From: Cyanidioschyzon merolae
Lineage: Eukaryota
Direction: 5' to 3' (one strand)
Assembly: GCA_000091205.1 (NCBI GenBank)
Contig: AP006487.2
DNA: 64,000 nt
Shown here piece by piece: positions 1-64,000 of the stretch (positions within the stretch are counted from its first letter, which is position 1; the number at the start of each line of letters is the position of its first letter). The position numbers and the translations under genes were made by a program. The notes beneath the pieces were generated by a model. The model worked only from the letters and a program-made list of their open reading frames with translations, made no database searches and was not told where the DNA came from.

Positions 1-1700
1 CATTGTCGACGTTTTCCAGTCATGGTACTGGCCCAGAAAAGTGGGCACTGTTTGAAGGTATGCTACCGTTCAGAGAGAACACGAGCGATCAAGCGGCGCA
101 CGCGGACGATCGTTACGGGGCGTTCATACGAGCGCGCGGAGGTCACCAACAGTTTCGGTTGTACAGAAGCAAGAAGCGTACATGCACTCACTTCGACTAA
201 GAGTTGTAAACGAAAATCTCCGATATGTCGTGTGGTTGGGTGCCAGGCAATGGCGCTGGAAGCACTGGAGCGCGCGATGACTGCACCCTTGCGGACTTGT
301 GGACGGCGTCCAACGAGTGCGGGAATCGATTCCATACGACTCCCGTAGATGCATTCAGGACGATGCCCTCGCATCAATAGCATGGGTGCTCAATGAAACA
401 GGCAGAGAAAAAGCACCTGAAACAGAGCCGGATACACGAGACGGTGTACGTCAGGCCGAGCGAACATCAGCTGGCGAGAATATTGACGACCAGAGGATTG
501 CAAAAGCGAGATTTCAGGAGCAAAATACCTCGATGTACATCCGGGAATGTCCGGTGTTCGCACAGCGCCCAACAGCTTGGTGATCAACGAACCTTTGAGG
601 GAATCGCGCAGTACTTCGTGTAAACACGGATCTGAAACGCTGAAGACTTGCGATGGAAAACAACAGTGACCATGACAGCGTGTATTTCATCCATGTTTGA
701 AGCAAGACACTTGTATGAGACGGTTCAGCAGTCCAGAATGGCTGCCATGCCCCATATATACACATGGAACGGTTTTCCTAGAAATTCATGAACGAATATC
801 CTGCTCCGTAATTCGACTTGACGATGTACCGACATGCAAAGCGGCGTCCTAGGTGCTCTAGCCTAGACGCCCGCCCCCGAAGACCTGCACGGTGTCGCCC
901 TGCGAGCCTTATTTACCGCACCATACATCCCTGGGATATTTATGATGGCTCCGGCCTTGAAGATCACGCGTTTGTGTGTACGTCAGCAGCGTCGATGCGT
1001 CGCTCTAAAATCCATCTACACAGGTGTTCACGGAATGCTCGGCATTTAAAAGCGAGCCCGCTCAACTTCGTATACAATGTGTCATGCATGTAGACTTGCA
1101 TTTTCGAACGAGATCCGTCATTGGGGCACCAGCTCGAGACTGATCAAGCATCAAGCTTCGTGCACGGTAGACAGGCTGTGCTATGAACGGTTCGGCATTC
1201 GACGCCAGGCGCTGAACCCAGACTTGCGTCACCGTACAGTGCGTTTAGGGTTCCATCAGCAGTGCCTCGTTCTTTGCGTTCGTCCTGCAATTCTCCAGGT
1301 CATAGAAGCGTATCCGCAGCATGAAACTGTTCAGTGTGAGCCGAAGTAGCAACATCCAGCATAGGCATTGAAGCGCGTGTCCTATAGATTCCAAGTGCCT
1401 GTGAGCGCTCCCGCACCGGCGATGCACCTTCGTACGAGGACGCGCTCCATACCAAGTCAGCCGAAACATTTCCTATGAATCAAGTGAGGCAGAACTCGCG
1501 ATTTGTGCACTAATCCAGAAGCACGCTTTCGGGAAAGCTTAGCAACAGAATTCGGGCGATTATGTTTTGGTCTATGGTCGAGTCTTGGCTGGGAATCCCA
1601 GCTACGCAATGGATACCGACGTCAGGGAAAGCGCTAACGCATACTCGGCACTCTACGGATTATATGAACGAGCCGTTGCCTCCAACAGGGAATATGGATG

Positions 1701-2090
1701 TATCCGGCGAGATATAGAGACCTGGTGCGGAATGACTAGTGATTTCATAGGCACCGTTGAGGTAGTCGTCTGCAGGGAACTCCTGCTCGTGTCGCAGAAG
1801 CTGCGTTACCGCCACACCAGCATCGAGTGGTATCCGGCGAGATATAGAGACTTGGTGCGGAATGACTAGTGATTTCATAGGTACCGTTGAGGTAGTCGTC
1901 TGCAGGGAGCTCCTGCTCGTGTCGCAGAAGCTGCGTTACCGCCACACCAGCATCGAGTGGTATCCGGCGAGATATAGAGACTTGGTGCGGAATGACTAGT
2001 GATTTCATAGGTACCGTTGAGGTAGTCGTCTGCAGGGAACTCCTGCTCGTGTCGCAGAAGCTGCGTTACCGCCACACCAGCATCGAGCAG
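1701..2090. repeat. Tandem repeat: 3 copies of a 130-bp unit (satellite/minisatellite-like)
   Basis: Units start at 1701, 1831 and 1961, each beginning tatccggcgagatatagagac and ending catcgagtgg. Copies differ by only a few bases. The ORFs on both strands of the array are repeat-translation artefacts. Confidence 0.85.
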
Positions 2091-4087
2091 GCAAGGCCCT
2101 CCCGGGCGATTCCCGGCGCTGTGCGCGAGCCCCGATCGTATGCACGCTGCCGCTGGCTAGCGTCTGAGCCCTGGTACGTTCTCTCCTCCGTCTTGTGCAG
2201 ACGATGCAGCGAGCCGTGCCTAGGATGCTTCAATCAAGTACTGGCCAACTTCGGACCGGGCGCGGGTGCTCGTCAGGGACGACTTTGTGGAAAGCTGGGT
2301 CTCGGCGTTGCAGTGCGTTCCACAGCTGTCAATCGTTGAGTGCTGAGAACCTTTATCAGCCCGCATCTCTGGCGCTGAGAACAGAGAATCGCCAAATCCG
2401 TCGTCTGGTAACGGTGGAGCCAGCGGGCGCGTCTCTTGGACGCACCGTGACAGGGCGCTTCCGCCCGGTTTTGGCGTTGGAACGCGTCGCTGCTGAGGCG
2501 GTCGGTCGGCTGGAAACGCGCAGCTTCACTTACCGCCGAGCTGGATGTACTTCAGGCCTGCTCCAGCTTCTTCTGGATGGAAAAAAAGCTCTAGATGATA
2601 CATAGATTCACCGGTTGGCTCCAGTTCTGCAGAGCGTGTGATGGAAGGCTCTCGCAGAGCTGAGCTGGCCGACATGCTGGCTTGCTGAAACAACTACTGT
2701 ACGCACCAGTGCGGTGTGTTGGTACACTGGCGGAAAAACGTGTGACGATTCGAGATGAAACCAGCAGTGGATAGTTCAGGCTCTCGTGATTAGAATATAC
2801 GCCGTGGGACTTGAAAGTATTTGAGCTCGTCTCCCTCAGGACATGTGCGGCTTCCTGGGTCTGAGGTTTGGAAACGAAGGACCGCAACGATGGGGCATTG
2901 CGCTCTCGAGAAACAAAGCACATTTCATTCGCTACGTTTCCATCATCACGCAGAAACCAGGACGGTAATCAGTACCGAATATCGGGCACTGCGCTTTGGA
3001 AACGACGCAGATTTCGTTGGTTATGTTTCCATTAACACCAAGAAACCATACTGGTCTTTGGTACTGCGGTCGAGGCTATGACACTGCCTGTGGCCCGACA
3101 ATGCCACCATGTTGTCGCCTGGCGGAGCACTTTCCCCTGTGATGCCAATGGATATTTTGTTCTTTTGTGCTGGGCGATCGATGAGCGTACCCAGAGTTCC
3201 CCGCATGCGCAATGATTACCAGCAACTGCAGGAGAGATCTTAGGCATGGTCGGGACGCTTCGGTGTACCTCAACATTCAGAGCAGCTTCTATTTTCGTGC
3301 ATTCGAGCTGAATCGATCCAGCGTACCTTCGGGCGTTGAGTCTCGTGTAGGACGCATGCTGCACCGGTGGACGTGCAGTCGCAGTCGCTTCGATGGCATC
3401 GGCTCGATACTCCGGTGTCTGGTGGAACCTGCGCCGGCGTTCTTCGCAAGCGTGGCCCGAATCAACAGCGAATCCCAAAGAGTCCAGCAAGGACGCGTCC
3501 ACAAATCTAAAGCGTAGCATCCAGTGTTCTACCAAAAAGTGCCAACCTTTGCCTGGTACACGGCGCTGGATCCCAGGAGCAGGCATGAACAGCACCGGCC
3601 TGTTTAAGAGTCCTCGAGTTCTGGCTCCGTGTTCAACCTCATAATGCGCAGCACTAGCGCAACTTTTTTGCCTGCAGCAATGCGAAGGAAAAGCGATAGT
3701 CGCAAATGTGGTATTCTTGAAAGGCCATAATTTTTACCGCATACGCAGATACCGTGAAAGCGTGCTGAGAAGCTATCTCAGGAAATGCACCGGAACACCC
3801 GGAACTCAACTGCAATATTCCCCAGCATATTCTAGTGGAACGTGCATACCAACCAAAATTCGATATCCAAGCAACGACAGGTTGCAGAGCGCAGACGCAC
3901 CAAGTTCCGCGCTTGCCGCACGAGTCTGAATTTGAATGCCACTGATCCGCCCAGCTGGACAACGCATTCGCGCTGCAAACGCTGAGCGAGCTGGTACCGG
4001 TGCCCGCAACGTTTAAACTGTGCTGAGCAGCGCGATACCATATAAATCCACAGCACGCGCGTTGAGCCACTGTCGGTGTCGGCGGTA

Positions 4088-4939
4088 TCAAAACAACAGT
4101 AAGCACATAATGACGAACATGCCAAGCATGAGCAGCATGCGGCTCACCATCGCTTGCGTTGCATCTTCAGTCTGTACAGAAACTGGGACTCCTCCGTAAG
4201 CGCCTGAGTCACCAGGATTCACCCGAGCTGCGGTCGAAGATGTAGCGCTCGGCGCTCCCGTGGGCGGCTGCGGCGGGAAGGTGAACTGAACGCCGAATAT
4301 AGAGGGAAACAGTCCGAACGGAGTGAAAGATATACCGCCCGCCGTGCCGTACGGCATGAAGCTGCCCGCACCGACGCCGACGTTCCAGTCGCTGAGGTGC
4401 TCTGCTCCCGGCCGCAGCGGCGGAAGCGCTCCGTTGGCAGTCTGGGGTGGAGGTTCGACCCGCCTCGCGGCAGGCCGCGGTGGAATCGCTTCATTTGGCC
4501 TGGCGACCTTCGTCTGCTGCTTCGGGGCATCGCTGACGTCCTCGCGTGTGCGCCCGCGTCCGTAAAGCGGAATGACTCGTTCCCGATCCACCAGCGACTT
4601 GCAAACCGGACACGTCGCGTGTTGCGCCATCCAGCGGTGCAGGCACGACCAGCAGAACAAGTGCCCACACATGGTGACCACAGGATCCTCCAGCGGCACC
4701 TCAAAACAGATGGAGCAGTCAAACGGTTGCTCACTGCTTGACGCTACTGAGGATGCCGCCGCTGGTCGCTTGGCTGCGGCGTCTGTCGCCTCCGCATCCA
4801 GAGACTTGGACAGTTCAGACGTGCCGTGTGCGCTCGCCTCGAACCCTGTGTCGTCTGGGGAGTGCACAGGTGCACGTGTGTCCCCTGTCAAAGGTACCGC
4901 GTCGGTAGGCGACCGGTTGACCTGGCCGCTCTCCGCCAT
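4088..4939 (-). CDS. RING-type (C3HC4) E3 ubiquitin ligase, RNF5/RMA1-like, C-terminal tail anchor
   Basis: CSICFEVPLEDPVVTMCGHLFCWSCLHRWMAQHATCPVCK is a canonical C3HC4 RING. A hydrophobic C-terminal segment (MLLMLGMFVIMCLLLF) matches the RNF5/RMA1 tail anchor. ATG verified at 4937-4939 (minus strand). Confidence 0.7.
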   Translation of the reverse strand: MAESGQVNRSPTDAVPLTGDTRAPVHSPDDTGFEASAHGTSELSKSLDAEATDAAAKRPAAASSVASSSEQPFDCSICFEVPLEDPVVTMCGHLFCWSCLHRWMAQHATCPVCKSLVDRERVIPLYGRGRTREDVSDAPKQQTKVARPNEAIPPRPAARRVEPPPQTANGALPPLRPGAEHLSDWNVGVGAGSFMPYGTAGGISFTPFGLFPSIFGVQFTFPPQPPTGAPSATSSTAARVNPGDSGAYGGVPVSVQTEDATQAMVSRMLLMLGMFVIMCLLLF

Positions 4940-6762
4940 CGCTTACAACTCACGTCGTTTCGGTGCCGCTCAAGCGCAACACTGGATACCGTTTGCACCA
5001 CGCTGCGCCTCCGCTGCGTCACGTTTCGGGAAGCGCGTGCGACGCTCCAGCGGCGGGGCATCTCGCGAGGCGCCGGCGGCGGCAGCCGCAGTGCACGCAT
5101 CCGTTGACGGTTCATCTGTTCGGGAGCGCGCCTGCCAGCTGTTCACTTCAATTGCGTTCCACGTTCGAGTGCGTGTCGCATCGAATGCCTTGACGCGGTG
5201 TACCGTAGACACGCTCGACGTGCGCTCGTTCAACCATCGAGTCCATAAACGGCAGTCACAGCGTTGCGATGTCGTTTCCGCTGATACCGGTTACTGGGAA
5301 AGCACCGCTGCATCACGGTCCGCGCGATAGCCTCTGTGGCGTAGCGAGACTGTGACAATGAATGAGGGCTATGCGCGGCAGGCGTCGGACGCAAGCATGG
5401 CACTCGGCACGCACCAGTGTCGTTGCGTATACCTGCGAGCGAGCTGCAGACTGGCACCTAGGCTGTGCACGGTGAATCAGCAACAGCTTCACACTGCGTC
5501 GGGACATTGGACAAGGCTCGTCGAGCAGGATCGGCATCACCATTCTACTTGGCGTAAGCTGTGGGGCGTCTCATATTCGCAGCTCCATTGCTCTGCTCGT
5601 TATGGGCGTACGCTGGATCCATCTCCCGCTTCTGACAGATCTATGCATTGGGTGTGCGCAAGTCAGCGCAGAGGGATATCGCAGGCAACACGCTCTGGCG
5701 TGGATAGAAGGTTTACACAGGAAGCGGAGCGTACGAGCTACCTATAATTTTCCAGGACCTGCAGTCCGAGTGTGCATGATGCATGCGTCGCGCAAGAAGA
5801 TATCTCTGGTCATCGGCAGCTTGCACTTTTGGACATCGCTGTTTCTCGCCGTCGGCATGCACGAGCGCACTTGGTTTCCTCGGTGACTCGAATGTCGGAG
5901 CTGCCCGGCAGACTCGCGTCGACGCAAACTTCAACGTTTCCGCGACGCTTTGCCTGCAGAGAGGGCCGAATCGCTCAACAGGGTGCCTGGAGCCGGAGCC
6001 CGGGGCGGGCGCCCAGAACCTCGGCAAGACTGAAGCGCTCCCTGATGGAGCCAGATGCGCTGTGGTCGGCTGATATCGCATTCGGAGCTCCGAAACGCGA
6101 GTTACGCAACCACCGCATCTACCGTCGCCCGTTTTCGAAACGGCTACCTCCAAGCTGTGACCCTGCCGTCCGTAGATGTATCAGGAAATCAGACTTGTGA
6201 TTCACTCTAAAAATCCAATAGGTTCAATGACTGAACCCGCTGCTGTTCATGGAGCAGAGTTCATGGACTTTATCAGAATCCTCCGGAATGTGTATGCGTT
6301 CCCGGTCAGACGGCGTACTGGGCACAGAGGTTGCCGCTCCAGCGGACGCGACAAATGCGTACAACGCATTTGCTCTTGGTGGCGAGCGGCATTCGCTGCT
6401 CACTCGTAACGACGACAGCGCATCCAGCGCCTGTGATTCATGCGTTCATTTTCGATTCCCGGCGAATGCCGGCTTCATCGAGACTTCGCGGCAGGGTGTC
6501 TTCCGGTGAGCGGCCGACACGCGAACCCCGAAACGAAACCACCGCATGAACTACTCTATGCGATTTTACCGCTGTTGCTTAACACCCAGAGTCCGAGGAC
6601 GTATACGAGCATCGAATGCATCGTTTCGTGGTCTTCCACACAGAGCAGCGCGAATGCAGGCAAGCGATGCGCGTTCCAGCGTCAGAGTTGCACAGGGCCG
6701 GTAAACGAGGACCCCACGAGCTCTCAGACCATCCGATCCTGTTGTTTATGAACTTGAGTCGT

Positions 6763-8277
6763 CTACGCAATTGCACGTTTACGGCGTACGTATCTTTGCA
6801 CGAGCTCCGCAAACTGCGTCGCTGGACAAGCCCTCTGAATGAACGGATGCGTCAGGAGCCGATCTACGCTCCAACGATCCATGGGTTGCATCGCGAGGCA
6901 GGAGTGTAAAAAGTGGTGAAATTCTGGGCTCCAGCGGGCAGCTTCCGCCAGCTTGGGCGGCCCTCGGGTCGTGATCAGGAACATGGCCCGGAGCGGTGTC
7001 TCTTTGATCCATGGAGGCTCGCCCTCGGCGCATTCTATGGCGAGAATCCCGAGGCTCCAGACGTCAACTTTGTAGTCGTACTCCATGCTTCTGATGAGTT
7101 CGGGCGCCATCCAAAACGGAGTGCCAACGCATGTCGTTCGCTTGTCGCGCTCTGGTGTCAACTGGGCACAATATCCAAAGTCAGCGAGCTTGATGGCCCC
7201 CGACGATTGACCAAGCAGACAGTTATCAGACTTGATATCACGATGGATGCGACGTAGGCGGTGCAGCTGACCGAGCGCAATCAGAACCTCTCGGCAGACA
7301 TAGGCGATCTCTGGCTCCGTCATTCGTTCACCATGCTCTGCCAGATCATAAAGCAAGTCTGTGAGACTGCCCCCGTCCATGTATTCGAGAACAATCCACA
7401 TCGTGTTGCGATGGAGAAACGCCTCGTGAACCTGCACGATGTTCGCGTGGCGAGTGCTATGCATCATGAAGATCTCCTGCTCGAGCGCGCTCATGACCTT
7501 TTCGGACCGAACTTCGACCCTTTTCATCGCAACAATTTTGGTTGGATCGGTTCGAGAGGCTGCCACATAGACAACGCCCATTGCACCCTCGCCCACTTTA
7601 CGCAGGCGCACGTAGACGTCGCTGGGGTCTCGTTCCTGAATGGCGGGAAAGCGTCCCGAGGCCCTCAGTACAGGCTCGCCCCCGGTTTGGCGTGCATCTT
7701 CGGGGCTCGTCTCAGTGAGCAGCTTCGCAGCCGAGTCATCCTGGTGGAGCGCGGTCCGTTCGTTGCGCTCTTTTAAGGCTGCGACTTGGCTGGGATGGTG
7801 CGTTGGCGACGCCGCCCCAGATCGACGCAAATGAAAGTCCATGATATCGCGTACGACTTGCGGATTCGTCAAGACCTCTGTGCGACTGATACCGTTGCCA
7901 ACGAGTAGGTGCTCCCACTCGCGTGGGAGGCCAGAAAATCCCGTCTCAGAGGTGAGGTCGCGGCGCACAGTCACTTTCTTGCGAACCTTGATCGGTGTCC
8001 CTATCTGGGGTGTTTCCTCAGTACTGTCGGATACATCGTTTTGTTTCGGTGCTGTGGGCTTCATATTCGGCTTTCTGGTGCTGGCCGTCCCCGGATCCGT
8101 CGCGTTGTCTGGCGCGTGGCGTGCACAAGACGGCTTGCGCTTCACTCCAGTCGAGGCGTGCGTCGGGGTTCTCGTCAACGCGCTTAAGGCAGCGAGACCC
8201 GCTAACGCGCGCAGTGCGCCTTCAGGTTCAGCAGAGGTCTCCGGGCTCTTGGAGCTGCGCTTCACTCGTGTCTTCAT
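6763..8277 (-). CDS. Ser/Thr protein kinase, STE20/PAK family
   Basis: Kinase motifs present: GEGAMGVVY, VAMKRV, HRDIKSDNCLL, DFGYCAQL, GTPFWMAPE, DVWSLGILAIE. An N-terminal regulatory region carries a CRIB-like FSGLPREWEHLLVG. ATG verified at 8275-8277 (minus strand). Confidence 0.75.
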   Translation of the reverse strand: MKTRVKRSSKSPETSAEPEGALRALAGLAALSALTRTPTHASTGVKRKPSCARHAPDNATDPGTASTRKPNMKPTAPKQNDVSDSTEETPQIGTPIKVRKKVTVRRDLTSETGFSGLPREWEHLLVGNGISRTEVLTNPQVVRDIMDFHLRRSGAASPTHHPSQVAALKERNERTALHQDDSAAKLLTETSPEDARQTGGEPVLRASGRFPAIQERDPSDVYVRLRKVGEGAMGVVYVAASRTDPTKIVAMKRVEVRSEKVMSALEQEIFMMHSTRHANIVQVHEAFLHRNTMWIVLEYMDGGSLTDLLYDLAEHGERMTEPEIAYVCREVLIALGQLHRLRRIHRDIKSDNCLLGQSSGAIKLADFGYCAQLTPERDKRTTCVGTPFWMAPELIRSMEYDYKVDVWSLGILAIECAEGEPPWIKETPLRAMFLITTRGPPKLAEAARWSPEFHHFLHSCLAMQPMDRWSVDRLLTHPFIQRACPATQFAELVQRYVRRKRAIA

Positions 8278-9894
8278 CCGCAGTCACCGAAAGCCTTCAC
8301 AAACGCAAGCACAATGCGGGCGCTGGAACGCACCACCGGAGGTGCTCAGCTTCCGGAGGATCCCGATACACGTCGCGATGGCGGACACGCGGGCATTCGA
8401 ACAGCGGCCGCCGTCGGCATCGCGCACACCCAGCGCACACACTGCAACGGCCGGGGTGCGGCGGCGCTCATCAGGGACGGATCAGCGCCGGCGTGCTGTC
8501 CTCCGGCGCGGGGCTGTCGACAGCCGTAGAGCGCCCGCCGTTCCCGCGGCTGGAGAGGCGGCGGCGCTCGCAGTTCCCGCTGCACCCTGGTGCGAGTCCG
8601 GGAGCCTGCACCTTCAGGTTGCAGCACTGAGGGCGGTGGGGATCGGCGTGGGCGCGCCCAGCTCCACAGCATGGCAGGTCTCTGCATGGAGTGCATTTGC
8701 ACAAGAAAGTCGCATCGAGGACTCTGCGTATCTGGACTGCATGTGCGCTTTGCCGATACACGTATACCAGAATAAGACGGAACAGGTCCACGCAGCGAAC
8801 ACGGGCGTGCCTAATAAAGTTTTGATCGCTTCCCGTAAGAGTCAACACAAGATTTTGTGCGTATTTTTGTGACTTGTTATTTTTATTGCTCTTTTTTTGC
8901 TGAATTTCAATGTGCTGGTCTCTAATGTGTCTGCAGCTCCGTTTGTCAGCAGTCGAAGAATGCTGATGGCAGCGTTCTCCTCCCGAGTTCGCAGCATTCG
9001 ATTCTCATTCACGCATTTCGAACAGGCAGGCTGAAGTTGCGATCTCGGCTGCGCTTGTCATGATCATATCCTTTGTAGACAGCCTCAGTGCGCCCTTTGC
9101 AGCATGAACCTTGGCCACGGTCAGTGATTACCGTACGTGCACGACACGACACCTCTTCCGAAAAATGCCCTGTGCCGCACCAAGGAATGCTTCGCTGATC
9201 GGTGTGCGCGTTTGACTGGTACAGAGGGCCCGATGTGTTCCCTGTATTCGTTTTCGCGCCCGGTGCCGTGTTCTCCGATCATGGGCTTGCTCATGGCGAT
9301 CCTTCCAGGGTGTACGCTATCCCCTGCACGCACACGCTGTAACATTGGATGGGCGATTTTTTTGGAACGCGATCTTGTTCATGATGGAGCGGTTGGCGGA
9401 AGGGAATTCCAGGATGGTGAGCAATAGAAAAAATTTAGAGTCGTTTATGTTCAGTTCCTAGAACGCAGTGACATACTCTCTACTCTGAGTAATCGCCGCA
9501 ATGACTGGTGTGCAGCACGAGTCGTTGCTTCCGCTGTGAGCGGCGAGGCTGGATATCGGCGTCATGGCTGGTGCCTGCTCGCAGACGGGTGCTGCGATGG
9601 TCACCTGGCACCGCTTATGGCACCCAGAGAACCGCTTCTGCTGCACGTTCGAACAGACGACGGAGCCAGCGGACCTCTGTGACGACCTCGAAAGCTAGCC
9701 AGGTATTCCAGCTCCTTTGGCGGTGTTCCGCGACGGTTTCATCTCGGCAATGATGCAGCGGATGCACCTCGAGGACAATGGAAACCTACGCTTATCGAAG
9801 TCTGAGCGCGTCTTGTCGCAACGAACTCCAGAGACTGGCATGTTTCGCGTCTCGCATGATACGCTGGCCTCGTTTTAATGTTGCACCTCATTTG

Positions 9895-10700
9895 TGTTCC
9901 GCTTGCAGGTGCGTGTCATCAAGTGCTTCCTCGCGGGTTATAGCGGACGTGTTCAAAGAGCGTCCATTTTCAAAAATAAACTATCCTAGGGAGATGTGTA
10001 TGTATGAAAATCGGGGATCCTGATGTGCTAGTGTCGCCGGTTTCAACAGAAAAAACGAAAAATTCTCTTCTCACCGACCATCGAGCGAAGGAGAGCAAGT
10101 TTTATGAAAAAGTAGAAAAAGAGAGGAACGGCGGGTGAAAAGTTTTTGTATGCCTGATGTGACGATTACGAGACTGTAACGGGACAGAGGGCACACTGAC
10201 GAAGGCGCCTTGCATTGATGAGTCCCATCAGAGGCAGCAAACGCATGGAATTCGTGAACAGAGACTTGAACTCCGCCATCAAAATCAGACCATTTGTGTT
10301 ACAAAAGGCGAGGCGCGCGGAACTTACGTTAGCGAAAGGTTTGGGACAGCCTCTCAGGTTCGAAGTGTACACGGGACAAATTGAAACCGATATCTGGTTG
10401 CTGGTCAGAAAAAGGCTTCGAGGCGCCTGTGAGTGCGTATCATTTTCCCCTGTCGAGCCGACGCTCTCTGTGGTGCGGCATAGCCGTTCTGTCTCCGTGC
10501 AAGGACCGCATCGGCCCTGTAGACGCTATCGCCGACGCTCTGGGCATGCACTCGGCGCACGATAGAACGTACGGAACGACCATTATATCCGAGAGAAAGT
10601 ATGGGTTACGGAACGTGGAAGTAAGGCGTGGAATGAGGGATACCTTACAGCGCGCTGATGACGAGCGCAGAATCCGAGAACGCTCGCCACAGCAACCACT
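9895..10700 (+). mobile_element. Internally deleted (non-autonomous) copy (a) of the TnpB/Fanzor-like repeat family F, carrying the 3' module X
   Basis: Homologous at nucleotide level to 22497-23050 and to 16640-16990. A 5' block starting caggtgcgtgtcatcaag is shared only with copy (c). The 3' ~260 bp (10440-10700) is module X, shared with the LINE-like element. Confidence 0.45.
10215..10565 (+). pseudogene. C-terminal remnant of TnpB/Fanzor-like ORF (RuvC-III-like motif) running into module X
   Basis: KRMEFVNRDLNSAIKI fits the TnpB RuvC-III signature (D-x-N-A-A-x-N-I) with the Asp retained. It is homologous to KRMEFVKRGFNAAINLRRCAVL (copy b) and GDFDVTSNIRRCAVL (copy c). The reading frame continues into X (VRHSRSVSVQGPHRPCRRYRRRSGHALGAR). 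Confidence 0.35.
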
Positions 10701-13700
10701 TTGGCATTTTTTCACTGACAAAACGTTTACTTAGGCCAGCGTTCTCCGATTATGCGCTTTTTTCTTTTCTTTCTTTTTTTTCAGTGCGAGGTGAGGTATC
10801 CATCAACCCCCTACCTCCATGTTACATTACCTATACTTCGTCTCGGATATTCTGGTCGTTTCATACGTCCTATCGTGTGTGCCTAGTACCTGCCGTTCCG
10901 TATTCGCGTCTGCGCTTGAACCGCTGGAGCAGATAGCTCATAGGGCTAAAACAGCTTTTCTATACCACAGAGGGCGTCGGCTCGAGGTGTGCTTCATCCG
11001 ACGTAGAATCGGGTCTCGTCGTCAGTTTGTGCTCGTACAGTCTGCGGATGCAGGCTTGCCTTCGCTGCACGACACGCTGGAGAAACTTGGTTGTTAGGAT
11101 GAATTCTGGGAGCTGCCTCTCTCCTTCGTGATCATGCATGGAATGCATTGTTGTCGGTTGGCTATGCGGATTTGTGCTTGACACCCACTACAGAAGGAAG
11201 GCGTAGAGAGCACTAAACCCGTGTGCGCATCCGATCCGCTGGACCTTCCGCCTAGAAGGTAGCACGTGAGTTTGTTGGCCACTAATGAGCACTGAGGATC
11301 TGTTAGCGAACCATCAGTTGCCAGTGCTGCACTCAGAGTGAGTGTCCGGCCTTCGACTATCACGGTGTTGCCGAGCTGCTGCTGTCCTTCGAGGAGCTCG
11401 CTGCGCTCCTGCTTCTAGCGCGGCCACTGTAGGCCTAAATATGTCAGCGTCTCGGGGATTTCGTCTCGATAGCAGGTACAGTGTGACTCCCAGTGCGATT
11501 CCAGGGTTCCTATCCGGCTTAGAGCCGGTGCTGGTAGCCAGGAGCCACCAACGCTGATTTTGGCGAGCCACTGGGTACCTCGAGCAAGTCCCGGGAATTC
11601 CAGCGCCTCCCACCAGTAATTGCATGTGTATGCTAGGTTGTAGTTCCGGTATAGAGTCAAGCCGGCGTTACTCGCGCGACTGGTACTGTATCTACGTTCC
11701 CATATTGTTGTTCGGACCGTTCGCTTGAGGCGACGGGAGAATTCTATATTCCTGGGGAATGATTGGGTAGCGTGTTTTCGCCTAAGAGGCGCTTCAGCCA
11801 AATCTGCGCTGATTTCATCCAAGTGATCTTGCGGTGCGTTGGGGTCTGCATGGATATCCGACTGAACCAGGTGTTCATGGTTGGCCCTTTGCCCCATATG
11901 CGTGCCCGGCAGCCTGCTGCTATCGCCTCTGTCGAGGGTATTTGGAGTTCAAGTCCGAGTGCCAGCAGGTTGGTTGCTCTGCTCTGCATTGAGCATCCAA
12001 CTACAACGAGTCGCATTGCCCTGTTGGCGGCTGTCTGCAGACGCGAGGCATTTGTGTGCTTCATGCCGCACCATTCAGCACCACAGGTCGCAGGCTGGAT
12101 GATACATATCCTTAGTGCGCTGGTACGGATTGCTAAGGGGATAGAGGGGTCGGATAAGAATGGGCATGCGATCGCTGTACGTCTATGCATCTTGGCGATC
12201 ATCTCGTTAACGTGTGCCTTTTCGTCGAGCGTCGGCGTGAGACAGACCCTAGGTAGCGATATTTTTCCACGATTGGAATTTCCTGATTCTGCAACCGCCA
12301 CGAGCGATTGCGAATGCTCTGCGAGTCTCCATGGATGGCCATGACGCCGCACTTCGATGCTCCTATGCTCATCTCCCAGCGATCGGCCCAGGCGCTGACT
12401 TGTTCCATGCTAGCCGCAAGCGTTTCCGGGGCGGGTGCCAACAGCACGACATCGTCCGCAAATAGAAGGCCTGCGAGGCGGTTCCCATATGGGCGCTCCC
12501 CATCGGGCATCTCCACAGTCTATCCACGGCACCTCAAGCCCGTATTGTCTGTAGTTGTTAAGCAGATCGTTGATGAAGATGTTGAAAAGGAGCGGGGATG
12601 CAGGATCGCCCTGTCGCAGTCCACGGCGGATTCTTATCGAAGGGGTTCTTGAGCCGTCGCCTAGTCGGATGCGCATCCACGAGTCTGCATAGAGCGCACG
12701 GAAGAACGCTAAGCACTTTGCGGAGACTCCGGCTCGTTCCATCTTCATAAATGGAGCCTCATGCGGGAACGTGTCAAAGGCCTTTTGGAAGTCGACGAAG
12801 CATACGTAAGTTGGTTGTTGGTCGCTAATGAAGCGACGTTGCACCACTTCAATGAGGGTCAGGGCATGGTTCATGCACTCCTCGTGGCTCCGGAATCCAG
12901 CCTGTTCTGGGGCGAAGAACTTGCGTTCCTGGAGGCCGCTGTGGATACGGTTCGTGAGCATGGCGCGAAGTAGCTTCATGATTGACGGGATGAGGCGCAT
13001 AGTCCGGTAGATGTTCATGTCTGTGTGTGTGTGGGAGTCCTTTTTGAGGATCGGTACGACCTCGACAGCCCTCCGTACATCTGGGATGTACGCTTCTTCA
13101 AACATGCGTTGAATGAGCTCCAGAAGGCGTTTGCCTAAGATTGTGTCAGGTTCATCTGGTATCGATGGTGTCCCTGTTGTCCCGTCTTTTGGGGTCGCCA
13201 GTTTCATCCACTCCGCAGGGATACCGTCGATGCCAGGTGTTTTGCGATTGCTTGAGCATAGCAGAGTCCGAACAGATTCAGGCCAGAAAATTGGGTCGTT
13301 CCATTCCGGTACCGGGTCGAGGCGCGGTAGTTCTGCAGCATATCGGTGCCAATAGATTCGGTCTTAGCAGTGCCCAGTTGCGTCTTCATGTAATTCTGTG
13401 CCGTGGTCCGTCCAGGCCTCATTCACTGAGGCACGCTCCGTCCTCAGCGCTTCCTTTTAACAGTTGGTGTGAGCCCCAAGCACTTTCTTGGTGGGTCCAG
13501 TCTCGATCGGATGTAGCCTGGGGTTTCATCTTCGTTGGTGCTCTTCAGCATAGATTCCGCCAGGGAGGCCATTTTGCGGTTTCGATCCTCTCGTTTGTCT
13601 TCTCTGGAAAGTTTCTTCGTTCTTTTGATAGCTTCCTCATGTTGCGCCTGTAGCGCCGGTAGCGCTGCCTTCGCTTCCTTGTCTCCGGCGTTGGCGCGTA

Positions 13701-14955
13701 TGGCGGTGCGGTTGACAATCTTGTTGAGTCGGTGGCATTCATGAATCCGAGTTTTGGTACGTCGTTTGAGGTACTGCGGCTTGCTACTGTTGTGTTCAGG
13801 TGCAAGCAGTCCCAATTTTCTGGCAATCTTCTGATTCCCATCTACAAACTCGCGTGCCAATTGGTCTGAAGATTTGTATTCACGGCTTTTCGGATCTTCA
13901 GCGCTGTGAGCAGGTGCCTGGGATTGGCGACGGCTTTCTTGAGTTCCAGCTGGGGTGCCCTTTCGGGGGATACCTTGTGATGGGCTCGTTTGGGAGTTCT
14001 TCTTTCTATTCTTCTGTTTTTTCTTGCTGGTCTACTTCTTCTTCGGGCTCTTTCCTGAGCTGCTTTCTCTGGTTATTTTGCATTTAAGGGGATCATGAGG
14101 TTTCTGTGTCTCTTTCTCCGTACCTCGTTGGGTCTCTTTTCCAATTGTAGAGTCCTCGACTTGTATCAGTTCTTCATTACTGTACTGGTAATTCGATATC
14201 TCGTGGTTAAATACCGAGGCGATCCCGCTAATATTCCATGATGCGAAACCTATCGAGTCGTAGCGCATAAGGGAATAGGAGTAACGCTGCGGTACTCCAG
14301 AGATACGTTGTCGATTTAGACGCAGCTTCCACAGGGTGTGTGAGAGCACATGCCACCATTGCCTCCTGCATTCCAGTCGTTCACTGAGTGTCTGCCGCAG
14401 CGCTAGCGTAGAATCAGATGTACATTAGTCAAGGTCGATTCGAATGCGAACTTTGTCTTTCCGGACGCGTGAAGCTACCCTCAACCATTGGGAAAAGTCT
14501 GCAAACCACCATTTCAGCGGCTTTGTATCCGCTCCCCAAACACATAGGCGGGCAAGTCGCTTATTCCACTTTCGACAGTGAGCATACTGCCAGCTGTCTT
14601 CCAAAGTATCCGCCGAGATTGTTTCCAAAGTTGAGGTAGGTACTCAAGGTAGAAGGTGAAACTGAGCCCGAATTCAGGGATGGATCCAGTATTTGTGCCC
14701 GAACCTGCAGCGTTGTTTCGGGAGCAGCGGATGACTGCGCTCAGAATTATCGTCATCATTCTCTGCTACTGCCTACGCCCCTCCGTTCGTTGCGGTCAAG
14801 GCCCCTGGCGTGGACTTCCTTCGCAGTCGCTCAAGCACCCCGCGTTAACCCACTTTCAGAGGTTCTCCGGAAAGACTAGACCCCTTAGGCGGACGTGGTT
14901 TGTGGGGCTTTTAAGATAGTGGTTCCTTGATAAATAGTTTGCGACTAGTTTGCAT
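10655..14955 (-). mobile_element. LINE-like non-LTR retrotransposon E, copy 1 (frameshifted; ORF1-like region, RT, 3' module X)
   Basis: A ~600-bp 5' region is conserved with copy 2 (ends gataaatagtttgcgactagttt at 14931-14955). RT fragments lie in three frames on the minus strand. The 3' tail 10713-10965 is module X. No APE endonuclease domain is visible upstream of the RT. Confidence 0.7.
12199..13207 (-). pseudogene. Reverse transcriptase domain of LINE ORF2 (frameshifted)
   Basis: LINE RT motifs are present: MRLIPSIMKLLRAMLTNRI (motif 0/1), FVDFQKAFDT (A), GLRQGDPASPLLFNIFINDL (B), LLFADDVVLLA (C, FADD). The domain is split over ORFs 12410-13207 and 12199-12516, so frameshifted. Confidence 0.8.
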
Positions 14956-15159
14956 CGCGCTCGGTGAGCGCACCTCGGAGATCGGGCAGGCATGAGACGC
15001 TACGCGCATGCCACTGTTGAAGGGAAACACGTGACCTTGATCAATAGCGTGTTGTTCTGCTGTAAAAGTCGGATTCCCGTTGAGGGCGTAGCAAAGTATA
15101 GTTTTCAGTTCATTTCTGTTTCAACCCTCAAGTAAAAATACTCGAGTGTTTTTTCGCAG

Positions 15160-15167
15160 TATATAAG
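15160..15167 (+). promoter_or_regulatory. TATA-like box (tatataag) in AT-rich island upstream of the TnpB-like ORF
   Basis: tatataag sits in an unusually AT-rich stretch (15120-15300) ~210 bp upstream of ATG 15377. This is sequence-only evidence. Confidence 0.2.
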
Positions 15168-15223
15168 AGAAGCGTTCAAAGAGCATTCTTTTTAAAAAAA
15201 CTAAAAAAAGGAAAAGTATGTAG

Positions 15224-16990
15224 GAGCAAGTCCACGATCCTGGAGGCCCACTGTCGCAGGCTGCCAGAAAGAAAACAAAAAACAGTGCCGAGTCCAGAAG
15301 AACAGGGAGAGAGAAGAAGAACCGAAGAGGGGAGGCCCTACGTCGAAGGTGGCAAGAAAGACGACTGTACAACGAGATGGTGGTGAAAGCCTTTCTTCTT
15401 GGACATATCAAGGATCCCTACAGGGAAAAGTTGCGAGACGCTATCGAAAAACGTGTCGACTCGTATTCCGAGAGTATTATCAAGGCGTCGTCAGGGCTGA
15501 TGCATTTGGCGAGGGAGATGTATCGCGACATGGCGCACATGGAAACAGTCGAGATTCCGGACGAGTTTCTCGACATGACCTTTATTTGTCAGCTAATGCT
15601 TGGTACAGCGGAAACGCGGAAGGAAAATGTGCTAGTGCACGCCCTCCACGAAGAACATACCTTTTACAGCTTCAATGGTACTCGATACAAGGTGACGGAG
15701 ATATTTACATCTATGGGGCGATGAAGTACCTCACGAATCTGAAGAACCATTTGACAATGAACCTCGAACGTTTCACGGTACGCGCCGTGTGTGCACTCTA
15801 CCCGGGCCTATCTCGCAAAGGAAAATGGGCGATTATCAATGGCATCACGAAAGATCGTAAGCATGAAGATGAGACGGATTTCGTTGACAAGAAGGCGTCA
15901 AACGAGAGCACGAATGAAGCTTCTGTAATCCGTGCTGCTATTCAAGAGCACCGTGCAATCCTGGGACTGGATTATCCAGCAGAAAAGATATCAGAGTTGA
16001 AAAAAGATAAGGAAACATACGATCGCCTCATTCTACGGTATTTCGTGTTTCTGGACCAAGAACTCGAACGCGAGGCGGAGATGAAGGTGAATAGGGGAAA
16101 AATGAAGAGTGGGAGAGACGGAAGGCTGTCCTAACGGGGAAGCGCTTCAACGTGGTTCCATTGTGCAACATCAAGTCAGATTTTGTGACCATCGGCTCCG
16201 GCGTCCTTTACGGCATCATGAAGCAGATCAGTCCGGAGTTCAGTGTCAGCAGGGAGGACTTCACCGGCGAAAACCGGGAGACGTACTGCAAGAGTATCTT
16301 CGATTTCAAACGTCTGAGAGTGAGCAAGCAAAAGTTGTTTACTGGGATGATCGTAACCGATGGAGTAGAATTGTGTGCAAACTATCGGCGGTTGAAGAGA
16401 GATCGGCCAGTCCCTCCCTCGGCTGCGCCCGTGACGAAGGATCAAGAAAACAAAGAGGTGTATCCTGCGACGCAGGAGGTGGAGGATAGAGACCTTGTCG
16501 TTGACGTGACCAAGGATGAAGAAAGGGAGGAGGCGGATCTTGCGACGCAGGAGGTGCAGGATTACGACCTTGTCGTAGGCGTGGACCCTGGGAATACGAA
16601 TGTCCTAACCATCGCAGCACCGAAGCGTGCGGAAGATGGAAAAGTGCCAGCGGAATCCTGAAGATATACAAAAGTACGGACCGCTGACGGAAGGGCGAAT
16701 GGAAAGGAGAGCGAAAGTTCGAGGATTGCTTGCATCAGTAAGTACAACCAGTGATGGCAAGAAACGGATGGAGTTTGTGAAGCGAGGTTTTAATGCCGCA
16801 ATCAATCTACGGAGATGTGCGGTGCTAGAGAATAAACCTCCAGACTGGACAAGAAGGAACCTTGTTGGACAATCTCTCAAAGGTGAACTATATGAGAGAA
16901 AGCTGGAAGCAGTAGTGGGTAGCCAGTCCAAAAAGACGGGGGGGGGGCGTCTGCACGTCAGCTGGAGACGATTTGTCTAAGGCGCGTTCG
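15224..16990 (+). mobile_element. Longest copy (b) of repeat family F with TnpB/Fanzor-like ORF; 3' truncated within the start of module X
   Basis: An open frame runs from 15224 with a basic, NLS-like leader (RKKTKNSAESRRTGREKKNRRGEALRRRWQERR). The 3' part is homologous to copies (a) and (c) but lacks their ~100-bp segment. The RPL37 gene follows at 17118. Confidence 0.45.
15377..16980 (+). pseudogene. TnpB/Fanzor-like (OMEGA-type RuvC nuclease) gene, degenerate
   Basis: The reading frame is split over frames 2, 1, 0, 1, with switches near 15700, 16100 and 16640, each at an A-run. The RuvC-I-like block is [22 protein letters not shown] (compare TnpB vGIDLGxxxxat). The RuvC-III-like block is KRMEFVKRGFNAAINLRRCAV (compare TnpB DxNAAxNI). 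Only ~70 aa separate them, so RuvC-II and the zinc finger are absent, consistent with an internally deleted pseudogene. Confidence 0.4.
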
Positions 16991-17117
16991 CCGCCATTGC
17001 TGCGTACTGCCGGCGTCGTTCGACTTCGAACGGCGTTCGTGACCGAAGCTCATCCGCGGATCCAGCTGCACGCCGCTGCTTCATTCAGGACGCGTTGTAT
17101 AACAACGTCAGGGAACC

Positions 17118-17438
17118 ATGACGAAAGGAACATCTTCCAAGGGTCGCCGTCACGGCAAATCACATACACTCTGTATCCGTTGTGGACGACGATCGTACCA
17201 TATCCAGAAAAGTACCTGTGCGAGCTGCGGGTACCCGTCGCCGCGAAAGCGGACTTACAACTGGAGTTTGAAGAGCAAGCGGCGACGCACTACAGGAACT
17301 GGGCGCATGCGGTACTTGAAGACGGTTGCTAGACGGTTTCGAAACGGGTTCCGCGAAGAGAACACTCGTAAGGCGATAAAGAGGACAGTGGCTGCCGCTC
17401 CCGCACAGGAGAGCGGCCAGGAAGCAGCGAGCTCTTGA
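17118..17438 (+). CDS. RPL37: 60S ribosomal protein L37 (eL37)
   Basis: [68 protein letters not shown] carries the eL37 C4 zinc ribbon and conserved termini. ATG verified at 17118. Confidence 0.85.
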
Positions 17439-18717
17439 TTCGGAGTAGACGCGGCGCTACCCGTGTAGCACCGTATGCAGCGCAGCCTCTCGTCGGAGAG
17501 CAGCGATTGAGGTTGCTAATGGGGTCTTTATGTGGTGAATCGAACTGGTGTAAAACTTCTTCCGAGTGTCCCCTAGCGCTCATACCAACACCCATGGACG
17601 TTACGTCGCTCGTATCGCGTACGCGGTGCGCGCTTGTCGCAGCACGTATTGCCGTGGCCCTTTGCGGGTCCGTCGAGCAACTTTGTACCACAGCTGCATG
17701 GCTTGCGCTCTTGTTTATGAGCCTGGTACGACGCGAGCCGATACGTTCCAGTCCCGACTGGAGCGCATCGGGTACCCGTTCCCGCTTGGAAGCTTGGGCA
17801 CCCATCGCACTGCGTCGGCAGCGTTCCTAAATCGCGCATATCACCAACGATGGCCCGACACGAAATGGTTTCCGCGCGTCGATTCTCTTCCTTCTGTCCT
17901 GAATAGGCGGAGAACATCATGGCTTGTCCATGCCTACCGGTGCATGAGCACCCATCCAGGAGTCGGTCGTGAGCGTTCTCGATCAGTGCTCTGGAGGCCG
18001 CCAAGTTCATTTGAGGAAGCCCGACTTGCATGCGATGCGGCATGCAGCGGCGGGAAATGGCCTGCCGCTTCACACTGGGCGTAAAGTTGGGAGCAGTTGG
18101 CGTTGCTGACTCGCCGTTGTCGTTGTCGATGGCGAGTCGTGTACTTCGCTCGTGCTGAACTCGATGCAAAAATTGCTCGCTCGCATAGAAAACATGATAT
18201 TCGAATCATGCGCATATGACGGACGGCGAATACGCGCTACAGCACATGGGCAAAGCTAGTCCACGCTGCGACTCGTATTCTTCCATCAAGCCCGAGGTTT
18301 CCCGATGGATAGGCCGAAGGTTTTCGCAGGTTTGCGATCAGCGCTAGCGCGGGCGCTGGGCATTCATTCGTGCTCCTGGCTTGTGCTTCGTCATCGAACT
18401 TGAGCTACTCCGCACCGCAATCATTCCCGGAAACGGCACTGGTTACTCTTCAACTGGCATGCATTTCGGTATTTCGCGGCATCGACGACGGCGTACACTC
18501 CTGATGCACCACAGCGTAGAACTCTTGCTCCCGGGAGATGCCACTATTATCTTGCTTGCTGAACGTGTAAGCAGTTACGAAACTAGGGCGCGCTGCTCCT
18601 CCATGCAAGTCGACAAATATCGTGTTCTGGAATCTGCTCTGATACATCCGTTCTACATCATAAATGAACGTATCATCTATGCTGGCGTCGTAGCTCGTTG
18701 TCCAGTACTGCGCGGCG

Positions 18718-20019
18718 ATGGTATTGCGGGTATCGTCCCGAGCGCGTCAGGCAGCGCTGCTGGTCCGCATCGACAAGGGCATTGTAACCGGGACTCGCTT
18801 TGCGAGCTGGGGCGCTTTACACCAGGACTTGTTTGCTGGGTGGAAGGGCATGGAGTGGCCTGTCCGTTTTCATCGACTGCCTGGCGCTTTGCGGTTGACG
18901 GATACCGTTCTTCAGTTCCTGCCTCTGGATCGCGATGCAACCGTTCGCATCATACCGCTGAGTCGGGTGAAGCAGGTTCTGGTATCGGCCCCGGGAAGCC
19001 GCGTACACCTTCTAAAACTACAACTGGAGGATGCAACCTCCGCAGTTTTCGAGTTTGGCGGGGACCAGCGGTCCCGTGACCAGGCACGTGAGGCGATCGC
19101 TCGTGGGCTTCGGCGTCGTGGGGAGGTGGTGGCGGCGGCGGCGGCTGCAAGGCCCGTGGACGACCACGATCCGCTCTATCGGGAGCTGGTCGAGTCCGGT
19201 CTTGTTCCTGAGGATGTTTATCGCCTGTATGCGCCGTATCGGGAGGCAGCAAGCTGGCAGGCGAGGCTTTTCCAGGGTGGCACGCTTGTTGAGGCACCCG
19301 CGCAACGTGCCGGTCTACCGTCGGCACTCTTATCGGAACTTCGACCCGCCGAGGAGAGCGGGCGCCGTGTCAAGTATCGCTTTGATCCGGCAACTATTCA
19401 TCAGATCTTTGTAGAGGAACCTGCGGTTCAGCGCGCCTACGAGGATACAGTGGCTCGTGGCGTCCTTGATGAGAAAAGCTTCTGGAAAAAGTATGTTGAA
19501 ATGCGGACGGCGTTGTCGGCATCTGCAAATGGAGTCAGGCCCAGTGATGCCCACGCTGCCGCACGTGCCTTTTTTGCCAAATACGAACAGCATACTCGAG
19601 ATCATTCAAGCCGGAGCGATCATGAGAACGAGGCTGCGGGAGCTTCGCAGAGCGCGCTCCCTCTCGACGTGGACCTTCGCCGCAACGAATACGCCTCGCA
19701 GGAGCATCGTGAGGAGCACCTCGCTGATGCCCTCGAGCTCCTCCATCGTTTCAACCGTCATGGTCAACTGGTAATGGATGCGAGCCACTTTCGACCGGAA
19801 GAGCAGGAGTGGTTGAAACGTTCTTCCCTGATTCTCGAAGAGCTGGTGGAATCGCCTGCCTCCGATTCCAGCGATGACAACGTTGAGCTCGACGGCCGCG
19901 CCTGCGACGCAACAGTGCTCGCCGCTGGCCTGCTTCCCGCTCCATTTCAAATAGAGCGGGTCGCTGGTGAAGCCTATCGTGCAGCACTTTGTGCGCTCTC
20001 CGATGCAAATCTGTGCTAG
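18718..20019 (+). CDS. General transcription factor IIH subunit p62/Tfb1-like (PH-like N-terminus plus BSD motifs)
   Basis: HQIFVEEPAVQRAYEDTVARGVLDEKSFWKKYVE aligns with p62 [31 protein letters not shown] (BSD domain). The N-terminal ~120 aa have the PH-like hydrophobic pattern ending FEFGGDQRSRDQAREAIA. At 433 aa it is shorter than canonical p62 (~550 aa). ATG verified at 18718. Confidence 0.5.
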   Translation: MVLRVSSRARQAALLVRIDKGIVTGTRFASWGALHQDLFAGWKGMEWPVRFHRLPGALRLTDTVLQFLPLDRDATVRIIPLSRVKQVLVSAPGSRVHLLKLQLEDATSAVFEFGGDQRSRDQAREAIARGLRRRGEVVAAAAAARPVDDHDPLYRELVESGLVPEDVYRLYAPYREAASWQARLFQGGTLVEAPAQRAGLPSALLSELRPAEESGRRVKYRFDPATIHQIFVEEPAVQRAYEDTVARGVLDEKSFWKKYVEMRTALSASANGVRPSDAHAAARAFFAKYEQHTRDHSSRSDHENEAAGASQSALPLDVDLRRNEYASQEHREEHLADALELLHRFNRHGQLVMDASHFRPEEQEWLKRSSLILEELVESPASDSSDDNVELDGRACDATVLAAGLLPAPFQIERVAGEAYRAALCALSDANLC

Positions 20020-21116
20020 GGTTCCTGCTGCAGCACACAATATGCACAGCGCGAGGATCCATGCCCCCGCAGATGCCACTGTATGTTACCTGTTGGCAGA
20101 CAGGGCACATACAAGAGGCAGGGCGCCTTGGTATCCCGCGAACACGCAACAGCCTGTGCGGATGCGAGACGGACTGTTGCACTATTGGCCAGTATCCGAA
20201 TCGAATGGAGCGTGCATCACCCGTGACCAGCTCGAGCTGTGCTATTTTTTCAGCGACTGACCTGTAATCGCGAACGCCCATGCATAGCCAGGACGGCGTC
20301 GATCCGTTCCCTGGTTTCAATAGCACAGGCGATGTCGAGAACGGCGCAAATAGGCTTGCGTTCACATCATGAAACCTCGATGACAGCTCATGAGGGTCAT
20401 CGCACAGTCGCGAAAAGGCATATTGTCCAAGGCGCGTGTCGACATCGACCGGAACCCGTCGGCCTGGTGAACGCACCATGGCGTGCCGTCTTCAGGCATA
20501 ACCTCTCCGCGATGCGCGTTCGCGTTCGAGCGTGATCAAAAAGCTGTACCTTGTTTTGCCGAAGACTGCAAGCACCCAATTTAGGGATGACGTAAACGCC
20601 CCTGTACGTTACGGTGTGCCTGGTTCCCGAGTCGCGCTCGTTCGAACCGACAAGTCGCCTACCCGCGAAGAAACCAAGCACTGGAGGCGTTTTTCAACAA
20701 GCTACTGCTTCGGGTCCAACGGGATGCGCTTTTCGCCGTCGCTGCGCCTTAGCAGTGCCTCCTGCTGATCCTGAAGCCCGGTTACGCGTGATCGCAGGAA
20801 CGAGAGAGAGTCATCCCTGGAAAACACATTATCAAAGCGATTTGCGCGCCACTTCACTGGTCCCGAATCACACGGGTAAGCATCTTGTCCAGGAGGGGAA
20901 TCGTCCGTCCATTCGTACACGGCGCGTCCATGTTCCCGGGAATCCGTATGCATCTTAAATGCCGCTTTCGACGCCGACACCCTGTTGCCCCAGTGAACAA
21001 GGAGGTGTCCCTCTGCTCGACAAATTGCCTTGCGAGGCGGAACGCAGGTGTGCGTGGATCGCTGCGAGCTTCCGGTACGCTGTCGATTGCCAGCGGTACG
21101 CCCGCACTCGGGTTCC

Positions 21117-22289
21117 TCAGCTTGTCGATCGAACGATTCGCCCTACGACAACAGTCACATCATCCGCTTTGCCGCCATAATACCAGAAGCCAGCACTACG
21201 AGCGTTCACTGCAAATGGCGACATTCGGTTTTCGTCTGCTGCGAGCGTCACCGCCATCTGTGCCAAGCGCGTTGCCAGGTCTTGCAGCACAGGCGCGCCG
21301 TCCACAATCATCGCTGGTGCGGGTGCACAAGTGTTTGGCTCAGTGGCGATGTGCATTTCCCGACGTGCGTGGCCATCCGGCTCGCTTTTCAGCGTGGATT
21401 TGATCACAGCATTCGCTCGGGATCGCTCCGCCGGCGGCACGTCTGTTGCCGCCGCTTTCTTCTCAGTACGCTCCCGGTACCAGTCCTGAATGCAATCAAC
21501 AATTTCTTTATCGTACACATTGTCGAAAAGGCCGTCTGTGCCCAGAACGAACCAGTCGCCCGCCTGCACTTCGAAACGGTCCACGAACGCATCGTACGCG
21601 GTATCTTTGCTCTGAGATCCGAGCTGATACGGGCAGTTGAAGTAGTGCTGTTGTTCTTTCGAACGAAAGATAACATCGCCCTTGCGCATGACCAGGAGCC
21701 CAGAATCCCCCAAGTTCACACACGTGAGCGTACCACGTCGCGACACGACCTCCGCGCTCTCCAACGGAGTACTGAGCGCCACGAGGCACGCAGTGCAACT
21801 ACCGACCACATCATTGGACGCGGCCGCTTGATCCAGGACACTAACCAGGCTACCAGAAGCGTCCATACTTTCTGTGCCTGCACGCACGAGCTCGGCAAGC
21901 CGCCTTGAATAGAGGCCCGGATCGACGCCTAGCGCCGACCAGCCACCGACACCGTCGAAAACACCGGCTGCTCGTTTTGTGAGGAAGAACGCGTCCTCGC
22001 CACCACGTTGGCGCTTGTTCGGATGCGGGATCATTGCGACACCCGCTTGGAAGTGAAGTCGTCGGCTGCAAACTATCCACCAGGCAGCGTGGCTAGGCAC
22101 CCGCGGGGCATACCAGGCGGCTCGACGGCGCTCGGCAACGTTCCGTAGACCAGCTTCCGTTCGATTGGAAGCGAGCGAGCTCCACGGTCGAAAACTGCAC
22201 GAAGCAGCACTCGCTCCCTGAGCGAACACCCAGCCGGTCAAGCGATAGTTAGCTGCCGCCTCTGCTGCCCAGAAAAACGCCCTCGTCAT
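21117..22289 (-). CDS. Protein phosphatase 2C, PPTC7-like, with possible N-terminal presequence
   Basis: PP2C motifs present: DAFFLTKRAAGVFDGVGGW, GSCTACLVAL, NLGDSGLLVMR, LGTDGLFDNVYDKEIVDCI. In-frame ATGs verified at 22287-22289 and 22032-22034; the catalytic core starts just after 22034. The 531-aa ORF-track extension above 22289 translates a microsatellite and is not coding. Confidence 0.7.
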   Translation of the reverse strand: MTRAFFWAAEAAANYRLTGWVFAQGASAASCSFRPWSSLASNRTEAGLRNVAERRRAAWYAPRVPSHAAWWIVCSRRLHFQAGVAMIPHPNKRQRGGEDAFFLTKRAAGVFDGVGGWSALGVDPGLYSRRLAELVRAGTESMDASGSLVSVLDQAAASNDVVGSCTACLVALSTPLESAEVVSRRGTLTCVNLGDSGLLVMRKGDVIFRSKEQQHYFNCPYQLGSQSKDTAYDAFVDRFEVQAGDWFVLGTDGLFDNVYDKEIVDCIQDWYRERTEKKAAATDVPPAERSRANAVIKSTLKSEPDGHARREMHIATEPNTCAPAPAMIVDGAPVLQDLATRLAQMAVTLAADENRMSPFAVNARSAGFWYYGGKADDVTVVVGRIVRSTS

Positions 22290-22304
22290 CGCAACCGTTG
22301 CAAG

Positions 22305-22350
22305 ACGAACGAACGAACGAACGAACGAACGAACGAACGAACGAACGAAC
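22305..22350. repeat. (ACGA)n tetranucleotide microsatellite, ~11.5 units
   Basis: acgaacgaacga... runs from 22305 to 22350, 16 bp upstream of the PP2C ATG at 22289. It translates as the FVRSFVRS artefact in the long ORF. Confidence 0.95.
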
Positions 22351-22496
22351 AGGTAGTGCAAAGAACACACCGTACCGGTAAGTCGCGCGTGCCGTGGAGG
22401 CGAACGCTGTCGTTCATTCGGCAGCGCTCGAGGCTGGCACCGACTTGCCCGACTAGATGCACTACTTTTTGCTCTTTGACCACAGTGAGATTGATT

Positions 22497-23050
22497 AGTC
22501 AGGTGTGTGTCATCAAATGCCTTATTCGGTTTATAGCAGATGGGCTGCAAAGTGCGTTCATTTAGAGAAATAGAGAATATAAGATATAGGTATGGAGATT
22601 GAAGTCGAGGATCCTGGATTGCCTCTGTCCACGGGTGTCGGAAAAGAACGGGAATTTTCTCATCTTTTCGACGATCGAGCGAAGAAGACCAAGAAGAGGG
22701 GAGATGGACCACAAAAATGTGTTTGCCCGACGGGGCGATGACGAGAATCTAATCGCACAGAGGGCACGAGTTCTGGCAATCCCTGCATTGATGCGTTGCA
22801 CCAGATGAACTGCATAGAACGGCTCGTGAACGGAGACTTCGACGTCACAAGCAATATCAGGAGATGTGCGGTGCTGAAAACGAGACTCGCGGAGCTGACG
22901 CGAACTAAATTCGAGTGGCAGCCTCTAATACCCCCAGTGTGCCTGGATAAAAACCGCAACCGATGGCAGTCGGCGGATAGAAAAAGACTGGGCGGTGTCT
23001 GCGCGTGGGCAGCTATATGTACTCTCGATGGTGGTAAAACATTGCACGTT
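22497..23050 (+). mobile_element. Internally deleted copy (c) of repeat family F (TnpB-like C-terminal remnant)
   Basis: The 5' block gtcaggtgtgtgtcatcaaatgcc is homologous to copy (a) 9895-10010. It then joins at ggatcctg to the region homologous to 16650-16990. The ORF 22796-23056 carries VNGDFDVTSNIRRCAVLKTRLAELTR. Confidence 0.4.
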
Positions 23051-24596
23051 TTATAAATCATATGCCGAAGAGCAAGTTCGATTTGCAGCGTATGGAACCT
23101 AGTAGCGTTTCTTAAGCAAGTCTGGTCGTTTTCTACGTAATCAGAAGCATTTGCTCCGCCATCGCTACCTGAATGGAATCATTGATCCTGCATCATCAAC
23201 ACTGATTCCGTTGCACAGGACGTACGTAGAGCGCAATGATCACCGTGTGACGCCATGGCTCGCCAAAGCTCCAGGATCCGAGCACTGTGCAGGGACCAGC
23301 GAAGCTGCCGACTTTGTGGTTCCTCAAATGATAACACCTCGATTCGCGTCGAACGGTCTTCTGATCCACCAAAAAAATTTGGTGGGTCGTGATTTTGCGT
23401 TCTCCAAGCACGCCTCCATACACTGCTGCATCAGAGAACCCACTCGAAATGATGCCGTGTCCGTTATTGAATGACGCTTCCGAGCACTGGGCCTGCATGA
23501 AGCCGGTAGTCGATCCCTGAACGCTTCATGCGCGGACACGTACTATGCATAAGACTCGGAAACTCCGGGCTGCACAGGTCCATTGTCTGATGCTTCCAGC
23601 ATCAAAGTCGATCCCCGCTGACTGCCTAGATGACAAGCGAGATCCGCGTACAAGCCCGAGATCCCGTGCATCCAGCATCAAACGCGATTTCGCTCTACTG
23701 CCCAGAAGCGCAAGCATGAAAGCGTCTTGCTCCCGTATTCGACTGTTCCCGACAATGGTCTCGGGCATATGTTTGCTCCCGAATGAATACACCTTCGTGG
23801 AGCGCGCAGCATAGTGCTTTCTTTCCATCGCGCAAGATCAGAAAAGTCTAACCAGTTCTACCACGGATGCGTGTCGCGCGCTGGGCGTCGTACACGACCA
23901 CGATGCCGTGCATCCACCGATTCTCATGATGCAGACACGGTGTATCGAAGGAGTCGATTCTGAGTAGCCGAACGGTGTCGATACCAGCGCCTGGACCTCA
24001 CCATTTCCGCGCACGCTTCTTCCTTCTTCTATGCCAGCAGCAGCGTTCCTACATAAAAAACCCGCGCCATGAGACCTCTATCCGTCTACTGGGATAGCAT
24101 AGGCCGGCCGCACTTGCTTGGCCGGGCACATGCGCTCGATTCGAAATCCTGTCAAAGCACAGTGCCATCCACGTAACCTGCAAAAGAGCGGAGCTTCTCA
24201 GTAAAGCCTGTGTTTGCCGCCTGCCCGAACGAGGTATCAGAAACGTGCTCACCGACGCGCTGCGCACCGGCGCCTTCCAGCGCTGGAAGCAGTGCGCCTC
24301 GAGTGCACGGGTGCGGCGCCTGCCTGCCTGCCTGCCGGCTCCTCTCTATTCCGCTAGCGAACCAAGCACCCTGCTCTTTCCCCAGACACCTTGTCCACTG
24401 TGGAGGCCGCTCAGCTACAACTCCGACGTGCAGCGTCTGTCCACGATCAACACGAGTACGCACCTTGTGAAGGGTACAGTCGCGAGATACGTATGCTGGG
24501 CGCCAGCGCTGGCAGGTAGGCGGCGCCCCGCGCATTCTCTGCACACCCGAGGCGCGTTTTCGCGACTTTCCGTTACGTGAAGTTGGTGTCGGGTTC

Positions 24597-25661
24597 ATGG
24601 CGTTTCTTTCAAGTTGTCCGGGTGGATCGTGCCTGACACGAGATCATCATAAGCATCGGTTGGCGATCCGTTCTCGTCTGCAACGGTCTCTGTGTTGCAC
24701 GACGGCTCGCACCGAGCAGCAGGTCCAGGCCCAAGAGGTGGAGCGCCCCAAGCACTTTTTCGGACGCGTTATTACCGCTCTGGTGACGCCATTCAAATTG
24801 ACTGGCGTTGAGGTGGACTATGGTGTTGCTGAATCTTTAGCTGCTCACCTTGCTGAGAACGGTTCGGATGCGATAATTGTTGCAGGCACCACGGGAGAGT
24901 CGGCAACGCTGACCTGGTCGGAAGAGTACGAACTCTTTCGGGTGGTCAAGTCGGCCGTTGCAGGGACAAAGTGTCGGGTGATAGCGGGTGCTGGCTCGAA
25001 CTCGACGGAAGAGGCGATTGAGGCGACCAAAAAGTCGGCAAAGTTGGGTCTCGATGGAACCCTACAAGTTGTCCCGTACTACAACAAACCCCCACAACAG
25101 GGTATTATGGCACATTTTCGGGCGATAGCCAACGCAGCACCTGATCTGCCTATGATGCTCTATAACATCCCCGGACGCACGGGCATCAATATGACAGCGG
25201 AAACGTCGATCAAGCTGGCGGAGATGTGTCCGAATATCGTGGCGCTGAAGGAAGCATCAGGCAACCTGGAGCAGTTTGCTCGAATTCGGCGAGCAACGTC
25301 ACCCGACTTCGCCCTGTACTCTGGAGACGATGCGCTGACGCTTCCGCTTCTATCGCTCGGAGGCAATGGTGTGGTGAGCGTTGCCTCTCATTTCATCGGT
25401 CCCGAGATCCAGCGGATGATTGAGCACTTCGTGGACCTGGGGAATCCAGAAGAGGCGTTTCGAATTCACTGCCGATATATGGACCTGTTCGAGGCACTCT
25501 TCGTGATGGCGAATCCAATACCGGCAAAAGCAGCGCTGCGTTTGCTTGGCTGGCCGGTGGGCCCCACGAGACTTCCGCTCACGGATATCACAGCATCCGC
25601 AGAGCAGCAGTTGCGGCAGGCCATGATTGCGGCAGGCCTGCTTTCCAATGGAAGCGGATAG
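24597..25661 (+). CDS. dapA: 4-hydroxy-tetrahydrodipicolinate synthase (DapA) with ~55-aa N-terminal extension
   Basis: GTTGESATLTWSEEYELFRVV, GAGSNSTEEAIEATKKSAKLGLDGTLQVVPYYNKP, MMLYNIPGRTG and VALKEASGNL are DHDPS/NAL family signatures, including the Schiff-base Lys context. ATG verified at 24597. Confidence 0.8.
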   Translation: MAFLSSCPGGSCLTRDHHKHRLAIRSRLQRSLCCTTARTEQQVQAQEVERPKHFFGRVITALVTPFKLTGVEVDYGVAESLAAHLAENGSDAIIVAGTTGESATLTWSEEYELFRVVKSAVAGTKCRVIAGAGSNSTEEAIEATKKSAKLGLDGTLQVVPYYNKPPQQGIMAHFRAIANAAPDLPMMLYNIPGRTGINMTAETSIKLAEMCPNIVALKEASGNLEQFARIRRATSPDFALYSGDDALTLPLLSLGGNGVVSVASHFIGPEIQRMIEHFVDLGNPEEAFRIHCRYMDLFEALFVMANPIPAKAALRLLGWPVGPTRLPLTDITASAEQQLRQAMIAAGLLSNGSG

Positions 25662-28557
25662 TGCTTCCTGGCAAGGCTAGCGCAGGTCTCGTGCCTGTGG
25701 CTGCGTTATCCACATGGGGGCCAGTGCCTTTCGCCCGCGTCTCGCTCTATGTGCGGCGACTTTGGGATCGCGCTCGCCTTTCACGCCAGTGTGTGTGTAT
25801 CTATGTGTGGGTTGCCCTGTCTTTCATGCAGGGCTTGCGTACCATGCGGGCGTTTGTTGCCCTGCCCTTCGTAGTTCGCATCAAGTTGGAAAGACGCGAG
25901 TTTCAAAAAGCTCCGGACTGGATCAAAGCACATGGCCAGGAGTTCCCGAACGAGCACGTAAAGTTTGAAGCTGCGCGTTGTTGTCTCTCGGAGGTCGAGA
26001 CGGACAGAAACGGATTTGTTTGGAAAGCCGACCAGGGCGCATTGGTCACGCAGGGCGCCTCGAGCGGAGTCCTGTTGCACACGAGAACGCTGTCGAAGCC
26101 GAAAGGAGCATTTTCGAGCCAGAGCGCCATCGGGGCTGTTGCGCGTAAAACGGATCTTGCGACTTTATGCAGCCGCTGCTTGCATTAAAAATAAGCCTAC
26201 TATGATCGTCTGCATGTCCTCGGTCGTGCGAAGATGCACGGCAGCTAGCTGGGTCTCAGCGGCGACAGTTTACGCTGGCCTGGTGGCATCGGCCTGTAAC
26301 CGCAGGGCACCCGAAGGGATGGGCATTTCGGCCGCGCTCCGGGGACATGGTGATAAGTCCCCGCATTCATGCGTGCCGAGCTTCCCTGAACGTCGGTAAT
26401 GATCGCGCACGTGAGCATTCCGGAGGACAGACTCAACAATCCAGCACCGTGAAAAATGGACGCGTATCGCCGGGACTCGAGCCCCGTGGACACCACGGCC
26501 AGCTGCGGTTGCCGTGGCAGAGCGCGAGCGGTGAGCGCCGGCTCCTTTTTGACGAATGCTTGACCCTGAGCCTGTCGATTTGCGTTCGAGAACCGCGAAC
26601 ACTCGCCGATGCTCTGGTTACGGATGCATCATCACAGCGCCACACGGCGCTGAACCGAAGGCACTGCAACACTGGGGGAGTGCATTGGCGTGCGGACGAT
26701 TCGCTGGGGGTTTCGCAAGACGTTCGGATTTGCTCGTCATGAAGCAGGTTGGGATCTGGGTCTCTCATATGCAATCGCCACTGGGCATCGAATGGATTTG
26801 TTGACCTCGAATGGGGTTCGGATCCCGCTGGCTGGGTAGCTCGGCTACGCGCGCACTGGGCGCGCTTGTGCTGCTCCGGAGCACGGACTACCGAAGCAAC
26901 ACAGCTGGACGCAGGGCTTGGATCCCGTCAGGCCAGAGAGGGCCGGCTTACTCAAGCGCGTTTTGAACACGTTGCAGGCGGTGAGCTCGAGGCACAATGT
27001 CTTCACATGCTGATCCTGAAGAAACTAAATTCACGCGCGGGGATTTTGTGTGCTGCAGACGAGGCTGGACACCGCAGCGACGACCTCCACCAATGGGAGA
27101 TTAAAATGGAGCACTGGGCTGCTCGCTATGTACGTGGATAGGTTCTTCTCGACTTGTCTTTTCAGATGTAGAGCTGTGACTTTTCGAGAGCAGCAACAAG
27201 GGCTTGAGCACTCGTGTGTCGGTTTAGGATTCTCGGCCATAGTTTCAGAGTGGTTTTTTCGACGCTCTTCCACTAGGACTCGTTACATCACCGAAATCAA
27301 GACCATTCCCGATGTTCCGGAACTAGGGTTCGTAAACGAACCAATATTCGTCTCCAATGTGTACGTAAAGGTTTCCAATCTTCTCAATATCTTACTTTTG
27401 TAGCGTGCTCAAGCCACGTATGCTTGTAGTTTTGTCTCTTTCTTTCTCAAGGCAACTCATTGATATCGCAATGCTCGCCATTGCTTCGACGAGGGAAAAT
27501 GCTGGACGTCGTCCCTCGGAGACTTGTTCACGAGTTCATACCGACAATACGCGCAACATGCCACTTCGAATCATGCATTGCTTTCAAGCGGTACACTCAA
27601 TGCTCTCTGCGGCGGTCAACGAAACAGGATTCGCTATCTGCCTCGTACGTCTCACAGGACATACTTCCGGAGGCTGCAGTCTGTCTCTATTTTGCCTGGA
27701 ACGTTGTCTAGATTTCGGAATTGAGTCATCCGGGTGTCCGTGTCGAGTGCTACGTACGTCACTGTTTTGCACGAAGGAAGCGTCAAGGGATCGAATACCT
27801 TCGACTTGTTATCCAATCTGGATTTACCCCCCGATGTTTGTTTCATCACGAACAACATCGTGTTCCACCAATACGTTATCGAACGGAACAGGGCGCGGTT
27901 GGACTTGCAGCCATCAGCGCCGTCGCCGAGTACATCGCTCAGATCAAGCACGTGATCGCAGAGCACGGCGCCGGGTGCGGAAACTGCAATGGATATCAAG
28001 GGGAATCTTCTCTTCTCCGAAATGGCAAGTAGCCTGCGATGAAGCACGGGATCGCGCGCTGTAGGACGGCGCTCGGAGGACGAGGAGATATGGTCGATGC
28101 ATAGGCACACTTGGCAGCGGTCAAATGTCACCGCTGTGAAGCGCGGACCCCAGCTGTACACAAAAACAGATGAAAACAGCAAGCGAAGCGCGGATCGCGA
28201 TTTTCACCTGTGCATGGTTTGCGTGACCAGCAGCCGGACGCAACGGAATCGGAACTCGAATGCCGCCATCAACAACCCGCGAATGCTGAGAACGGAACCG
28301 AAGACTCACGAGAGACCAGCATATGTAGATCAGCAGATAATCGAGAAGGAAAGAAAGTAGTCTCAGAAAATGCACTCAGAATCTGGTATTGGTGATACGA
28401 GCACGTGATCAAAACGCTTGCGTTCTCGCCCGCGTCAGCAAAGTGATCGCGCGCATCGTTCCCCCACGCTGACACGCGTGTCCAGCGAGCTGCCTGCCAG
28501 GCACGCAGACGCGCACGCATGGCGGCGGATCGCGAAGGCGCCACCGCCGCGCTTCGG

Positions 28558-28620
28558 CGGCGATGCGCAGGAGCGCGCGGCGATGCGCAGGAGCGCGCGG
28601 CGATGCGCAGGAGCGCAGCG
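28558..28620. repeat. 20-bp tandem repeat x3 (cgatgcgcaggagcgcgcgg)
   Basis: Three exact consecutive units are seen at 28561-28620. Confidence 0.85.
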
Positions 28621-28723
28621 CCAATTCAACGCAAACAATTTCCGTTGTATACGATCATCTTCGGATTTTGGTTGAATTCGTTTGTTTCGTGCCTTTGAGG
28701 GCACCAGAGCAAGTGTTTGTGCA

Positions 28724-29461
28724 ATGAATTCGAGTTTTATAGTTTCCCCTGTGTACAAGAGTTGTAATTTGCGGTGTCGGGCTCTTTTGCTACGAAATCA
28801 CTGCGCTTTTGGGTCGAACGTGAGCGGGAGCGTGAACCGCCAGTGCACCCAGTTCTGGCGTGCACCGCAGCGACGTGTCTTGCGATGCGGCCTGACAGCT
28901 ACGGATTCTGGTCGGTCAACGCTTCCATCGCCCAAAGTTCGAGAAGAATCTAGCCGGAGGTTCTCAGATCAGGAGATCGCGTCTGAAACCCCGCTGGTCA
29001 CCTTGCTCTACGACGGTGAATGCCCGATCTGCATGAAGGAAGTACGCTTCCTACAGTCGCGGGACGCGGGCCGTGGCCGTATTGCATTCGTTGACATTAC
29101 GTCGCCAGACTACGACCCCGCGAAATATGCCGGTATCACGTTTGAGCAGGCAATGGGCCGCATTCACGGTATTCTCCCCGACGGCACGGTTGTGAAGAAG
29201 GTGGACGTCTTCCGAGCGTGCTACGAAGCAGTTGGCCTCGGCTGGCTTTGGGCAGTGACTAGCGTTCCCCTGGTGAAGAAGTTGGCGAATGCCGTGTATG
29301 ACTTTTGGGCGGATCGGCGTCTGCAGTGGACCGGGCGCGGCACGCTCGAAAGCGTACTTGCAGCACGCCGCGGTGCAGCACCGGCCGCCGATGGGGACGA
29401 CTGTTCCGAACGCTGCGTGATCGACTGGGGTGAAGATGAAGAGCCGGAGGAAAAGAAATAG
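28724..29461 (+). CDS. DCC-family thiol-disulfide oxidoreductase (DUF393) with long N-terminal extension
   Basis: LLYDGECPICMKEVRFLQSRDAGRGRIAFVDITSPDYDP is the DCC/DUF393 signature. The ORF-track start at 28682 is TTG; the first ATG (MNSSFIV) was verified at 28724. Confidence 0.6.
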   Translation: MNSSFIVSPVYKSCNLRCRALLLRNHCAFGSNVSGSVNRQCTQFWRAPQRRVLRCGLTATDSGRSTLPSPKVREESSRRFSDQEIASETPLVTLLYDGECPICMKEVRFLQSRDAGRGRIAFVDITSPDYDPAKYAGITFEQAMGRIHGILPDGTVVKKVDVFRACYEAVGLGWLWAVTSVPLVKKLANAVYDFWADRRLQWTGRGTLESVLAARRGAAPAADGDDCSERCVIDWGEDEEPEEKK

Positions 29462-30192
29462 TTTTCTTTTCAAAGGATCTGCGAACCATTGAGGTCATGC
29501 ATGACGTGAAGCTGCGTTCGTTGCGCGCTGCGAGCACACCGAGCGACGGCGTTGGCGTCGCTTAACGCATTTGCGGACTCGCGATGCGCGGTTGGTGCCC
29601 ACATCGAGTGCGTGCCCCAGCGGCGATTTGACCGCACATGTGCCAAGGCTGGTCGAGTAGGGAAGAAGGTTGAAATATTTGGAACAAATAGATTATTATG
29701 GACAAATGTGCATGCATATGCCCAGATTGACGCTGGTTCCTGTTCCCCCATGCTATGTAAAGTTGTCAACACTCGTACGTTTCTCTTTCCAACAAGGTGC
29801 CGCTGTTTCGCAGCGCTTTGTGAGCGTGAGCTCCAATGCACGCGGGGGCTTTTTTGTCGGCACAACCAAGTGGTACGCTGGGTTACACGGCTAACCTTTG
29901 CCAGAGTTCTTTCGGCAAGCACTTGGATGCTCACTCTACGGCGCTCGGAAGCGCTGTACCCGCTTTCCGACGTTCACGTCACCGGCGGGGCGCAGGCGCC
30001 TTGCTCCTGCGACGCCGGTCGCTCCTCGCCGAGTGCGAGCAGCGTGGCAGACTGCTCAGGTCCGCAGCTACGAAAGGACAGAGGGACGTCGAAAGGCACA
30101 CCGCTACAAAGACGCTGGTGCTCACTCGACCGGTCTTTTACTCGAGGTGTCCTCAGCACCACAAGGCGTTCGAGAGACCAATAGCACGCTGG

Positions 30193-31569
30193 ATGCAGGC
30201 AGCTTCGCTGTCGAGAACAGGCGGAACAGCGCGTGCCTCGGTGCCAAGCTTCCCGACGGCGCTGCGCCACATTGCGAACACTCTCCAGGAACCGCTTCAG
30301 TACACAGACTTTGTTGCAGTGGAGCGCGCGCGTCGGCATGTCGAGGCGCTGCTGCGGGGCGGGCCCCAGAACCTACCGGCTTTTGAGTTTCTGGCACCTG
30401 TCTCCGAGGAAGCGCCGCAAAATGCTCGCGGGCCGCGGAACCGCGCAGCGCCGTCGCGCTATCCCTCGCGAAGCCCGGGCGGTGTTGCACCACCCCATCG
30501 CTACTATGAGTTACGCTTGCGGCCACCGGGTGAAGAGATCGTTCTGCGGTCTAGCGATTATAAGGAGCGATGCTGTGGGCGCATGGGCGAGGAATGCCTC
30601 GCTAGCCAAGACTCGAATGGTGTCCAGTCATCGAGCGGCTCTTGCGAGCGCGAAGGGACTGCGTTTATTCGAGTTCCAGGGGTTGTAGATTGGACGGCGA
30701 AAGGCGCTCTCGAGAAATGGTTTGCACGAGCATCTCGTTGGCAACTGTTTGACGACGGCACCTTTGCTACCACCCAACGGCCGGTGATTGAGCTTTCCCA
30801 TCGCGAGGAGTCGGCAGCAGCCGCACCGTTCGCTGAGCCAGTCGTTGGATTCCGGATACATGATCGCCAATGGAGCCGCTACCTCTGCAACCATCCACGC
30901 GTCATCGCGATCGGTGACGTACATGGCTGTATCACAGAGCTGCAGGACCTACTCCGCGTCTGCGACTATCGACCTGGCGACGAGTTGATTCTGCTCGGAG
31001 ACCTGGTAGCAAAGGGCCCCGATTCGCAAGCCGTCGTGCAAATGGCCCGTGAAATCGGTGCTCGGGCCGTGAGAGGCAACCACGACCACGAGGTCATTCG
31101 TTGTCGGGAAGCAATGATGCGAGGCCACGATCCCAGCTACGCCTCCGTCGATCATCAGCGTATCGCGCGGCAACTGAGCCAACAGGAGCACGAATGGTTG
31201 CGGAGCTGCCCCTGGTACATCCGCTCAGAGGATCTGGAAACGGTCTTTGTTCACGCCGGATTCCAGCCGGATGTGCCTTTCGAGGAACAGCTGCCTCGCC
31301 ACATGATGAATCTGCGTTCTGTGCTCGAAAACGGTGCTCCAAGCGCTCGCCACTCGAATGGCATGGCTTGGGCGCGCCTCTGGAAAGGTCCGCTTCGTGT
31401 TGTATTTGGACATGACGCATACATGGGCCTCCAGCTCTGGGACAAGTGCATCGGCCTGGATACCGGATGCGTGTATGGTGGTAGACTCACAGCGCTGCTT
31501 TTGCCCGAAAATCGCCTGATATCTGTCCCTGCACGAAAGATGTACGTTGCTCCACGCAAACGAGGATGA
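30193..31569 (+). CDS. ApaH-like metallophosphoesterase (ALPH / Ser-Thr phosphatase-like); start uncertain
   Basis: Calcineurin-like motifs present: VIAIGDVHGC, LILLGDLVAKGPDS, VRGNHDHE, VFVHAGFQPD, VVFGHD, LDTGCVYGGRLTALLLPE. The ORF is open from 29836. In-frame ATGs were verified at 30193 and 30583. The 250-300 aa upstream of the catalytic domain are low-complexity. Confidence 0.55.
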   Translation: MQAASLSRTGGTARASVPSFPTALRHIANTLQEPLQYTDFVAVERARRHVEALLRGGPQNLPAFEFLAPVSEEAPQNARGPRNRAAPSRYPSRSPGGVAPPHRYYELRLRPPGEEIVLRSSDYKERCCGRMGEECLASQDSNGVQSSSGSCEREGTAFIRVPGVVDWTAKGALEKWFARASRWQLFDDGTFATTQRPVIELSHREESAAAAPFAEPVVGFRIHDRQWSRYLCNHPRVIAIGDVHGCITELQDLLRVCDYRPGDELILLGDLVAKGPDSQAVVQMAREIGARAVRGNHDHEVIRCREAMMRGHDPSYASVDHQRIARQLSQQEHEWLRSCPWYIRSEDLETVFVHAGFQPDVPFEEQLPRHMMNLRSVLENGAPSARHSNGMAWARLWKGPLRVVFGHDAYMGLQLWDKCIGLDTGCVYGGRLTALLLPENRLISVPARKMYVAPRKRG

Positions 31570-32221
31570 TCATTGCGCACCAGAACGGACAAGGGATCGA
31601 GCGAGACGCGCCTGTGCAGTGCGCTGCTGATCTTGGGTCTGCGAAAAGATGCCAATGCGACTTGGCGTTGGCGAGATATGTATCGAGCATTCGCCACACG
31701 AAGCTTGCGCATGTATCCCGGGTATTCGATCTGGAGATTGAATCCATGCAGAGAACTGATAAGTGCTCGCACATCGAGGCTGTGGATCGCACGAAAGCGC
31801 CCTTCCACGAAGGACATCACGAGCGCTTTCCGTTGTATATCGACGGACTCGGTCTAGATCCAGAGACGTTGCATTGACCCCATTCTGCTCATGAAATTCA
31901 TGGAGAGCAATGATGTTACGCGCGCGCCTCGACGTGGACGGCAACGATGCAAGCATTGCTCCAGCGGCGACAGCGCACTGGTCTCTCGCTCGTGTCCGTC
32001 GTGAAGGCGCATTGCAATGGATATGTGCGAGAGCAACATACGATCTTTACCCGGCAATCATTCGGGAAGCTGCTGCAACAGCAATGATCCCCGTGGAGAA
32101 CCCGAATACATACCATCACCTCTATTCTCGTATTCGCAAAACTCCTGGATACGCGTTGAAAAAGTGTGTGCGTTTGTACCGGAAATCAATGCATCCCGCA
32201 CATAAACTGCCGCACAAATGT

Positions 32222-32746
32222 TTAAGCTTCTGTTTCCGCCGGCTCATCGGCTGACTCCTGTTCGCTCGGCTTGCGAAAGTCCACCATAACCAGGATTTCT
32301 GCGAGGATGATGAGAGCGAAACTTACCCAACTCAGAGCCGCTGGTGTATTCACGTACGAATCGCTGGACCCCACAAGACTCTTGTAGCGTGCCACGCCCA
32401 CGCTCATGACCACTGCGAATGCCAAATACCACAAGATGAAGAAACCGTTCACAACGAGTTCTATATAGAGAATTTCCTTCTCCAGCATAGAGGTAAACAA
32501 GCTCAAGATCAGCGCTATATCGAGGAACAAGTACCCGACAAAGCCGATAACACCAGCCGCTATGCCCCACTGGCAGAAGCTCAAAGAAGTTTCATCGCTG
32601 CTCAGGGCACAAATCTTGATACCGAAGACGGAACGGTATAGCTTTGCTGCAATAACCGCAAAAATCGTCAAACTAAACACCCACACCACAAAATAGAGAA
32701 AACACCTCACCAGCCCCAATGGGCGCGAAGCTGCTTTCGTTGCCAT
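32222..32746 (-). CDS. Four-TM membrane protein, MARVEL-like topology
   Basis: Four hydrophobic helices: LVRCFLYFVVWVFSLTIFAVIAA, GIAAGVIGFVGYLFLDIALILSLF, IELVVNGFFILWYLAFAVVMSVGV, ALSWVSFALIILAEILVMVDF. The C-terminal tail is acidic. ATG verified at 32744-32746 (minus strand). Confidence 0.4.
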   Translation of the reverse strand: MATKAASRPLGLVRCFLYFVVWVFSLTIFAVIAAKLYRSVFGIKICALSSDETSLSFCQWGIAAGVIGFVGYLFLDIALILSLFTSMLEKEILYIELVVNGFFILWYLAFAVVMSVGVARYKSLVGSSDSYVNTPAALSWVSFALIILAEILVMVDFRKPSEQESADEPAETEA

Positions 32747-35423
32747 ATCGTTCTCAGTTTTCCGCTGTTCTCGTATCCACTCGAACGTGCCTGTGTACGA
32801 CGCCGCGTGCACAACGCAAAGATTGTATACGCACGCTGCGTGCATGCTGAGTCATCGACGCTCAGCGCGCGCACGCCTGTCACGTCGAGCAGCGCGGCGG
32901 CGGCGAACACCAGGGCCACGTGGCCGCATGTCTAGGCGAGATGAGGGACGGAGTCGGGGCCGAGGGTTCCTGTGACACGGACACGTCACAGGGGGATGCG
33001 TCACGGCATGGACAGCACCCGACCCGAGATGTTGAGATACCTGATCGGGAGCGCGCGTCGACGTGCCCGCTCGAGCTGCATCGTTCCCGAACAGCATGCT
33101 CGTGATTGCCTACATGAATAGGCAGTGCCGCTGCTGACGTAAAACTGGGCGTTGAGGTCGCCTGCGTCAGGGCGCGCCAGTCGGTGAGTCAGTCAGTGCG
33201 GCGACGACGCTGGCGCTGAGGTCAGCGAGTCGTGCTTTATGGGGATATGGTTAGCGAGGGCCCTTGTACTGCCTTTTTGCGCTGGACGTGTGCGTGGTGT
33301 TCGCTGGGGAAGTATTCCGAGTGCCAGCAGCTGCCGGACGGAGGTATTTGTACGGGTTCAGAAAGAATCTTGAATCTGTGCCAAGCACAAGTTGTGGGTG
33401 CGCGTTTACTGCCTGGGTCCGACGCTTCCTCGGTAGGGACGGTTTTGCTCGTGAGCGATCGGTAGCAGTCTGGAAGCCCGTGAACAGCAGATTCGCGGGA
33501 ACGACTCCCACCGAGGATCGTTCGCGCTCCAGCGAATGGGGATTGTTAAGGAAATCGTTGCCTCTGGCGCCCGAATCATCGGCTTGTGGGCCGTTCTTTT
33601 TTGGTCCAGCGCCTGAATACCGCTGCCTCGCAGTGAAGCGTCACTGGTGTTCCCGTCCCGAGTCGCCACGAAGATATCGTTGTCGACATTGCGTGTCGCA
33701 GACGGCTTGAGCTAGACTCGTACCCGTATCCAATGTTGTACAAGGGAATGCAGCTAGCGCTCTTGCTTCTTTCCGCCAGATTTGGGATACTTGTATGCCG
33801 TGCTTGTCGCTGTTGTGCGGCGGACCGGCCCTCGCCTCATCGACTGCGAATTGCTCGGAAGCTTCCGTAGCCGACATGCGCTTTTGGCTAGCACCGCCGC
33901 ACCTCCAAGCACATGTGTCTGTGCGACCTGGGGGATCCTGCAGAAAAAGCCGCGCAAGCGACAGACGCCACGGAGTCTCATGGCTCAACCCGTGTCTCCG
34001 TTGAAATCGAATATGCATGGGAGGCCCGGATGCACGACCAGTATTCGTGAGGAACGAGCGCGCAAGCGAACGTTTTTATGTTTTCAAATGCTTGCCGCCA
34101 CCTGGTATAGACATGGCAGACTTTCCGTCGGCTGCTATCTACGGGCACGGGCTTAGCGCATCACACGGATGCAAGATGCATTGCTCGCGGCTTGTCCAAC
34201 CGAGACAACGCTTGCGGTTTCCGTTGTACGTGACGTGTCTCTGAACGCTCCCTCCAGTAGTGATTGGTAAACGCTCGCGTCCTCCTAGCGCTTACGATAC
34301 CGACCAGCACACACACCACACCAGGTTAAGGCGAGTTCATGGTTCGCGCATGCCGTCCGGGCGAGCGTGACCTCGTCCGTTTCATTCGTTCCCGCTGCGT
34401 TCCCAAACGAAAGCTGTATCCGCTCGCCGATGTACACGACAAATCCATGGATGCACATGGGACGACTCTGGTCGGAACCGCAAATCTCTCGCGATGGACG
34501 GCAACTTCGGCGACGCCTTTCCGCATCCCGCATGGTTCCATCAACGCCTTGAGAGCCAAGTCCCCGCGCTTTTCGCATTGTATCGGGCACACAGTTACTC
34601 GCCCGCTAGATAACTGGTTTGTTTCATGGATGTTTCGACAATATCGAGAGCCAGTCCTTTTTGTATAGAACATGAATGAAGAACTCGAGACCGATGAGTG
34701 AGAAAATCCCGATCCAGGCACCACGCTTCAGCACATCGATCGTTTCTGGAGTGTACGATGCCGATGAGCCACTCGCGTCACGAGAGCTCGAGCCCTCAGC
34801 GCTCGTTCCAGCTCGCCGGAAGAGCAAGTTTTTCAGGAACGTCGACGCGGAGCGATCGCTCTCGGCGTTACGCTGCTCTGCGGTACTGCGTCGTATGTCG
34901 CCGTCTGGTGGTGCAACGAACGGCAGTGGCGTCCCTAGTCCGGGGCGGACGTTTTGAGTGAGACGGCGCCCTGCCGCGCGATTGCTGCCACGCTTTCCAC
35001 CGCCACCGCCACCTTTTCGGGCGTAAACGTTCCAGCCGTGGGCGCTGGCAGGTGCCGTCTCGCCGACAGCGCCTGTGTGTCGAGTGCGGACGTACCGGTG
35101 CCGGTCGAGCACGCCCTGCCCAATGAACAAGGTCCTCTTGTTTTCTGAATGCATTACACTCCAAAACTGCACCGCAGGTCCCGTTCTTGCGGTTAAACTT
35201 CACGAACACGGCTCGCACAGCACCACGTCAGTTGCGACTCGTCTGGTACGCAACGTTGAAGCGCCAATAGCGTCGCCCACGAGACACACAGGCTTGTTTG
35301 CGCGTGTCTCTGATTGCACCAAACTCGCTTTGCAACGCTCTCCCAAGCTAGGGCACCCCAAAAAGAACCTTTGTCGCAGCACAAACAACCCGGTGCACAC
35401 CAATCATTGACCTCAAGCGGCCA

Positions 35424-35745
35424 GTGCGCAGCCGACTCTCGACCGGCCCCGTCTCAAGCAAAGTCCTGAACAATACCCGTATGTTTTTGATGCGCAATGG
35501 ATCGCGTGCCAATCCGCTAGCATTGACCAAAAGACCAGATTCCACGTTGAAAGAACGATGCCGCTCGCCGACGCCCTCTGTAGTGCGGCAAACCGGGTCT
35601 GTCTCCATACCGCATTCGCACCAGCGTCATGGGCGCTATCGCGGACGATCAGGGCAGGCACTCGGCGCACGATAGAACCTACGGAACGACCGGGACATCC
35701 GAACGGAAGTACAATTCATGGAACGTGAATGTAGGGTGCACGATG
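35424..35745 (+). mobile_element. 3' fragment (d) of repeat family F: degenerate TnpB-like C-terminal remnant plus module X
   Basis: NNTRMFLMRNGSRANPLALTKRP aligns with KRMEFVNRDLNSAIKIRP. The segment SPTPSVVRQTGSVSIPHSHQRHGRYRGRSGQALGAR and nucleotides 35570-35745 (cgacgccctctgtagtgcggca...gcactcggcgcacgatagaacctacggaacgacc) are homologous to module X at 10440-10620. Confidence 0.4.
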
Positions 35746-35765
35746 ATGATGATGATGATGACGAC
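35742..35765. repeat. (GAT)6-(GAC)2 trinucleotide microsatellite
   Basis: gatgatgatgatgatgatgacgac lies immediately after the X fragment. Confidence 0.9.
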
Positions 35766-36174
35766 CAACACTGTCCCGATGGGCAATACGCATCCCGGAA
35801 ACTAGGATCCATGGTCCATGGAAACGTTCCGTGTCCATCAGGGAAATCGCCTTGCTCCGCCAGCGTGATCATCAATGTCCATACTATTCCAATAAAGTTC
35901 CATATGATGCTGCCTGCCCATGCGCATCGATGTCGCCAATTGCGATCCCGGCCTGCGCCGGCCTCGACGCCCGCCAGCCTGTGTCCTATCATCGATTCAG
36001 CGTCGGGCGCAGCGGGACTCCTGCGATCATCGGCTGGCGCGTTCGTCCACGTGTGCCTAGCGTACGCCACTGGCAGAGCGTCCGGGAACGTTCACGTGTT
36101 TTCCTGGGGCGCAGGTCAGTTGACTCTAGTTTGCGTGTGTAAGCGAAGCCTCAATACATTGTATCCTCTGTTTC

Positions 36175-38145
36175 ATGTCCTTAAACAAGGAGTTGCGCAG
36201 CATCAAAAAGGCTGGCTCCCAGGAGACCTCGACTGAATCTGCGGTCTACGTGTGCGGGTACTCGATGGAGCCCATCTTGAGGCGCCCCTTCCCCGACGAG
36301 AACGTTCCACTGCACACGCTCTACGACATGTTCCTACGTGGTTGTCGGAAAAGCGGGGACGCTGCGCACTGTCTAGGGTATAGAAATAAGCAGCGGTCTG
36401 GGAACTACGACTGGTTGACCTATGGGCAAGTTCGAGAGCAGGCGGTTGCCGTAGGTGACGCGCTCGTGCGCGAGCTCCGTCTCCAGCGTGGTGACCGCGT
36501 CGGGATCTACGCGAAGAACTGCAAAGAATGGATGATCGTGCTTTTGGCTTGCTCAAGTCGGGGTTTGGTTCCAGTTCCCGTCTATGATAGTTTAGGCGCC
36601 AACTCAGCCGCTTATGTTATTGAGCATTCTGGTATGCAGGTGCTGTTCACCTCGGAGGAGAACCTCGAGCGGGCACGCAGTGCCGTCGGTTCTCGTGAGG
36701 TGCAGCTGATTGTGCTGGACGCTTACAAGCCTATGGATTCTTTGATGACGTTCCAGGACTTGCTCGAGAAGGGAAGTGCCGAGCATGCTCCGCCTGATTC
36801 AACTGAGAGCGACGATGATGAACTGATGGTTATCATGTACACCAGCGGCACGACAGGAACGCCGAAGGGCGTGATGCTCAAGAACGAAGCGTTGCTGGCG
36901 GAGGTCGCCGCACTGCAGCGGGCGACCGATGCCTTCCAGATCCCGATCGGCCCTGGTGATGTGCTGTTGTCGTATTTGCCACTTGCCCATATTTTCGCTC
37001 AGGCAGCGGAGACTCTTTGGCTCGTATCGGGTGCATCGATCGCGTATTATGGGGGTGATGTGAAGCATCTCGTCGAAGATATTATGGACGTGAAGCCGAC
37101 GGTATTTATCGGAGTTCCCAGAGTTTTCGCTCGATTCTACGAGCAAGTCCAAAGTACGATAGCGGAACGTGGCTTGGTCGCGCGAACGCTCTTTCGCATA
37201 GCGTATTCGATGCAGTCGGCGAACGTTCGCGCGGGAACGCGCAGTCGGATTTGGGACCGCTTACTTTTCGAAAAGATACGCGAGAGACTATTTCCACGTG
37301 TTCGATTCTTTTTCTCGGGTGCAGCTCCGCTTGCTGAGCATTTGAATATCTTCATGCGGACGGTGTTCTGTGCGCCAATGCTCCAGGGCTACGGCATGAC
37401 GGAGACGACTGCAGGCGCGTTTGTGGGCTCGCCGACCGACCGACCCGATAGTGTGGGTGGCGTCATGGCTTGCTTTGAATTCAAGCTCGTTGACGTACCC
37501 GAAATGAAGTACACACATCGTGACAAGCCCTGTCCACGCGGGGAACTGTGGCTCAAGGGGCCAGCCCTCACATGTGGCTACTACAAGAATGAGCAAGCCA
37601 CCAAGGAGGCGTTCCCCAATGATGACGGCTGGATGGCCACTGGTGATATCGGTCGCCTTAATCGCGACGGAACGCTTTCAATTATCGATCGCAAGAAGAA
37701 CATTTTCAAGTTAGCGCAAGGTGAATACGTGGCCGTTGAAGCGCTCGAGTCCGAGTATCAAAAAGCGAAAGGTATTGGACAAATCTGGGTATATGGGAAC
37801 TCTATGAAAAGCTCACTCGTGGCGGTGGTGGTTCCCGACCCCGGCTACCTGCGTCGACAGGGCCTCATTGCGGAGACCGGGCAGCTGACCCAGCTCTCGC
37901 CATCTACACGGGAGAAAATCAAGCAACAGCTTTTGAAAGAACTGCAGGCCCAGGCCAAAGCATCAAATCTCAAGGGCTACGAGTACGTGAAAGCGATCCA
38001 CCTGGAGACGGATTTGAATGATCTCAATCAAGGATTTACGATTGAAAACGACTGCCTCACACCCACGATGAAGTTGAAGCGCCCCCAACTGTTGGAACGT
38101 TATCGTAAGACGATTGACCAGCTTTACAAACAACTCGGGGAATGA
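36175..38145 (+). CDS. Long-chain acyl-CoA synthetase (fatty acid-CoA ligase)
   Basis: AMP-binding signature MYTSGTTGTPKGV. Other motifs: LPLAHIFAQA, YGMTETT, GWMATGDIGRLNRDGTLSIIDRKKNIFKLAQGEYV. The length (656 aa) and N-terminus are typical of LACS. ATG verified at 36175. Confidence 0.8.
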   Translation: MSLNKELRSIKKAGSQETSTESAVYVCGYSMEPILRRPFPDENVPLHTLYDMFLRGCRKSGDAAHCLGYRNKQRSGNYDWLTYGQVREQAVAVGDALVRELRLQRGDRVGIYAKNCKEWMIVLLACSSRGLVPVPVYDSLGANSAAYVIEHSGMQVLFTSEENLERARSAVGSREVQLIVLDAYKPMDSLMTFQDLLEKGSAEHAPPDSTESDDDELMVIMYTSGTTGTPKGVMLKNEALLAEVAALQRATDAFQIPIGPGDVLLSYLPLAHIFAQAAETLWLVSGASIAYYGGDVKHLVEDIMDVKPTVFIGVPRVFARFYEQVQSTIAERGLVARTLFRIAYSMQSANVRAGTRSRIWDRLLFEKIRERLFPRVRFFFSGAAPLAEHLNIFMRTVFCAPMLQGYGMTETTAGAFVGSPTDRPDSVGGVMACFEFKLVDVPEMKYTHRDKPCPRGELWLKGPALTCGYYKNEQATKEAFPNDDGWMATGDIGRLNRDGTLSIIDRKKNIFKLAQGEYVAVEALESEYQKAKGIGQIWVYGNSMKSSLVAVVVPDPGYLRRQGLIAETGQLTQLSPSTREKIKQQLLKELQAQAKASNLKGYEYVKAIHLETDLNDLNQGFTIENDCLTPTMKLKRPQLLERYRKTIDQLYKQLGE

Positions 38146-41100
38146 GCGAAGACCGGATACGCCTCGCGCGTGATGCCCACTGCAATGAACGCTGGAAAAT
38201 CTGTACCTGGACGATGTTTTTGTTTTTCTTCGTTTGTCTCGCAGATGTTCCATAACACGAGGTTTGTATCCTATCGATTGGTGAAAGGTGGCGGTAATTC
38301 GCTATCTCATAACTTGTTGCTTGCGAAGAACGGCCTCAATTGAACAAGTCCATTGTTCTACAATCAGCAGGAGGACACCTTGCTCTGCTCCGAGTGCGTG
38401 TCCTGGGCATTGTCGTGCACCCAAAACAGAGCTTGTCGAACGCTATCTCCACAACCGCCTGTTCGTCCATGCTCTCCTCTCTAAGCGTGTTCCAGGGAAC
38501 ACGAAGAACACAACCCACAGGAGATGAGTTCTCTGCTCCACTAGAGAGAACGGCGATGCAGAGACACGAATGAACGAAGAAGAAAGCGCGCTTGTACGCT
38601 GGACAAGTCGTGCACTGAACAACGCATGACCGAATTCGCAGTGAATCGTGGATACGTATAACAGGGGGCACGGGTGCATTCGTTTCACTCGAGGGCAGGT
38701 GATTCGGGAGAAATCATAGTACTACGTATGGGTACGCTTTTGATACCCGTATACCGTAATTCGTAAAGAGTTGACAATGGAGAATGGCGACAACAACAGC
38801 CGCCCGAGCTACGATGCTGTCGTGCGGTCGCAAGTACATCGCTGAGCGAACAGGAGCGTCCATTTGCTCATCGTTCGTCGAATCACGCCTTGTGGCATCT
38901 GCTTCTCGCATGCTTCTGAACCGCGCCTAGACAACGTCGGTTTCTATCATTCAAAAGCGGCGAAAGCGTAAGCGATGAATCTTGGTATTGGGTTGCGCTT
39001 CGGGTTCGTCTGTTCTCCCAGGTTCGATTGACTCGAGGGCGTCCTCTCTCGAATCAAACGCCAAATTTACGCTGACAGATCAGGTGACGAGATGCTCGCT
39101 TCTGTAATCCACACGTTCTTCGACACATCGTTTTCGATATGTACCAGTCCGGATCTGCTGTGTTGACTCTCTGCTTGTGCGATACCGGGAGCGACAAGGT
39201 ATGCTTCTGCCTGGGGGTTTTCTCGCATCGGGGAAAGTGACGAAAAACTGTTTGAGAATTCGTCGATACATACTTAAAGCATGCGGTTCGCGCTATCCCC
39301 GTCTACCCAGTGTAAATACAAGTGTGTGCACGTCTGTGGATCTCGGAGAAACAAACGAATGTGGCGTACCATCACCACATCCAAGCCGCACAGCCAAACA
39401 GCGGAGAACAAGACGGAACTGCACGGCAATGAAGAGCAAGATGCTCCCGACGGGCGGACGTGTAGGGCCAGGAGCGAAAGAGGCATCTGGAGCGGACACA
39501 TCTCTCTGAAACCGTTGCCAAGGCCTCCATCCTTGAGCAAATCGACAAGCCGAGTCTTGCGTAAAGTGAGATGCTGGATACCAATGGGGATCGCTTGGTT
39601 TCCTACACGAGGACGGCTCGCCGCTTTCCCCTCGCGCTGACACACCTCGTGAAGCATCTCTTCACACAAGTGCCGAACGCTATGCCACCAGCTGTCCACG
39701 TTTCTTCGGTACTCTTTCGATGAAATCATCGTCCGACAACAAGGGTCATGTCCGGGATAGACGGCACAGTGCTGTCTGATTGTAGGATCAGGGATTTGCA
39801 CATCCGCTTCTCAGCGTACTTTGGCGTGTCGCCGCTACCCGTCGGCGATCGGAGCAACTACAGCGTATATCGAAAAAGCATCAAAAAACGTCGAAAACCA
39901 ATACCCTAGACGGGTCAATGTCGAGCGCTTCCTGAATCGTCCTCTGGAGGTCTAGTATCCGAACTTCCTTGGCCGGCAAAAGCGCGGATTTATAGAAGGG
40001 ATGCATCGCTTTCGAGTGCCGATCAACGTCCAGATGACTCTCGCGGACAACTTATGGCAGGAGTCCACGGGATTGCGTTGAAATCGCCACCGGTTACATC
40101 CGTACGCAGCCCAGAATCGTGCATGAGCCAACTCGCTCAAAGCGAAGGAAAAAGGTAAATCAATCGAACGTCGTGCGATTTCCTGGTAACCGCTGGCGGT
40201 GACCCCGCTGGTTCATGCAAACGCTGCACACCTGCTCCTTTGAGTGAAGCGTACACGCGATGCAGAAATTGATTCTATACGATTTCCGTTGATGCGTTCA
40301 GGATGCTATTGTCGCATCACGAGCACGGGTGTATGCTGAAACGTGAAGAGAAGAAGAGCGCGAAACGAATCCCTATCCACTAGATGCTGGGCGTGAAGCT
40401 GACCGCCGACCTTCAGATGACGAGTATATCAAAAGTCAGATGCTCGTCATGGTGTGCTGCTACCAGCAACCACGCACTCGCAAGCACTCTCTGCACAGAG
40501 ACCTGAGAACGTCTCGATGCACATTCGGAAATGTCTTGTGCTGCCTAATCCGCCATCGGCCTCGTGTCGGGGCGAACGTTCACGGGCATCGGTCAGGACT
40601 CGGTATGCGCATTGCGTTGAAACACGGACTACTTACGATGAAAAAATCAGTGGTCAATGGAGCATAACTGGATGCTCGCTTGGAGCCACGCATTGATGCG
40701 GTACCGTTCAGCAATCCAGTGTGCCTCGAGCACCGTATCCATGCACGTCGAACGACCTTTCCGGACGAGCGTTGAACGATGATACCAGTTCATTCTTCGA
40801 TATCGCTGGATTCCTGACTCCAAGACCTTAACTGGAAATCGGGTGCTTCGTGTCGTCGACCAAGGGATCGGCTCGTTAGCCATTTCGCCTTGGCGCTCCC
40901 GGCACGCTTCAGCGAGTCCAGAGACGGGGCAACGCGAACCGGATGTCTCGCAGAGTAGCTGCGATTATTGGCGCGTCCCATTTCAAGTGCATGATGCTCC
41001 AACTTTCATAATACGCTGTGACGGACACATCGATGCAGCCGATTACCAACGGATTCGTAGACCTGTTGATGACGATTTTGATGAAGCATACTCCGCATGG

Positions 41101-41654
41101 ACACAGATGCGCGGGTCCTGTCTGTCATACGACCTGGTACCTGGCCCGGAACACTTCATACTCAATTGTATGCGCAGCCATCTCGTCTCCAGGTCGGATG
41201 CAATTCATTTACCCCGTTCTAGCATCCAGCACCGCAACCACGGAACTTTATGCCGAGTGGATTGTGAATACGATGCCAGAGTGCTTCGCACCCTGGGCGT
41301 TGCTCGGACATGCGCGTGACGAAAGCATCACACGATACGCGAAACGCATCCAGTCTGTGCCATTCGACACAAGGACGATAGCCGGTTCGCCACTGAAGCA
41401 CCTCCTCGTATCTGCAGTGCGCGCTGACGCACATCGTTTGTATGCATTGCACAACCCGGAACTTGCCTCCGGCGGTGCATGAAGCGGCAGCGGCCGTCCG
41501 CAGGAATCCCATGGCAATGGCGACGTCGGGGAGGCCCAGAGTCCTCCCAGCGCCTGTTCTGGACACTGAGTAAACGCTCCTTGCTTGCATGCTTGCTTGC
41601 GGGCGTTTCGTTTGCCCTCGGTCCGCAGTCACCTTTCCGATACACCACGCGTCT

Positions 41655-42857
41655 CTAAGTCTTTTTCTTGACGCCTTGGCTCGTGACGTTGAATTTGACC
41701 AACAAAATATCTCCATCCAGTACCTCGTACGTCTTGCCCTGTTGCCGATACTTGCCAGTTGCCTTTAAAGCACTCTCAGAGCCAGCATCTCGAAGATCAT
41801 CATAGTGCATCACTTCAGCGCAAATGAAACCTCGTTCAAAGTCGGAATGAATCGTTCCAGCAGCCTGAGGAGCGAGTGTCCCTCGTCGGATTGTCCAGGA
41901 GCGTACCTCGTCAGCTCCAACGGTGAAAAAGTTGATCAGATTCAGAGCCTGGTATCCGCCGCGGATGATTTTCGGCAATGCCGATTGGGTCTCGTGCTGC
42001 GCTAGGTAGGCATCGACGGCCTGCTTGCCTTCGTTGAGCTCCAAATCCACCAGACGCGCCTCGAGTGAGGCACTGAATGGAATGACGGGTTCGTCGCCGG
42101 CATATTCCTTGATGGCGCGCAACCATTTGTTCTTCTTTCGAATGTAATCGTGCTCACTCAGGTTGACCAGGTACACAACGGGTTTGGCGGTGAGGAACAG
42201 ATGCCGGTTGAGCACGTCGATTTCGGCGTTGCTCCAGTGTCCGTGTCGCACTGCCTGTTCCTGTTTCTCGAGGAGCTCGATGACTTTGTGCAGCGTTTCC
42301 TCTTCGATACGAAGTTCCTTGGGTGCCTGTTGCCCAGCGCGCGTGAGACGCGCTTGTACGTCCGTAAGTAAGCGTTTTGCGCGTTCCAGGTCCTTGAAGC
42401 GGAGCTCGTCGGCCACGATGCGGAGATCTCTCACAGGATCGATCGCACCTTCGACATGAATAACCTCATCATCGTCGAAGGCACGGCATACATGGTAGAT
42501 GCCGTCGACGGCCTGGATATTGGACAGGAAGGCGTTGCCGAGGCCCTGGCCCTCGTGGGCCCCACGCACCAGCCCAGCGATATCCCAAACCTCTAAAAAG
42601 GCCGGAACGCGACTCGTGGGTCGATAGAGCTCACAGAGCCAATCGTAGCGCTCGTCTGGGAGCGGTACTCGAGCCTCGTTTGGTTCGATTGTGCAAAACG
42701 GATAGTTTTCCGCAGCAACGTTCAGTTTAGAGAGCGTGTTGAAGAACGTCGACTTTCCCACGTTTGGCAAGCCGACGATGCCCATCTTCAGGTTGTGGGA
42801 GAATCGACCAAGAATAGGCCGTCTTTCCCCTTCATCTGTCCTTTTCTTGGGTGCCAT
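41655..42857 (-). CDS. OLA1: Obg-like ATPase 1 (OLA1/YchF)
   Basis: MAPKKRTDEG..KMGIVGLPNVGKSTFFN is the P-loop. The TGS/YchF C-terminal region and a 400-aa length fit OLA1. The ORF-track start at 42884 is GTG; ATG was verified at 42855-42857. Confidence 0.8.
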   Translation of the reverse strand: MAPKKRTDEGERRPILGRFSHNLKMGIVGLPNVGKSTFFNTLSKLNVAAENYPFCTIEPNEARVPLPDERYDWLCELYRPTSRVPAFLEVWDIAGLVRGAHEGQGLGNAFLSNIQAVDGIYHVCRAFDDDEVIHVEGAIDPVRDLRIVADELRFKDLERAKRLLTDVQARLTRAGQQAPKELRIEEETLHKVIELLEKQEQAVRHGHWSNAEIDVLNRHLFLTAKPVVYLVNLSEHDYIRKKNKWLRAIKEYAGDEPVIPFSASLEARLVDLELNEGKQAVDAYLAQHETQSALPKIIRGGYQALNLINFFTVGADEVRSWTIRRGTLAPQAAGTIHSDFERGFICAEVMHYDDLRDAGSESALKATGKYRQQGKTYEVLDGDILLVKFNVTSQGVKKKT

Positions 42858-43447
42858 TTCCGAGACTCGAACTGCCGTTGGCACACCAGTTTGTGTGCTT
42901 ATTTAGGGGAAAGGTTGCGAGGTGCACGGCGCTGTACCTGCACCAATGCCACTCGTTCGAATAAGGCAGGGCGTCGTTGCGTCTGCGAAAGCACCGCATC
43001 ACGAAATGCGGGGGGGATGTTATCAACTCGCGTGGCGAGGCTCAGGCATCGAACTGAGTTTTCTGGGACGCAAGGCTGATTCCGGCTACCAGAGTAGGAA
43101 GCTCGCCTCTTCAGTGGCGAATGGCTCGTGCGGGCGCTAGCGTCCAACTTCGTTGCAGCACAGGGCGTCCGTGGGAAGTTAAGAAGCGCGCTGGTGGCTG
43201 CTCTGCGAGTTCCGCTACCCCCAGCTTGGCGCAAAGTGCGTCAACGTCGAAGGTGTCCAGCGGACCTTGTCAAGGATATTCTTGTCGCTGCGGAGCGATG
43301 CAAGAACTGCAGGGTGTTTAGCTCTGTTCGTCGACGTACGACGCTGCTGTTTCCACGAGCGCTCGCACAGGTGGCAGCTCTGTTGGCAGCAGCTGGCCCA
43401 GCTTCTATGCCCACGGCAGACTACGCTGGACCGGAACATCTACTCGC

Positions 43448-44567
43448 GCGTATATCTTAAAGTTTGGGTCTCTTATGATTGTCCTTATCGAGACCAGCCT
43501 TTGAGGGCATTTTATGCGATTGTATCCTTTCTGGTGCTCTTATCTCCGGTTTCAATACGCCGGACGCTTCTTTCCCTGCAGCTCCGTTGCAGACCGTCGA
43601 AGCCTGTGGGGTGCAGCAGGAACGTCCTTATTTCGCTCTGCATGGCTATTGTCGATGCGGTTCGTGTACGGGTGGAAGCTGCGCCTTGCGGTTCGTTTGC
43701 AACATGATCCTCTTCCTAAACAGCTTCCGCGTGTTCTTCGCAGCGTTTGCTTGTAGCAGATCTCGAGTTTTATAATGTGACCATTCGTATCTCCTCCATA
43801 CAGTGCACTGCGACGCCTAGAGGCTTGCTTTGCTGGCCTGTACGTGCCCTTGACGTGCTCGGGAGACGTCGCTCGATACCCTCCTCCGTTTCCGCGCCCG
43901 GTGCCGTACTCGCCGTTCACGAGCATCGTCTAGGAGGTTCCCTCGACGAGGGCGCTGTCAGCTGCATGTGCAAGCGCGCACTGCTGCCTTCAGAGGAGGT
44001 TTTTCGGAACGCGATGTTCGCTGTGATGAAATACGTACGTGAAGAGAAAGTCAGGCTTGAGAAGAAGCTGAGAGATCTCGATCCGTGTACATCCCTGACC
44101 CGCGCAGAGCGGTACCGTACTCTGCACTACAAGCGATACCTGCGATGATGCAGTTGCAAACGCATGACCCGTTTTGGTGCAAATAGGAGACACGGGAGCC
44201 TCCGGGAGCATACCCCATGAGAGGTATCAAGCTGCTGTCGAGTGCTGCTTCGTCGATTGCCTCAAACATAGGATTGCTTGTCTTTCGATGTAAATAAGAT
44301 GTTTCGTGTGAGGGATTCAGTTCTGTCTCGAAAAGGGCCGCAGATCGTGCCGCCAATTGGCATCATCGAGCCTGTTTTGCCCGTCATTGCACCAGCACGA
44401 ATAGCAGTGTCCATGAGCTCCCTCGGAGCGGAAACTTCAAAAACTTGAAGCATGCGTGATTCGCGCAAGCTCTGTATGAGGAAACGAGGCGTATGGTTGA
44501 CTGTACGTAGGAATTGTCGGGATGGTATCGACAATGTAAGAAACCTCTGTTTGCGGGCGTAACGAAT
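43448..44567. repeat. 1.1-kb dispersed direct repeat R, copy A (near-identical to 54738-55856)
   Basis: It aligns base-for-base with copy B with a few mismatches over ~1.12 kb. The embedded ORFs (43747-44148, 44262-44720) are duplicated and unrecognised. Confidence 0.9.
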
Positions 44568-46133
44568 CAGTTTGCGTCCGGTCACGTAACGCACTCTCGA
44601 TGCAAAGCATTGGAAGAGGCATCCAGAAAAGCAGACGGAGAATCCTAAAACTCCGAATGGATACAAAGGCCCCTTATTTTTTTTCATTCCCAATATATCT
44701 TGGGTGCAGAGCTGGAGCAAATTTCGGAAACAGCCGCAAGGCAGGAACGCAGCGGTCAGTTTAGTGATGCTGCTGATTCTGACACGGGTGCAGACTCCCG
44801 CACTGACGCGACGCCAAACGCTTTCTCTTTAGCACAATTCCCAAGCGTCTACGTAGGCTTTGCGCAGCTTTTTTATAGCTGAGGGTAAGCTGTTAACCAC
44901 TTTGCGGTCGTGCATACTTCAGATTTGCTGCGAGCAGGCTCGGAAAGCTTCGCTTTCGTGGGAACGGCGCCACGTCATGACAGATTGCCATGTCAACAAT
45001 GATGATCCACGAATGCGTTGCGGGCGGTGATTCTTTGAACGCAGAGCAATTCGTAAACACAGCGACGGTCGGCAACGTTTTCTGAAATGGACATCTCCAG
45101 AATGCCACAAAGATCCATCACGAAATACAGAGCCTTAAACGGGATATCAGACGCAATGCGCAACCTGGACACTGCCGTTTCCAAGGTCGATGTCTCCGTT
45201 TCGAAACGCTAATGCAAAGCGATTTTAGCGTATCGGTAAACTGGAGGTCCATTAGCGGCCGCCGTGCAGAGGTACCAGGGGCCGCATGCGGCGCTTGCAA
45301 CCATAGCCACTCAAAATCTTTTCTGATCAGGTTGTTATTCTCGACGCGTCAACAAACAAAGCAAGACAAAAGCCCAAAGACGTCCTCGGCCGTGCAGTGT
45401 GGTGTCGTCATTCCCTTGGAGATGTCATAAGAAGCGATTGTACATGCGGCTGTTGAATTGTTTACGCAGCACGGGCAAAGCGCCGCTGGTTCAGCTGGAA
45501 TCTCTCACTGAAGAAGCACTACAGCCAGCATTTGACCGGGCGCTTAAAGCACATCGACAACGATCCGTATTGGCGCAACGCTGAGCAGCATACGGCGCAT
45601 CACGATGTGAGCGGGTGCAAACGCAGCATCCCGAGCTGCAGGCCATCCGTGCAGGCATGAATTCTGTCTCGCAAGGCCTGCGCACCCTACGTCACCCAGT
45701 GCTAAAGGCAAGCATGAAGCGACTGGTGTGTTGCTCGCGAACGCATCGGTATCGCGCATTACACCCGGTAGTCACCAGTGTAGGTGCATTGCGGGTGTGA
45801 ATCCCGCACCAAGTACGATTACATAGATATGCCTCGCCTAGTCCCATGGAGCAAGCGAGGTCATACCAGAGCGTGGATCTACCGCTACGATGTCCTTTGC
45901 GCGCAGTTGTTTCCGTCAGTCCGGGCTCCAATCTCGCAGAGAATGCCAAAATAGCTCTGTTGGGTATGTTACTGCTTGCTTCCGATCACGACGGAAACTG
46001 CTGTGAAAAAATTCCGCATGGGAGCCTTGACAGCCGCTCTCTGCGTTCTTCCACACTCAGCATACATCTTGTATCCAGCAAATCCATGACAAGCGCACAC
46101 TGCGTACGCAGGGCGCAGGGCTTCATGAATATT

Positions 46134-46715
46134 CTAGGGTGTATCCTCGTTAGCTGTCGAGGTGGAGTCAGTGCTGCTTGCTCCGATTCGCACCAAAGAC
46201 TCACGGAGCGGTCGCGAACGTAAATAATACAGTTTGTTCCGATTGTATTTTCGTTGTTCTAGAATGCGTGCACTCTGAATCCATGGCGAATACGCCATGA
46301 TAGAGTGCTCCACAGCGACACCGTCGTAGACGTTGCGAATAAGAAAACTCGAGTTCACACTCCGGTGTCGGGCGGCTATGCAGAGACCCACTAGCGTACG
46401 AAGTGGGGCGCCCGGATCCGTCATACTTGTACGAAGTTTGAGCTCCACAACGTCGCCCGCTTGGATGTTCCTGAGCAAGTCGCCGTGCCGCGCCTCGCCA
46501 CTGTTCACAAGCCGCGTGCACTCTTCCTGCTGCAGGGTTTGAAGCAGCGATTTGGCACGTTTGACAGGGTTCTTTCGTTTAGGATAGCGTGGGAGCGTGT
46601 TGTCAGGAGGCACATATGGGGCGTTATCTCGTAACCAGTTTGTCTCTGCGCTGGTCCGGTGTGGACGTCGGTAGCTCGCAAGCAAGGCGCGTGTCGCTCT
46701 GAGCAGTGTGTTCAT
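46134..46715 (-). CDS. Mitochondrial ribosomal protein bL19 (L19 family)
   Basis: RHRSVNSSFLIRNVYDGVAVEHSIMAYSPWIQSARILEQRKY matches the bL19 signature block. The N-terminal MNTLLRATRALLASYRR looks like a presequence. ATG verified at 46713-46715 (minus strand). Confidence 0.6.
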   Translation of the reverse strand: MNTLLRATRALLASYRRPHRTSAETNWLRDNAPYVPPDNTLPRYPKRKNPVKRAKSLLQTLQQEECTRLVNSGEARHGDLLRNIQAGDVVELKLRTSMTDPGAPLRTLVGLCIAARHRSVNSSFLIRNVYDGVAVEHSIMAYSPWIQSARILEQRKYNRNKLYYLRSRPLRESLVRIGASSTDSTSTANEDTP

Positions 46716-47633
46716 TTCCGCGCCAGCCGCGGCGAGAAAACCCCTCTCCTGGATCCCAGCACGGTTTGACTCGTCTATCTCACAGATTTCACTTCTCTGT
46801 ATCGTTTCTATGCAATAAAAGGCACCCAGAGGCAAGAGCCTGCGAAACTAAGGTTCGGTTAGACGTGTATCGACTGTACGAAGACATAGTTGCTCACGCA
46901 CGGCCGTCCTGCCGCATTGTACATAAAAATCCATTTCTATAGCAAAATAGATATAAAAAATCGTTTCGTACTAATTCCATTCGGTCCAGGGCGCGCTGCC
47001 TTGTTGGCCCTGCCCGGCAGGACCGCACCCGGGTCGCGCGAGATGCGCGCGTCACCGCGAGGGCCAGCGGCATCGCGCGCTGGACCACGGCCAGGGCGCT
47101 GCAGCGTCGTTGACTCTGGCTTCGCTGCGAGAGAGCCAAAAGGACACGCGATCGCGCTTGTGAAGCCAGCCAGTCGCCGCAAGCTGCCCATCTCGTGGCG
47201 GTCTCGGCACCAGCGCCGCCATGAAAACCGCCAGCAACAGTGCACACGTCCTACGGACACGACGCTGGCCAAAATGAGTTCGGAGCTCGATTCGGATCGG
47301 CAGATGACGCGTCGACAACGCTCGTGTGAAATCCGCCGCCATGCATTCTGTGGCTCTGATTCGCTCAAGAACAGCGCCGCAGGCTCACTCGCAGTTCTGT
47401 TGAGCGGCAGCGAGGTATCGAGATCAACAGATGCCGTCGATTGTCGAAAACAGAGGCCCGTCCGAGAGCATTTTGATAGATCCAGCCCAGCACAGGCTAG
47501 GTTTCACACGATCCTCCGCACGATCACAGAATTGCATTGGCTTTGTCGTTGTTATCGCTTGACAAGAAGAACGAGAGCCGCAAGTCTACGAAAGCTTTCG
47601 AACAAGTTGAATAGAAAACTGGACGAATACCCA

Positions 47634-48329
47634 ATGCACCGCACTTTGCTGATCTTTGCTTTCTTTGTGGCGATCTTCGCCGTGGCGAGTGGAGCACAGG
47701 CCTGGACTACAACGCCACCTCCGGTAGTGTACCAGCAGCAGTGCCACGAGGAGACTACCAAACAGCCGATCAAGCAGACATACACTGTGTACGAGAACCA
47801 GGAATACACGGTGTACGAGCAACAGAAATATGAGGTCAAGGTTCCAATCACCAAGTACAAGAACGTGACCTACTACGAGCCGGTGAAGGAGGTGCGCTAC
47901 AAGCAGTACGAGGTCAAAGTTCCGTACCAAGTGCAGAAGTTCAAGACGGAGACGTACTACGTGAAGGTGCCGTTCAAGGTTGTCAAATACAAGCTTGTGC
48001 CCTACACTGCATACAAGAACGTCTCCTACGAGGTGACTGAGTACCAGAAGGAGGAGCGTCAGAAGCAGATCCCGTACACGGTTACCGAGTACCGGACGGA
48101 GCAGAAGCAGCAGCCATACTACGTGACCATCCAGGAGCCGCATCAGAAACAGGTTGCATACACGGAGTACATCACCCAGCAGCGCACTCGGCAGATCCCA
48201 GTGAAGAAGGTGCGCAAGGTTCCAGTGCAGAAGACCCGCATCGAATACAAGATCATCAAGACCAACGTCTGCGTGAAGCAGCCTGTGAAGAAGACGCAGC
48301 AGCCCGTGAAGAAGAGCAGCTACTACTAA
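47634..48329 (+). CDS. Secreted low-complexity Tyr/Lys/Val/Gln-rich repetitive protein
   Basis: The signal peptide is MHRTLLIFAFFVAIFAVASGAQA. About 200 aa of degenerate repeats follow (YEVKVP, YYVKVPFKVVKYK, TEYQKEERQKQIPYTVTEY), then a C-terminal QPVKK. ATG verified at 47634. The ORF-track start at 46890 is a long non-coding read-through. Confidence 0.5.
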   Translation: MHRTLLIFAFFVAIFAVASGAQAWTTTPPPVVYQQQCHEETTKQPIKQTYTVYENQEYTVYEQQKYEVKVPITKYKNVTYYEPVKEVRYKQYEVKVPYQVQKFKTETYYVKVPFKVVKYKLVPYTAYKNVSYEVTEYQKEERQKQIPYTVTEYRTEQKQQPYYVTIQEPHQKQVAYTEYITQQRTRQIPVKKVRKVPVQKTRIEYKIIKTNVCVKQPVKKTQQPVKKSSYY

Positions 48330-48971
48330 GAGACAACTTGATGGTACGCGTTACGTTTGTTGTGATTTTGAAGATGGTTGGGGTCGATTTGGAGTGTGTT
48401 GGTCTCTGGGGCAGTGGCGGAGGAAAATACTACTTGCTCCACTAGTGCGTGTGCATGGGGTTTTGGCTTGGAACGTGTAAAGGGCGTATATCAGGTATTC
48501 GATTTTTTTGGCATCGTCAAAACATTTGGCGTTTACCAGCGACACGCGTGCTCCATTCTCTATCCATGGGAGCCTGCATGGCTTGCGCGCGAGCCAAAGC
48601 GTGCATGGTCATTTCCGCGAAGCGCGCGACGCTCACGACCTCGAGTGTGAGTCCCAGCGATGCGTAGACGCACGGCATCGGCATGGCGGTGCATCACTGG
48701 CAGGTGCCGCACCTGCCAGCAGCGGCGAAACGTGCTGATTCACTGCTCGAACGATGCATTCGATGCTCGCTGCGCGACGGAGTCGTGGCCGCGGTATGTG
48801 ATCTGGGCTTTATCCAGAGGGAACGCTGTGTCAATGCTGCCTTGGGCCCATCAGTTGCCCTGTGAACCACTTCGCCGGCAGCCTCTCCAGCAGCGGTCAA
48901 CAGCAGACAGTGCGACTTTTCCCGTCTGCACGATAACGAGACCAGAGCCCGGTACCAGCGGCACGTTTCCA

Positions 48972-50258
48972 TCAGCATTCCGACAACTCGAAGCGTTCTG
49001 TGCCAAAGTAGCGCTCCGCAAACCATCCGATACCCGGTACCACCAATCCCTGTTCGTTGACGCCGCGATCGACGGCGCTCACGACAAGGCGTACATTCGT
49101 CCATCCGTTGCCACATACCGCGGCGATAGCCTCGGGGCTGGCGATCAGCGACAGAACAATCATGTTACTTTGCATACACCCGATGCGTGCCAGATCCGTA
49201 AGCACCGTGTTTAACGTTGCACCAGTGTCCAGCACCGGAAGCAGAATAAGGAGTTTGCGACGCGCAACGCCTGGTGGATAGCGGTGAAACTCGATCATGC
49301 GATTTCCGTCTGCACTGGCGACGACAGCGACTTTTCCAATGCGAACCTCCCGGATGACTTCACGAACACCATGCTCCATGGCTTCACCCCCTGGGCTTAC
49401 GCTGATTGCCGCTATTCTGTTTGAGAACGAAAACCCCTGATAAACCTCACCTGTAGGTGTCGTGACTCGTTTCGTTTGAAACGGCAGCATGTTCAGGGCC
49501 TCCTCCACTAAAAGGCGAATCATTCGGTCGACATAGAAGATGAACTGGTCCCTGGAAGCATCACAACGGCGGAAGCACGTATGCAGGGCGCGAACCTGGC
49601 CTGTCAGCGGCATCTCATGCAGGTTTGTGTACAACCGATTGAGTCCACGCTGTTCAAGTTTTACCGCGATATGTTTCACCAGCAGGTCGATGGCAATGAC
49701 GTTCTCGACGCCGCGTTGTATAATGATGTCGGCAAGTCGTTTTTGTGGATTGATAAAGTTGTCCAGCGCTGGTTTCACAGTCTTCTCATACTGGGCAAGA
49801 ACGGACTCGACTGATCGACCGCGCTGAACAACATCACGTTGGATACGTCGACACAAGCATACATCCGCATCTTCGTCGACGAAAACCTTTAAATGCAGCA
49901 GCTCTCTGACTTTCTCATGATAAAACGTCAAGATTCCCTCCAGAATCAACACTTCTGTACCGCTGGGGAGCGTGATCTCCGGTCCACAGCGCTGGTGCGT
50001 CACGTAGTCGTAGCTCTGAAGGGACACGCTCTTGCCCAGCGCCAGCTCCTTGATCGCCGCAGCGCAGGACTCAAAGTCAAACGCATTTGGCGAATCAAAG
50101 TCGTACTCTAGCGGATCGCAACCCGGCGGTAGGCCGTGGTAGAACGAGTCCAAGCAGAGCAGCGCGCACTGGTGAGACCCGATCGCAGACACGATCCGCT
50201 CCACAACAGAGGATTTACCCGCAGCGGAGGGCCCTGCCACGCCAATAACAAAGAGCAT
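48972..50258 (-). CDS. Uridine kinase / uracil phosphoribosyltransferase-domain fusion protein (UCK-UPRT)
   Basis: The N-terminal part has the uridine kinase P-loop (FVIGVAGPSAAGKSS) plus LILEGIL and DVVQRGRSVESVLAQYEKTVKP. The C-terminal part has UPRT-like blocks (LLILLPVLDTGATL, VVPGIGWFAERYFGTE). ATG verified at 50256-50258 (minus strand). Confidence 0.8.
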   Translation of the reverse strand: MLFVIGVAGPSAAGKSSVVERIVSAIGSHQCALLCLDSFYHGLPPGCDPLEYDFDSPNAFDFESCAAAIKELALGKSVSLQSYDYVTHQRCGPEITLPSGTEVLILEGILTFYHEKVRELLHLKVFVDEDADVCLCRRIQRDVVQRGRSVESVLAQYEKTVKPALDNFINPQKRLADIIIQRGVENVIAIDLLVKHIAVKLEQRGLNRLYTNLHEMPLTGQVRALHTCFRRCDASRDQFIFYVDRMIRLLVEEALNMLPFQTKRVTTPTGEVYQGFSFSNRIAAISVSPGGEAMEHGVREVIREVRIGKVAVVASADGNRMIEFHRYPPGVARRKLLILLPVLDTGATLNTVLTDLARIGCMQSNMIVLSLIASPEAIAAVCGNGWTNVRLVVSAVDRGVNEQGLVVPGIGWFAERYFGTERFELSEC

Positions 50259-53183
50259 TTGGGCATGAAGGCCTGCAGATCTCGAGGCGGTCGCTGGTGC
50301 GGTAGCACTGCGAACCAGTGCTGCAGGGTGGAACGCTTCGCGCGCCCCGGCGTGCGACGCTAACGGTAGCGCAGAGGCGCTGCTCAGGCGGCGCTGTGCG
50401 ACTGTGTAAGTGTGCGCTTGCTATCTATAAATCTATATCTATATCTATATGGGAACGCAAAGATGCAGTCAGTGGAACCCAAAATTGTCCCATAACCATT
50501 TAAAATAACTGAATATCCACGTGCAGATATCTCCTGGCCTTTCCCGACCGGCGCCCTGCTGTCGGCTTTAGTTCCTCCTTGTGTATCTCGACCCTGAGAG
50601 GCTATTCCATAAAGTTCGATCGTGTCAGCTCCGTGGGTCCCGTCTTCTGCACTACGAATCTTCAACTATTACTTGCGGCATTGAAGTCGGGGTTTACGAA
50701 CTCCATACGTGTCTTGCCATTGGTTGTGCACATGAATGCGACGAGTCCTCGAACTCGTGCCTTGTGTGCAATTTGGGGCTCTGTCAGATCGTCCAGCTTT
50801 CCTACCTCCGAAGCGCTCCGCAGCTTTTCCTGCGTCTCGACACTCTCAAGTATGATCCCTAGTACATCCCTTAATATTCCGAAATGAACTCACTTCTCTA
50901 CGTCCCTAGGTGAGGACCTTACTGGATGTGTAGGACTCGCGGAGGAAAGACGACATGTGCCTCTGTGTGTCATCATGCTGAAATCTGCAGTGATTCACCC
51001 AGTGGAGCGATGATTACTTTTCACGATAGAAAACACTCCCTCAATTGGGTTGAACTGTGGAGCGTACATAGGAATGAAAAGCAGTACCAACTCAATAGAA
51101 TCGACAAAAGCTCGAACGCAAAAAGAATGGTTAAACACTAACTTGTCCAGTTGAAGGACGTTGCCAGACGTCGGGGGAAGAATAAAGCCCCATCAACTGA
51201 AAAACAAACCGACATCCCTGTGTTTCATATCCACTGTGACTTTTCAGGAACAATATAGTTGAAATTTCGGTGCAAGATGGCCGATGAATGACCTCGCCAT
51301 GTTTTTTTATTCAACTGTACCTCTGTGTTTTCAGGGCAATACGAACAAGAAGTTGAGAAACGGAGACGCTCGTGGTGGCTAGTATCGTCGCTTTTGGTTT
51401 CCGCTGGGTGTTCAACGGTTCGTTTTCTATCATTGGCTGCTAGCAGTCTATGACAATACAGGATTTTGGCGCAGAGCGCATCTACTTGTTTCTTTCAGTG
51501 TTCCTGAAACATCCGAGTACGGTGGTATGACGAATATGAAGGAGGAATACAATCCTCCTTCTACTATTCAGTAAAGAATTTGAATCTTTCAGGCAACTCT
51601 TTGACGATCTATAAGGTATACTACATCGTGATTTCGAACTCCTGTCCTACACCGCAGCTGTGATGGTACAGCATTGAGTTGAAATACTAGAAAAAGGAGC
51701 TGATTCGCCAACACCGGCATACACACTGCAGGTCATGAATATTCATACCCTTACCCAGGGCAGCCTTGGGATATTTTCCATGCAGTGGCTTCGGTTTTCT
51801 CTTTATTATATTCGGCATTAAACACGCCGGTCTCTTCCCTGTCTCTACCTCAGATGACACAAGTCGAGGGATGCTGGCGGCAGCGTTCGCGTCCCGATTT
51901 CGCTACTTTCTGCTGCTATCGACCCATTTGATGCACGGGCAGAAGTTGCAATTCATGCATCGATTGCAATGCTCGTCTTCTTATTGTACTGCGTCGGGGC
52001 TCCCTCCGCATCGACGACTGTATACAGTTGCCAGGTGTTCCCATATGCCCGCCTCATCTTCTCCAAAATCCGCTTTATGGCTCAAGAAGGCTGGCCTCAT
52101 CGCTCAGTGCATGCTGTTGCTAGGCGCAGAAGACTCACCTCGATGTACTCCCCCGTATACACGTTCGGCAGCATACCATATAAATATGGGCTTCTTCTAG
52201 AAGATCCCCTCGGCGAGTACGTCGCCCGCTGCACATGCAAGCACCTCGTGCCGCTTTCGATAAAACAGATGTGTTAGGCGATTTTGCCTACGATGGCACA
52301 AGTACCCGACGAGAAAATCCAGACTGGAGAACAAGCCCAGAATTTTCGATCCATCTACGTACCAGTCACGCAAAGCGATGACATGCACTCCACCGGAAGT
52401 GATTCCTAGCGTGTCTGAAGTCTGAGACCCGCCCCCTTTCCACATACCAACAGAAGAGAGCGGAGGCGCTGGAAGCGTATCACACGAGCGGGATCATGCT
52501 GCCGTCCAATGCCGTTTTATCTGCAGCCACAAAGAGATGGAGTTTGTCTTTCGACCGGAATCGATTCGTAGACGAGCGCTGTGCAGTGTACGTTCACCAT
52601 GAGCCTTGTAAATATGTCGTCGAGTGACGGCTTCGAGTCTTCGTTCTTCTTCAATCCAGCGGCGCGAATCGCTGCGCCAATGCGTTTCTTTGAAATGGGA
52701 AAATCGAAAACTTGAACAATGCATGATACGAGCCTGCTACGCATAAGGAATGAGGCACCACATCCGAAAACGTTCGGAAAATACATCTCAAGGCGGGAAC
52801 ACATCAAGCAGCGCAGAGTTCCTGTTTCATCCGTCACGGAGTTTCGACACACTGCGCTGTCATGGGTGCGCACCGGCCGCTGTTATTCCAAAATGCACAC
52901 AGGCGTTCCGAGCCGCAGCGCCGGCCCTGAGCCCTTTTGAAAGCTTGACAAGCGACCAGCGCTTCTGCACCTCGGGGAAACAGAAGCGCGGAACCTGGTA
53001 CCGTGCGCGTCGGTGGACGCAGCGCGTCCACAAGAGCCTGGTGGACGGCGGCGTTTCGTCGAGTTTGCAGGACGGGAAGCTCCTGGGTCCTGCCTATGGG
53101 AGCCAGGCACCTGACCTGTGCTACTAGCTCGGTACGTGTGTTGTTCAGGTTTCCTGTAGCGGCGAATCGCGTACCTGCTGGCC

Positions 53184-54317
53184 ATGCGACACCACGGTAA
53201 GGAGTGGAGGTTGAGGTACGAATGGCAGCCGGTGCACCGAGCTGAACGACACGTAGTCGCGAACCGTTGGCTCTGGTTGCGTACTCGAAAGATTGCGTTT
53301 CTCGTGCTACTACTTCCACTACTTGTAATGCTTTACTCTGTTTCGCCCAAGGCGCCGCTTCAAAGACACAGCGCTTCCACACTGACGAGCTACACGAGAA
53401 CACACCGTGCTGACGAGGTTTGGCCAACACCCGCGCCAGGCGAGGATTCCACCGGGGAGGGTATCACGCTCATCACCAGCGTGCCTGCGAGCGGTGCTTG
53501 GCGCCATGCCGGGCGGTTGAGCGACGTATTTCAAGAAGCAATCTCAAGCTGGCTGCGCTTCGCTTCTCGCATCGTCTTGATCGCTGATCGCGCCGACTTC
53601 TGTCACGACTTAGCGACCAGCCTCCCGAAGCATGTTCTTTGTGTGACGCATCGTTGCTCGGGCGCCCGTGGTATCCCCATCGTTCCTTGTCTCGTAGCTA
53701 CCGGTCTTGCAAACACGAACACTGAGGTTATCATGTACACAAACTTCGATATTGCGTTTTCGGGGTTGGTAAGGGAATTAATTCAAGCGGCGAGGCAGCA
53801 GATGGGTTCCTTTGCTGTATTCGGCCGTCGATACGACCGGAACTTGTCTCCAGGAGCGTCCGATAACGAGGAGCTGCACGCTGCTTGGGGTCTCGATTAC
53901 TTCATCTGCAGGAAGCAGGACTTTCCTGTACAAAGTATGCCACCATTTGTTATTGGCAATTGGCGCTGGGACAACTGGCTGGCTGACTATTTTATTCGGC
54001 ATCCGCAGATTGCCGACATCGACGCGACTGCCGTGATTCGGGCTTTGCATCTGAGCGGCGCGCCGCACGTGCCTGCTGCAGAACGGGATGGTGCGGTCTA
54101 CAACGAAGGTTTAGTACCGCGCGTGGACTCTGGGGATTTTCGTGACCTAGGGCGCAGCGACAATTCCAACTGGATTGCCTATGCGTATCCGACTGCGTTT
54201 GTTTTTTGTCATCGACGCCCTGATCCTGTTACACTAGCACAATTCTGTCGGGTGACTCGACGCGATCGCGACTGTGAGTCAAGACAGTATCTTGGTGACC
54301 TTCGAGTGACCGCCTGA
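53184..54317 (+). CDS. Hypothetical type II membrane protein, possibly glycosyltransferase-like
   Basis: A single N-terminal TM (IAFLVLLLPLLVMLYSV) is followed by a globular domain (IMYTNFDIAFSGLVRELIQAARQQ...WGLDYFICRKQDF...FVIGNWRWDNWLADYF). There is no confident family assignment. ATG verified at 53184. Confidence 0.3.
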   Translation: MRHHGKEWRLRYEWQPVHRAERHVVANRWLWLRTRKIAFLVLLLPLLVMLYSVSPKAPLQRHSASTLTSYTRTHRADEVWPTPAPGEDSTGEGITLITSVPASGAWRHAGRLSDVFQEAISSWLRFASRIVLIADRADFCHDLATSLPKHVLCVTHRCSGARGIPIVPCLVATGLANTNTEVIMYTNFDIAFSGLVRELIQAARQQMGSFAVFGRRYDRNLSPGASDNEELHAAWGLDYFICRKQDFPVQSMPPFVIGNWRWDNWLADYFIRHPQIADIDATAVIRALHLSGAPHVPAAERDGAVYNEGLVPRVDSGDFRDLGRSDNSNWIAYAYPTAFVFCHRRPDPVTLAQFCRVTRRDRDCESRQYLGDLRVTA

Positions 54318-54737
54318 CCCTATTCGCGATCAGCGTAGATTCGGATGCGAAGACAGGTCGTCGCCAATGCGACTCGCCCTCTATCCGACGCCGGCTAACG
54401 TATCGGAAAGCCGTGCTGTCTCTGTATGGTGTCGGCATCGGAGCTTCCGGCGCTGTGCTGGTGGCTCACTGCAGACTCCGCACTCGGAGTATCTTATGAA
54501 CGATCGATCTTCTCTTGAGGGAAGTTTTGGTGGTGGTTCCCGCAACGCGCAATTCTTGTGTAAAATCATGGCTGCTTCAATAGATGCATATAACCTTCGC
54601 CCACATTGGTATGATTCGCTAGTTTCCACGATCCTACACAATAGAAAGACCAATCTGAACAGCGGCAGATCGATCACAACAAACTGCGTTTCCACCAGAC
54701 CTAGATGAAACGCGTCCGCTCAGCTGTCTCGGAGACG

Positions 54738-55856
54738 TATCCTTAAGTTAAGGTCTCTTATGATTGTCCTTATCGAGACCAGCCTTTGAGGGCATTTTAT
54801 GCGACTGTATCCTTTCTGGTGCTCTTATCTCCGGTTTCAATACGCCGGACGCTTCTTTCCCTGCAGCTCCGTTGCAGACCGTCGAAGCCTGTGGGGTGCA
54901 GCCGGAACGTCCTTATTTCGCTCTGCATGGCTATTGTCGATGCGGTTCGTGTACGGGTGGAAGCTGCGCCTTGCGGTTCGTTTGCAACATGATCCTCTTC
55001 CTAAACAGCTTCCGCGTGTTCTTCGCAGCGTTTGCTTGTAGCAGATCTCGAGTTTTATAATGTGACCATTAGTATCTCCTCCATACACTGCACTGCGACG
55101 CCTAGAGGCTCGCTTTGCTGGCGTGTACGTGCCCTTGACGTGCTCGGGAGACGTCGCTCGATACCCTCCTCCGTTTCCGCGCCCGGTGCCGTACTCGCCG
55201 TTCACGAGCATCGTCTAGGAGGTTCCCTCGACGAGGGCGCTGTCAGCTGCATGTGCAAGCGCGCACTGCTGCCTTCAGAGGAGGTTTTTCGGAACGCGAT
55301 GTTCGCTGTGATGAAATACGTACCTGAAGAGAAAGTCAGGCTGGAGAAGAAGCTGAGAGATCTCGATCCGTGTACATCCCTGACCCGCGCAGAGCGGTAC
55401 CGGACTCTGCACTACAAGCGATACCTGCGATGATGCAGTTGCAAACGCATGACCCGCTTTGGTGCAAATAGGAGACACACGGGAGCCTCCGGGAGCATAC
55501 CCCCATGAGAGGTATCAAGCTGCTACCGAGTGCTGCTTCGTCGATTGCCTCAAACGTAGGATTGCCTGTCTTTCGATGTAAATAGGATGTTTCCTGTGAG
55601 GGATTCAGTTCTGTCTCGAAAAGGGCCGCAGATCGTGCCGCCAATTGGCATCATCGAGCCTGTTTTGCCCGTCATTGCACCAGCACGAATAGCAGTGTCC
55701 ATGAGCTCCCTCGGAGCGGAAACTTCAAAAACTTGAAGCATGCGTGATTCGCGCAAGCTCTGTATGAGGAAACGAGGCGTATGGGTGACTGTACGTAGGA
55801 ATTGTCGGGATGGTATCGATAATGTAAGAAACCTCTGTTCGCGGGCGTGACGATTC
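54738..55856. repeat. 1.1-kb dispersed direct repeat R, copy B
   Basis: Same orientation as copy A, lying 11.3 kb downstream. Similarity starts at cgtat(a/c)(t/c)cttaa and ends at gcgggcgt(a/g)acga. Confidence 0.9.
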
Positions 55857-56371
55857 CCAACCGAAAAAGTGCATCGGAGAAGCCCCTCTACAAAAAACTA
55901 CCCATAGCGCCAAGACCCACGCACAAAAGATCCCAACTCATAATCACTACATCTCTAATCTCGAGGCCTTGTCGCCCCTAATCCCTGTAGAAATATCGAA
56001 AAGCACAACCTGATCGAGCAGTTCCCTATTCCGTGTTCACCGAACGCTGGTTCAGAGACACACCCCCGAGGTCGCTCATGTCGCGCCTCGCAGCGCGACG
56101 CTCGCCCGATGCGCGATCCCGCTGCCGCTCGCCGACGTCTCGTAGGGGGCGTCGACGGGGTTGCGGCACTGCTCAGCGTCAGACTGCCGAAAAGGCCGAA
56201 GCACATACACGACCTATGTTTTTGCTGCCTAGTGGAACGCTCGAGACGGTGTTTTGTGGTAGGCGAGCGTATACTTCGCGTCCGAAACGCTTTTTTTCTT
56301 TGAAGGCTGTGGAAGCGTCCGGTCAGGAAACGGCCTCGAGTTCAAGTGCTGCGGGCGAGCGTGCACAAGCC

Positions 56372-57409
56372 ATGCAACCGCTTCTGGTGCGCGCGATACG
56401 GCATGAGCAGGTTGAACGACCGCCTATTTGGCTCATGCGTCAGGCTGGCCGCCACATGAACGCATACCGTGAACTGTGCAAGCGACATCCGTCGTTTCGG
56501 GAACGCTCCGAGGTCGCCGCGCTGTCAACAGAGATCTCGTTACAGCCGTATCGTGCGTATCACCCGGATGCGGTGATTATGTTCTCGGATATCCTGACAC
56601 CGTTGCCAGGAATGGGCATAACCTTTGATATACCGGAGCGTGGACCAGTGGTTAGTCCACCTGTGCGGAGCTACGATGACTTGCAGCGCTTCCGTGAGAT
56701 GGATCCATACAAGTCGACGCCTTTTGTTCGAGAGACGCTGCAGACGCTGCGGCGTGTGGTTGAACCCGAGGTTGCAGTGCTTGGATTTGTAGGGGCTCCT
56801 TGGACGCTGCTCACATATTGCATTGAGGGCGGCTCGAGCCAGACATATTCGCAGATCAAGAAAGTAGCGTTCACCGAGCCAGCTCTGCTTCATGAGCTGC
56901 TTGCGAGAGTCACGGACAATTTGGCGATTTATGCGAACTTTCAGATCGAATGCGGTGCTGATGCAATTCAGATCTTTGACTCTTGGGCAGGGCAGTTAGC
57001 TCCATCGGATTTTGACGAGTTCGCGGGTCCGTATCTGAACCGGCTCGTCAGAGAGGTGAAAGCGTCGCACCCTGAGACGCCGCTGATTCTTTACATTAAT
57101 CAAGGCTCACATCTGCTGGAGCGCATGCGGGAGACTGGAGTCGATGTCGTCTCCGTTGACTGGACCATCGATATTGGGGAGGCTCGGTCACGGCTGGGCC
57201 CGCGCGTAGCCGTCCAAGGCAACATGGATCCAGCATGTTTGCTCGGGTCGCGAGAACTCATTCAACGGCGAGCTTACGAGATCATTACCAAGGCTGGGAA
57301 AACAGGACATATCATGAATCTTGGCCACGGGGTGCTCCCGGAGACTCCCGAGGAGAACGTACTCGAATTCTTTCGTCTCGTTCGTGGGTATCGCTATGAT
57401 GAGCACTAG
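56372..57409 (+). CDS. hemE: Uroporphyrinogen decarboxylase (UROD/HemE)
   Basis: PIWLMRQAGRHMNAYRELC is the UROD N-terminal signature; DAVIMFSDILTP and the full-length fold pattern also fit. The ORF is open from 56033. ATG was verified at 56372; an alternative upstream ATG at 56216 would add a ~50-aa extension. Confidence 0.8.
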   Translation: MQPLLVRAIRHEQVERPPIWLMRQAGRHMNAYRELCKRHPSFRERSEVAALSTEISLQPYRAYHPDAVIMFSDILTPLPGMGITFDIPERGPVVSPPVRSYDDLQRFREMDPYKSTPFVRETLQTLRRVVEPEVAVLGFVGAPWTLLTYCIEGGSSQTYSQIKKVAFTEPALLHELLARVTDNLAIYANFQIECGADAIQIFDSWAGQLAPSDFDEFAGPYLNRLVREVKASHPETPLILYINQGSHLLERMRETGVDVVSVDWTIDIGEARSRLGPRVAVQGNMDPACLLGSRELIQRRAYEIITKAGKTGHIMNLGHGVLPETPEENVLEFFRLVRGYRYDEH

Positions 57410-58466
57410 TACGACAAGTGCCGGCCTCGGTTCGGGTCGGCGTCTGGGAGCATCCCTCATCCGAGCATAGAGCAGATAAAGGTTGCTGCACGGAGGGCAG
57501 GTTTCCGAACCCTTTGTCAGCAGTCGTATTCTGGCGTTTGAAATGGAGATGACATTGAGAACGTGGGAAGCCGACGCTGCCTCGTCGACAAGCAGTGTCG
57601 CACTGCGATGTTGCGCATGGCCTGAAGACTCGTCCAGAGCGCCCGCTTGATCGAGTGCGGCGGGGTCTTGGTATCGTTGACACAGCATGCCATGAAACGC
57701 GGAAGACGAGAAACCGCATTCCGTTGACAGCGCATCACAAACTTGTGTTTACAGGGTGCGATATGGGCTCGTTCACGCGTCGAAGCTACCGTTAATATGA
57801 CAGCAACCTTAAGAGGTTTCAAGAACGAGCCTCATGCAATAGAATCGATTGCATCTGCTGCATCTGCGGGTACTTCCAGCTGTCTACGGCGGATGACCGA
57901 GTTTTGAATGCGTCTACATGCGTCCTTGACGGGCTCAGACACGCGGTTGCCGAAAAGTGACCAACGAGCGATACCTCTGCAAGCGGATCACCCGTCCATT
58001 CGTGTATTTGAATGAGGGCTTCGGTGGCACAAGGACTCGCTTACCCATTGCCTGCTCTCCAAGTGGACAGGGCTCCAAGTGTATGCACCACGAGGTCGCT
58101 AGAGCGCAGCGCAGCACGTGACTCGCTCTCGACCAGAGATACCCTCAAACGCAACCGCATGGATGAAACAAGTGCGTATCGGATTCCTGGCTTTGACAAA
58201 GCATGCAGGCATCGTTACAGGAATAGTCTCTAGCGTTCCAGTAGAGCGCTCGCAGCATATGCTACATGCACCGAGGCACCCAGGAATCCATCAGCTGTAC
58301 GACTGGACGCGAACAGCCTGTCACTGGCATGCCGGGCGATACGTACCGCGAAGCAGGTGGTGCAGCCTCCTCAAACTGGGATCCACCCGCAGTCCATCTC
58401 CCAAGACGTAGCTGTGGCATTTCTTAGCGTTATTGCCCCGATCATGATACTCGTAGATGATCGGAT

Positions 58467-61136
58467 TTACGTGCGTGAGAGCCTAAGCCATGTCTCTAGT
58501 GCGCACGTTCTCTCCAGACGCTTACGCGCTTCTGGGAATGCTAATAGTTGATGCAGCACCTGATCGACCAGCGGTTGCAGGCGATCTCGAAATCTAAGGG
58601 CGAAGGTTTTGCGTCCCACAAGATATGAATAAAGACGATGGCGTCTCAAAATAGCGTAAAAAGGATCCGAGGTGTCGTTACCTTCAAGAAGAAGCTGCAG
58701 CAGAAATTCGTGAACGCGCTCTTCCGGTGAATAGATCATCTCATGGACACCGGGGAGTTCCTCCATGAGCGACCAGCACGGACGCAGTAGCGTTACCTTC
58801 CAAGCGAACTTGAACAAATCATGGTTACCGTTTGTGACAATCTCTGCTAACGAGGCGAAGAGCGCACATTGGATACGGGGTAGCCTCTGATATGGCTGTG
58901 TGATGGACGAGCGCAGGACATCCAACACCGCCTGGACGAGACGGCGCTCACGAAGTTCCACTGCAACCGGCACAAGCCGATAAAACGTTGCCAGAATATC
59001 GTAGGCTTTGTGGCGGATCTCGTTCTGCTCCACAGCCAGCATGAAAAGGACCGATCGGAGCGCACCACTTTGAATAAAGTCGCGAGCGTCTCCGATGCGG
59101 GAATCGTAAAGCGCATCCAAATGGCGAGCATCCGGCGCTAGCACCTGCAGTACCTGCTGGCCTGCACGTGGTACGACCATAGCATTTTCCACGGATACTG
59201 GACTTGCCTCAGCAGGTGCTGGTGGTGGCGATGTGGTCTCAGAACCCGACCGCATGATCGCCATGCAGGCCTTGATATGCTTGAGACAATACTCCAGGTA
59301 GGGATCGCTGGTGCTCCGAACGCGTCGCTCGACTGCAATCCACAACGGCGATAGTTGAAAGCTCGTTTCACCCGGAGCCTGGCTGTGCAAAGCATCATCA
59401 AGAATGGCATAGGGCTTGCAAGTTGCTTCAGTGATGATGCGCTCAAACAGCGCTCTCGTGGACGGCGCAGCAAAACGCAGCAAATCTAACCAAAGGCTCG
59501 CTTCCAGCGAACACGTTTCGCCTGAGTGTGGATTACGCAGCAGGCCGTATTCGTTCAGGTATTGCAGGAAAAAGGCGTACAGCGGGGCTCTTGGAAGCGC
59601 CCTCAACTCGAAGAGATCCTGCAACCGGGTCGCTAGACGGATGCTCCGGTTCTGGGAGAACATTGCTCCGAGCGTTCGTACGAGTTCAGCGCCTGTGAAC
59701 GAACAAGCGTAAGTGATTGTTTCTGGTGCCTTTGGTATGATCTTTGTGAGGTCGAGACCAGACTGAAAAATCTGCTCAGGGCGCTTCTCGATGCACAGGC
59801 GGAGAAGACGCAAGCCGCGCGCAAGCCGGAGCGAACCGAGGGTATTGGAAGCTCGCATCGCCTCTTGTCGGATATAGTCAATCAGCACGGTTAATGACGG
59901 GATTGTCTTGCCTCCGTTTTCAAGTGCTGCAATCCACGCATTGCAAGTCACAAAGTCTAGTCGCATATTCTGCGGCAATGAGAATGCTGCTGTACATGTA
60001 CATTGCCGCAGCGCAGCGATCGCAAGGGCAACTTGCTCGCTTTTCCAGATCGATTGGCTTTGGTTGGTATCCTGGAGCGCTGACTCCGACGTAAGCGCTT
60101 TGAGAAATGCCAAAGACATTTCGGGGCCACCTGCTTGTAACATGCTTTGAGCGAGGCGAAGCTTGACGGAACTGGAAAGATTTTCGCGTGCGAGATATTG
60201 CGCTAGGGAGCGCTGGTCTCGAGTTTGCGCGATGATCTTGATCAGACCTGCTCGGTGTTGCTCGCCTCTTACGAACTCAACGATGCTAAGGAGGCTACCA
60301 AGCATACGACCGCTGTTGAGCCAGGTTGCCGTGCGGAGTACTCGAAGGAGTCGTCCTATATCATTGGCGCCTTGGCGAAACCGGATTCGTTGGAGCACCT
60401 GCCGAAGGAGTACTGCATACAGCTCTCGTAGGTCCGGGGCGAACGTATTCGAAGCGAGAGCGCTCGCGTCGAGCCACTGCAAAAGCGACTTTTCCAATGT
60501 TGTGGTTCTTTTCTCCAGTTCGGAGAGGCGCCTTCGCTTTCGTTGCTGTCTCTGGCGCTGCTTTTGCAAAAGCTGAACCAGCAAGTCGCGGTTTGGTTGC
60601 ACCGTCAAAAACGTTTCCCGTGCGTAACCGCTGCCGAAGCGGGCAACGGCAGCGAGAAGGCGAAGGGCACTCATCGTCAGAGCTGCCTGTTCGGATCGCA
60701 GAAACCCCTGCAGTACAGCGCGGTACTCCGTTAGCAGCGCCTGTGCTAACCCCTGAAAATCGACCGACTTCGCTTCTACTTCCGGCGATGTGGAGTGTTG
60801 GGTTCGATCATCTGCATTTGGAGTCAGAAGCGTTGCCAGCTGTGTTGCTGCTAAGGCTGCTTGACTGGGGTTAGCACTCACCAGTGCCGAAAGTAGGGTG
60901 CCCGCAGATGGCTGAGCATTTTCGTCTGCAACCTTCGCTGACTCGTGCCCTCGATGCATCTGGTTTGCACCAGCACCTTGGACTCCAAAGTCAGGTATCC
61001 CTGAGGTCATTGTCCAGGCCTTCAACGCCGTTCTAAGTCGAAGGACGGCAGTGTACAGTAGTGGCGAGAGGCCCGCCCTAGACAAGAAGTTTCCAATTGA
61101 TGTGCAGACGCCTCCCAGTTTTCCTCGACCGCCCAC
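58467..61136 (-). CDS. Large alpha-helical hypothetical protein (889-aa open frame; no ATG at the ORF-track start)
   Basis: A long uninterrupted minus-strand frame with Leu/Ala-rich helical-repeat character. The 5' end at 61134-61136 is GTG. The first in-frame Met is ~43 codons in (MTSGIPDF). A retroelement copy lies immediately upstream. Confidence 0.35.
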   Translation of the reverse strand: MGGRGKLGGVCTSIGNFLSRAGLSPLLYTAVLRLRTALKAWTMTSGIPDFGVQGAGANQMHRGHESAKVADENAQPSAGTLLSALVSANPSQAALAATQLATLLTPNADDRTQHSTSPEVEAKSVDFQGLAQALLTEYRAVLQGFLRSEQAALTMSALRLLAAVARFGSGYARETFLTVQPNRDLLVQLLQKQRQRQQRKRRRLSELEKRTTTLEKSLLQWLDASALASNTFAPDLRELYAVLLRQVLQRIRFRQGANDIGRLLRVLRTATWLNSGRMLGSLLSIVEFVRGEQHRAGLIKIIAQTRDQRSLAQYLARENLSSSVKLRLAQSMLQAGGPEMSLAFLKALTSESALQDTNQSQSIWKSEQVALAIAALRQCTCTAAFSLPQNMRLDFVTCNAWIAALENGGKTIPSLTVLIDYIRQEAMRASNTLGSLRLARGLRLLRLCIEKRPEQIFQSGLDLTKIIPKAPETITYACSFTGAELVRTLGAMFSQNRSIRLATRLQDLFELRALPRAPLYAFFLQYLNEYGLLRNPHSGETCSLEASLWLDLLRFAAPSTRALFERIITEATCKPYAILDDALHSQAPGETSFQLSPLWIAVERRVRSTSDPYLEYCLKHIKACMAIMRSGSETTSPPPAPAEASPVSVENAMVVPRAGQQVLQVLAPDARHLDALYDSRIGDARDFIQSGALRSVLFMLAVEQNEIRHKAYDILATFYRLVPVAVELRERRLVQAVLDVLRSSITQPYQRLPRIQCALFASLAEIVTNGNHDLFKFAWKVTLLRPCWSLMEELPGVHEMIYSPEERVHEFLLQLLLEGNDTSDPFYAILRRHRLYSYLVGRKTFALRFRDRLQPLVDQVLHQLLAFPEARKRLERTCALETWLRLSRT

Positions 61137-61209
61137 CCATTACTGCTTCCAACTTTTTCTCATACAGTTCGACATAAAGAGGTTGTCCAATAAAATTTCA
61201 TCTTGTCCA

Positions 61210-63365
61210 CTCTGGAGGTTTCGTCTCCAGCACCGAACATTTCCTGAGACTGATTTTTTTCCATTGCCAAAACGTTTACTCAGGCCAGCGTTCTCCGATT
61301 ATGCGCATTTTTCTTTTCCTACTTTTTTTGTTTTATTTTTTCAGTGCGCGGTGAAGTATCCGTCAACCCCCTACCTCCATGTTACATTACCCATACTTCA
61401 TCTCGGATATTCTGGTCGTTTCGTACGTCCTATTGTGTGTGCCTAGTGCCTGCCGAAAGCGACCGCAATGGCGCGTATAGCACCGGTGCGGTCGCTGCAC
61501 GGAGACAGAACGGCGTTGCCGTACCACAAAGGGTGTCGACTTGAGGCGTGGTATCGATGGTGTCCCTGTTGTCTCGTCTTTTGGGGTCGCAAGTTTCATC
61601 CACTCCGTCGCGATACCGTCGACGCCAGGTGTTTTGCGGTTGCTTGAGCATAGCAGGGTCTGAACATATTCAGTCCAGAAGATTGGGTCGTTCCATTCCG
61701 GTACCGATTCGAGGCGCAGTAGTTCTGCGGCATACTGGTGCCAATAGATTCGGTTTTGGCAGTGCCCAGTTGCGTCTTCATGCAGCTCTGGCCCGTGGTC
61801 CGTCCAGGCCTCATTCACTGAGGCACTCTCCGTCCTCAGCTCTTCCTCATAAACGATTGGTGTGAGCCCCAAGCACTTTTTTGGTGGGTCAAGTCTCGAT
61901 CGGATGTAGCGCCAAGTCTCATCTTCGTTGATGCTCTCTAGCATAGATTTCGCCAGGGAGGCGATTTTGCGGTTTCGATCCTCTCGTTTGTCTTCTCTGG
62001 AAAGTTTCTTCTTTCTTTTGATAGCTTCCTCATGTTGCGCCTGTAGCGCCGGTAGCGCTGCCTTCGCTTCCTTGTCTCCGGCGTTGGCGCGTATGGCGGT
62101 GCGGTTGACGATCTTGTTGAGTCGGTGGCATTCATCAATCCGAGTTTTGGTATGTCGTTTCAGGTACTGAGGTTTGCAACTGTTGCATTCTGGTGCAAGC
62201 AGTCCCAGTTCTCTGGCAATCTTCTGATTCCCATCTACAAACTCGCGTGCCAGTTGGTCTACGGATTTGCATGCACGGCTTTTCGGATCTTCAGCGCTGT
62301 GAGTAGGTGACTTGGCTTGGCGGCAGCTTTCTTGAGTTCCCGCTGGGGGTGCCCTTTCGGGGGATGACTTGTGATGGGCTCGCTGGAGCTCCCGCCTGTA
62401 GGCTCGTTCGGGAGTTCTTCTTTCTATTCTTCTGTTTTTTTTCTTGCTGGTCTACTTCTTCTTCGGGCTCTTTCCTGAGCTGCTTTCTCTGGTTATTTTG
62501 CATTTAGGTGGATCATGAGGTTTCTGTATCTCCTTCTCCGTACCTCGTTGGGTCTCTTTTCCTATTGTAGAATCCTCGACTTCTATCAGCTCTTCGTTAT
62601 AGTACTGGTGATTCGATATCTCGTCGTCCAGTGTCGAGGCTACACCCCAGATATTACAAGTTGTGAGACCTATCGAGTCATAGCACATAAGGGAATAGGA
62701 GTAGCGCTGCGGTACTCCGCAGATACGTCGTCGATTTAGACGCACCCTCCACGGGGTTTTTGAGCGCACATGCCACCAGCGCCTCCTGCATTCCAGTCGT
62801 TCATAGAATGCTTGCCGCTGCGCGAAGTTAGCATCAGAAGTACATTAGTCAAGGTCGATTCGAATGCGACCTTTATCTTGCCGGACGCGTGAAGCTACCC
62901 TCAACCACTGGGGATACTCTACGAACCACCCTTTCAGCAGCTTCGTATCCGCTCCCCAAACACATAGGCGGATAAGTCGCATATTCCAGCTTCAACCGCG
63001 AACATGCTGCCAGCCGTCTTCCAAAATATCCGCCGATATTTCTTCCAAAGTTTAGATAGGTACCAACGAAGGAGGTAAAACTGAGCCCGAGTTCAAGGAT
63101 GGATCCAGGCCTCACGCCCGAACCTGCAGCGTTGTTTCGGGAGCAGCAGATGACTGCTCAGAACTCTCGTCAATATTTTCTGCTGCTACTGCCTGCGCCC
63201 CTCTGTTCGTTGCAGTCAAGGTCCCTGGCGTGGGCTTCCTTCCCCGTCGCCCGAACACCCCGCGTTGACTCACTTTCAGAGCTCCTCTGGAAAAGCTAGA
63301 CCGCCAAGGCGAACGTGGGGTGTGGGGCTTTAAGATAGTTGTTCTTTGATAAATAGTTTGCGACT
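61210..63365 (-). mobile_element. LINE-like retroelement E, copy 2: internally deleted (RT lost), retaining the 5' region, ORF1-like region and 3' module X
   Basis: Region 62760-63365 is homologous to 14340-14955, including the terminal gataaatagtttgcgactagttt. ORF 62452-62769 matches 14032-14349. ORF 61387-61944 matches 13444-13860 and then jumps directly into X (61254-61560), which is homologous to 10713-10965 and to rc(10440-10700). Confidence 0.65.
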
Positions 63366-64000
63366 AGTTTCCTTTTTTTTTGACAAGTCAACCCCGCATC
63401 ATCGGATGCAATGCTGAGGAGCTCTGGACCGCTCGATCGTCGCCTTACCATAATATTTTGGGATGGACAGAGCTGTGTTTGCAGGGAAATCGCCCGCTTT
63501 TAGGCTCTTTCCGGTTATTCAGTTGTGCTCACGAGCTCTGCCCAAAGCACTATGAAACGCGGGGTTCGCATCGCGCGGTGAGCTGAATTGGTGATTGATG
63601 AACTGCTTGCGGGGCCTTGACAGGGTAGCGAGTGTGGAACGCAAACTTTTGGCTGGATGACCTTCAGCGATTGAAAGCGTCATCAAGTTTGCAGTTGTCC
63701 ATGGCAAAGTGCTTCACGAAGCCGCTCTTTTTGACAGCTTTGTGACCACAACGTCGAAGCAGGAACCCACAGTACCGGACCTGATCGACAATAGCGACTG
63801 GTCCGTGGTGCGACTGCTCATCCGACCCGATGTCGGTGCGAAGAACCTGCGCCAGCATGGCATCCTCGATCCGGGTCTTTTGCCGTGGAACATAGAACCT
63901 GCACCGCACGCCATACCGCACGAACGTTCGCTCTGGTCTCGCCTGTGGATGTTGCTCGTTATGGGCGCGCACGAGTCTGGTCTGGATCGTGCAAGGCTCC

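Follow-up and report, generated by a model that had tools for sequence, protein, structure and literature searches.

The 9876–10706 region of the window, by which we mean the whole 64,000-nucleotide stretch of Cyanidioschyzon merolae 10D chromosome 5 analysed here (six of its ORFs exactly match 10D proteins, BAM79380–BAM79395), most probably consists of two unrelated pieces of debris, a deleted and copied relic of the Fanzor1 family CMe-1A and the 3' end of a LINE, a reading to which we assign a probability of about 0.8. The first piece (9876–10452), termed copy (a), would be an old, mutationally dead, internally deleted CMe-1A copy in which the promoter, the ATG and about 45 N-terminal codons run directly into the final ~280 bp of the ORF, comprising RuvC-III and the C-terminus. 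The second (10453–10706) would be the 3' end of a LINE lying tail-to-tail with another, 4.2-kb copy of that LINE. A single deletion event in an older sublineage with its own ~60-nt 3' tail, most likely through slippage or aborted gap repair, would have created the short product, which may then have been copied at least twice, as three copies suggest, all of them having since drifted to ~65–74% identity. Copies of this type thus appear to have been mobile, and nothing in 9876–10706 is likely to be functional.

The repeat family to which copy (a) belongs is the published Fanzor1 family CMe-1A; it is already known and represents no new element type. An earlier sequence-only reading of this DNA had called it family F, a multi-copy family of TnpB/Fanzor type, and the homology to CMe-1A bears this out. 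CMe-1A is described in Repbase with ~150 copies and a 3169-bp consensus (Bao & Jurka 2013, Mob DNA 4:12, PMC3627910), and the consensus used throughout was taken from supplementary file 2 of that paper. The published CMe-1 protein begins MEKEVEDPGGPVSP...MVVKACLLGHIKDPYKEK (PMC3627910), in agreement with the translation of copy (b). The family is very probably also the 253-copy, 3.2-kb interspersed element with a WSV486-like ORF reported by Nozaki et al. 2007 (PMC1955436). Blocks of the consensus match copies (a), (c), (e) and (f); with a more sensitive alignment, identity to (a) and (c) is 67–74% (z 29–37). As in the published family, the copies are old (~80% to the consensus) and lack terminal inverted repeats, and no target-site duplications were detected across composite boundaries. 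Four copies had been listed, of which (a), (b) and (c) hold but (d) has no Fanzor homology; further family pieces lie at 3–604, 39481–40543, 50468–51689(-) and 61018–61254(-).

Full-length relatives display invariant D484-P-G (RuvC-I), D655-E656-x-R-T (RuvC-II) and N723-x-D725-x-N-A-A-I (RuvC-III) motifs, with the D...E...D order conserved. Within the window (b) has motifs I and III only, while in the broken frames of (a) and (c) RuvC-III is present and RuvC-II doubtful. The RuvC-III stretch, which all four listed copies were thought to keep, is indeed found in (a), (b) and (c) but not in (d) by nhmmer and tblastn. The sole Pfam match, PF07282 (E=0.23), lies below its cutoff, the NCBIfam search gave no TnpB-type match, a profile search against PDB sequences gave no match and ten diverse relatives searched against Pfam gave no TnpB-related match. 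Because none of these searches returned a significant match, the Fanzor1 class rests on the alignment of Bao & Jurka (2013), which includes CMe-1. The AlphaFold2 model computed from a 36-sequence alignment reached a pLDDT of 38.7, too low for a structure search. Neither an Rfam scan nor a tRNA scan turned up anything in the window.

Copy (a) lies on the + strand and is built from two distant parts of the consensus. Its 5' part (9876–10133) contains a promoter region with a TTATAG box, the ATG at 10006 and ~45 decayed N-terminal codons, and corresponds to consensus 788–1027 (Smith-Waterman, 72% over 236 nt, z=29); a profile HMM made from 34 full-length relatives recovers 9877–10062 at hmm165–349 (nhmmer, E 8e-21). 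The junction and 3' part (10134–10429, consensus ~2805–3083) hold the end of the RuvC-II region, the RuvC-III sequence 'RMEFVNRDLNSAIKI' and the C-terminus in a frame broken by stop codons. Positions 10178–10429 match consensus 2831–3083 (67%, z=37), 10179–10429 match hmm2314–2565 (E 2e-25) and 10188–10346 match residues 699–752 of the 752-aa CMe-1 protein P0001 (48%, E 3e-5, tblastn). There follow the first ~23 nt (10430–10452) of the older-sublineage tail, tail-A, which is then cut off. Similarly, copy (c) (22497–23059, +) comprises consensus 818–1027, then 2809–3088, then a complete tail-A. It is recovered by nhmmer at 22497–22715 (E 1e-15) and 22730–23009 (E 5e-23), and 22823–22912 match P0001 (53%, E 1e-3, tblastn).

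The first match between the two copies, in self-BLAST (9906–10099 against 22500–22693), showed just 69% identity over 199 nt (E 2.5e-8), as might be expected of a chance or low-complexity resemblance. Smith-Waterman alignment of (a) with (c) gives 72% for the 5' parts (z=24) and 67% for the 3' parts (z=37). With z of 12–37 against shuffles over all the shared blocks, profile E-values of 1e-15 to 2e-25 and matches at the protein level, chance resemblance is already refuted as an explanation and its probability is close to nil. In both copies the 5' breakpoint is consensus 1027 and the 3' parts resume at 2831 and 2809, respectively, so that ~1.78 kb of internal sequence is missing from both. A third copy of this type (L017 7939–7415(-), L017s), found on metagenomic contig Ga0207433_10011789 from a related alga in a different context, joins hmm158–400 to hmm2315–2565 and in a three-way alignment stays colinear with both (a) and (c) through the junction. 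The common breakpoints and the same architecture in the third copy argue that the deletion happened once, and the proposal that an internal deletion gave rise to (a) and (c) is thereby borne out. The type is represented by three copies, two of them in the window and the third within related contigs totalling 623 kb.

The position of (a) and (c) on the same chromosome, 12.6 kb apart, would also fit an origin by local segmental duplication or gene conversion on chromosome 5. The self-BLAST and the three-way alignment revealed no flank homology between copies, however, the similarity ending at the element edges, where flanks as old as the copies, at ~70% identity, would still be recognised; this argues that (a) and (c) are copies of a discrete unit. 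Together with the different context of the copy on Ga0207433_10011789, it makes a duplication of the locus extremely improbable.

Several details of the earlier description of (a) and (c) change. The 5' block said to be shared by them and absent from (b) is common to both, but (b) has it too at 15103–15282 (67%, z=23.6), shortly before the start that (b) had been given. The string ggatcctg, taken for the junction, is instead conserved N-terminal coding sequence (ATG..GAG GAT CCT GGA in the consensus, encoding Asp-Pro-Gly), and past it (a) and (c) stay homologous to the 5' region up to consensus 1027. Nor are the last ~550 bp of (b) what is joined there: the actual 3' part measures ~250–280 bp (consensus ~2805–3085) and stops ~85 bp short of the main family's end.

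That missing end is replaced by tail-A, which is common to (c), (f), L017s, L009s and L047s and also forms the 3' end of the full-length element L048; the tail alignment took in (a), (c), (f), L017s, L009s, L047s and L048. By their sequence, (a) and (c) are placed in an older sublineage with its own ~60-nt 3' tail. The CMe-1A family as a whole carries two alternative 3' tails. The 5' block of the (a)/(c) type is nearer to the main consensus (81% over 69 nt) than to L029 (69%), and its tail is of L048 type; with block and tail pointing different ways, there is no unambiguous candidate for the full-length parent. Stop codons occur in all frames of (a) and (c), and their 5' and 3' parts are roughly equally decayed. 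The derivative, with consensus 788/818–1027 joined to ~2805–3085, is absent from the description of Bao & Jurka (2013), and (a) and (c) differ from published CMe-1A in their older sublineage and other 3' tail.

The remaining family members in the window differ in how they were truncated. Copy (b), given before as 15224–16990, really spans about 14952–17040 (+) by consensus and nhmmer mapping and is a CMe-1A Fanzor1 pseudogene with frameshifts, matching consensus 648–2251 and 2767–3145 at 85–88% identity (hmm5–1733 and hmm2249–2659). Unlike the consensus it has no TE-N2 module, a full LINE standing in its place. Its 515-bp internal deletion (consensus 2252–2766) is flanked by the 6-nt microhomology AGATGG (16634–16639) and would represent the same kind of deletion event. 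Copy (e) (61018–61254, -) is a 5'-truncated CMe-1A 3' end, consensus 2934–3140 plus the right end, which directly adjoins the tail of an internally deleted LINE (61255–63370). Copy (f) (50468–51689, -) represents another type of internal-deletion derivative, this one of the L048-type sublineage, in which the 5' ~800 bp (aligned to L048 3965–4904) continue into the final ~260 bp of the ORF and tail-A (hmm2220–2570). It is colinear with L009 2138–812 across its junction and, by mapping to L048 and L029, retains both termini of its parent. Two deletion-derivative lineages, (a)/(c)/L017s and (f)/L009s, are seen, each with its own common junction.

Internally deleted non-autonomous DNA transposons are known from Ds of Ac, KP of the P element and the precursors of MITEs. 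The (a)/(c) type resembles them in having one internal deletion common to several dispersed copies and in keeping 5' regulatory sequence and the 3' end, and the microhomology-flanked deletion of (b) is a further likeness. A MITE-like element that kept two working ends plus an ωRNA scaffold, was mobilised or homed by full-length copies acting in trans and had its 3' region under selection would accordingly show a single common junction without flank homology, would keep the promoter, ATG and 3' ORF end and would reach the tail-A terminus, as (c) and L017s do; the existence of a second lineage, (f)/L009s, that keeps both parental termini would suit it as well. Against it, the first consensus positions present in (a) and (c) are 788 and 818, ~150 bp in from the core left end (~636–648), and the TE-N2 module is missing, so that the retention of both ends claimed for them does not hold and, in contrast to Ds and KP, the parental 5' terminus is lacking. 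The 5' starts of the three copies are spread over ~30 nt (consensus 783, 788 and 818), and with such ragged starts no defined 5' terminus is demonstrated. Of the two, only (c) reaches a true 3' terminus, of the older-sublineage type, the 3' tail of (a) being cut off by the LINE fragment, and relative to L048 both parental termini are kept only in (f)/L009s.

Terminal inverted repeats are likewise absent from (a), (b), (c) and (f), a further difference from the classical derivatives, and across composite boundaries of the family the longest common string averages 3.6 nt against 4.6 nt in controls, which gives no signal of target-site duplication. The orthologous contigs of related strains are 98–99% identical and carry the same insertions, and for this reason yielded no empty sites. 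Copy number, finally, appears low here in comparison with the classical elements, and identity between copies is just 65–74%. The MITE-like interpretation is thus improbable; a further argument in its favour comes from the 3' end of the main family.

In Fanzor and TnpB systems the ωRNA scaffold lies at the element 3' end, the guide comes from 14–15 nt of flank and the RNA must therefore pass the element terminus into the flanking guide (PMC13565253). Full-length CMe-1A members resemble these systems in their razor-sharp right end, in subterminal hairpins with some compensatory changes and in an ORF that runs into the terminal region. In the last ~125 nt of the main family the hairpins have 85.5% of cells paired, and 11 pairs carry changes on both sides, where shuffles give 6.6±2.1 (14 of 500 shuffles reach the observed value). 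In contrast to ωRNA systems, covariation is weak, stability does not exceed that of shuffles and (a) entirely lacks the element terminus. RNAalifold on the whole 293-column 3' alignment gave no pairs, a ribosum-scored sub-block gave a structure with weak or moderate covariation only, and the Rfam scan returned no match. Single-sequence folding of family 3' ends (z-scores of -1.7 to +0.6) was not better than shuffles, nor was that of the 3' parts of (a) and (c) (z=+0.1 and +1.5). The 3'-terminal ~120 nt have a mean per-column identity of 0.70–0.73, against ~0.72–0.86 across the ORF, and are the least conserved part of the element besides the 5' non-coding end, so the 3' end is conserved no better than the rest. 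No ωRNA is claimed, given the weak covariation and the folding no better than shuffles, and the suggestion that a guide-RNA scaffold explains the retention of the 3' region finds no support in conservation, in the equal decay of both parts, in folding or in the truncated end of (a). The 3' Fanzor segment would be kept by descent from one deleted ancestor and not by guide-RNA selection. A scan of (a) for bacterial-type promoters and terminators, which is not applicable to a eukaryote, found nothing.

The second piece of the region, module X (10453–10706, +), is the 254-bp, 5'-truncated 3' end of a non-LTR retrotransposon and lies in the sense direction. Positions 10623–10453 match consensus 86–254, part of TE-N2_CMe, at 81% and inverted; module X is also the reverse complement of 61341–61544 (76%) and an inverted copy of 10781–10894, the LINE's own 3' region, and a tail remnant at 10664–10684 is 90% identical to the LINE tail. 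Module X had been described as part of the Fanzor 3' region, shared by (a) and (d): the sharing is confirmed (10457–10626 against 35567–35736, 75%), but module X is a LINE 3' end unrelated to the Fanzor 3' region. Copy (d) (35553–35828, +) is likewise a LINE 3' end/TE-N2_CMe fragment (consensus 10–264 inverted, 73.6% over 276 bp) and gives no match to the Fanzor core with nhmmer --max at E<=100 or tblastn at E<=1. Module X and (d) thus match both CMe-1A consensus 10–264 and the 3' region of the LINE at 10707–14951, and are inverted relative to the placement of TE-N2 in the CMe-1A consensus.

That LINE (10707–14951, -) is a 4.2-kb non-LTR retrotransposon with its 5' end at 14951 and its A-tail at 10707–10712 (T6 on the + strand). 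It separates (a) from (b), adjoining the left end of (b), and encodes a reverse transcriptase at 12199–13207 (RVT_1, E 3e-19 and 3e-6). Positions 10707–11965 correspond to L001 4402–5667 (89.5%) and 13157–14951 to 61549–63370 (87%); since 10707–11965 and the sequence from 14952 onward are contiguous in L001, 11966–14951 is extra LINE sequence. The common LINE 3' end occurs in copies of 254, ~555–635, 1266, 2100 (internally deleted) and 4245 bp, and a reverse transcriptase, a 3' A-tail and a 5'-truncated series, all features of non-LTR retrotransposons, are thus present together. TE-N2_CMe is listed in Repbase as an unclassified element of 635 bp and ~70 copies, and 26 class I elements were counted in C. 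merolae (Nozaki 2007, PMC1955436). The LINE 3' ~555 bp match TE-N2 consensus 4–282 and 457–534, related loci have A-runs after the TE-N2 tail and the LINE tail ends in A6 or longer, which indicates that TE-N2, published as unclassified, is an antisense, 5'-truncated LINE 3' end with A-tail. In L026, inverted LINE pieces flank the Fanzor on both sides. The idea that module X might be the terminal inverted repeat of a DNA transposon acting as carrier was dropped, module X being a LINE 3' end with the reverse transcriptase upstream. A LINE-like tail on Fanzor (SINE-like mimicry) was also rejected: local alignment of the LINE tail with 46 Fanzor right ends scored 13.3, against 11.6 for shuffles and 12.1 for internal windows.

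Module X stands in Fanzor orientation, begins within 23 nt of the Fanzor piece and runs to the LINE 3' terminus, and a 5'-truncated LINE piece 3' of a Fanzor piece is the order that would fit a single chimeric retrocopy, made when LINE reverse transcriptase switched template onto a Fanzor transcript. LINE ends, moreover, very often adjoin Fanzor sequence in related loci. Shared ancestry outweighs the argument from order, however: (c) and L017s have the same deletion, contain no LINE piece and continue into tail-A, which (a) follows for ~23 nt before it is interrupted. The LINE fragment in (a) would thus be a later insertion or truncation, and an origin of (a) and module X as one chimera is very improbable.

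The association of LINE ends with Fanzor sequence follows a pattern among related loci. In ~27 of 40 non-redundant loci the distance from a LINE or TE-N2 end to one and the same left-end position is at most 13 nt. At least five junction types occur there, namely TE-N2 antisense, full LINE antisense, LINE truncated at 2987 antisense, LINE A-tail sense and A-tail at core position 74. In these loci the Fanzor right-end flank is always unique. The left end might be a recurrent in-vivo nick or break that captures LINE cDNA, or the Fanzor core might be co-mobilised with LINE modules, a proposal that we regard as speculative and rather unlikely; a break at the left end could serve to prime LINE cDNA or to capture it, in both orientations. 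The (a)–X–LINE–(b) arrangement may be one instance of such a rule.

For annotation the outcome is routine, the blocks being masked as CMe-1A, TE-N2_CMe and LINE fragments. Users of the locus should note that the short element is not a MITE, that module X is not a guide-RNA module and that (d) is not Fanzor. The deletion lineages, the two alternative tails and the LINE ends at the Fanzor left end are of modest value to transposon specialists. If the left-end rule were true, TE-N2_CMe would be reclassified as a LINE fragment and the rule would provide the first mechanistic handle on CMe-1A transposition. In a genetically tractable, homologous-recombination-proficient thermoacidophilic alga, the LINE link could bear on the mechanism of Fanzor1 transposition.

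Family F is, judged by comparison of consensus and protein with the literature, the already known Fanzor1 family CMe-1A. Six ORFs of the window are identical to C. merolae 10D proteins BAM79380-BAM79395, and copy (b), translated over three frames, gives a protein with 'VGVDPGNTN' and 'RMEFVKRGFNAAINL'. This stitched (b) protein retrieved 103 relatives from hot-spring metagenomes, one full-length 752-aa form (P0001) among them, in which the D-P-G, D-E-x-R-T and N-x-D-x-N-A-A-I motifs are invariant. CMe-1A is the one Fanzor1 family reported for C. merolae, with ~150 copies each ~80% identical to a ~3-kb consensus, without terminal inverted repeats, with target-site duplications given as undetermined and with a 5' 635 bp identical to a second repeat, TE-N2_CMe (Bao & Jurka 2013, PMC3627910). 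Against its 3169-bp supplementary consensus, (b) is 85-88% identical across positions 648-2251 and 2767-3145, and the published CMe-1 protein agrees with the (b) translation. A 253-copy, 3.2-kb, WSV486-like repeat forms ~5% of the C. merolae genome (Nozaki et al. 2007, PMC1955436), and we infer that it is very probably CMe-1A; white spot syndrome virus has a Fanzor1 in the table of Bao & Jurka. A Pfam search gave only PF07282 at E=0.23, leaving TnpB membership without independent confirmation. NCBIfam (P0001 and P0087) and PDB searches found no match to the family protein, ten relatives together with P0001 and P0087 showed no significant match to Pfam TnpB-type models, and the AlphaFold model (pLDDT 38.7) provided no independent TnpB confirmation. 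The Fanzor1 lineage of P0001 is large (2314 cluster representatives at E<=1e-3, 1019 at E<=1e-10). Directly before RuvC-I lie in-frame 75-bp (25-aa) tandem repeats (window 16430-16579; P0001 residues ~380-480) with a motif of roughly 'ATQEVxDNDLVVD..KxEE', present as two units in (b) and differing in unit number between relatives.

All-against-all depth among related loci (80 collected, 60 non-redundant) delimits a core of ~2.6 kb, from ~330 bp 5' of the ORF to ~150 bp beyond the ORF match; its 3' boundary is razor-sharp, and the flanks downstream are unique. A profile HMM (hmm) built from 34 full-length cores was searched against the window and the related loci. The flank just past the right end is biased, its first ~9 nt reading Y-G-N-T-G-N-N-G-G over 46 loci (e.g. 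L028 4576-4584), with G at +2 in 31/46 and at +5 in 29/46; it often resembles TGTTGTTG or GGTGGTG. The bias reflects a target preference, a constraint close to the guide or an element that is a few nucleotides longer. One class of loci with common upstream sequence carries, ~700 bp before the core left end, solo copies of the final ~108 bp of the element (hmm 2555-2662) in the same orientation (L034 3873-3967; L044 420-528; L059 3827-3937; L078 2021-2131).

The sequence-only reading had counted four F copies, which is partly right. Copy (b), placed at 15224-16990, actually spans about 14952-17040 and carries a 515-bp internal deletion (consensus 2252-2766) between 6-nt repeats AGATGG. The 5' block held to be absent from (b) is present there at 15103-15282 (67%, z=23.6); the block contains a TATA-like box, the ATG and first codons, and 'GGATCCTG', taken for a junction, encodes Asp-Pro-Gly within M-E-K-E-V-E-D-P-G-G. 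Copy (a) consists of a 5' part at window 9876-10133 (consensus 788-1027, 72%) and a 3' part at 10178-10429 (consensus 2831-3083, 67%), and copy (c) of a 5' part at 22499-22732 (consensus 818-1027, 74%) and a 3' part at 22730-23006 (consensus 2809-3088, 68%). The 5' part ends at consensus 1027 in both, and a third copy, L017 7939-7415(-), is colinear with them across the deletion junction. On this alignment the three copies are products of a single ancestral deletion of ~1.78 kb, the product of which was then copied. Neither self-BLAST nor three-way alignment found flank homology between copies of this type, and segmental duplication as their origin is therefore ruled out.

The proposal that (a) and (c) retain both ends in a MITE-like manner is not supported, since the core left end lies at consensus about 636-648, ~150 bp before the start of either copy, and the tail of (a) is cut. 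Both are without the TE-N2 module. In every short copy the match to the main family ends near hmm 2565-2573, past which a different ~60-nt tail (tail-A) is common to (c), to the further window piece (f) and to the metagenome copies L017s, L009s and L047s. This alternative tail is the 3' end of the divergent full-length sublineage L048, and in (a) it is interrupted after ~23 nt by module X. The short (a)/(c) copies are ancient deletion derivatives of an ordinary kind rather than functional elements resembling MITEs. A better fit is provided by (f) at 50468-51689(-) and L009s (L009 2138-812(-)), which share one common deletion differing from that of (a)/(c), joining the L048-type 5' ~800-950 bp (L048 3965-4904) to the last ~260 bp (6779-7037) plus tail-A, and which are a true both-ends-retained derivative of an L048-type parent. 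Two more very old Fanzor relics, visible chiefly at the protein level, lie at 3-604(+) and 39481-40543(+) (tblastn E 3e-10 and 1e-9, 27-36% identity; nhmmer E 2e-5 for the piece 40219-40543).

Fanzor ωRNAs are 3' transcripts reaching 14-15 nt into the flank (PMC13565253), and retention of the 3' region had been tentatively ascribed to a guide-RNA scaffold. Hairpins occur within the last ~125 nt of full-length relatives, the terminal one being kept despite sequence change (TTCGA/TCGAA vs TTTTTC/GAAAGG). A ribosum-derived 3' structure has 85.5% of cells paired, with 11 pairs changed on both sides vs 6.6±2.1 in shuffles. RNAalifold on the full 3' block gave no consensus structure, and 3' folding energies in the family are no better than those of shuffles; formal support for a conserved 3' RNA structure in the family is weak. 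Rfam and tRNA scans of the window returned nothing. The scaffold explanation is not borne out, as the 3' terminus of the element is conserved less than the ORF, and in (a) and (c) the 5' and 3' parts have decayed equally and the 3' parts give no folding signal. To judge by the shared deletion, the 3' piece is kept by descent from one deleted ancestor.

Only ~80 bp (window 17037-17118) separate the right end of (b) from the start codon of the intronless RPL37 gene (17118-17438), a gene that is presumably highly expressed and may therefore have its promoter inside the 3' end of the Fanzor copy. The start codon of a divergently oriented PP2C-like gene lies ~35 bp from the beginning of (c), which is upstream of it (window 22462-22497); the 448-aa product of this gene is called on the orthologous contig L082 6966-8312(-). 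A 1.1-kb sequence is directly repeated at 43453-44568 and 54738-55856 with 97.5% identity at a distance of 11.3 kb, a duplication far more recent than the LINE and Fanzor copies, and a 130-bp unit occurs in three tandem copies (97-98% identity) at 1700-2089.

The minus-strand element at 10707-14951 (4.2 kb) is recognised from L001, where the counterparts of window 10707-11965 and of the sequence from 14952 on adjoin each other; it is a LINE with a reverse transcriptase (ORF 12410-13207, minus strand) and an A-run at its end. Module X (10453-10706) repeats this element's own 3' region in inverted orientation, reaching its tail, and corresponds to consensus 86-254, inverted. Copy (d), claimed as an F copy, has no Fanzor homology whatever and is consensus 10-264, inverted. 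TE-N2 consensus 4-282 and 457-534 match the 3' ~555 bp of the LINE (window 10707-11261) at 76-81%, which identifies X and (d) as fragments of the LINE 3' end. At the outer end of TE-N2 in related loci the LINE tail motif is followed by A-runs of variable length. From these matches TE-N2_CMe, listed as unclassified (Bao & Jurka 2013, PMC3627910), looks like the antisense, 5'-truncated 3' end of a reverse-transcriptase-encoding LINE.

A LINE or TE-N2 end lies <=13 nt from the same Fanzor left-end position in about 27/40 non-redundant loci of the set L001-L081, in at least 5 junction configurations. The left-end neighbours comprise 14 antisense TE-N2, 6-7 full antisense LINEs, 1 antisense LINE truncated at 2987/4245 and 5-6 sense LINEs whose A-tail meets the left end. 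The right-end flanks of the cores are always unique. In the window, junctions involving such LINE ends fall at 10706/10707, 14951/14952 and 61254/61255. No target-site duplications were found at the composite boundaries of the family, and no similarity between the LINE tail and the Fanzor right end. The recurrent abutment at the left end suggests that this end may be a recurrent break or priming site, or that composites may be co-mobilised, and the association of the LINE with the Fanzor left end is the one lead worth following.

Follow-up and report, generated by a model that had tools for sequence, protein, structure and literature searches.

The window, a 64,000-nucleotide stretch of the Cyanidioschyzon merolae genome (contig AP006487.2), contains copies of a LINE-like element (E), copies of a Fanzor1-type element (F) and, at 10.7 kb, a long inverted repeat whose arms are two copies of a module designated X. 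The features considered here are the following.

9905..10452, + strand: mini-F (F2), also F copy (a), a ~550-bp non-coding Fanzor1 relic made of the F 5' end and the last ~85 codons, with the RuvC-III remnant RMEFVNRDLNSAIKI
10453..10706, + strand: left arm of the inverted repeat, an X module of a diverged subtype without the A-rich linker, recognized by whole-length alignment to the X copies of E and B; it makes up the 3' portion of the chimeric F2-X retro-copy (9905-10706)
10707..10985, - strand: right arm, the X module at the E1 3' end, which closes with the terminal motif ...AAACGTTTTGTCAGTG(A)6, its A6 tail being + strand 10707-10712
10707..14953, - strand: E1, a non-LTR retrotransposon copy of 4.25 kb whose 5' end is complete (GCAAACTAGTCGC...) and whose ORF is frameshifted
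12199..13207, - strand: reverse transcriptase (RT) coding sequence of E1, which a frameshift divides into ORFs 12410-13207 and 12199-12516
14954..17040, + strand: F(b), an internally deleted Fanzor1 (CMe-1A-like) core whose 5' terminus ATCGCGCTCGGTGAGCGCACC abuts the E1 5' end and whose 3' tail ends ...TTCGAACGGCGTT
35567..35830, + strand: orphan copy of X alone, of the B subtype, spanning the module from its 5' boundary through to the terminal motif ...GGAAACGTTCCGTGTCCATCAGGGAAATCG
61024..61254, - strand: Fanzor1 fragment (F1 nt ~2356-2590) that begins within the sequence coding for RuvC-III and is joined directly to the E2 A-tail
61255..63370, - strand: E2, an RT-deleted, non-autonomous E derivative in which E nt 3-1797 are joined directly to X (61255-61549)

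The tail-to-tail inverted repeat of the original prediction was confirmed by repeat search, global alignment and folding. In the repeat search of the window, the arms appeared as stretches of 36-75 nt with 77-81% complementarity. On global alignment, 10453-10706 (+) and the reverse complement of 10707-10985 (-) were 78% identical (187 identities over 239 ungapped columns), and the 55 gap columns corresponded mostly to the A-rich linker, which is absent from the left arm. The arms abut without spacer at 10706/10707 (...CACTTTGGCA/TTTTTTCACTGAC...), and the TTTTTT found there is the complement of the A6 tail of E1. The predicted hairpin potential was borne out as well: as single-stranded DNA, 10440-10995 folded into one long imperfect hairpin at -132 kcal/mol, as compared with -76.6 +/- 4.9 for shuffled sequences (z = -11). 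Such an arrangement was rare. Only 2 of ~85 X loci were tail-to-tail, the window locus and L061, the latter involving a reversed B, and E copies such as that of L007 end in unrelated flank and not in inverted X. The palindrome is therefore no recurrent design shared by many copies.

E1 was 90-94% identical to the E copies in L007, L008 and L004, its X being 90% identical to that of L007 and 87.6% to that of E2, with which it also shares its 5' end. Its two RT ORFs matched Pfam RVT_1 (E=3e-19 and 3e-6), the sole match given by Pfam on all F and E ORFs of the window, and the RT was 87% identical to the C. merolae 'retroelement, alive'. The E RT from L008 matched the PDB RT domains of R2 and LINE-1 ORF2p (E 1e-16 to 1e-10), and a FADD motif is present in the E RT. 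With its 3' A-rich tail, its variable 5' truncation (start points spread over E nt 40-4080) and its lack of terminal repeats, E is, as far as sequence can tell, a LINE with an RT of the non-LTR type. Its C-terminal part bears a CCHC motif (HCPCCG...C). Searched against Pfam at E<=1, none of the E ORFs showed an endonuclease domain, whether APE or RLE, and the alignment with R2 and L1 structures covered the RT region only. Because all E copies examined are frameshifted, loss of the endonuclease in the copies at hand is possible. No target-site duplication was found flanking E1, nor beyond it, and that of E2 was ambiguous; clear ones were present on copies of the dependent element B (13 bp in L028, 9 bp in L114 and ~125 nt in L117).

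The X copies predicted on E2 (61255-61549, -) and on the orphan fragment (~35567-35830, +) were both real, and a 23-nt X core pattern matched four times in the window against 0.01 expected. Scanning for X gave 138 matches, dereplicated to ~85 loci, a set in which the sampled contexts are biased by having been gathered through the X pattern. It includes 23 E 3' parts truncated at various points on their 5' side, 2 RT-deleted E, 17 B and 39 copies that are X-only or truncated inside X. X-bearing copies carry A-rich tails, the flanks past the A-run mostly begin with T(C/G), and the 5' boundary of X is the point at which many 5' truncations pile up. X is a structured 3'-terminal module of the E family, about 255-290 nt long and followed by a short A-rich tail. 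The left-arm X beside F(a) belongs to a diverged subtype, for which no full-length LINE partner was identified among the loci found.

The folding and covariation analysis of X that had been called for yielded three helices with compensatory changes. Helices, named as 60-64/84-88 and 92-98/124-133 (alignment A5 columns), were defined by subfamily comparison and then tested separately. The three helices were 88% paired, as compared with 33-53% with partners slid, and contained 83 double-change cells as compared with 35.7 +/- 7.1 in shuffles (0/500), a contrast with the controls that is inflated, the helices having been picked from the same alignment used for counting. A brute-force column-pair scan of the alignment was noisy, and almost no structure was obtained from RNAalifold when 51 X sequences of mixed subfamilies were aligned together, on account of the differences between subfamilies. 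X behaves as a structured RNA with compensatory changes. Nothing credible was found for X by the tRNA scan or in Rfam, whether with gathering thresholds over the whole window or with E<=10 over 10300-11100.

Several short elements end in X. B is ~650 bp long, with its own 5' end (AAAGAACAGAAACTA...), unique flanks, X and an A-rich tail at its 3' end, and target-site duplications of 9-13 bp; it is SINE-like, being short, non-autonomous and provided with the tail of a partner LINE. No tRNA or Rfam match was obtained by scanning the window; the head of B is 370 nt long. The deletion junction of E2 recurs in L056, and the RT-deleted derivative was therefore itself copied; the upstream flank of the window E2 is not F1. 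The sharing of X by E and these dependents points to a relationship of the LINE/SINE type, in which the RT may start on RNAs ending in X, a putative recognition supported indirectly by the conserved, compensating helices and by co-occurrence.

The F family was identified through a profile of 34 relatives, which matched the solved Fanzor1 structures 9cf0 (E 2.8e-24), 8gkh (1.8e-18) and 9cer (1.2e-7). F carries the motifs GADPGNT, DEFRTS and RDFNAAIN, and this homology together with a RuvC-like split nuclease places it, at the sequence level, in the Fanzor1 family. Single F sequences had no match in Pfam or PDB, and a PDB search with a shallow profile was also empty; a single F relative gave a weak match to the Cas12f1-like TNB of Pfam, and the AlphaFold2 model obtained from a shallow alignment had a pLDDT of 38 and was unusable. 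F fits the description of CMe-1A, an abundant, ~80%-diverged, ~3-kb Fanzor1-bearing family for which neither TIRs nor TSDs were found and which was left unclassified (Bao & Jurka 2013, PMC3627910). The 5' 635 bp of CMe-1A are a separate element, TE-N2_CMe (PMC3627910); B is probably this element, a match made through the published description and not by sequence.

F(a) had been described as a gene-bearing TnpB-like element with X lying inside the end of its ORF. Neither point held. The stretch 9905-10452 has no intact ORF and no start codon and encodes no Fanzor1 protein, F homology stops at ~10452, and the mechanical ORF 10215-10565 merely reads through into X. The relic is collinear with other short F2 copies (22467-23007 in the window, L085, L025, L128 and L045), but has X in place of the ~40 nt with which it would normally end; the missing F2 tail was looked for and not found. 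As for the module said to be shared by the LINE-like and TnpB-like elements, one homologous X does occur on E, on E2, on the orphan and beside F(a), but the TnpB-like family does not have it as its 3' module: among 30 F 3' ends, dereplicated and aligned, X was present only in the F(a)/L045 lineage, and 29/30 had a different conserved 3' tail of their own.

L045 was collinear with 9905-10706 of the window at about 78-83% and had the identical F2/X fusion point at a non-syntenic position (L044/L045). The X of the window chimera and that of L045 were reciprocal best matches (78%), and this is the one recurrence of the F2-X chimera beyond the window. That X(+) was a simple 5'-truncated E insertion into F(a) was considered and dropped, since L045 has the same fusion. 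The presence of the F2-X unit at two unrelated loci fits mobilization through the LINE tail. The original suggestion that F is mobilized in trans by the LINE RT would accordingly be retained for an F-derived sequence fused to X, but no TnpB-like gene is carried. No target-site duplication was shown around the F2-X chimera, nor was one found on E1, and we therefore inferred the insertion mode of both from their context.

This context was informative. The sequence that follows the E1 5' end, from 14954 onwards, is the F1 5' terminus, and the same terminus comes directly after X tails in L034, L080, L076, L051/L070, L120/L038 and L129. Excising E1 (10707-14953) joins the chimera tail to the 5' terminus of F(b), that is, it restores a junction type found at at least six other loci. 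E parts of differing length, B, X-only copies and F2-X all abut the same F1 nucleotide, as do the 5' ends of E1 and of reversed B. Of the F loci that could serve for examining the 5' terminus, only three (L129, L133 and L134) came from a look-up independent of X. A 'class 2' sequence upstream of F1 was also considered as a reversed E 5' end and showed no similarity.

Since removal of E1 restores the recurrent X-tail/F1 junction, the palindrome appears to be a by-product of nested insertion. We propose, with a probability of roughly 0.7 for the full account, that it consists of two diverged LINE-tail copies set tail-to-tail in this way. E would supply an RT that starts on RNAs ending in X, and the RT-deleted E derivative, B, the X-only copies and the rare chimeras, all sharing X, would depend on it. 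The ~800-bp chimera (9905-10706) would have come first, X having replaced the end of a gene-less Fanzor1 relic, and at least one more locus would have received a copy of the whole unit. In the window the chimera would have been placed directly upstream of F(b), an 'X tail/ATCGCGCTCGG...' order that is also seen at other loci. A younger, full-length E1 would later have integrated in the opposite orientation exactly at the junction between the chimera tail and F(b), with reverse transcription primed from ...CACTTTGGCA-3', and its 5' end would have become joined to the first nucleotide of F(b). This order is suggested by divergence, E1 being 94% identical to its nearest copy as compared with 78% for the chimera pair. 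The hairpin would thus be found here because E1 inserted at the junction between the chimera tail and the Fanzor 5' end, and the case would be mostly one of ordinary nested retrotransposition beside Fanzor elements.

Other origins of the palindrome were weighed against nested insertion. Assemblers can create inverted repeats, and a collapsed palindrome had been named as a risk. We give this practically no credit: the 100 nt across the junction were identical in three other metagenome assemblies (L018, L089 and L123) whose flanks differ by ~1.5% from the window, so that no artefact of a single assembly is involved, and arms merely 78% identical cannot be collapsed copies of each other. Twin priming was rejected, since that process inverts an internal part of the LINE and yields no second copy of the 3' tail. 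The reading of X as a guide scaffold resembling an omega-RNA, captured by the LINE from the TnpB-like/Fanzor element, could draw on its compensatory changes and on the one lineage in which it sits at the end of an ORF remnant, where a Fanzor omega-RNA is expected. Yet X is not part of the family's own right end, at or over the 3' end of the nuclease gene, given the tails seen in 29/30 cases; it had no Rfam match, and the gene is lost in the F(a) lineage. X mostly ends RT-bearing or RT-derived copies, dozens of them, with A-rich tails and target-site duplications. This identity is largely refuted, and we regard it as very improbable.

Of the three readings originally offered, tail-to-tail insertion with some targeting came nearest to the data. 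In its active form, X-tailed retroposons would insert by preference, in either orientation, at the Fanzor1 5' terminus or in the final nucleotides of a resident X tail. The palindrome would then be the expected product of a site preference, which complements nested insertion and does not exclude it. Both tail-to-tail cases (window and L061) lie within the last 5-25 nt of a resident X, whereas random insertion into what we take to be a ~16-Mb genome would, on a rough estimate, give far below one. The meeting of so many X-tailed elements, and of the E1 and reversed-B 5' ends, at one F1 nucleotide points the same way, as does the T(C/G) that mostly starts the flanks after the A-run. However, the numbers are small, transposons of compact, TE-poor genomes pile into one another, and some same-junction loci, with 75-78% collinear identity across the X/F1 junction, may share one ancestral junction copied with F1. 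Neither an endonuclease nor a motif explaining the preference was found. Active targeting is possible, if somewhat short of an even chance.

A further reading concerns the CMe-1A family and not the relic alone, namely that the LINE machinery mobilizes Fanzor1 elements. One route would be as antisense cargo placed upstream of a B/X tail, the CMe-1A architecture being reversed B plus F1 core; in another, F1 RNA would itself serve the LINE RT as template, and the RT would then jump to the A-tail of E/B RNAs, giving X-tail/F1 chimeras. The absence of TIRs and TSDs in CMe-1A and its TE-N2_CMe 5' part (PMC3627910) would agree with this, as would the LINE tail, A-runs and TSDs of B. B lies reversed at the F1 5' terminus in L004, L106, L117, L023, L109 and apparently L027, with a different A-run and flanks each time, and L117 holds a unit of antisense F1 nt ~480-1, B and A6 between ~125-nt direct repeats (87 nt at 86% plus 14 nt). 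Moreover, X tails with A-runs are joined to F1 nt 1 (at least seven loci) and also to nt 55, 1649 and 2356, the non-F1 flank upstream of the window E2 is expected of template-switch chimeras, and the F1 3' terminus GGCGTTT(T/G)GTGT resembles the X terminus AACGTTTTGTCA. On the other hand, L117 is a single example, the full-length reversed-B+F1 copies L004, L106 and L023 have no flanking direct repeat >=14 nt, no TSDs having been found around such units, and F1 3' ends have no A-tail. A third module, 445 bp long and unrelated to the others, also precedes F1 cores that have the same two ends, which suggests end-defined mobility of the core itself; subterminal hairpins at both ends recall some DNA transposons, and F1 fragments are of both kinds, 3'-truncated and 5'-truncated. 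We consider such movement doubtful, and it seems unlikely that CMe-1A-type Fanzor1 is propagated by the LINE RT, through antisense B cargo or template switching, instead of a DNA transposase. If it were, the precise junctions between X tails and Fanzor termini, including that of the palindrome, would be its footprints.

Nested insertion accounts for the palindrome with no need of new biology. An unclassified short Cyanidioschyzon repeat, probably TE-N2_CMe, now appears as a LINE-dependent retroposon with a ~270-nt structured tail and testable helices, and LINE-tailed retroposons and Fanzor1 are joined repeatedly, at single-nucleotide-precise points, in a genome with very few transposons. Should the junctions reflect only a shared insertion hot spot, they would provide a defined target site for a LINE without recognizable endonuclease. 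Should Fanzor1 be copied through RNA, the view of how eukaryotic TnpB homologues spread would change, with a family of RNA-guided-nuclease genes carried along by a retrotransposon system; C. merolae, which is transformable and has a complete genome, would then offer a tractable system.

LINE/SINE pairs sharing a 3' tail, such as UnaL2/UnaSINE1 of eel, were reportedly described by the Okada laboratory as cases of 'stringent' recognition, and CR1-type LINEs and their SINEs are further pairs of this sort. As in these, autonomous E and several short non-autonomous elements end in one structured tail of ~250-290 nt, and the X-tailed copies have A-rich ends, target duplications, 5' truncation and compensatory changes in the tail. 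Unlike these, the dependents showed no Pol III-type head in the tRNA/Rfam scan of the window, one of them is built from a Fanzor1 relic, no endonuclease domain was detected in E, and recognition of X by the RT is putative. E2 resembles the HAL1-type L1 derivatives in keeping the 5' 1.8 kb and the 3' tail without RT and in being itself copied, but its deletion ends exactly at the X 5' boundary. Template switching by the L1 RT gives U6/L1-type chimeric retro-copies, and 5' and 3' transduction is also known. Here too the A-tail of one RNA is joined to another sequence, full-length or 5'-truncated (X tail to F1 nt 1, 55, 1649 and 2356; the F2/X fusion), but flanking TSDs were not found, and F1, the downstream partner, lacks an A-tail and could be a DNA transposon. 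Lastly, F1 with reversed B reproduces the CMe-1A architecture, with its 5' ~635-650 bp formed by a separate repeat. The published account (PMC3627910), in which neither of the two was classified, drew no link to a LINE, whereas B carries a LINE 3' module, A-tails and TSDs, and F1 cores are found here also behind direct-orientation X tails and behind a third module.

The inverted repeat at 10.7 kb, whose arms are copies of a ~255-290-nt module, X, was found as the original prediction described it, with arms aligning at 78% and abutting without spacer. When 10453-10706 was aligned globally with the reverse-complemented 10707-10985, 187 of 239 ungapped columns were identical, and the 55 gap columns mostly corresponded to an A-rich linker absent from the left arm. 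In a repeat search, 10453-10706 and 10716-10985 paired as arms of 36-75 nt that were 77-81% complementary. Folding of the region as single-stranded DNA yielded a single long, imperfect hairpin (-132 kcal/mol, z = -11 versus shuffles). At the junction, ...CACTTTGGCA is followed immediately by TTTTTTCACTGAC... An assembly artefact was ruled out as the source of the palindrome, since three other assemblies (L018, L089, and L123), with flanks that differed by ~1.5%, had exactly the same 100 nt across this junction. Self-comparison of the window also showed the predicted X copies on a second retroelement copy, E2, and on an orphan fragment.

Features of the window carrying or adjoining X
9905-10452 (+): F(a), ~550-bp relic of a Fanzor1-type element (F), made of the F 5' end and the last ~85 codons
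10453-10706 (+): X, left arm
10707-10985 (-): X, right arm
14953 to 10707 (-): E1, 4.25-kb copy of the LINE family E, sharing its 5' end with E2
14954-17040 (+): F(b), Fanzor1 core
about 35567-35830: X, orphan
61255-61549 (-): X of E2
63370 to 61255 (-): E2, E nt 3-1797 fused directly to X, RT region deleted

What X is emerged from a census with a degenerate 23-nt X core pattern, which retrieved 120 metagenome loci. The 138 hits collapsed by downstream flanks to about 85 loci.

Classes of X loci
E 3' parts: 23 loci, 5' ends scattered over many E positions
RT-deleted E derivative: 2 loci, identical deletion junction in L056
~650-bp element B: 17 loci
X-only or truncated within X: 39 loci
Contig-limited: 3 loci
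Chimera of short Fanzor relic (F2) and X, window: own class (its L045 partner was missed by the automated classification)

The 5' boundary of X is a pile-up of starts, about 25 of the 85 lying within 50 nt, and complete copies all finish with ...AAACGTTTTGTCA(ATG/TCTG) and a short A-rich run, after which the flank usually begins with T(C/G). Copies of element B share a defined 5' end (AAAGAACAGAAACTA...) and lie between unique flanks, with target duplications such as ATCACGAGCTGCG in L028 and ACCTCGGGT in L114. X had no Rfam match. Covariation across copies, which the original prediction proposed to look for, was observed: three helices are kept across X subfamilies by compensatory changes (e.g., TATC/GATA versus CGAC/GTCG versus CATC/GGTG). 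In 51 copies, 88% of cells were paired versus 33-53% with slid partners, and double-change cells numbered 83 versus 35.7 +/- 7.1 in shuffles (0/500), the helices having been chosen from the same alignment. Collectively, X fits a LINE 3' tail common to dependent retroposons, and the RT probably recognizes it.

The RT ORF of E1 (12410-13207, minus strand) is 87% identical to the Cyanidioschyzon merolae 10D "retroelement, alive"; 26 retroelements, all nearest to non-LTR retrotransposons, have been reported in this species (PMC1955436). The E1 RT matches Pfam RVT_1 and is interrupted by a frameshift, and the RT of a related E copy matched the R2 and LINE-1 ORF2p RT domains in a PDB sequence search. 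The E protein carries a CCHC motif at its C-terminal end, and Pfam and PDB searches detected neither an APE nor a restriction-like endonuclease in E. In E2, the deletion begins just past "...GTPSIP". Immediately 5' of E2 (63371-63400, minus-strand reading) lies ...TTGACTTGTCAAAAAAAAA, which looks like the extreme tail of another X-type retroposon; E2 may thus sit right behind an earlier tail.

The predicted sharing of X between a LINE-like and a TnpB-like element held for the former only. Among 30 dereplicated F 3' ends, F(a) was the sole copy continuing into X. The main F subfamily extends about 110 nt beyond the ORF, up to ...GTCGTTCGACTTTCGAACGGCGTTTGGTGT, and a second one terminates in ...CATGGTTATGGGACATTTTTTG. 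Moreover, F(a) is a gene-less relic fused to the tail, not a copy with a TnpB-like gene; other short copies (window 22467-23007, L085, L025, and L128) align collinearly with it, and X replaces the last ~40 nt of the relic. The identical fusion point recurs at locus L044/L045, collinear with the window from relic 5' end to X terminus at about 78-83%, without further synteny, and each of the two X copies has the other as its best match. The chimera therefore formed once and was then duplicated in one piece, for which retroposition via its X tail would be the simplest route. We found no clear target duplication for the chimera.

How, then, might the palindrome have arisen? The complete E1 5' end adjoins nucleotide 1 of F(b) (14954, ATCGCGCTCGGTGAGCGCACC...), and the E1 A6 tail adjoins ...CACTTTGGCA. 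At other loci, the Fanzor1 5'-terminal nucleotide lies directly behind the A-tail of X-bearing elements of various kinds and lengths, namely E parts (L034, L080, and L076) and B or X-only copies (L051/L070, L120/L038, and L129, the last obtained by an X-independent look-up). Removing E1 in silico placed the chimera tail directly before F(b), that is, in this same arrangement. E1 is probably the later arrival, because it and its nearest relative share 94% identity, versus 78% for the chimera pair. The palindrome thus most likely stems from a LINE that inserted in inverted orientation, nested at a point where retroposons and Fanzor elements recurrently meet; no target duplication was visible around E1. 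E copies do not generally end in X followed by its reverse complement: besides the window, about 85 loci yielded a single tail-to-tail pair, in L061 (around X core 1230, minus strand), where the A5 tail of a B in reverse orientation meets an E-type X cut at ...GCTGGCCTA, about 25 nt inside the tail. Given this rarity, the hairpin is an insertion by-product, not a design.

The 5' terminus of Fanzor1 (F1) marks a module boundary; four kinds of sequence occur upstream of it.

Sequence upstream of the F1 5' terminus
X tails: direct orientation
Reversed B, its 5' end abutting: L004, L106, L117, L023, L109, and apparently L027
Unrelated ~445-bp module: L046:798-1239, L052:4923-5365, L133:389-823, L134:3750-4195
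Reversed 5' end of E1: window

Further X tail-F1 joins occur at F1 nt 55, 1649, and 2356, the last being that of E2 with the fragment F(f) at 61255; on its upstream side, E2 is bordered by sequence other than F1. Such joins at several positions resemble RT template-switch chimeras. In L117 (4828-6192), a 1.1-kb unit of antisense F1 nt ~480-1, B, and A6 lies inside a reversed E copy, flanked by a direct repeat (87 nt, 86% identical, plus 14 nt) amounting to a ~125-nt target duplication, which shows that RNA with Fanzor-element sequence was retroposed at least once. The L117 unit would also suit wholesale retro-mobility of Fanzor1 elements. However, we consider the latter unlikely, as full-length reversed-B+F1 units have no flanking repeats, F1 3' ends carry no A-tail, both F1 ends have subterminal hairpins, and truncated F1 fragments of both kinds occur. 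The nested LINE insertion aside, the added interest of the locus lies in its precise LINE-tail/Fanzor1 junctions.

In this compact genome, the retroposon/Fanzor pile-up lies in a short intergenic stretch flanked by host genes, one for a PAK/STE20-like kinase (6763-8277, minus strand; the called gene matches Pfam PBD and Pkinase) and one that, judged from sequence, looks like ribosomal protein L37 (17118-17438, plus strand). A kinase ORF of the window also occurs on a 103-kb contig from a hot-spring metagenome. Elsewhere, 43449-44565 and 54736-55853 are 1.1-kb segments of an unclassified repeat family (97.5% identity), with weak protein-level similarity to the stretch preceding F(a), to 27.7-28.1 kb, and to 51.8-52.3 kb; a 130-bp unit is repeated three times in tandem at 1700-2087 (98% identity).

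All F copies of the window are degenerate. Intact relatives have about 480-500 aa and the motifs GADPGNT, DEFRTS, and RDFNAAIN. Single F sequences gave no Pfam or PDB match; a profile of 34 distant relatives matched solved Fanzor1 structures (9cf0, E 2.8e-24; 8gkh, 1.8e-18; 9cer, 1.2e-7). Just before RuvC-I, the Fanzor1 proteins contain acidic ~25-aa repeats in a variable tandem array (window 16430-16587; proteins P0123 and P0133). In F(b) and other F1 copies, the short 5' hairpin (14954-14985), GCGCTC-GGT-GAGCGC, begins 3 nt from the terminus, and the likewise short 3' one (16990-17040) is GTCGTTCGA-CTT-TCGAACGGC; the 5' flank nearly always has A as its last base before TCG. At window 50998-51192 (minus strand) and L008:1578-2069, Tc1/mariner-type DDE_3 transposase remnants (FIPMYAPQFNPIEGVFSIVK) immediately precede short C-terminal relics of Fanzor, which suggests a mariner-associated Fanzor subfamily. 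The F family fits the description of the published C. merolae Fanzor1 family CMe-1A, which numbers about 150 copies, each about 3 kb long, lacks TIRs, and is unclassified, and whose 5' 635 bp equal a separate ~70-copy element, TE-N2_CMe (PMC3627910); reversed B plus F1 is the CMe-1A architecture.

Follow-up and report, generated by a model that had tools for sequence, protein, structure and literature searches.

Fanzor1 proteins carry a rearranged RuvC-II motif, in which an inert residue occupies the position of the canonical glutamate and an alternative, conserved glutamate lies downstream (Jiang et al. 2023, PMC10530073). The sequence pattern of Bao and Jurka places a C4 zinc finger (OrfB_Zn_ribbon, or TNB) between [TS][TS] and RD. 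The same authors described CMe-1A from Cyanidioschyzon merolae, with ~150 copies that are ~80% identical to their consensus, no terminal inverted repeats (TIRs), and a 5' portion of 635 bp that is nearly identical to TE-N2_CMe (Bao and Jurka 2013, PMC3627910). A statistical association of Fanzor1c with LINE elements has also been published (PMC10530073).

The window analyzed here is a stretch of 64,000 nucleotides, which exact protein matches place on chromosome 5 of the red alga C. merolae 10D, in keeping with an earlier assignment to a eukaryotic nuclear locus. Positions 14952 to 17037 (plus strand) almost certainly represent one copy of a Fanzor1 element, now dead and lacking an internal portion. 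Such mobile elements encode eukaryotic relatives of the RNA-guided TnpB nucleases of bacteria. On the basis of species, architecture and published description, the repeat family that holds this copy is CMe-1A. The finding is real and correctly read, but the family has been in the literature since 2013.

The element and its boundaries

Homology to elements of ~2.75 kb, which encode a protein of ~750 amino acids, extends over the whole length of 14952-17037. The 5' limit of this Fanzor1 core was set by blastn against an intact relative (L001:5671-8419) and by the end of a neighboring LINE repeat at 14951. Dozens of metagenome copies share both limits, and the sequences beyond the 3' boundary, ...GGCGTT, are unrelated in more than 25 copies. 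The window copy measures 2,086 bp and its intact relative 2,749 bp; over aligned columns the two are 82.8% identical. A preliminary description had placed the element at 15224-16990; an element is indeed present there, although these coordinates proved too narrow.

Just inside the 5' boundary, a hairpin with the sequence GCGCTC-GGT-GAGCGC can be read at 14957-14971 (plus strand). Its GCGC...GCGC stem is also found in other copies, with a variable loop. The window copy retains both element ends, including the hairpins at its 3' end, and the start codon of RPL37 lies 81 bp downstream. In the reference annotation there is no gene at this copy; BAM79381 is a retroelement and BAM79382 is RPL37.

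Other copies of the family

The window contains seven copies or fragments of the family, of which 14952-17037 is one. A second fragment (10170-10420, plus strand), found through the ORF list and by tblastn at 45-48% identity, corresponds only to the C-terminal part. ORF 10215-10565, which reads ...KRMEFVNRDLNSAIKI, keeps the RuvC-III aspartate in the sequence NRDLNSAIKI, exactly as reported in the preliminary description. On the minus strand, self-blast and alignments revealed the 5'-truncated 3' end of another copy at 61024-61255 (75% identical to 16800-17037), and a C-terminal fragment of a decayed copy lies at 50482-50862 (tblastn with residues 414-539 of family protein P0018, 45% identity, E=8e-23). 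The remaining three are on the plus strand and were also detected by tblastn: an old, strongly decayed copy at 39481-40476, with weak matches to one N-terminal and one C-terminal piece (27-36% identity, E 3e-4 to 3e-9), a short relic of the RuvC-III region at 22823-22927 (53-57% identity, E 1e-3 to 9e-6), and a decayed fragment at 3-500 that corresponds to residues ~549-705 of family protein P0001 and runs off the window start (27-31% identity, E 8e-8 to 3e-10).

A further 71 related loci occur in hot-spring metagenomes, with common boundaries and unrelated flanks. Together with the six additional fragments in the window, they bear out the proposal that a Fanzor family has been active in this genome. 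The related copies are many, mostly decayed and in a few cases intact, with pairwise identities of 84-87% and a star-like tree. Canonical copies consist of the 2.75-kb core plus a module of ~630 bp, and no terminal inverted repeat is visible at their aligned ends.

LINE junctions and mobility

The 5' end of the core is repeatedly joined to one non-LTR retrotransposon. At no fewer than 12 loci, the LINE is joined through its A-tail, its 5' end or an internal point, either to the 5' end of the core or to a break point inside it. An example in the window is the minus-strand fragment at 61024-61255; the A-tail end of a LINE copy adjoins it at 61255/61256.

We regard it as unlikely, but worth considering, that the Fanzor core might be copied via RNA by the neighboring non-LTR retrotransposon instead of being moved by a DNA transposase. 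Chimeras of LINE and Fanzor in the same orientation are the product expected of template switching by reverse transcriptase, and we counted them in favor of RNA copying. The Fanzor copies share one precise 3' end whose terminal hairpin needs G.U pairs, which suggests a structure of the RNA strand. Many of them are 5'-truncated 3' fragments, TIRs and TSDs are absent, and LINE and Fanzor copies are equally diverged (~85-88%). Against RNA copying, half of the LINE-Fanzor junctions are head-to-head, and the Fanzor 3' end is unlike the LINE tail. The junctions would also be expected if the elements are nested within islands of transposable elements, or if the 5' hairpin of the core is a hot spot for LINE insertion. 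Amplification of one composite element is not indicated, as copies that share one kind of LINE junction do not group as one clade in the star-like tree of copies with 84-87% identity.

In an inspection by eye, neither the window copy nor the LINE-plus-Fanzor composite, which is flanked at 10707 and 17037, showed target-site duplications (TSDs), and the aligned ends of copies elsewhere showed none; the sole pattern was a weak GGTG-rich tendency directly after ...GGCGTT. No transposase ORF lies within or adjoining the element. A Helitron-like reading was rejected, in that the termini are GCATCG... and ...GGCGTT rather than TC...CTRR and no Rep/helicase was found. Peel-and-paste transposition of the IS605 type was also considered; both ends of the element carry hairpins, but its surroundings contain no Y1 transposase.

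The 3' end and a candidate omega-RNA

The 3' untranslated end (16981-17037, plus strand), whose boundary is precise and conserved, is a candidate omega-RNA scaffold. It begins with a small hairpin, GGCG...CGCC, at 16981-16995, which is followed by a linker, then by a terminal hairpin of 10-11 bp, CGTCGTTCGA-CT-TCGAACGGCG, at 17014-17035, and finally by TT. When 24 such 3' ends were analyzed with RNAalifold, the consensus was weak (-10 kcal/mol, covariation term +0.44), and only the two small hairpins of the 3' UTR received some support. Covariation is modest at columns 170/177, where 13 sequences have CG and six have GC. The RNA fold of the window copy's 3' end has an energy of -32.3 kcal/mol (z=-1.7), and a search of 14500-17500 against Rfam at E<=1 gave no match. 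In view of the weak consensus and the z value, we treat the omega-RNA here as a candidate and do not claim it as demonstrated.

Experiments on SpuFz1, PpFz and GtFz (PMC10432273, PMC11423790, PMC10530073) provide a model for how an intact member of the family might work. By analogy, such a protein would enter the nucleus by means of its basic N-terminal leader. It would bind an omega-RNA that the same element produces from its 3' end; in this family, that RNA probably comprises the last ~60-75 nucleotides, with the two small hairpins, and ends in ...GGCGTT. The sequence directly downstream of the element would then act as the guide, and matching DNA would be cut beside a short target-adjacent motif. 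As with TnpB, this guided cutting might help the element to persist or spread. The window copy itself could at most be a source of RNA or a passive repeat.

Such a residual role is conceivable if the locus is a non-coding "ghost" that is still in use, with its 3' end (16981-17037 plus the coding-derived part upstream) serving as an omega-RNA in trans for intact Fanzor copies at other loci, or with the element acting as the promoter or 5' region of RPL37. We consider this quite improbable. The termini and both 3' hairpins are intact, and loci without a Fanzor gene but with a conserved omega-RNA have been described under this name (Saito et al. 2023, PMC10432273). Moreover, three of the seven window fragments are each followed directly by a host gene of the same orientation (RPL37, uridine kinase or a URB1-like gene), although this proportion is not beyond chance in a compact genome. 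The signal of conserved structure is also weak, and the window copy is as diverged as all others (~83-86% identity), with no special constraint visible. We retain the dead Fanzor1 copy as the preferred reading.

Coding remnants and lesions

The remnants of the coding sequence are distributed over a leader and four plus-strand segments in different frames. The leader (15179-15376), a frame-2 translation, is interrupted by a TAG codon at 15221-15223, beyond which an Arg/Lys-rich stretch, AARKKTKNSAESRRTGREKKNRRGEALRRRWQERR, spans 15224 to 15376; another in-frame stop, TAA at 15164-15166, also precedes this stretch. The leader aligns with the N-termini of family proteins P0007 (MRSFSRKKTNTKRKRIEKEVEDPGG...) and P0001, and its Lys/Arg-rich composition resembles that of a nuclear localization signal (NLS), as the preliminary description had noted.

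Segment A, the N-terminal helical/REC part (15377-15690), matches residues 9-135 of P0001 at 75% identity in tblastn searches, and segment B, also REC (15691-16092), matches residues 135-269 at 68%. Segment C (16098-16639, likewise from tblastn) encodes the WED strands, a linker and the RuvC-I strand. Segment D (16636-16980) encodes a C-terminal TNB remnant and the RuvC-III helix; it matches residues 675-752 of P0001 at 78% identity and residues 422-549 of P0018 by tblastn, and ends in the stop codon TAA at 16978-16980.

Alignment to L001 places one 1-bp deletion at 15690, with the missing base read as a G of AAGGTGAC just downstream, and a second at 16092, the end of segment B, where the lost base is taken to be an A from the GGAAAAATG run that lies a few bases further on (about 16095-16103). 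Segments C and D meet at a deletion of 521 bp with GATGG microhomology at its junction (16635-16639, from a MAFFT alignment with L001). The three frame switches first noticed are real, but A-runs do not account for them in general: only the deletion at 16092 is in one, while the others are the deletion at 15690 and the 521-bp junction. Between lesions, the reading frames are open.

The 521-bp deletion, whose length is not a multiple of three, removed about 174 codons. Relative to the intact element, these comprise a helical insertion, the RuvC-II strand (AYGAGRW), the alternative catalytic glutamate (VDEFRTS) and the first half of the TNB region. The absence of RuvC-II and the zinc-finger region, as originally suspected, stands. 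REC, WED, RuvC-I and RuvC-III are the domains left.

[quoted passage not shown] RuvC-I is represented by GVDPG (16578-16592, plus strand), within a motif-bearing stretch at 16560-16625. Its catalytic aspartate codon, GAC, is kept at 16584-16586 and corresponds to D389 of the relative P0080, a residue that does not vary within the family and lines up with the DPG/DPN of PpFz and SpuFz. For RuvC-III, the sequence together with a DNA alignment of 27 copies gives R-G-FNAAINL at 16783-16809 (plus strand), within the stretch KRMEFVKRGFNAAINLRRCAV encoded at 16762-16824. Here, the aspartate corresponding to D612 of P0080, again invariant in the family, has become glycine through two substitutions (GGT at 16786-16788, versus GAC in other copies). 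Thus the complete Asp/Glu/Asp triad is absent: the first aspartate is present, the glutamate region is deleted and the third position is glycine.

Immediately ahead of RuvC-I, TRF and self-blast detect a 75-bp (25-amino-acid) tandem repeat of 2.1 units (16430-16583, plus strand) that ends in the RuvC-I strand. Its copy number is variable; L001 has two more units, an in-frame length difference of 150 bp.

The incomplete triad indicates that this copy is a pseudogene of the Fanzor1 family and not a functional member. Taking into account the 521-bp loss, the two 1-bp frameshifts, the stops in the leader and the RuvC-III glycine, 14952-17037 cannot encode a nuclease, and the preliminary classification as a pseudogene stands. 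It is highly improbable that the gene is functional and that introns, programmed frameshifts or errors of assembly account for the apparent changes of frame. The sites of the two frameshifts, one in an A-run and one beside a G pair, are typical of sequencing errors, and frames are open between lesions, but neither point accommodates a deletion that takes the RuvC-II strand and the invariant glutamate and is not a multiple of three, nor an aspartate replaced through two substitutions, nor stop codons within the leader. The reference annotation, moreover, has no gene here, and C. merolae 10D has a finished genome assembly in which introns are very scarce. Within the reach of sequence analysis, the functional gene is refuted, and the pseudogene reading is kept.

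Assignment to Fanzor1

Searches with the four frame segments against Pfam gave nothing meaningful, and phmmer of the stitched window protein against the PDB gave only noise, as did a narrow family profile (A1). The link to Fanzor consequently runs through the relatives of the window protein. The stitched protein matches 93 database proteins (best E=1.3e-219, 64-75% identity), far more than chance would give, with full-length relatives of ~750 amino acids among them. From 40 diverse family members we built a broader profile (A2), to which residues 1-418 of the stitched protein align with a probability of 100% in hhalign (E=1.4e-72). In the PDB, A2 matches PpFz (9cf0, E=2.4e-20), SpuFz (8gkh, 6.1e-10) and GtFz (9cer, 3.3e-4), and its alignment to the Fanzor motifs pairs DPG, DEFRT and NRD.

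Predicted structure agrees with the profile. An AlphaFold2 model of P0080 (pLDDT 87.9, pTM 0.87) was compared with the PDB by Foldseek, and ranks 1-7 are all Fanzor1 (E 4e-18 to 1e-15, TM 0.52-0.69), followed by Cas12f, Cas12X and Cas12i. Also, PF07282 (Cas12f1-like TNB) is detected in family member P0148 at 26.9 bits, above the gathering score of 26.3, and in a second member at 25.2 bits; it is weak in others, and the position of the TNB domain is kept. The TnpB/Fanzor-like identity proposed initially therefore holds by way of the A2 profile and the fold of a relative, for which Fanzor1 comes first and Cas12f second, whereas the stitched protein and its segments alone have no match in Pfam or the PDB.

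In intact members the RuvC triad is Asp, alternative Glu and Asp, and the corresponding residues D389, E565 and D612 (P0080 numbering) are invariant across the 40 diverse members. The RuvC-II strand reads AYG[AS]G[RK] in intact relatives; the invariant glutamate occurs about 35 residues later in VDEFRT, and its counterparts in the alignment are the glutamates of IDEFRTS in PpFz and LDEYKTS in SpuFz. Intact copies had been expected to show the RuvC-II glutamate and a CxxC...CxxC zinc finger. Intact members exist, but their canonical RuvC-II glutamate is replaced, with the alternative glutamate downstream, and they have no C4 zinc finger. The zinc-finger expectation fails for the clade as a whole, as the 24 of 40 members with an extractable DEFRT-to-NRD segment contain no CxxC...CxxC, only ...LLWC.ST....

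The wider family is labeled in Pfam as DUF8286 (PF26935), a name for which a literature search returned no papers. Judged by profile search and predicted fold, the DUF8286 protein family is clearly Fanzor1. A chance resemblance, in which GxDxG and NAAxN stem from an unrelated protein family, might be entertained given the uninformative Pfam label and the fragments that alone match nothing in Pfam or the PDB, but it has a negligible probability and is refuted by A2 matches to three solved Fanzor1 proteins, full-length Foldseek matches to Fanzor1, and PF07282 above threshold in one member.

Comparison with characterized systems

Our results mostly confirm the published picture of an old Fanzor1 family in C. 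merolae, most of which has decayed. They also concern annotation: the locus is without annotation in the reference protein set, and the family, although it is clearly Fanzor1 and public data contain more than 2,000 of its cluster representatives, bears only the Pfam label DUF8286. The recurrent, precise LINE junctions bear on the mobility of Fanzor1 elements that lack a transposase. C. merolae is a thermo-acidophilic alga. Combined with the absence of a C4 zinc finger, this suggests that intact members, for example the L001 copy, could be unusual nucleases, predicted to be RNA-guided, with a compact TNB and possibly heat-tolerant.

The family has the same overall fold as SpuFz1 (8gkh), PpFz (9cf0) and GtFz (9cer), with TM scores of 0.52-0.69 for the P0080 model. 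It also shares with characterized Fanzor1 proteins the WED/REC/RuvC order, the motifs DPG, DE[FY][RK]T[ST] and NRD...N, glycine in place of the canonical RuvC-II glutamate with a glutamate ~35 residues downstream, and a basic N-terminal leader. In contrast to those proteins, however, sequence identity is only 14-17%, the four TNB zinc-finger cysteines are absent throughout the clade of the C. merolae family, and a 25-amino-acid tandem repeat is inserted before RuvC-I. Unlike prokaryotic IS200/IS605 TnpB (for example, ISDra2), the family occurs without TnpA in a eukaryotic nuclear setting, and it differs from TnpB and Cas12f in that its glutamate is rearranged, its N-terminal REC region is much larger and a CRISPR array is absent. 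We rejected an assignment to prokaryotic IS200/IS605 TnpB on the grounds of the eukaryotic host, the lack of a transposase ORF nearby and the replaced RuvC-II glutamate.

Like the "ghost" Fanzor loci, the window copy has lost its capacity to encode a nuclease while keeping its ends and the region presumed to give the omega-RNA. In the published ghost loci, inverted repeats form the borders and the omega-RNA is strongly conserved (PMC10432273), whereas the window copy is without inverted repeats and its 3' end is conserved no more strongly than other parts of the element.

The closest described element is CMe-1A (Mobile DNA 4:12, PMC3627910), which is from the same species and, like the window copy, has a Fanzor1 ORF. 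Both correspond to an element of ~3 kb without TIRs or recognizable TSDs, whose copies are ~80-87% identical to each other. The module of ~630 bp that precedes the core in 14 of 38 related copies matches the 5' 635-bp TE-N2_CMe part of CMe-1A. The window copy differs in lacking this 5' module, in that the 5' end of a non-LTR retrotransposon (LINE) abuts it upstream of 14952, and in having the 521-bp internal deletion. It is a 5'-variant of the CMe-1A family.

A decayed element on chromosome 5

Cyanidioschyzon merolae is a red alga with a nuclear genome almost without introns. Seven ORFs of the window are exact matches to annotated proteins of strain 10D (BAM79380 to BAM79396), and the window is part of chromosome 5 of that strain. 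No annotated protein of strain 10D covers the element at 14952-17037 (+), and the RPL37 gene (BAM79382) starts 81 bp downstream of it. The boundaries come from blastn against L001, a metagenome contig that carries the intact relative P0001, and from comparison with 71 related loci in hot-spring metagenomes. The element begins GCATCGCGCTCGGTGAGCGC at 14952 and finishes ...CGTCGTTCGACTTCGAACGGCGTT at 17037, and outside these positions the flanks differ between copies and are unrelated. The first 7 nucleotides after ...GGCGTT (17038 onward, and at other loci) are often GGTG-rich, as in GATGGTG, GTTGGTG, TGGTGTG and GGTGGTG, which could be the trace of a weak preference for certain targets, or of a terminal sequence that has decayed.

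The coding features reported in the preliminary description are all present: a 22-amino-acid RuvC-I-type peptide encoded at 16560-16625, the RuvC-III motif KRMEFVKRGFNAAINLRRCAV ~67 codons downstream in a different frame, a Lys/Arg-rich leader from 15224 to 15376, and another homologous but shorter ORF, at 10215, in which the Asp is retained (NRDLNSAIKI). When the four frame segments are joined into one protein, it finds 93 database proteins (best E=1.3e-219, 64-75% identity), a signal far stronger than chance would give.

The window copy is 82.8% identical to L001, relative to which it has accumulated many lesions. The leader contains stops (TAA at 15164, TAG at 15221) and small indels. Single-base deletions are placed by the alignment at 15690 and 16092, the latter read as a missing A of an A-run a few bases on. 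A 75-bp tandem repeat has two units fewer, in frame, a G-run near 16938 carries a 3-bp insertion, and the RuvC-III Asp codon at 16786-16788 has changed from GAC to GGT. A 521-bp deletion, with its junction at 16635-16639 between two GATGG pentamers, removed the helical insertion and the RuvC-II strand, together with the alternative Glu and one half of the TNB region. This deletion explains both the missing RuvC-II and the gap of only ~70 amino acids originally noted between the two motifs. Judged by these frameshifts, stops, deletion and lost Asp codon, the window copy is a pseudogene, as had been proposed. It cannot produce a nuclease, and could at most be a source of RNA or regulatory sequence.

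The 75-bp (25-amino-acid) repeat lies at 16430-16583 and at L001:7146-7505, and is also found in the relatives P0001, P0019 and P0027. Its unit, ...ATQEVEDNDLVVDxxKxEExKEA..., directly precedes and takes in the RuvC-I strand, and every unit repeats the DxxVVG strand in decoy-like form but lacks DPG. There are two units in the window, four in L001 and more in P0027.

Assignment to Fanzor1

The fragments alone gave no match in Pfam or PDB, nor did a narrow profile of close relatives, and precomputed Pfam labels for the relatives were limited to DUF8286 (PF26935). A second search was seeded with P0080 (652 amino acids), the most distant match of the first round, and yielded a diverse set of 170 relatives, full-length at about 600-700 amino acids, among them a protein of the green alga Tetrabaena socialis. 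An exhaustive HMM search extended the family to 2,174 cluster representatives (E<=1e-3).

A profile of 40 diverse family sequences (alignment A2), run against all PDB sequences, matched the Fanzor1 proteins of Parasitella parasitica (E=2.4e-20), Spizellomyces punctatus (E=6.1e-10) and Guillardia theta (E=3.3e-4), with the family's DPG, DEFRT and NRD..NAA.NI lined up with the corresponding Fanzor motifs. The AlphaFold2 model of P0080 (pLDDT 87.9, pTM 0.87) gave the same answer: its best seven Foldseek matches in PDB are Fanzor1 (E 4e-18 to 1e-15, TM 0.52-0.69), followed by Cas12f and other Cas12 proteins. Two members score 26.9 and 25.2 bits with PF07282 (Cas12f1-like TNB), whose gathering score is 26.3. 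Aligned to the family profile, the stitched window protein reaches a probability of 100% (E=1.4e-72). The DUF8286 family is thus clearly Fanzor1; the initial observation is confirmed, and its interpretation as a Fanzor-like pseudogene is supported.

For C. merolae, Bao and Jurka (2013, PMC3627910) listed a single Fanzor1 family, CMe-1A. Its consensus is about 3 kb long, and its copies, about 150 in number, each share ~80% identity with that consensus. TIRs are absent and TSDs could not be determined, the 5' 635 bp share 95% identity with TE-N2_CMe, a separate repeat, and some copies still encode an intact protein (PMC3627910). The copies compared here are 84-87% identical pairwise in a star-like pattern, and 14 of 38 carry a ~630-bp module upstream of the core, that is, the Fanzor-encoding unit. 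Intact copies, for which a search had been proposed, do exist, in the form of one distinct copy among ~70 that combines a full-length open frame with all three motifs (L001, with its near-identical twin L002). The stop-free frame of L001:5800-8256, shared by the twin, has 819 codons, and its first ATG lies past the basic leader. These data reproduce the published picture of CMe-1A, and therefore the window element is a 5'-variant, internally deleted member of that family. As a decayed copy of a described Fanzor1 family it is already known; the remaining interest is in a zinc-finger-less clade under a DUF label, its rare intact relatives and recurrent junctions with a retrotransposon.

Retrotransposon junctions and other repeats

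Directly upstream of the element, head-to-head, is a 4.2-kb non-LTR retrotransposon (LINE) at 10707-14951 (-), with an RVT_1 match (E=3e-19), a FADD motif, a short A-tail at 10707-10712 and an ORF annotated as 'retroelement' (BAM79381, 12410-13207, -). Its 5' end meets the element at 14951/14952. A second, internally deleted copy, 87% identical, lies at 61256-63370 (-).

Precise LINE-core joints occur in several configurations at no fewer than 12 loci, counting metagenome loci (from the set L001-L072) and the window (examples are L013:1645-1657, L019:1049-1054, L046:965-966, L001:5667-5671 and L067:387-388). The two 5' ends are head-to-head at five loci, window included; the LINE A-tail is directly upstream of a core in the same orientation at five; a LINE truncated at position 2987 abuts the core 5' end in L001/L002; and internal-to-internal joints are present in L067 and at window 61255/61256. 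At its position 1 the core adjoins five or more different upstream partners. Copies sharing a junction class form no clades in the tree of copies. A statistical association of Fanzor1c with LINEs has been reported (PMC10530073). Three causes are possible. The core's 5' hairpin may be an insertion hot spot for LINEs and SINEs. Alternatively, template switching by reverse transcriptase may have retro-mobilised the Fanzor unit, or the joints may reflect plain nesting inside TE-rich intergenic islands.

Six further decayed family fragments, mostly C-terminal or 3' pieces, were found in the window by tblastn (3-500, 10170-10420, 22823-22927, 39481-40476, 50482-50862 (-) and 61024-61255 (-)). Three of the seven copies, main copy included, are directly upstream of a same-orientation host gene: RPL37 (main copy), uridine kinase and a URB1/Npa1-like gene. 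Part of the LINE 3' region (equivalent to ~10792-10991) recurs in inverted orientation at 10453-10658, between the LINE tail and the family fragment at 10170-10420, and several Fanzor copies (L038, L045, L052, L054) have similar ~200-bp pieces 100-480 bp upstream of them. The window also contains a 1.1-kb direct repeat with short ORFs only (43453-44568 and 54738-55856, 97.5% identical), which is far younger than either the Fanzor or the LINE copies, and a 130-bp unit repeated three times in tandem (1700-2087, 98% identical).

Comparison with characterised Fanzor1 enzymes

D389, E565 and D612 (P0080 numbering) are invariant in A2. The preliminary description proposed checking full-length copies for a RuvC-II Glu and CxxC...CxxC. 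The family's canonical RuvC-II strand, AYG[AS]G[RK], lacks Glu, and the invariant Glu is instead in VDEFRT, ~35 residues downstream, an arrangement reported in Fanzors as a 'rearranged catalytic site' (PMC10530073). Where characterised Fanzor1 proteins have a C4 zinc finger, between DEFRT and NRD, this clade has none: in the P0080/P0001 family the four cysteines are absent from this segment and ...RGLLWC.ST... remains.

By analogy with characterised Fanzor1 enzymes (PMC10432273, PMC11423790, PMC10530073), an intact family member would enter the nucleus by means of its basic leader, bind an omega-RNA that the 3' end of the element encodes, and perform RNA-guided double-strand DNA cleavage with its D/E/D RuvC site. 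We infer that the 3' end of the element is a candidate omega-RNA scaffold. An Rfam search of 14500-17500 found no match, and statistical support for structure at the 3' end, in the family alignment and the window fold, is weak. Across the family, the ~57-75 nucleotides from the stop codon to ...GGCGTT hold two hairpin parts. One is a small GGCG...CGCC hairpin, in which 6 of 24 copies show CG/GC swaps, and the other is a terminal hairpin of 10-11 bp, one G.U pair included. [quoted passage not shown]
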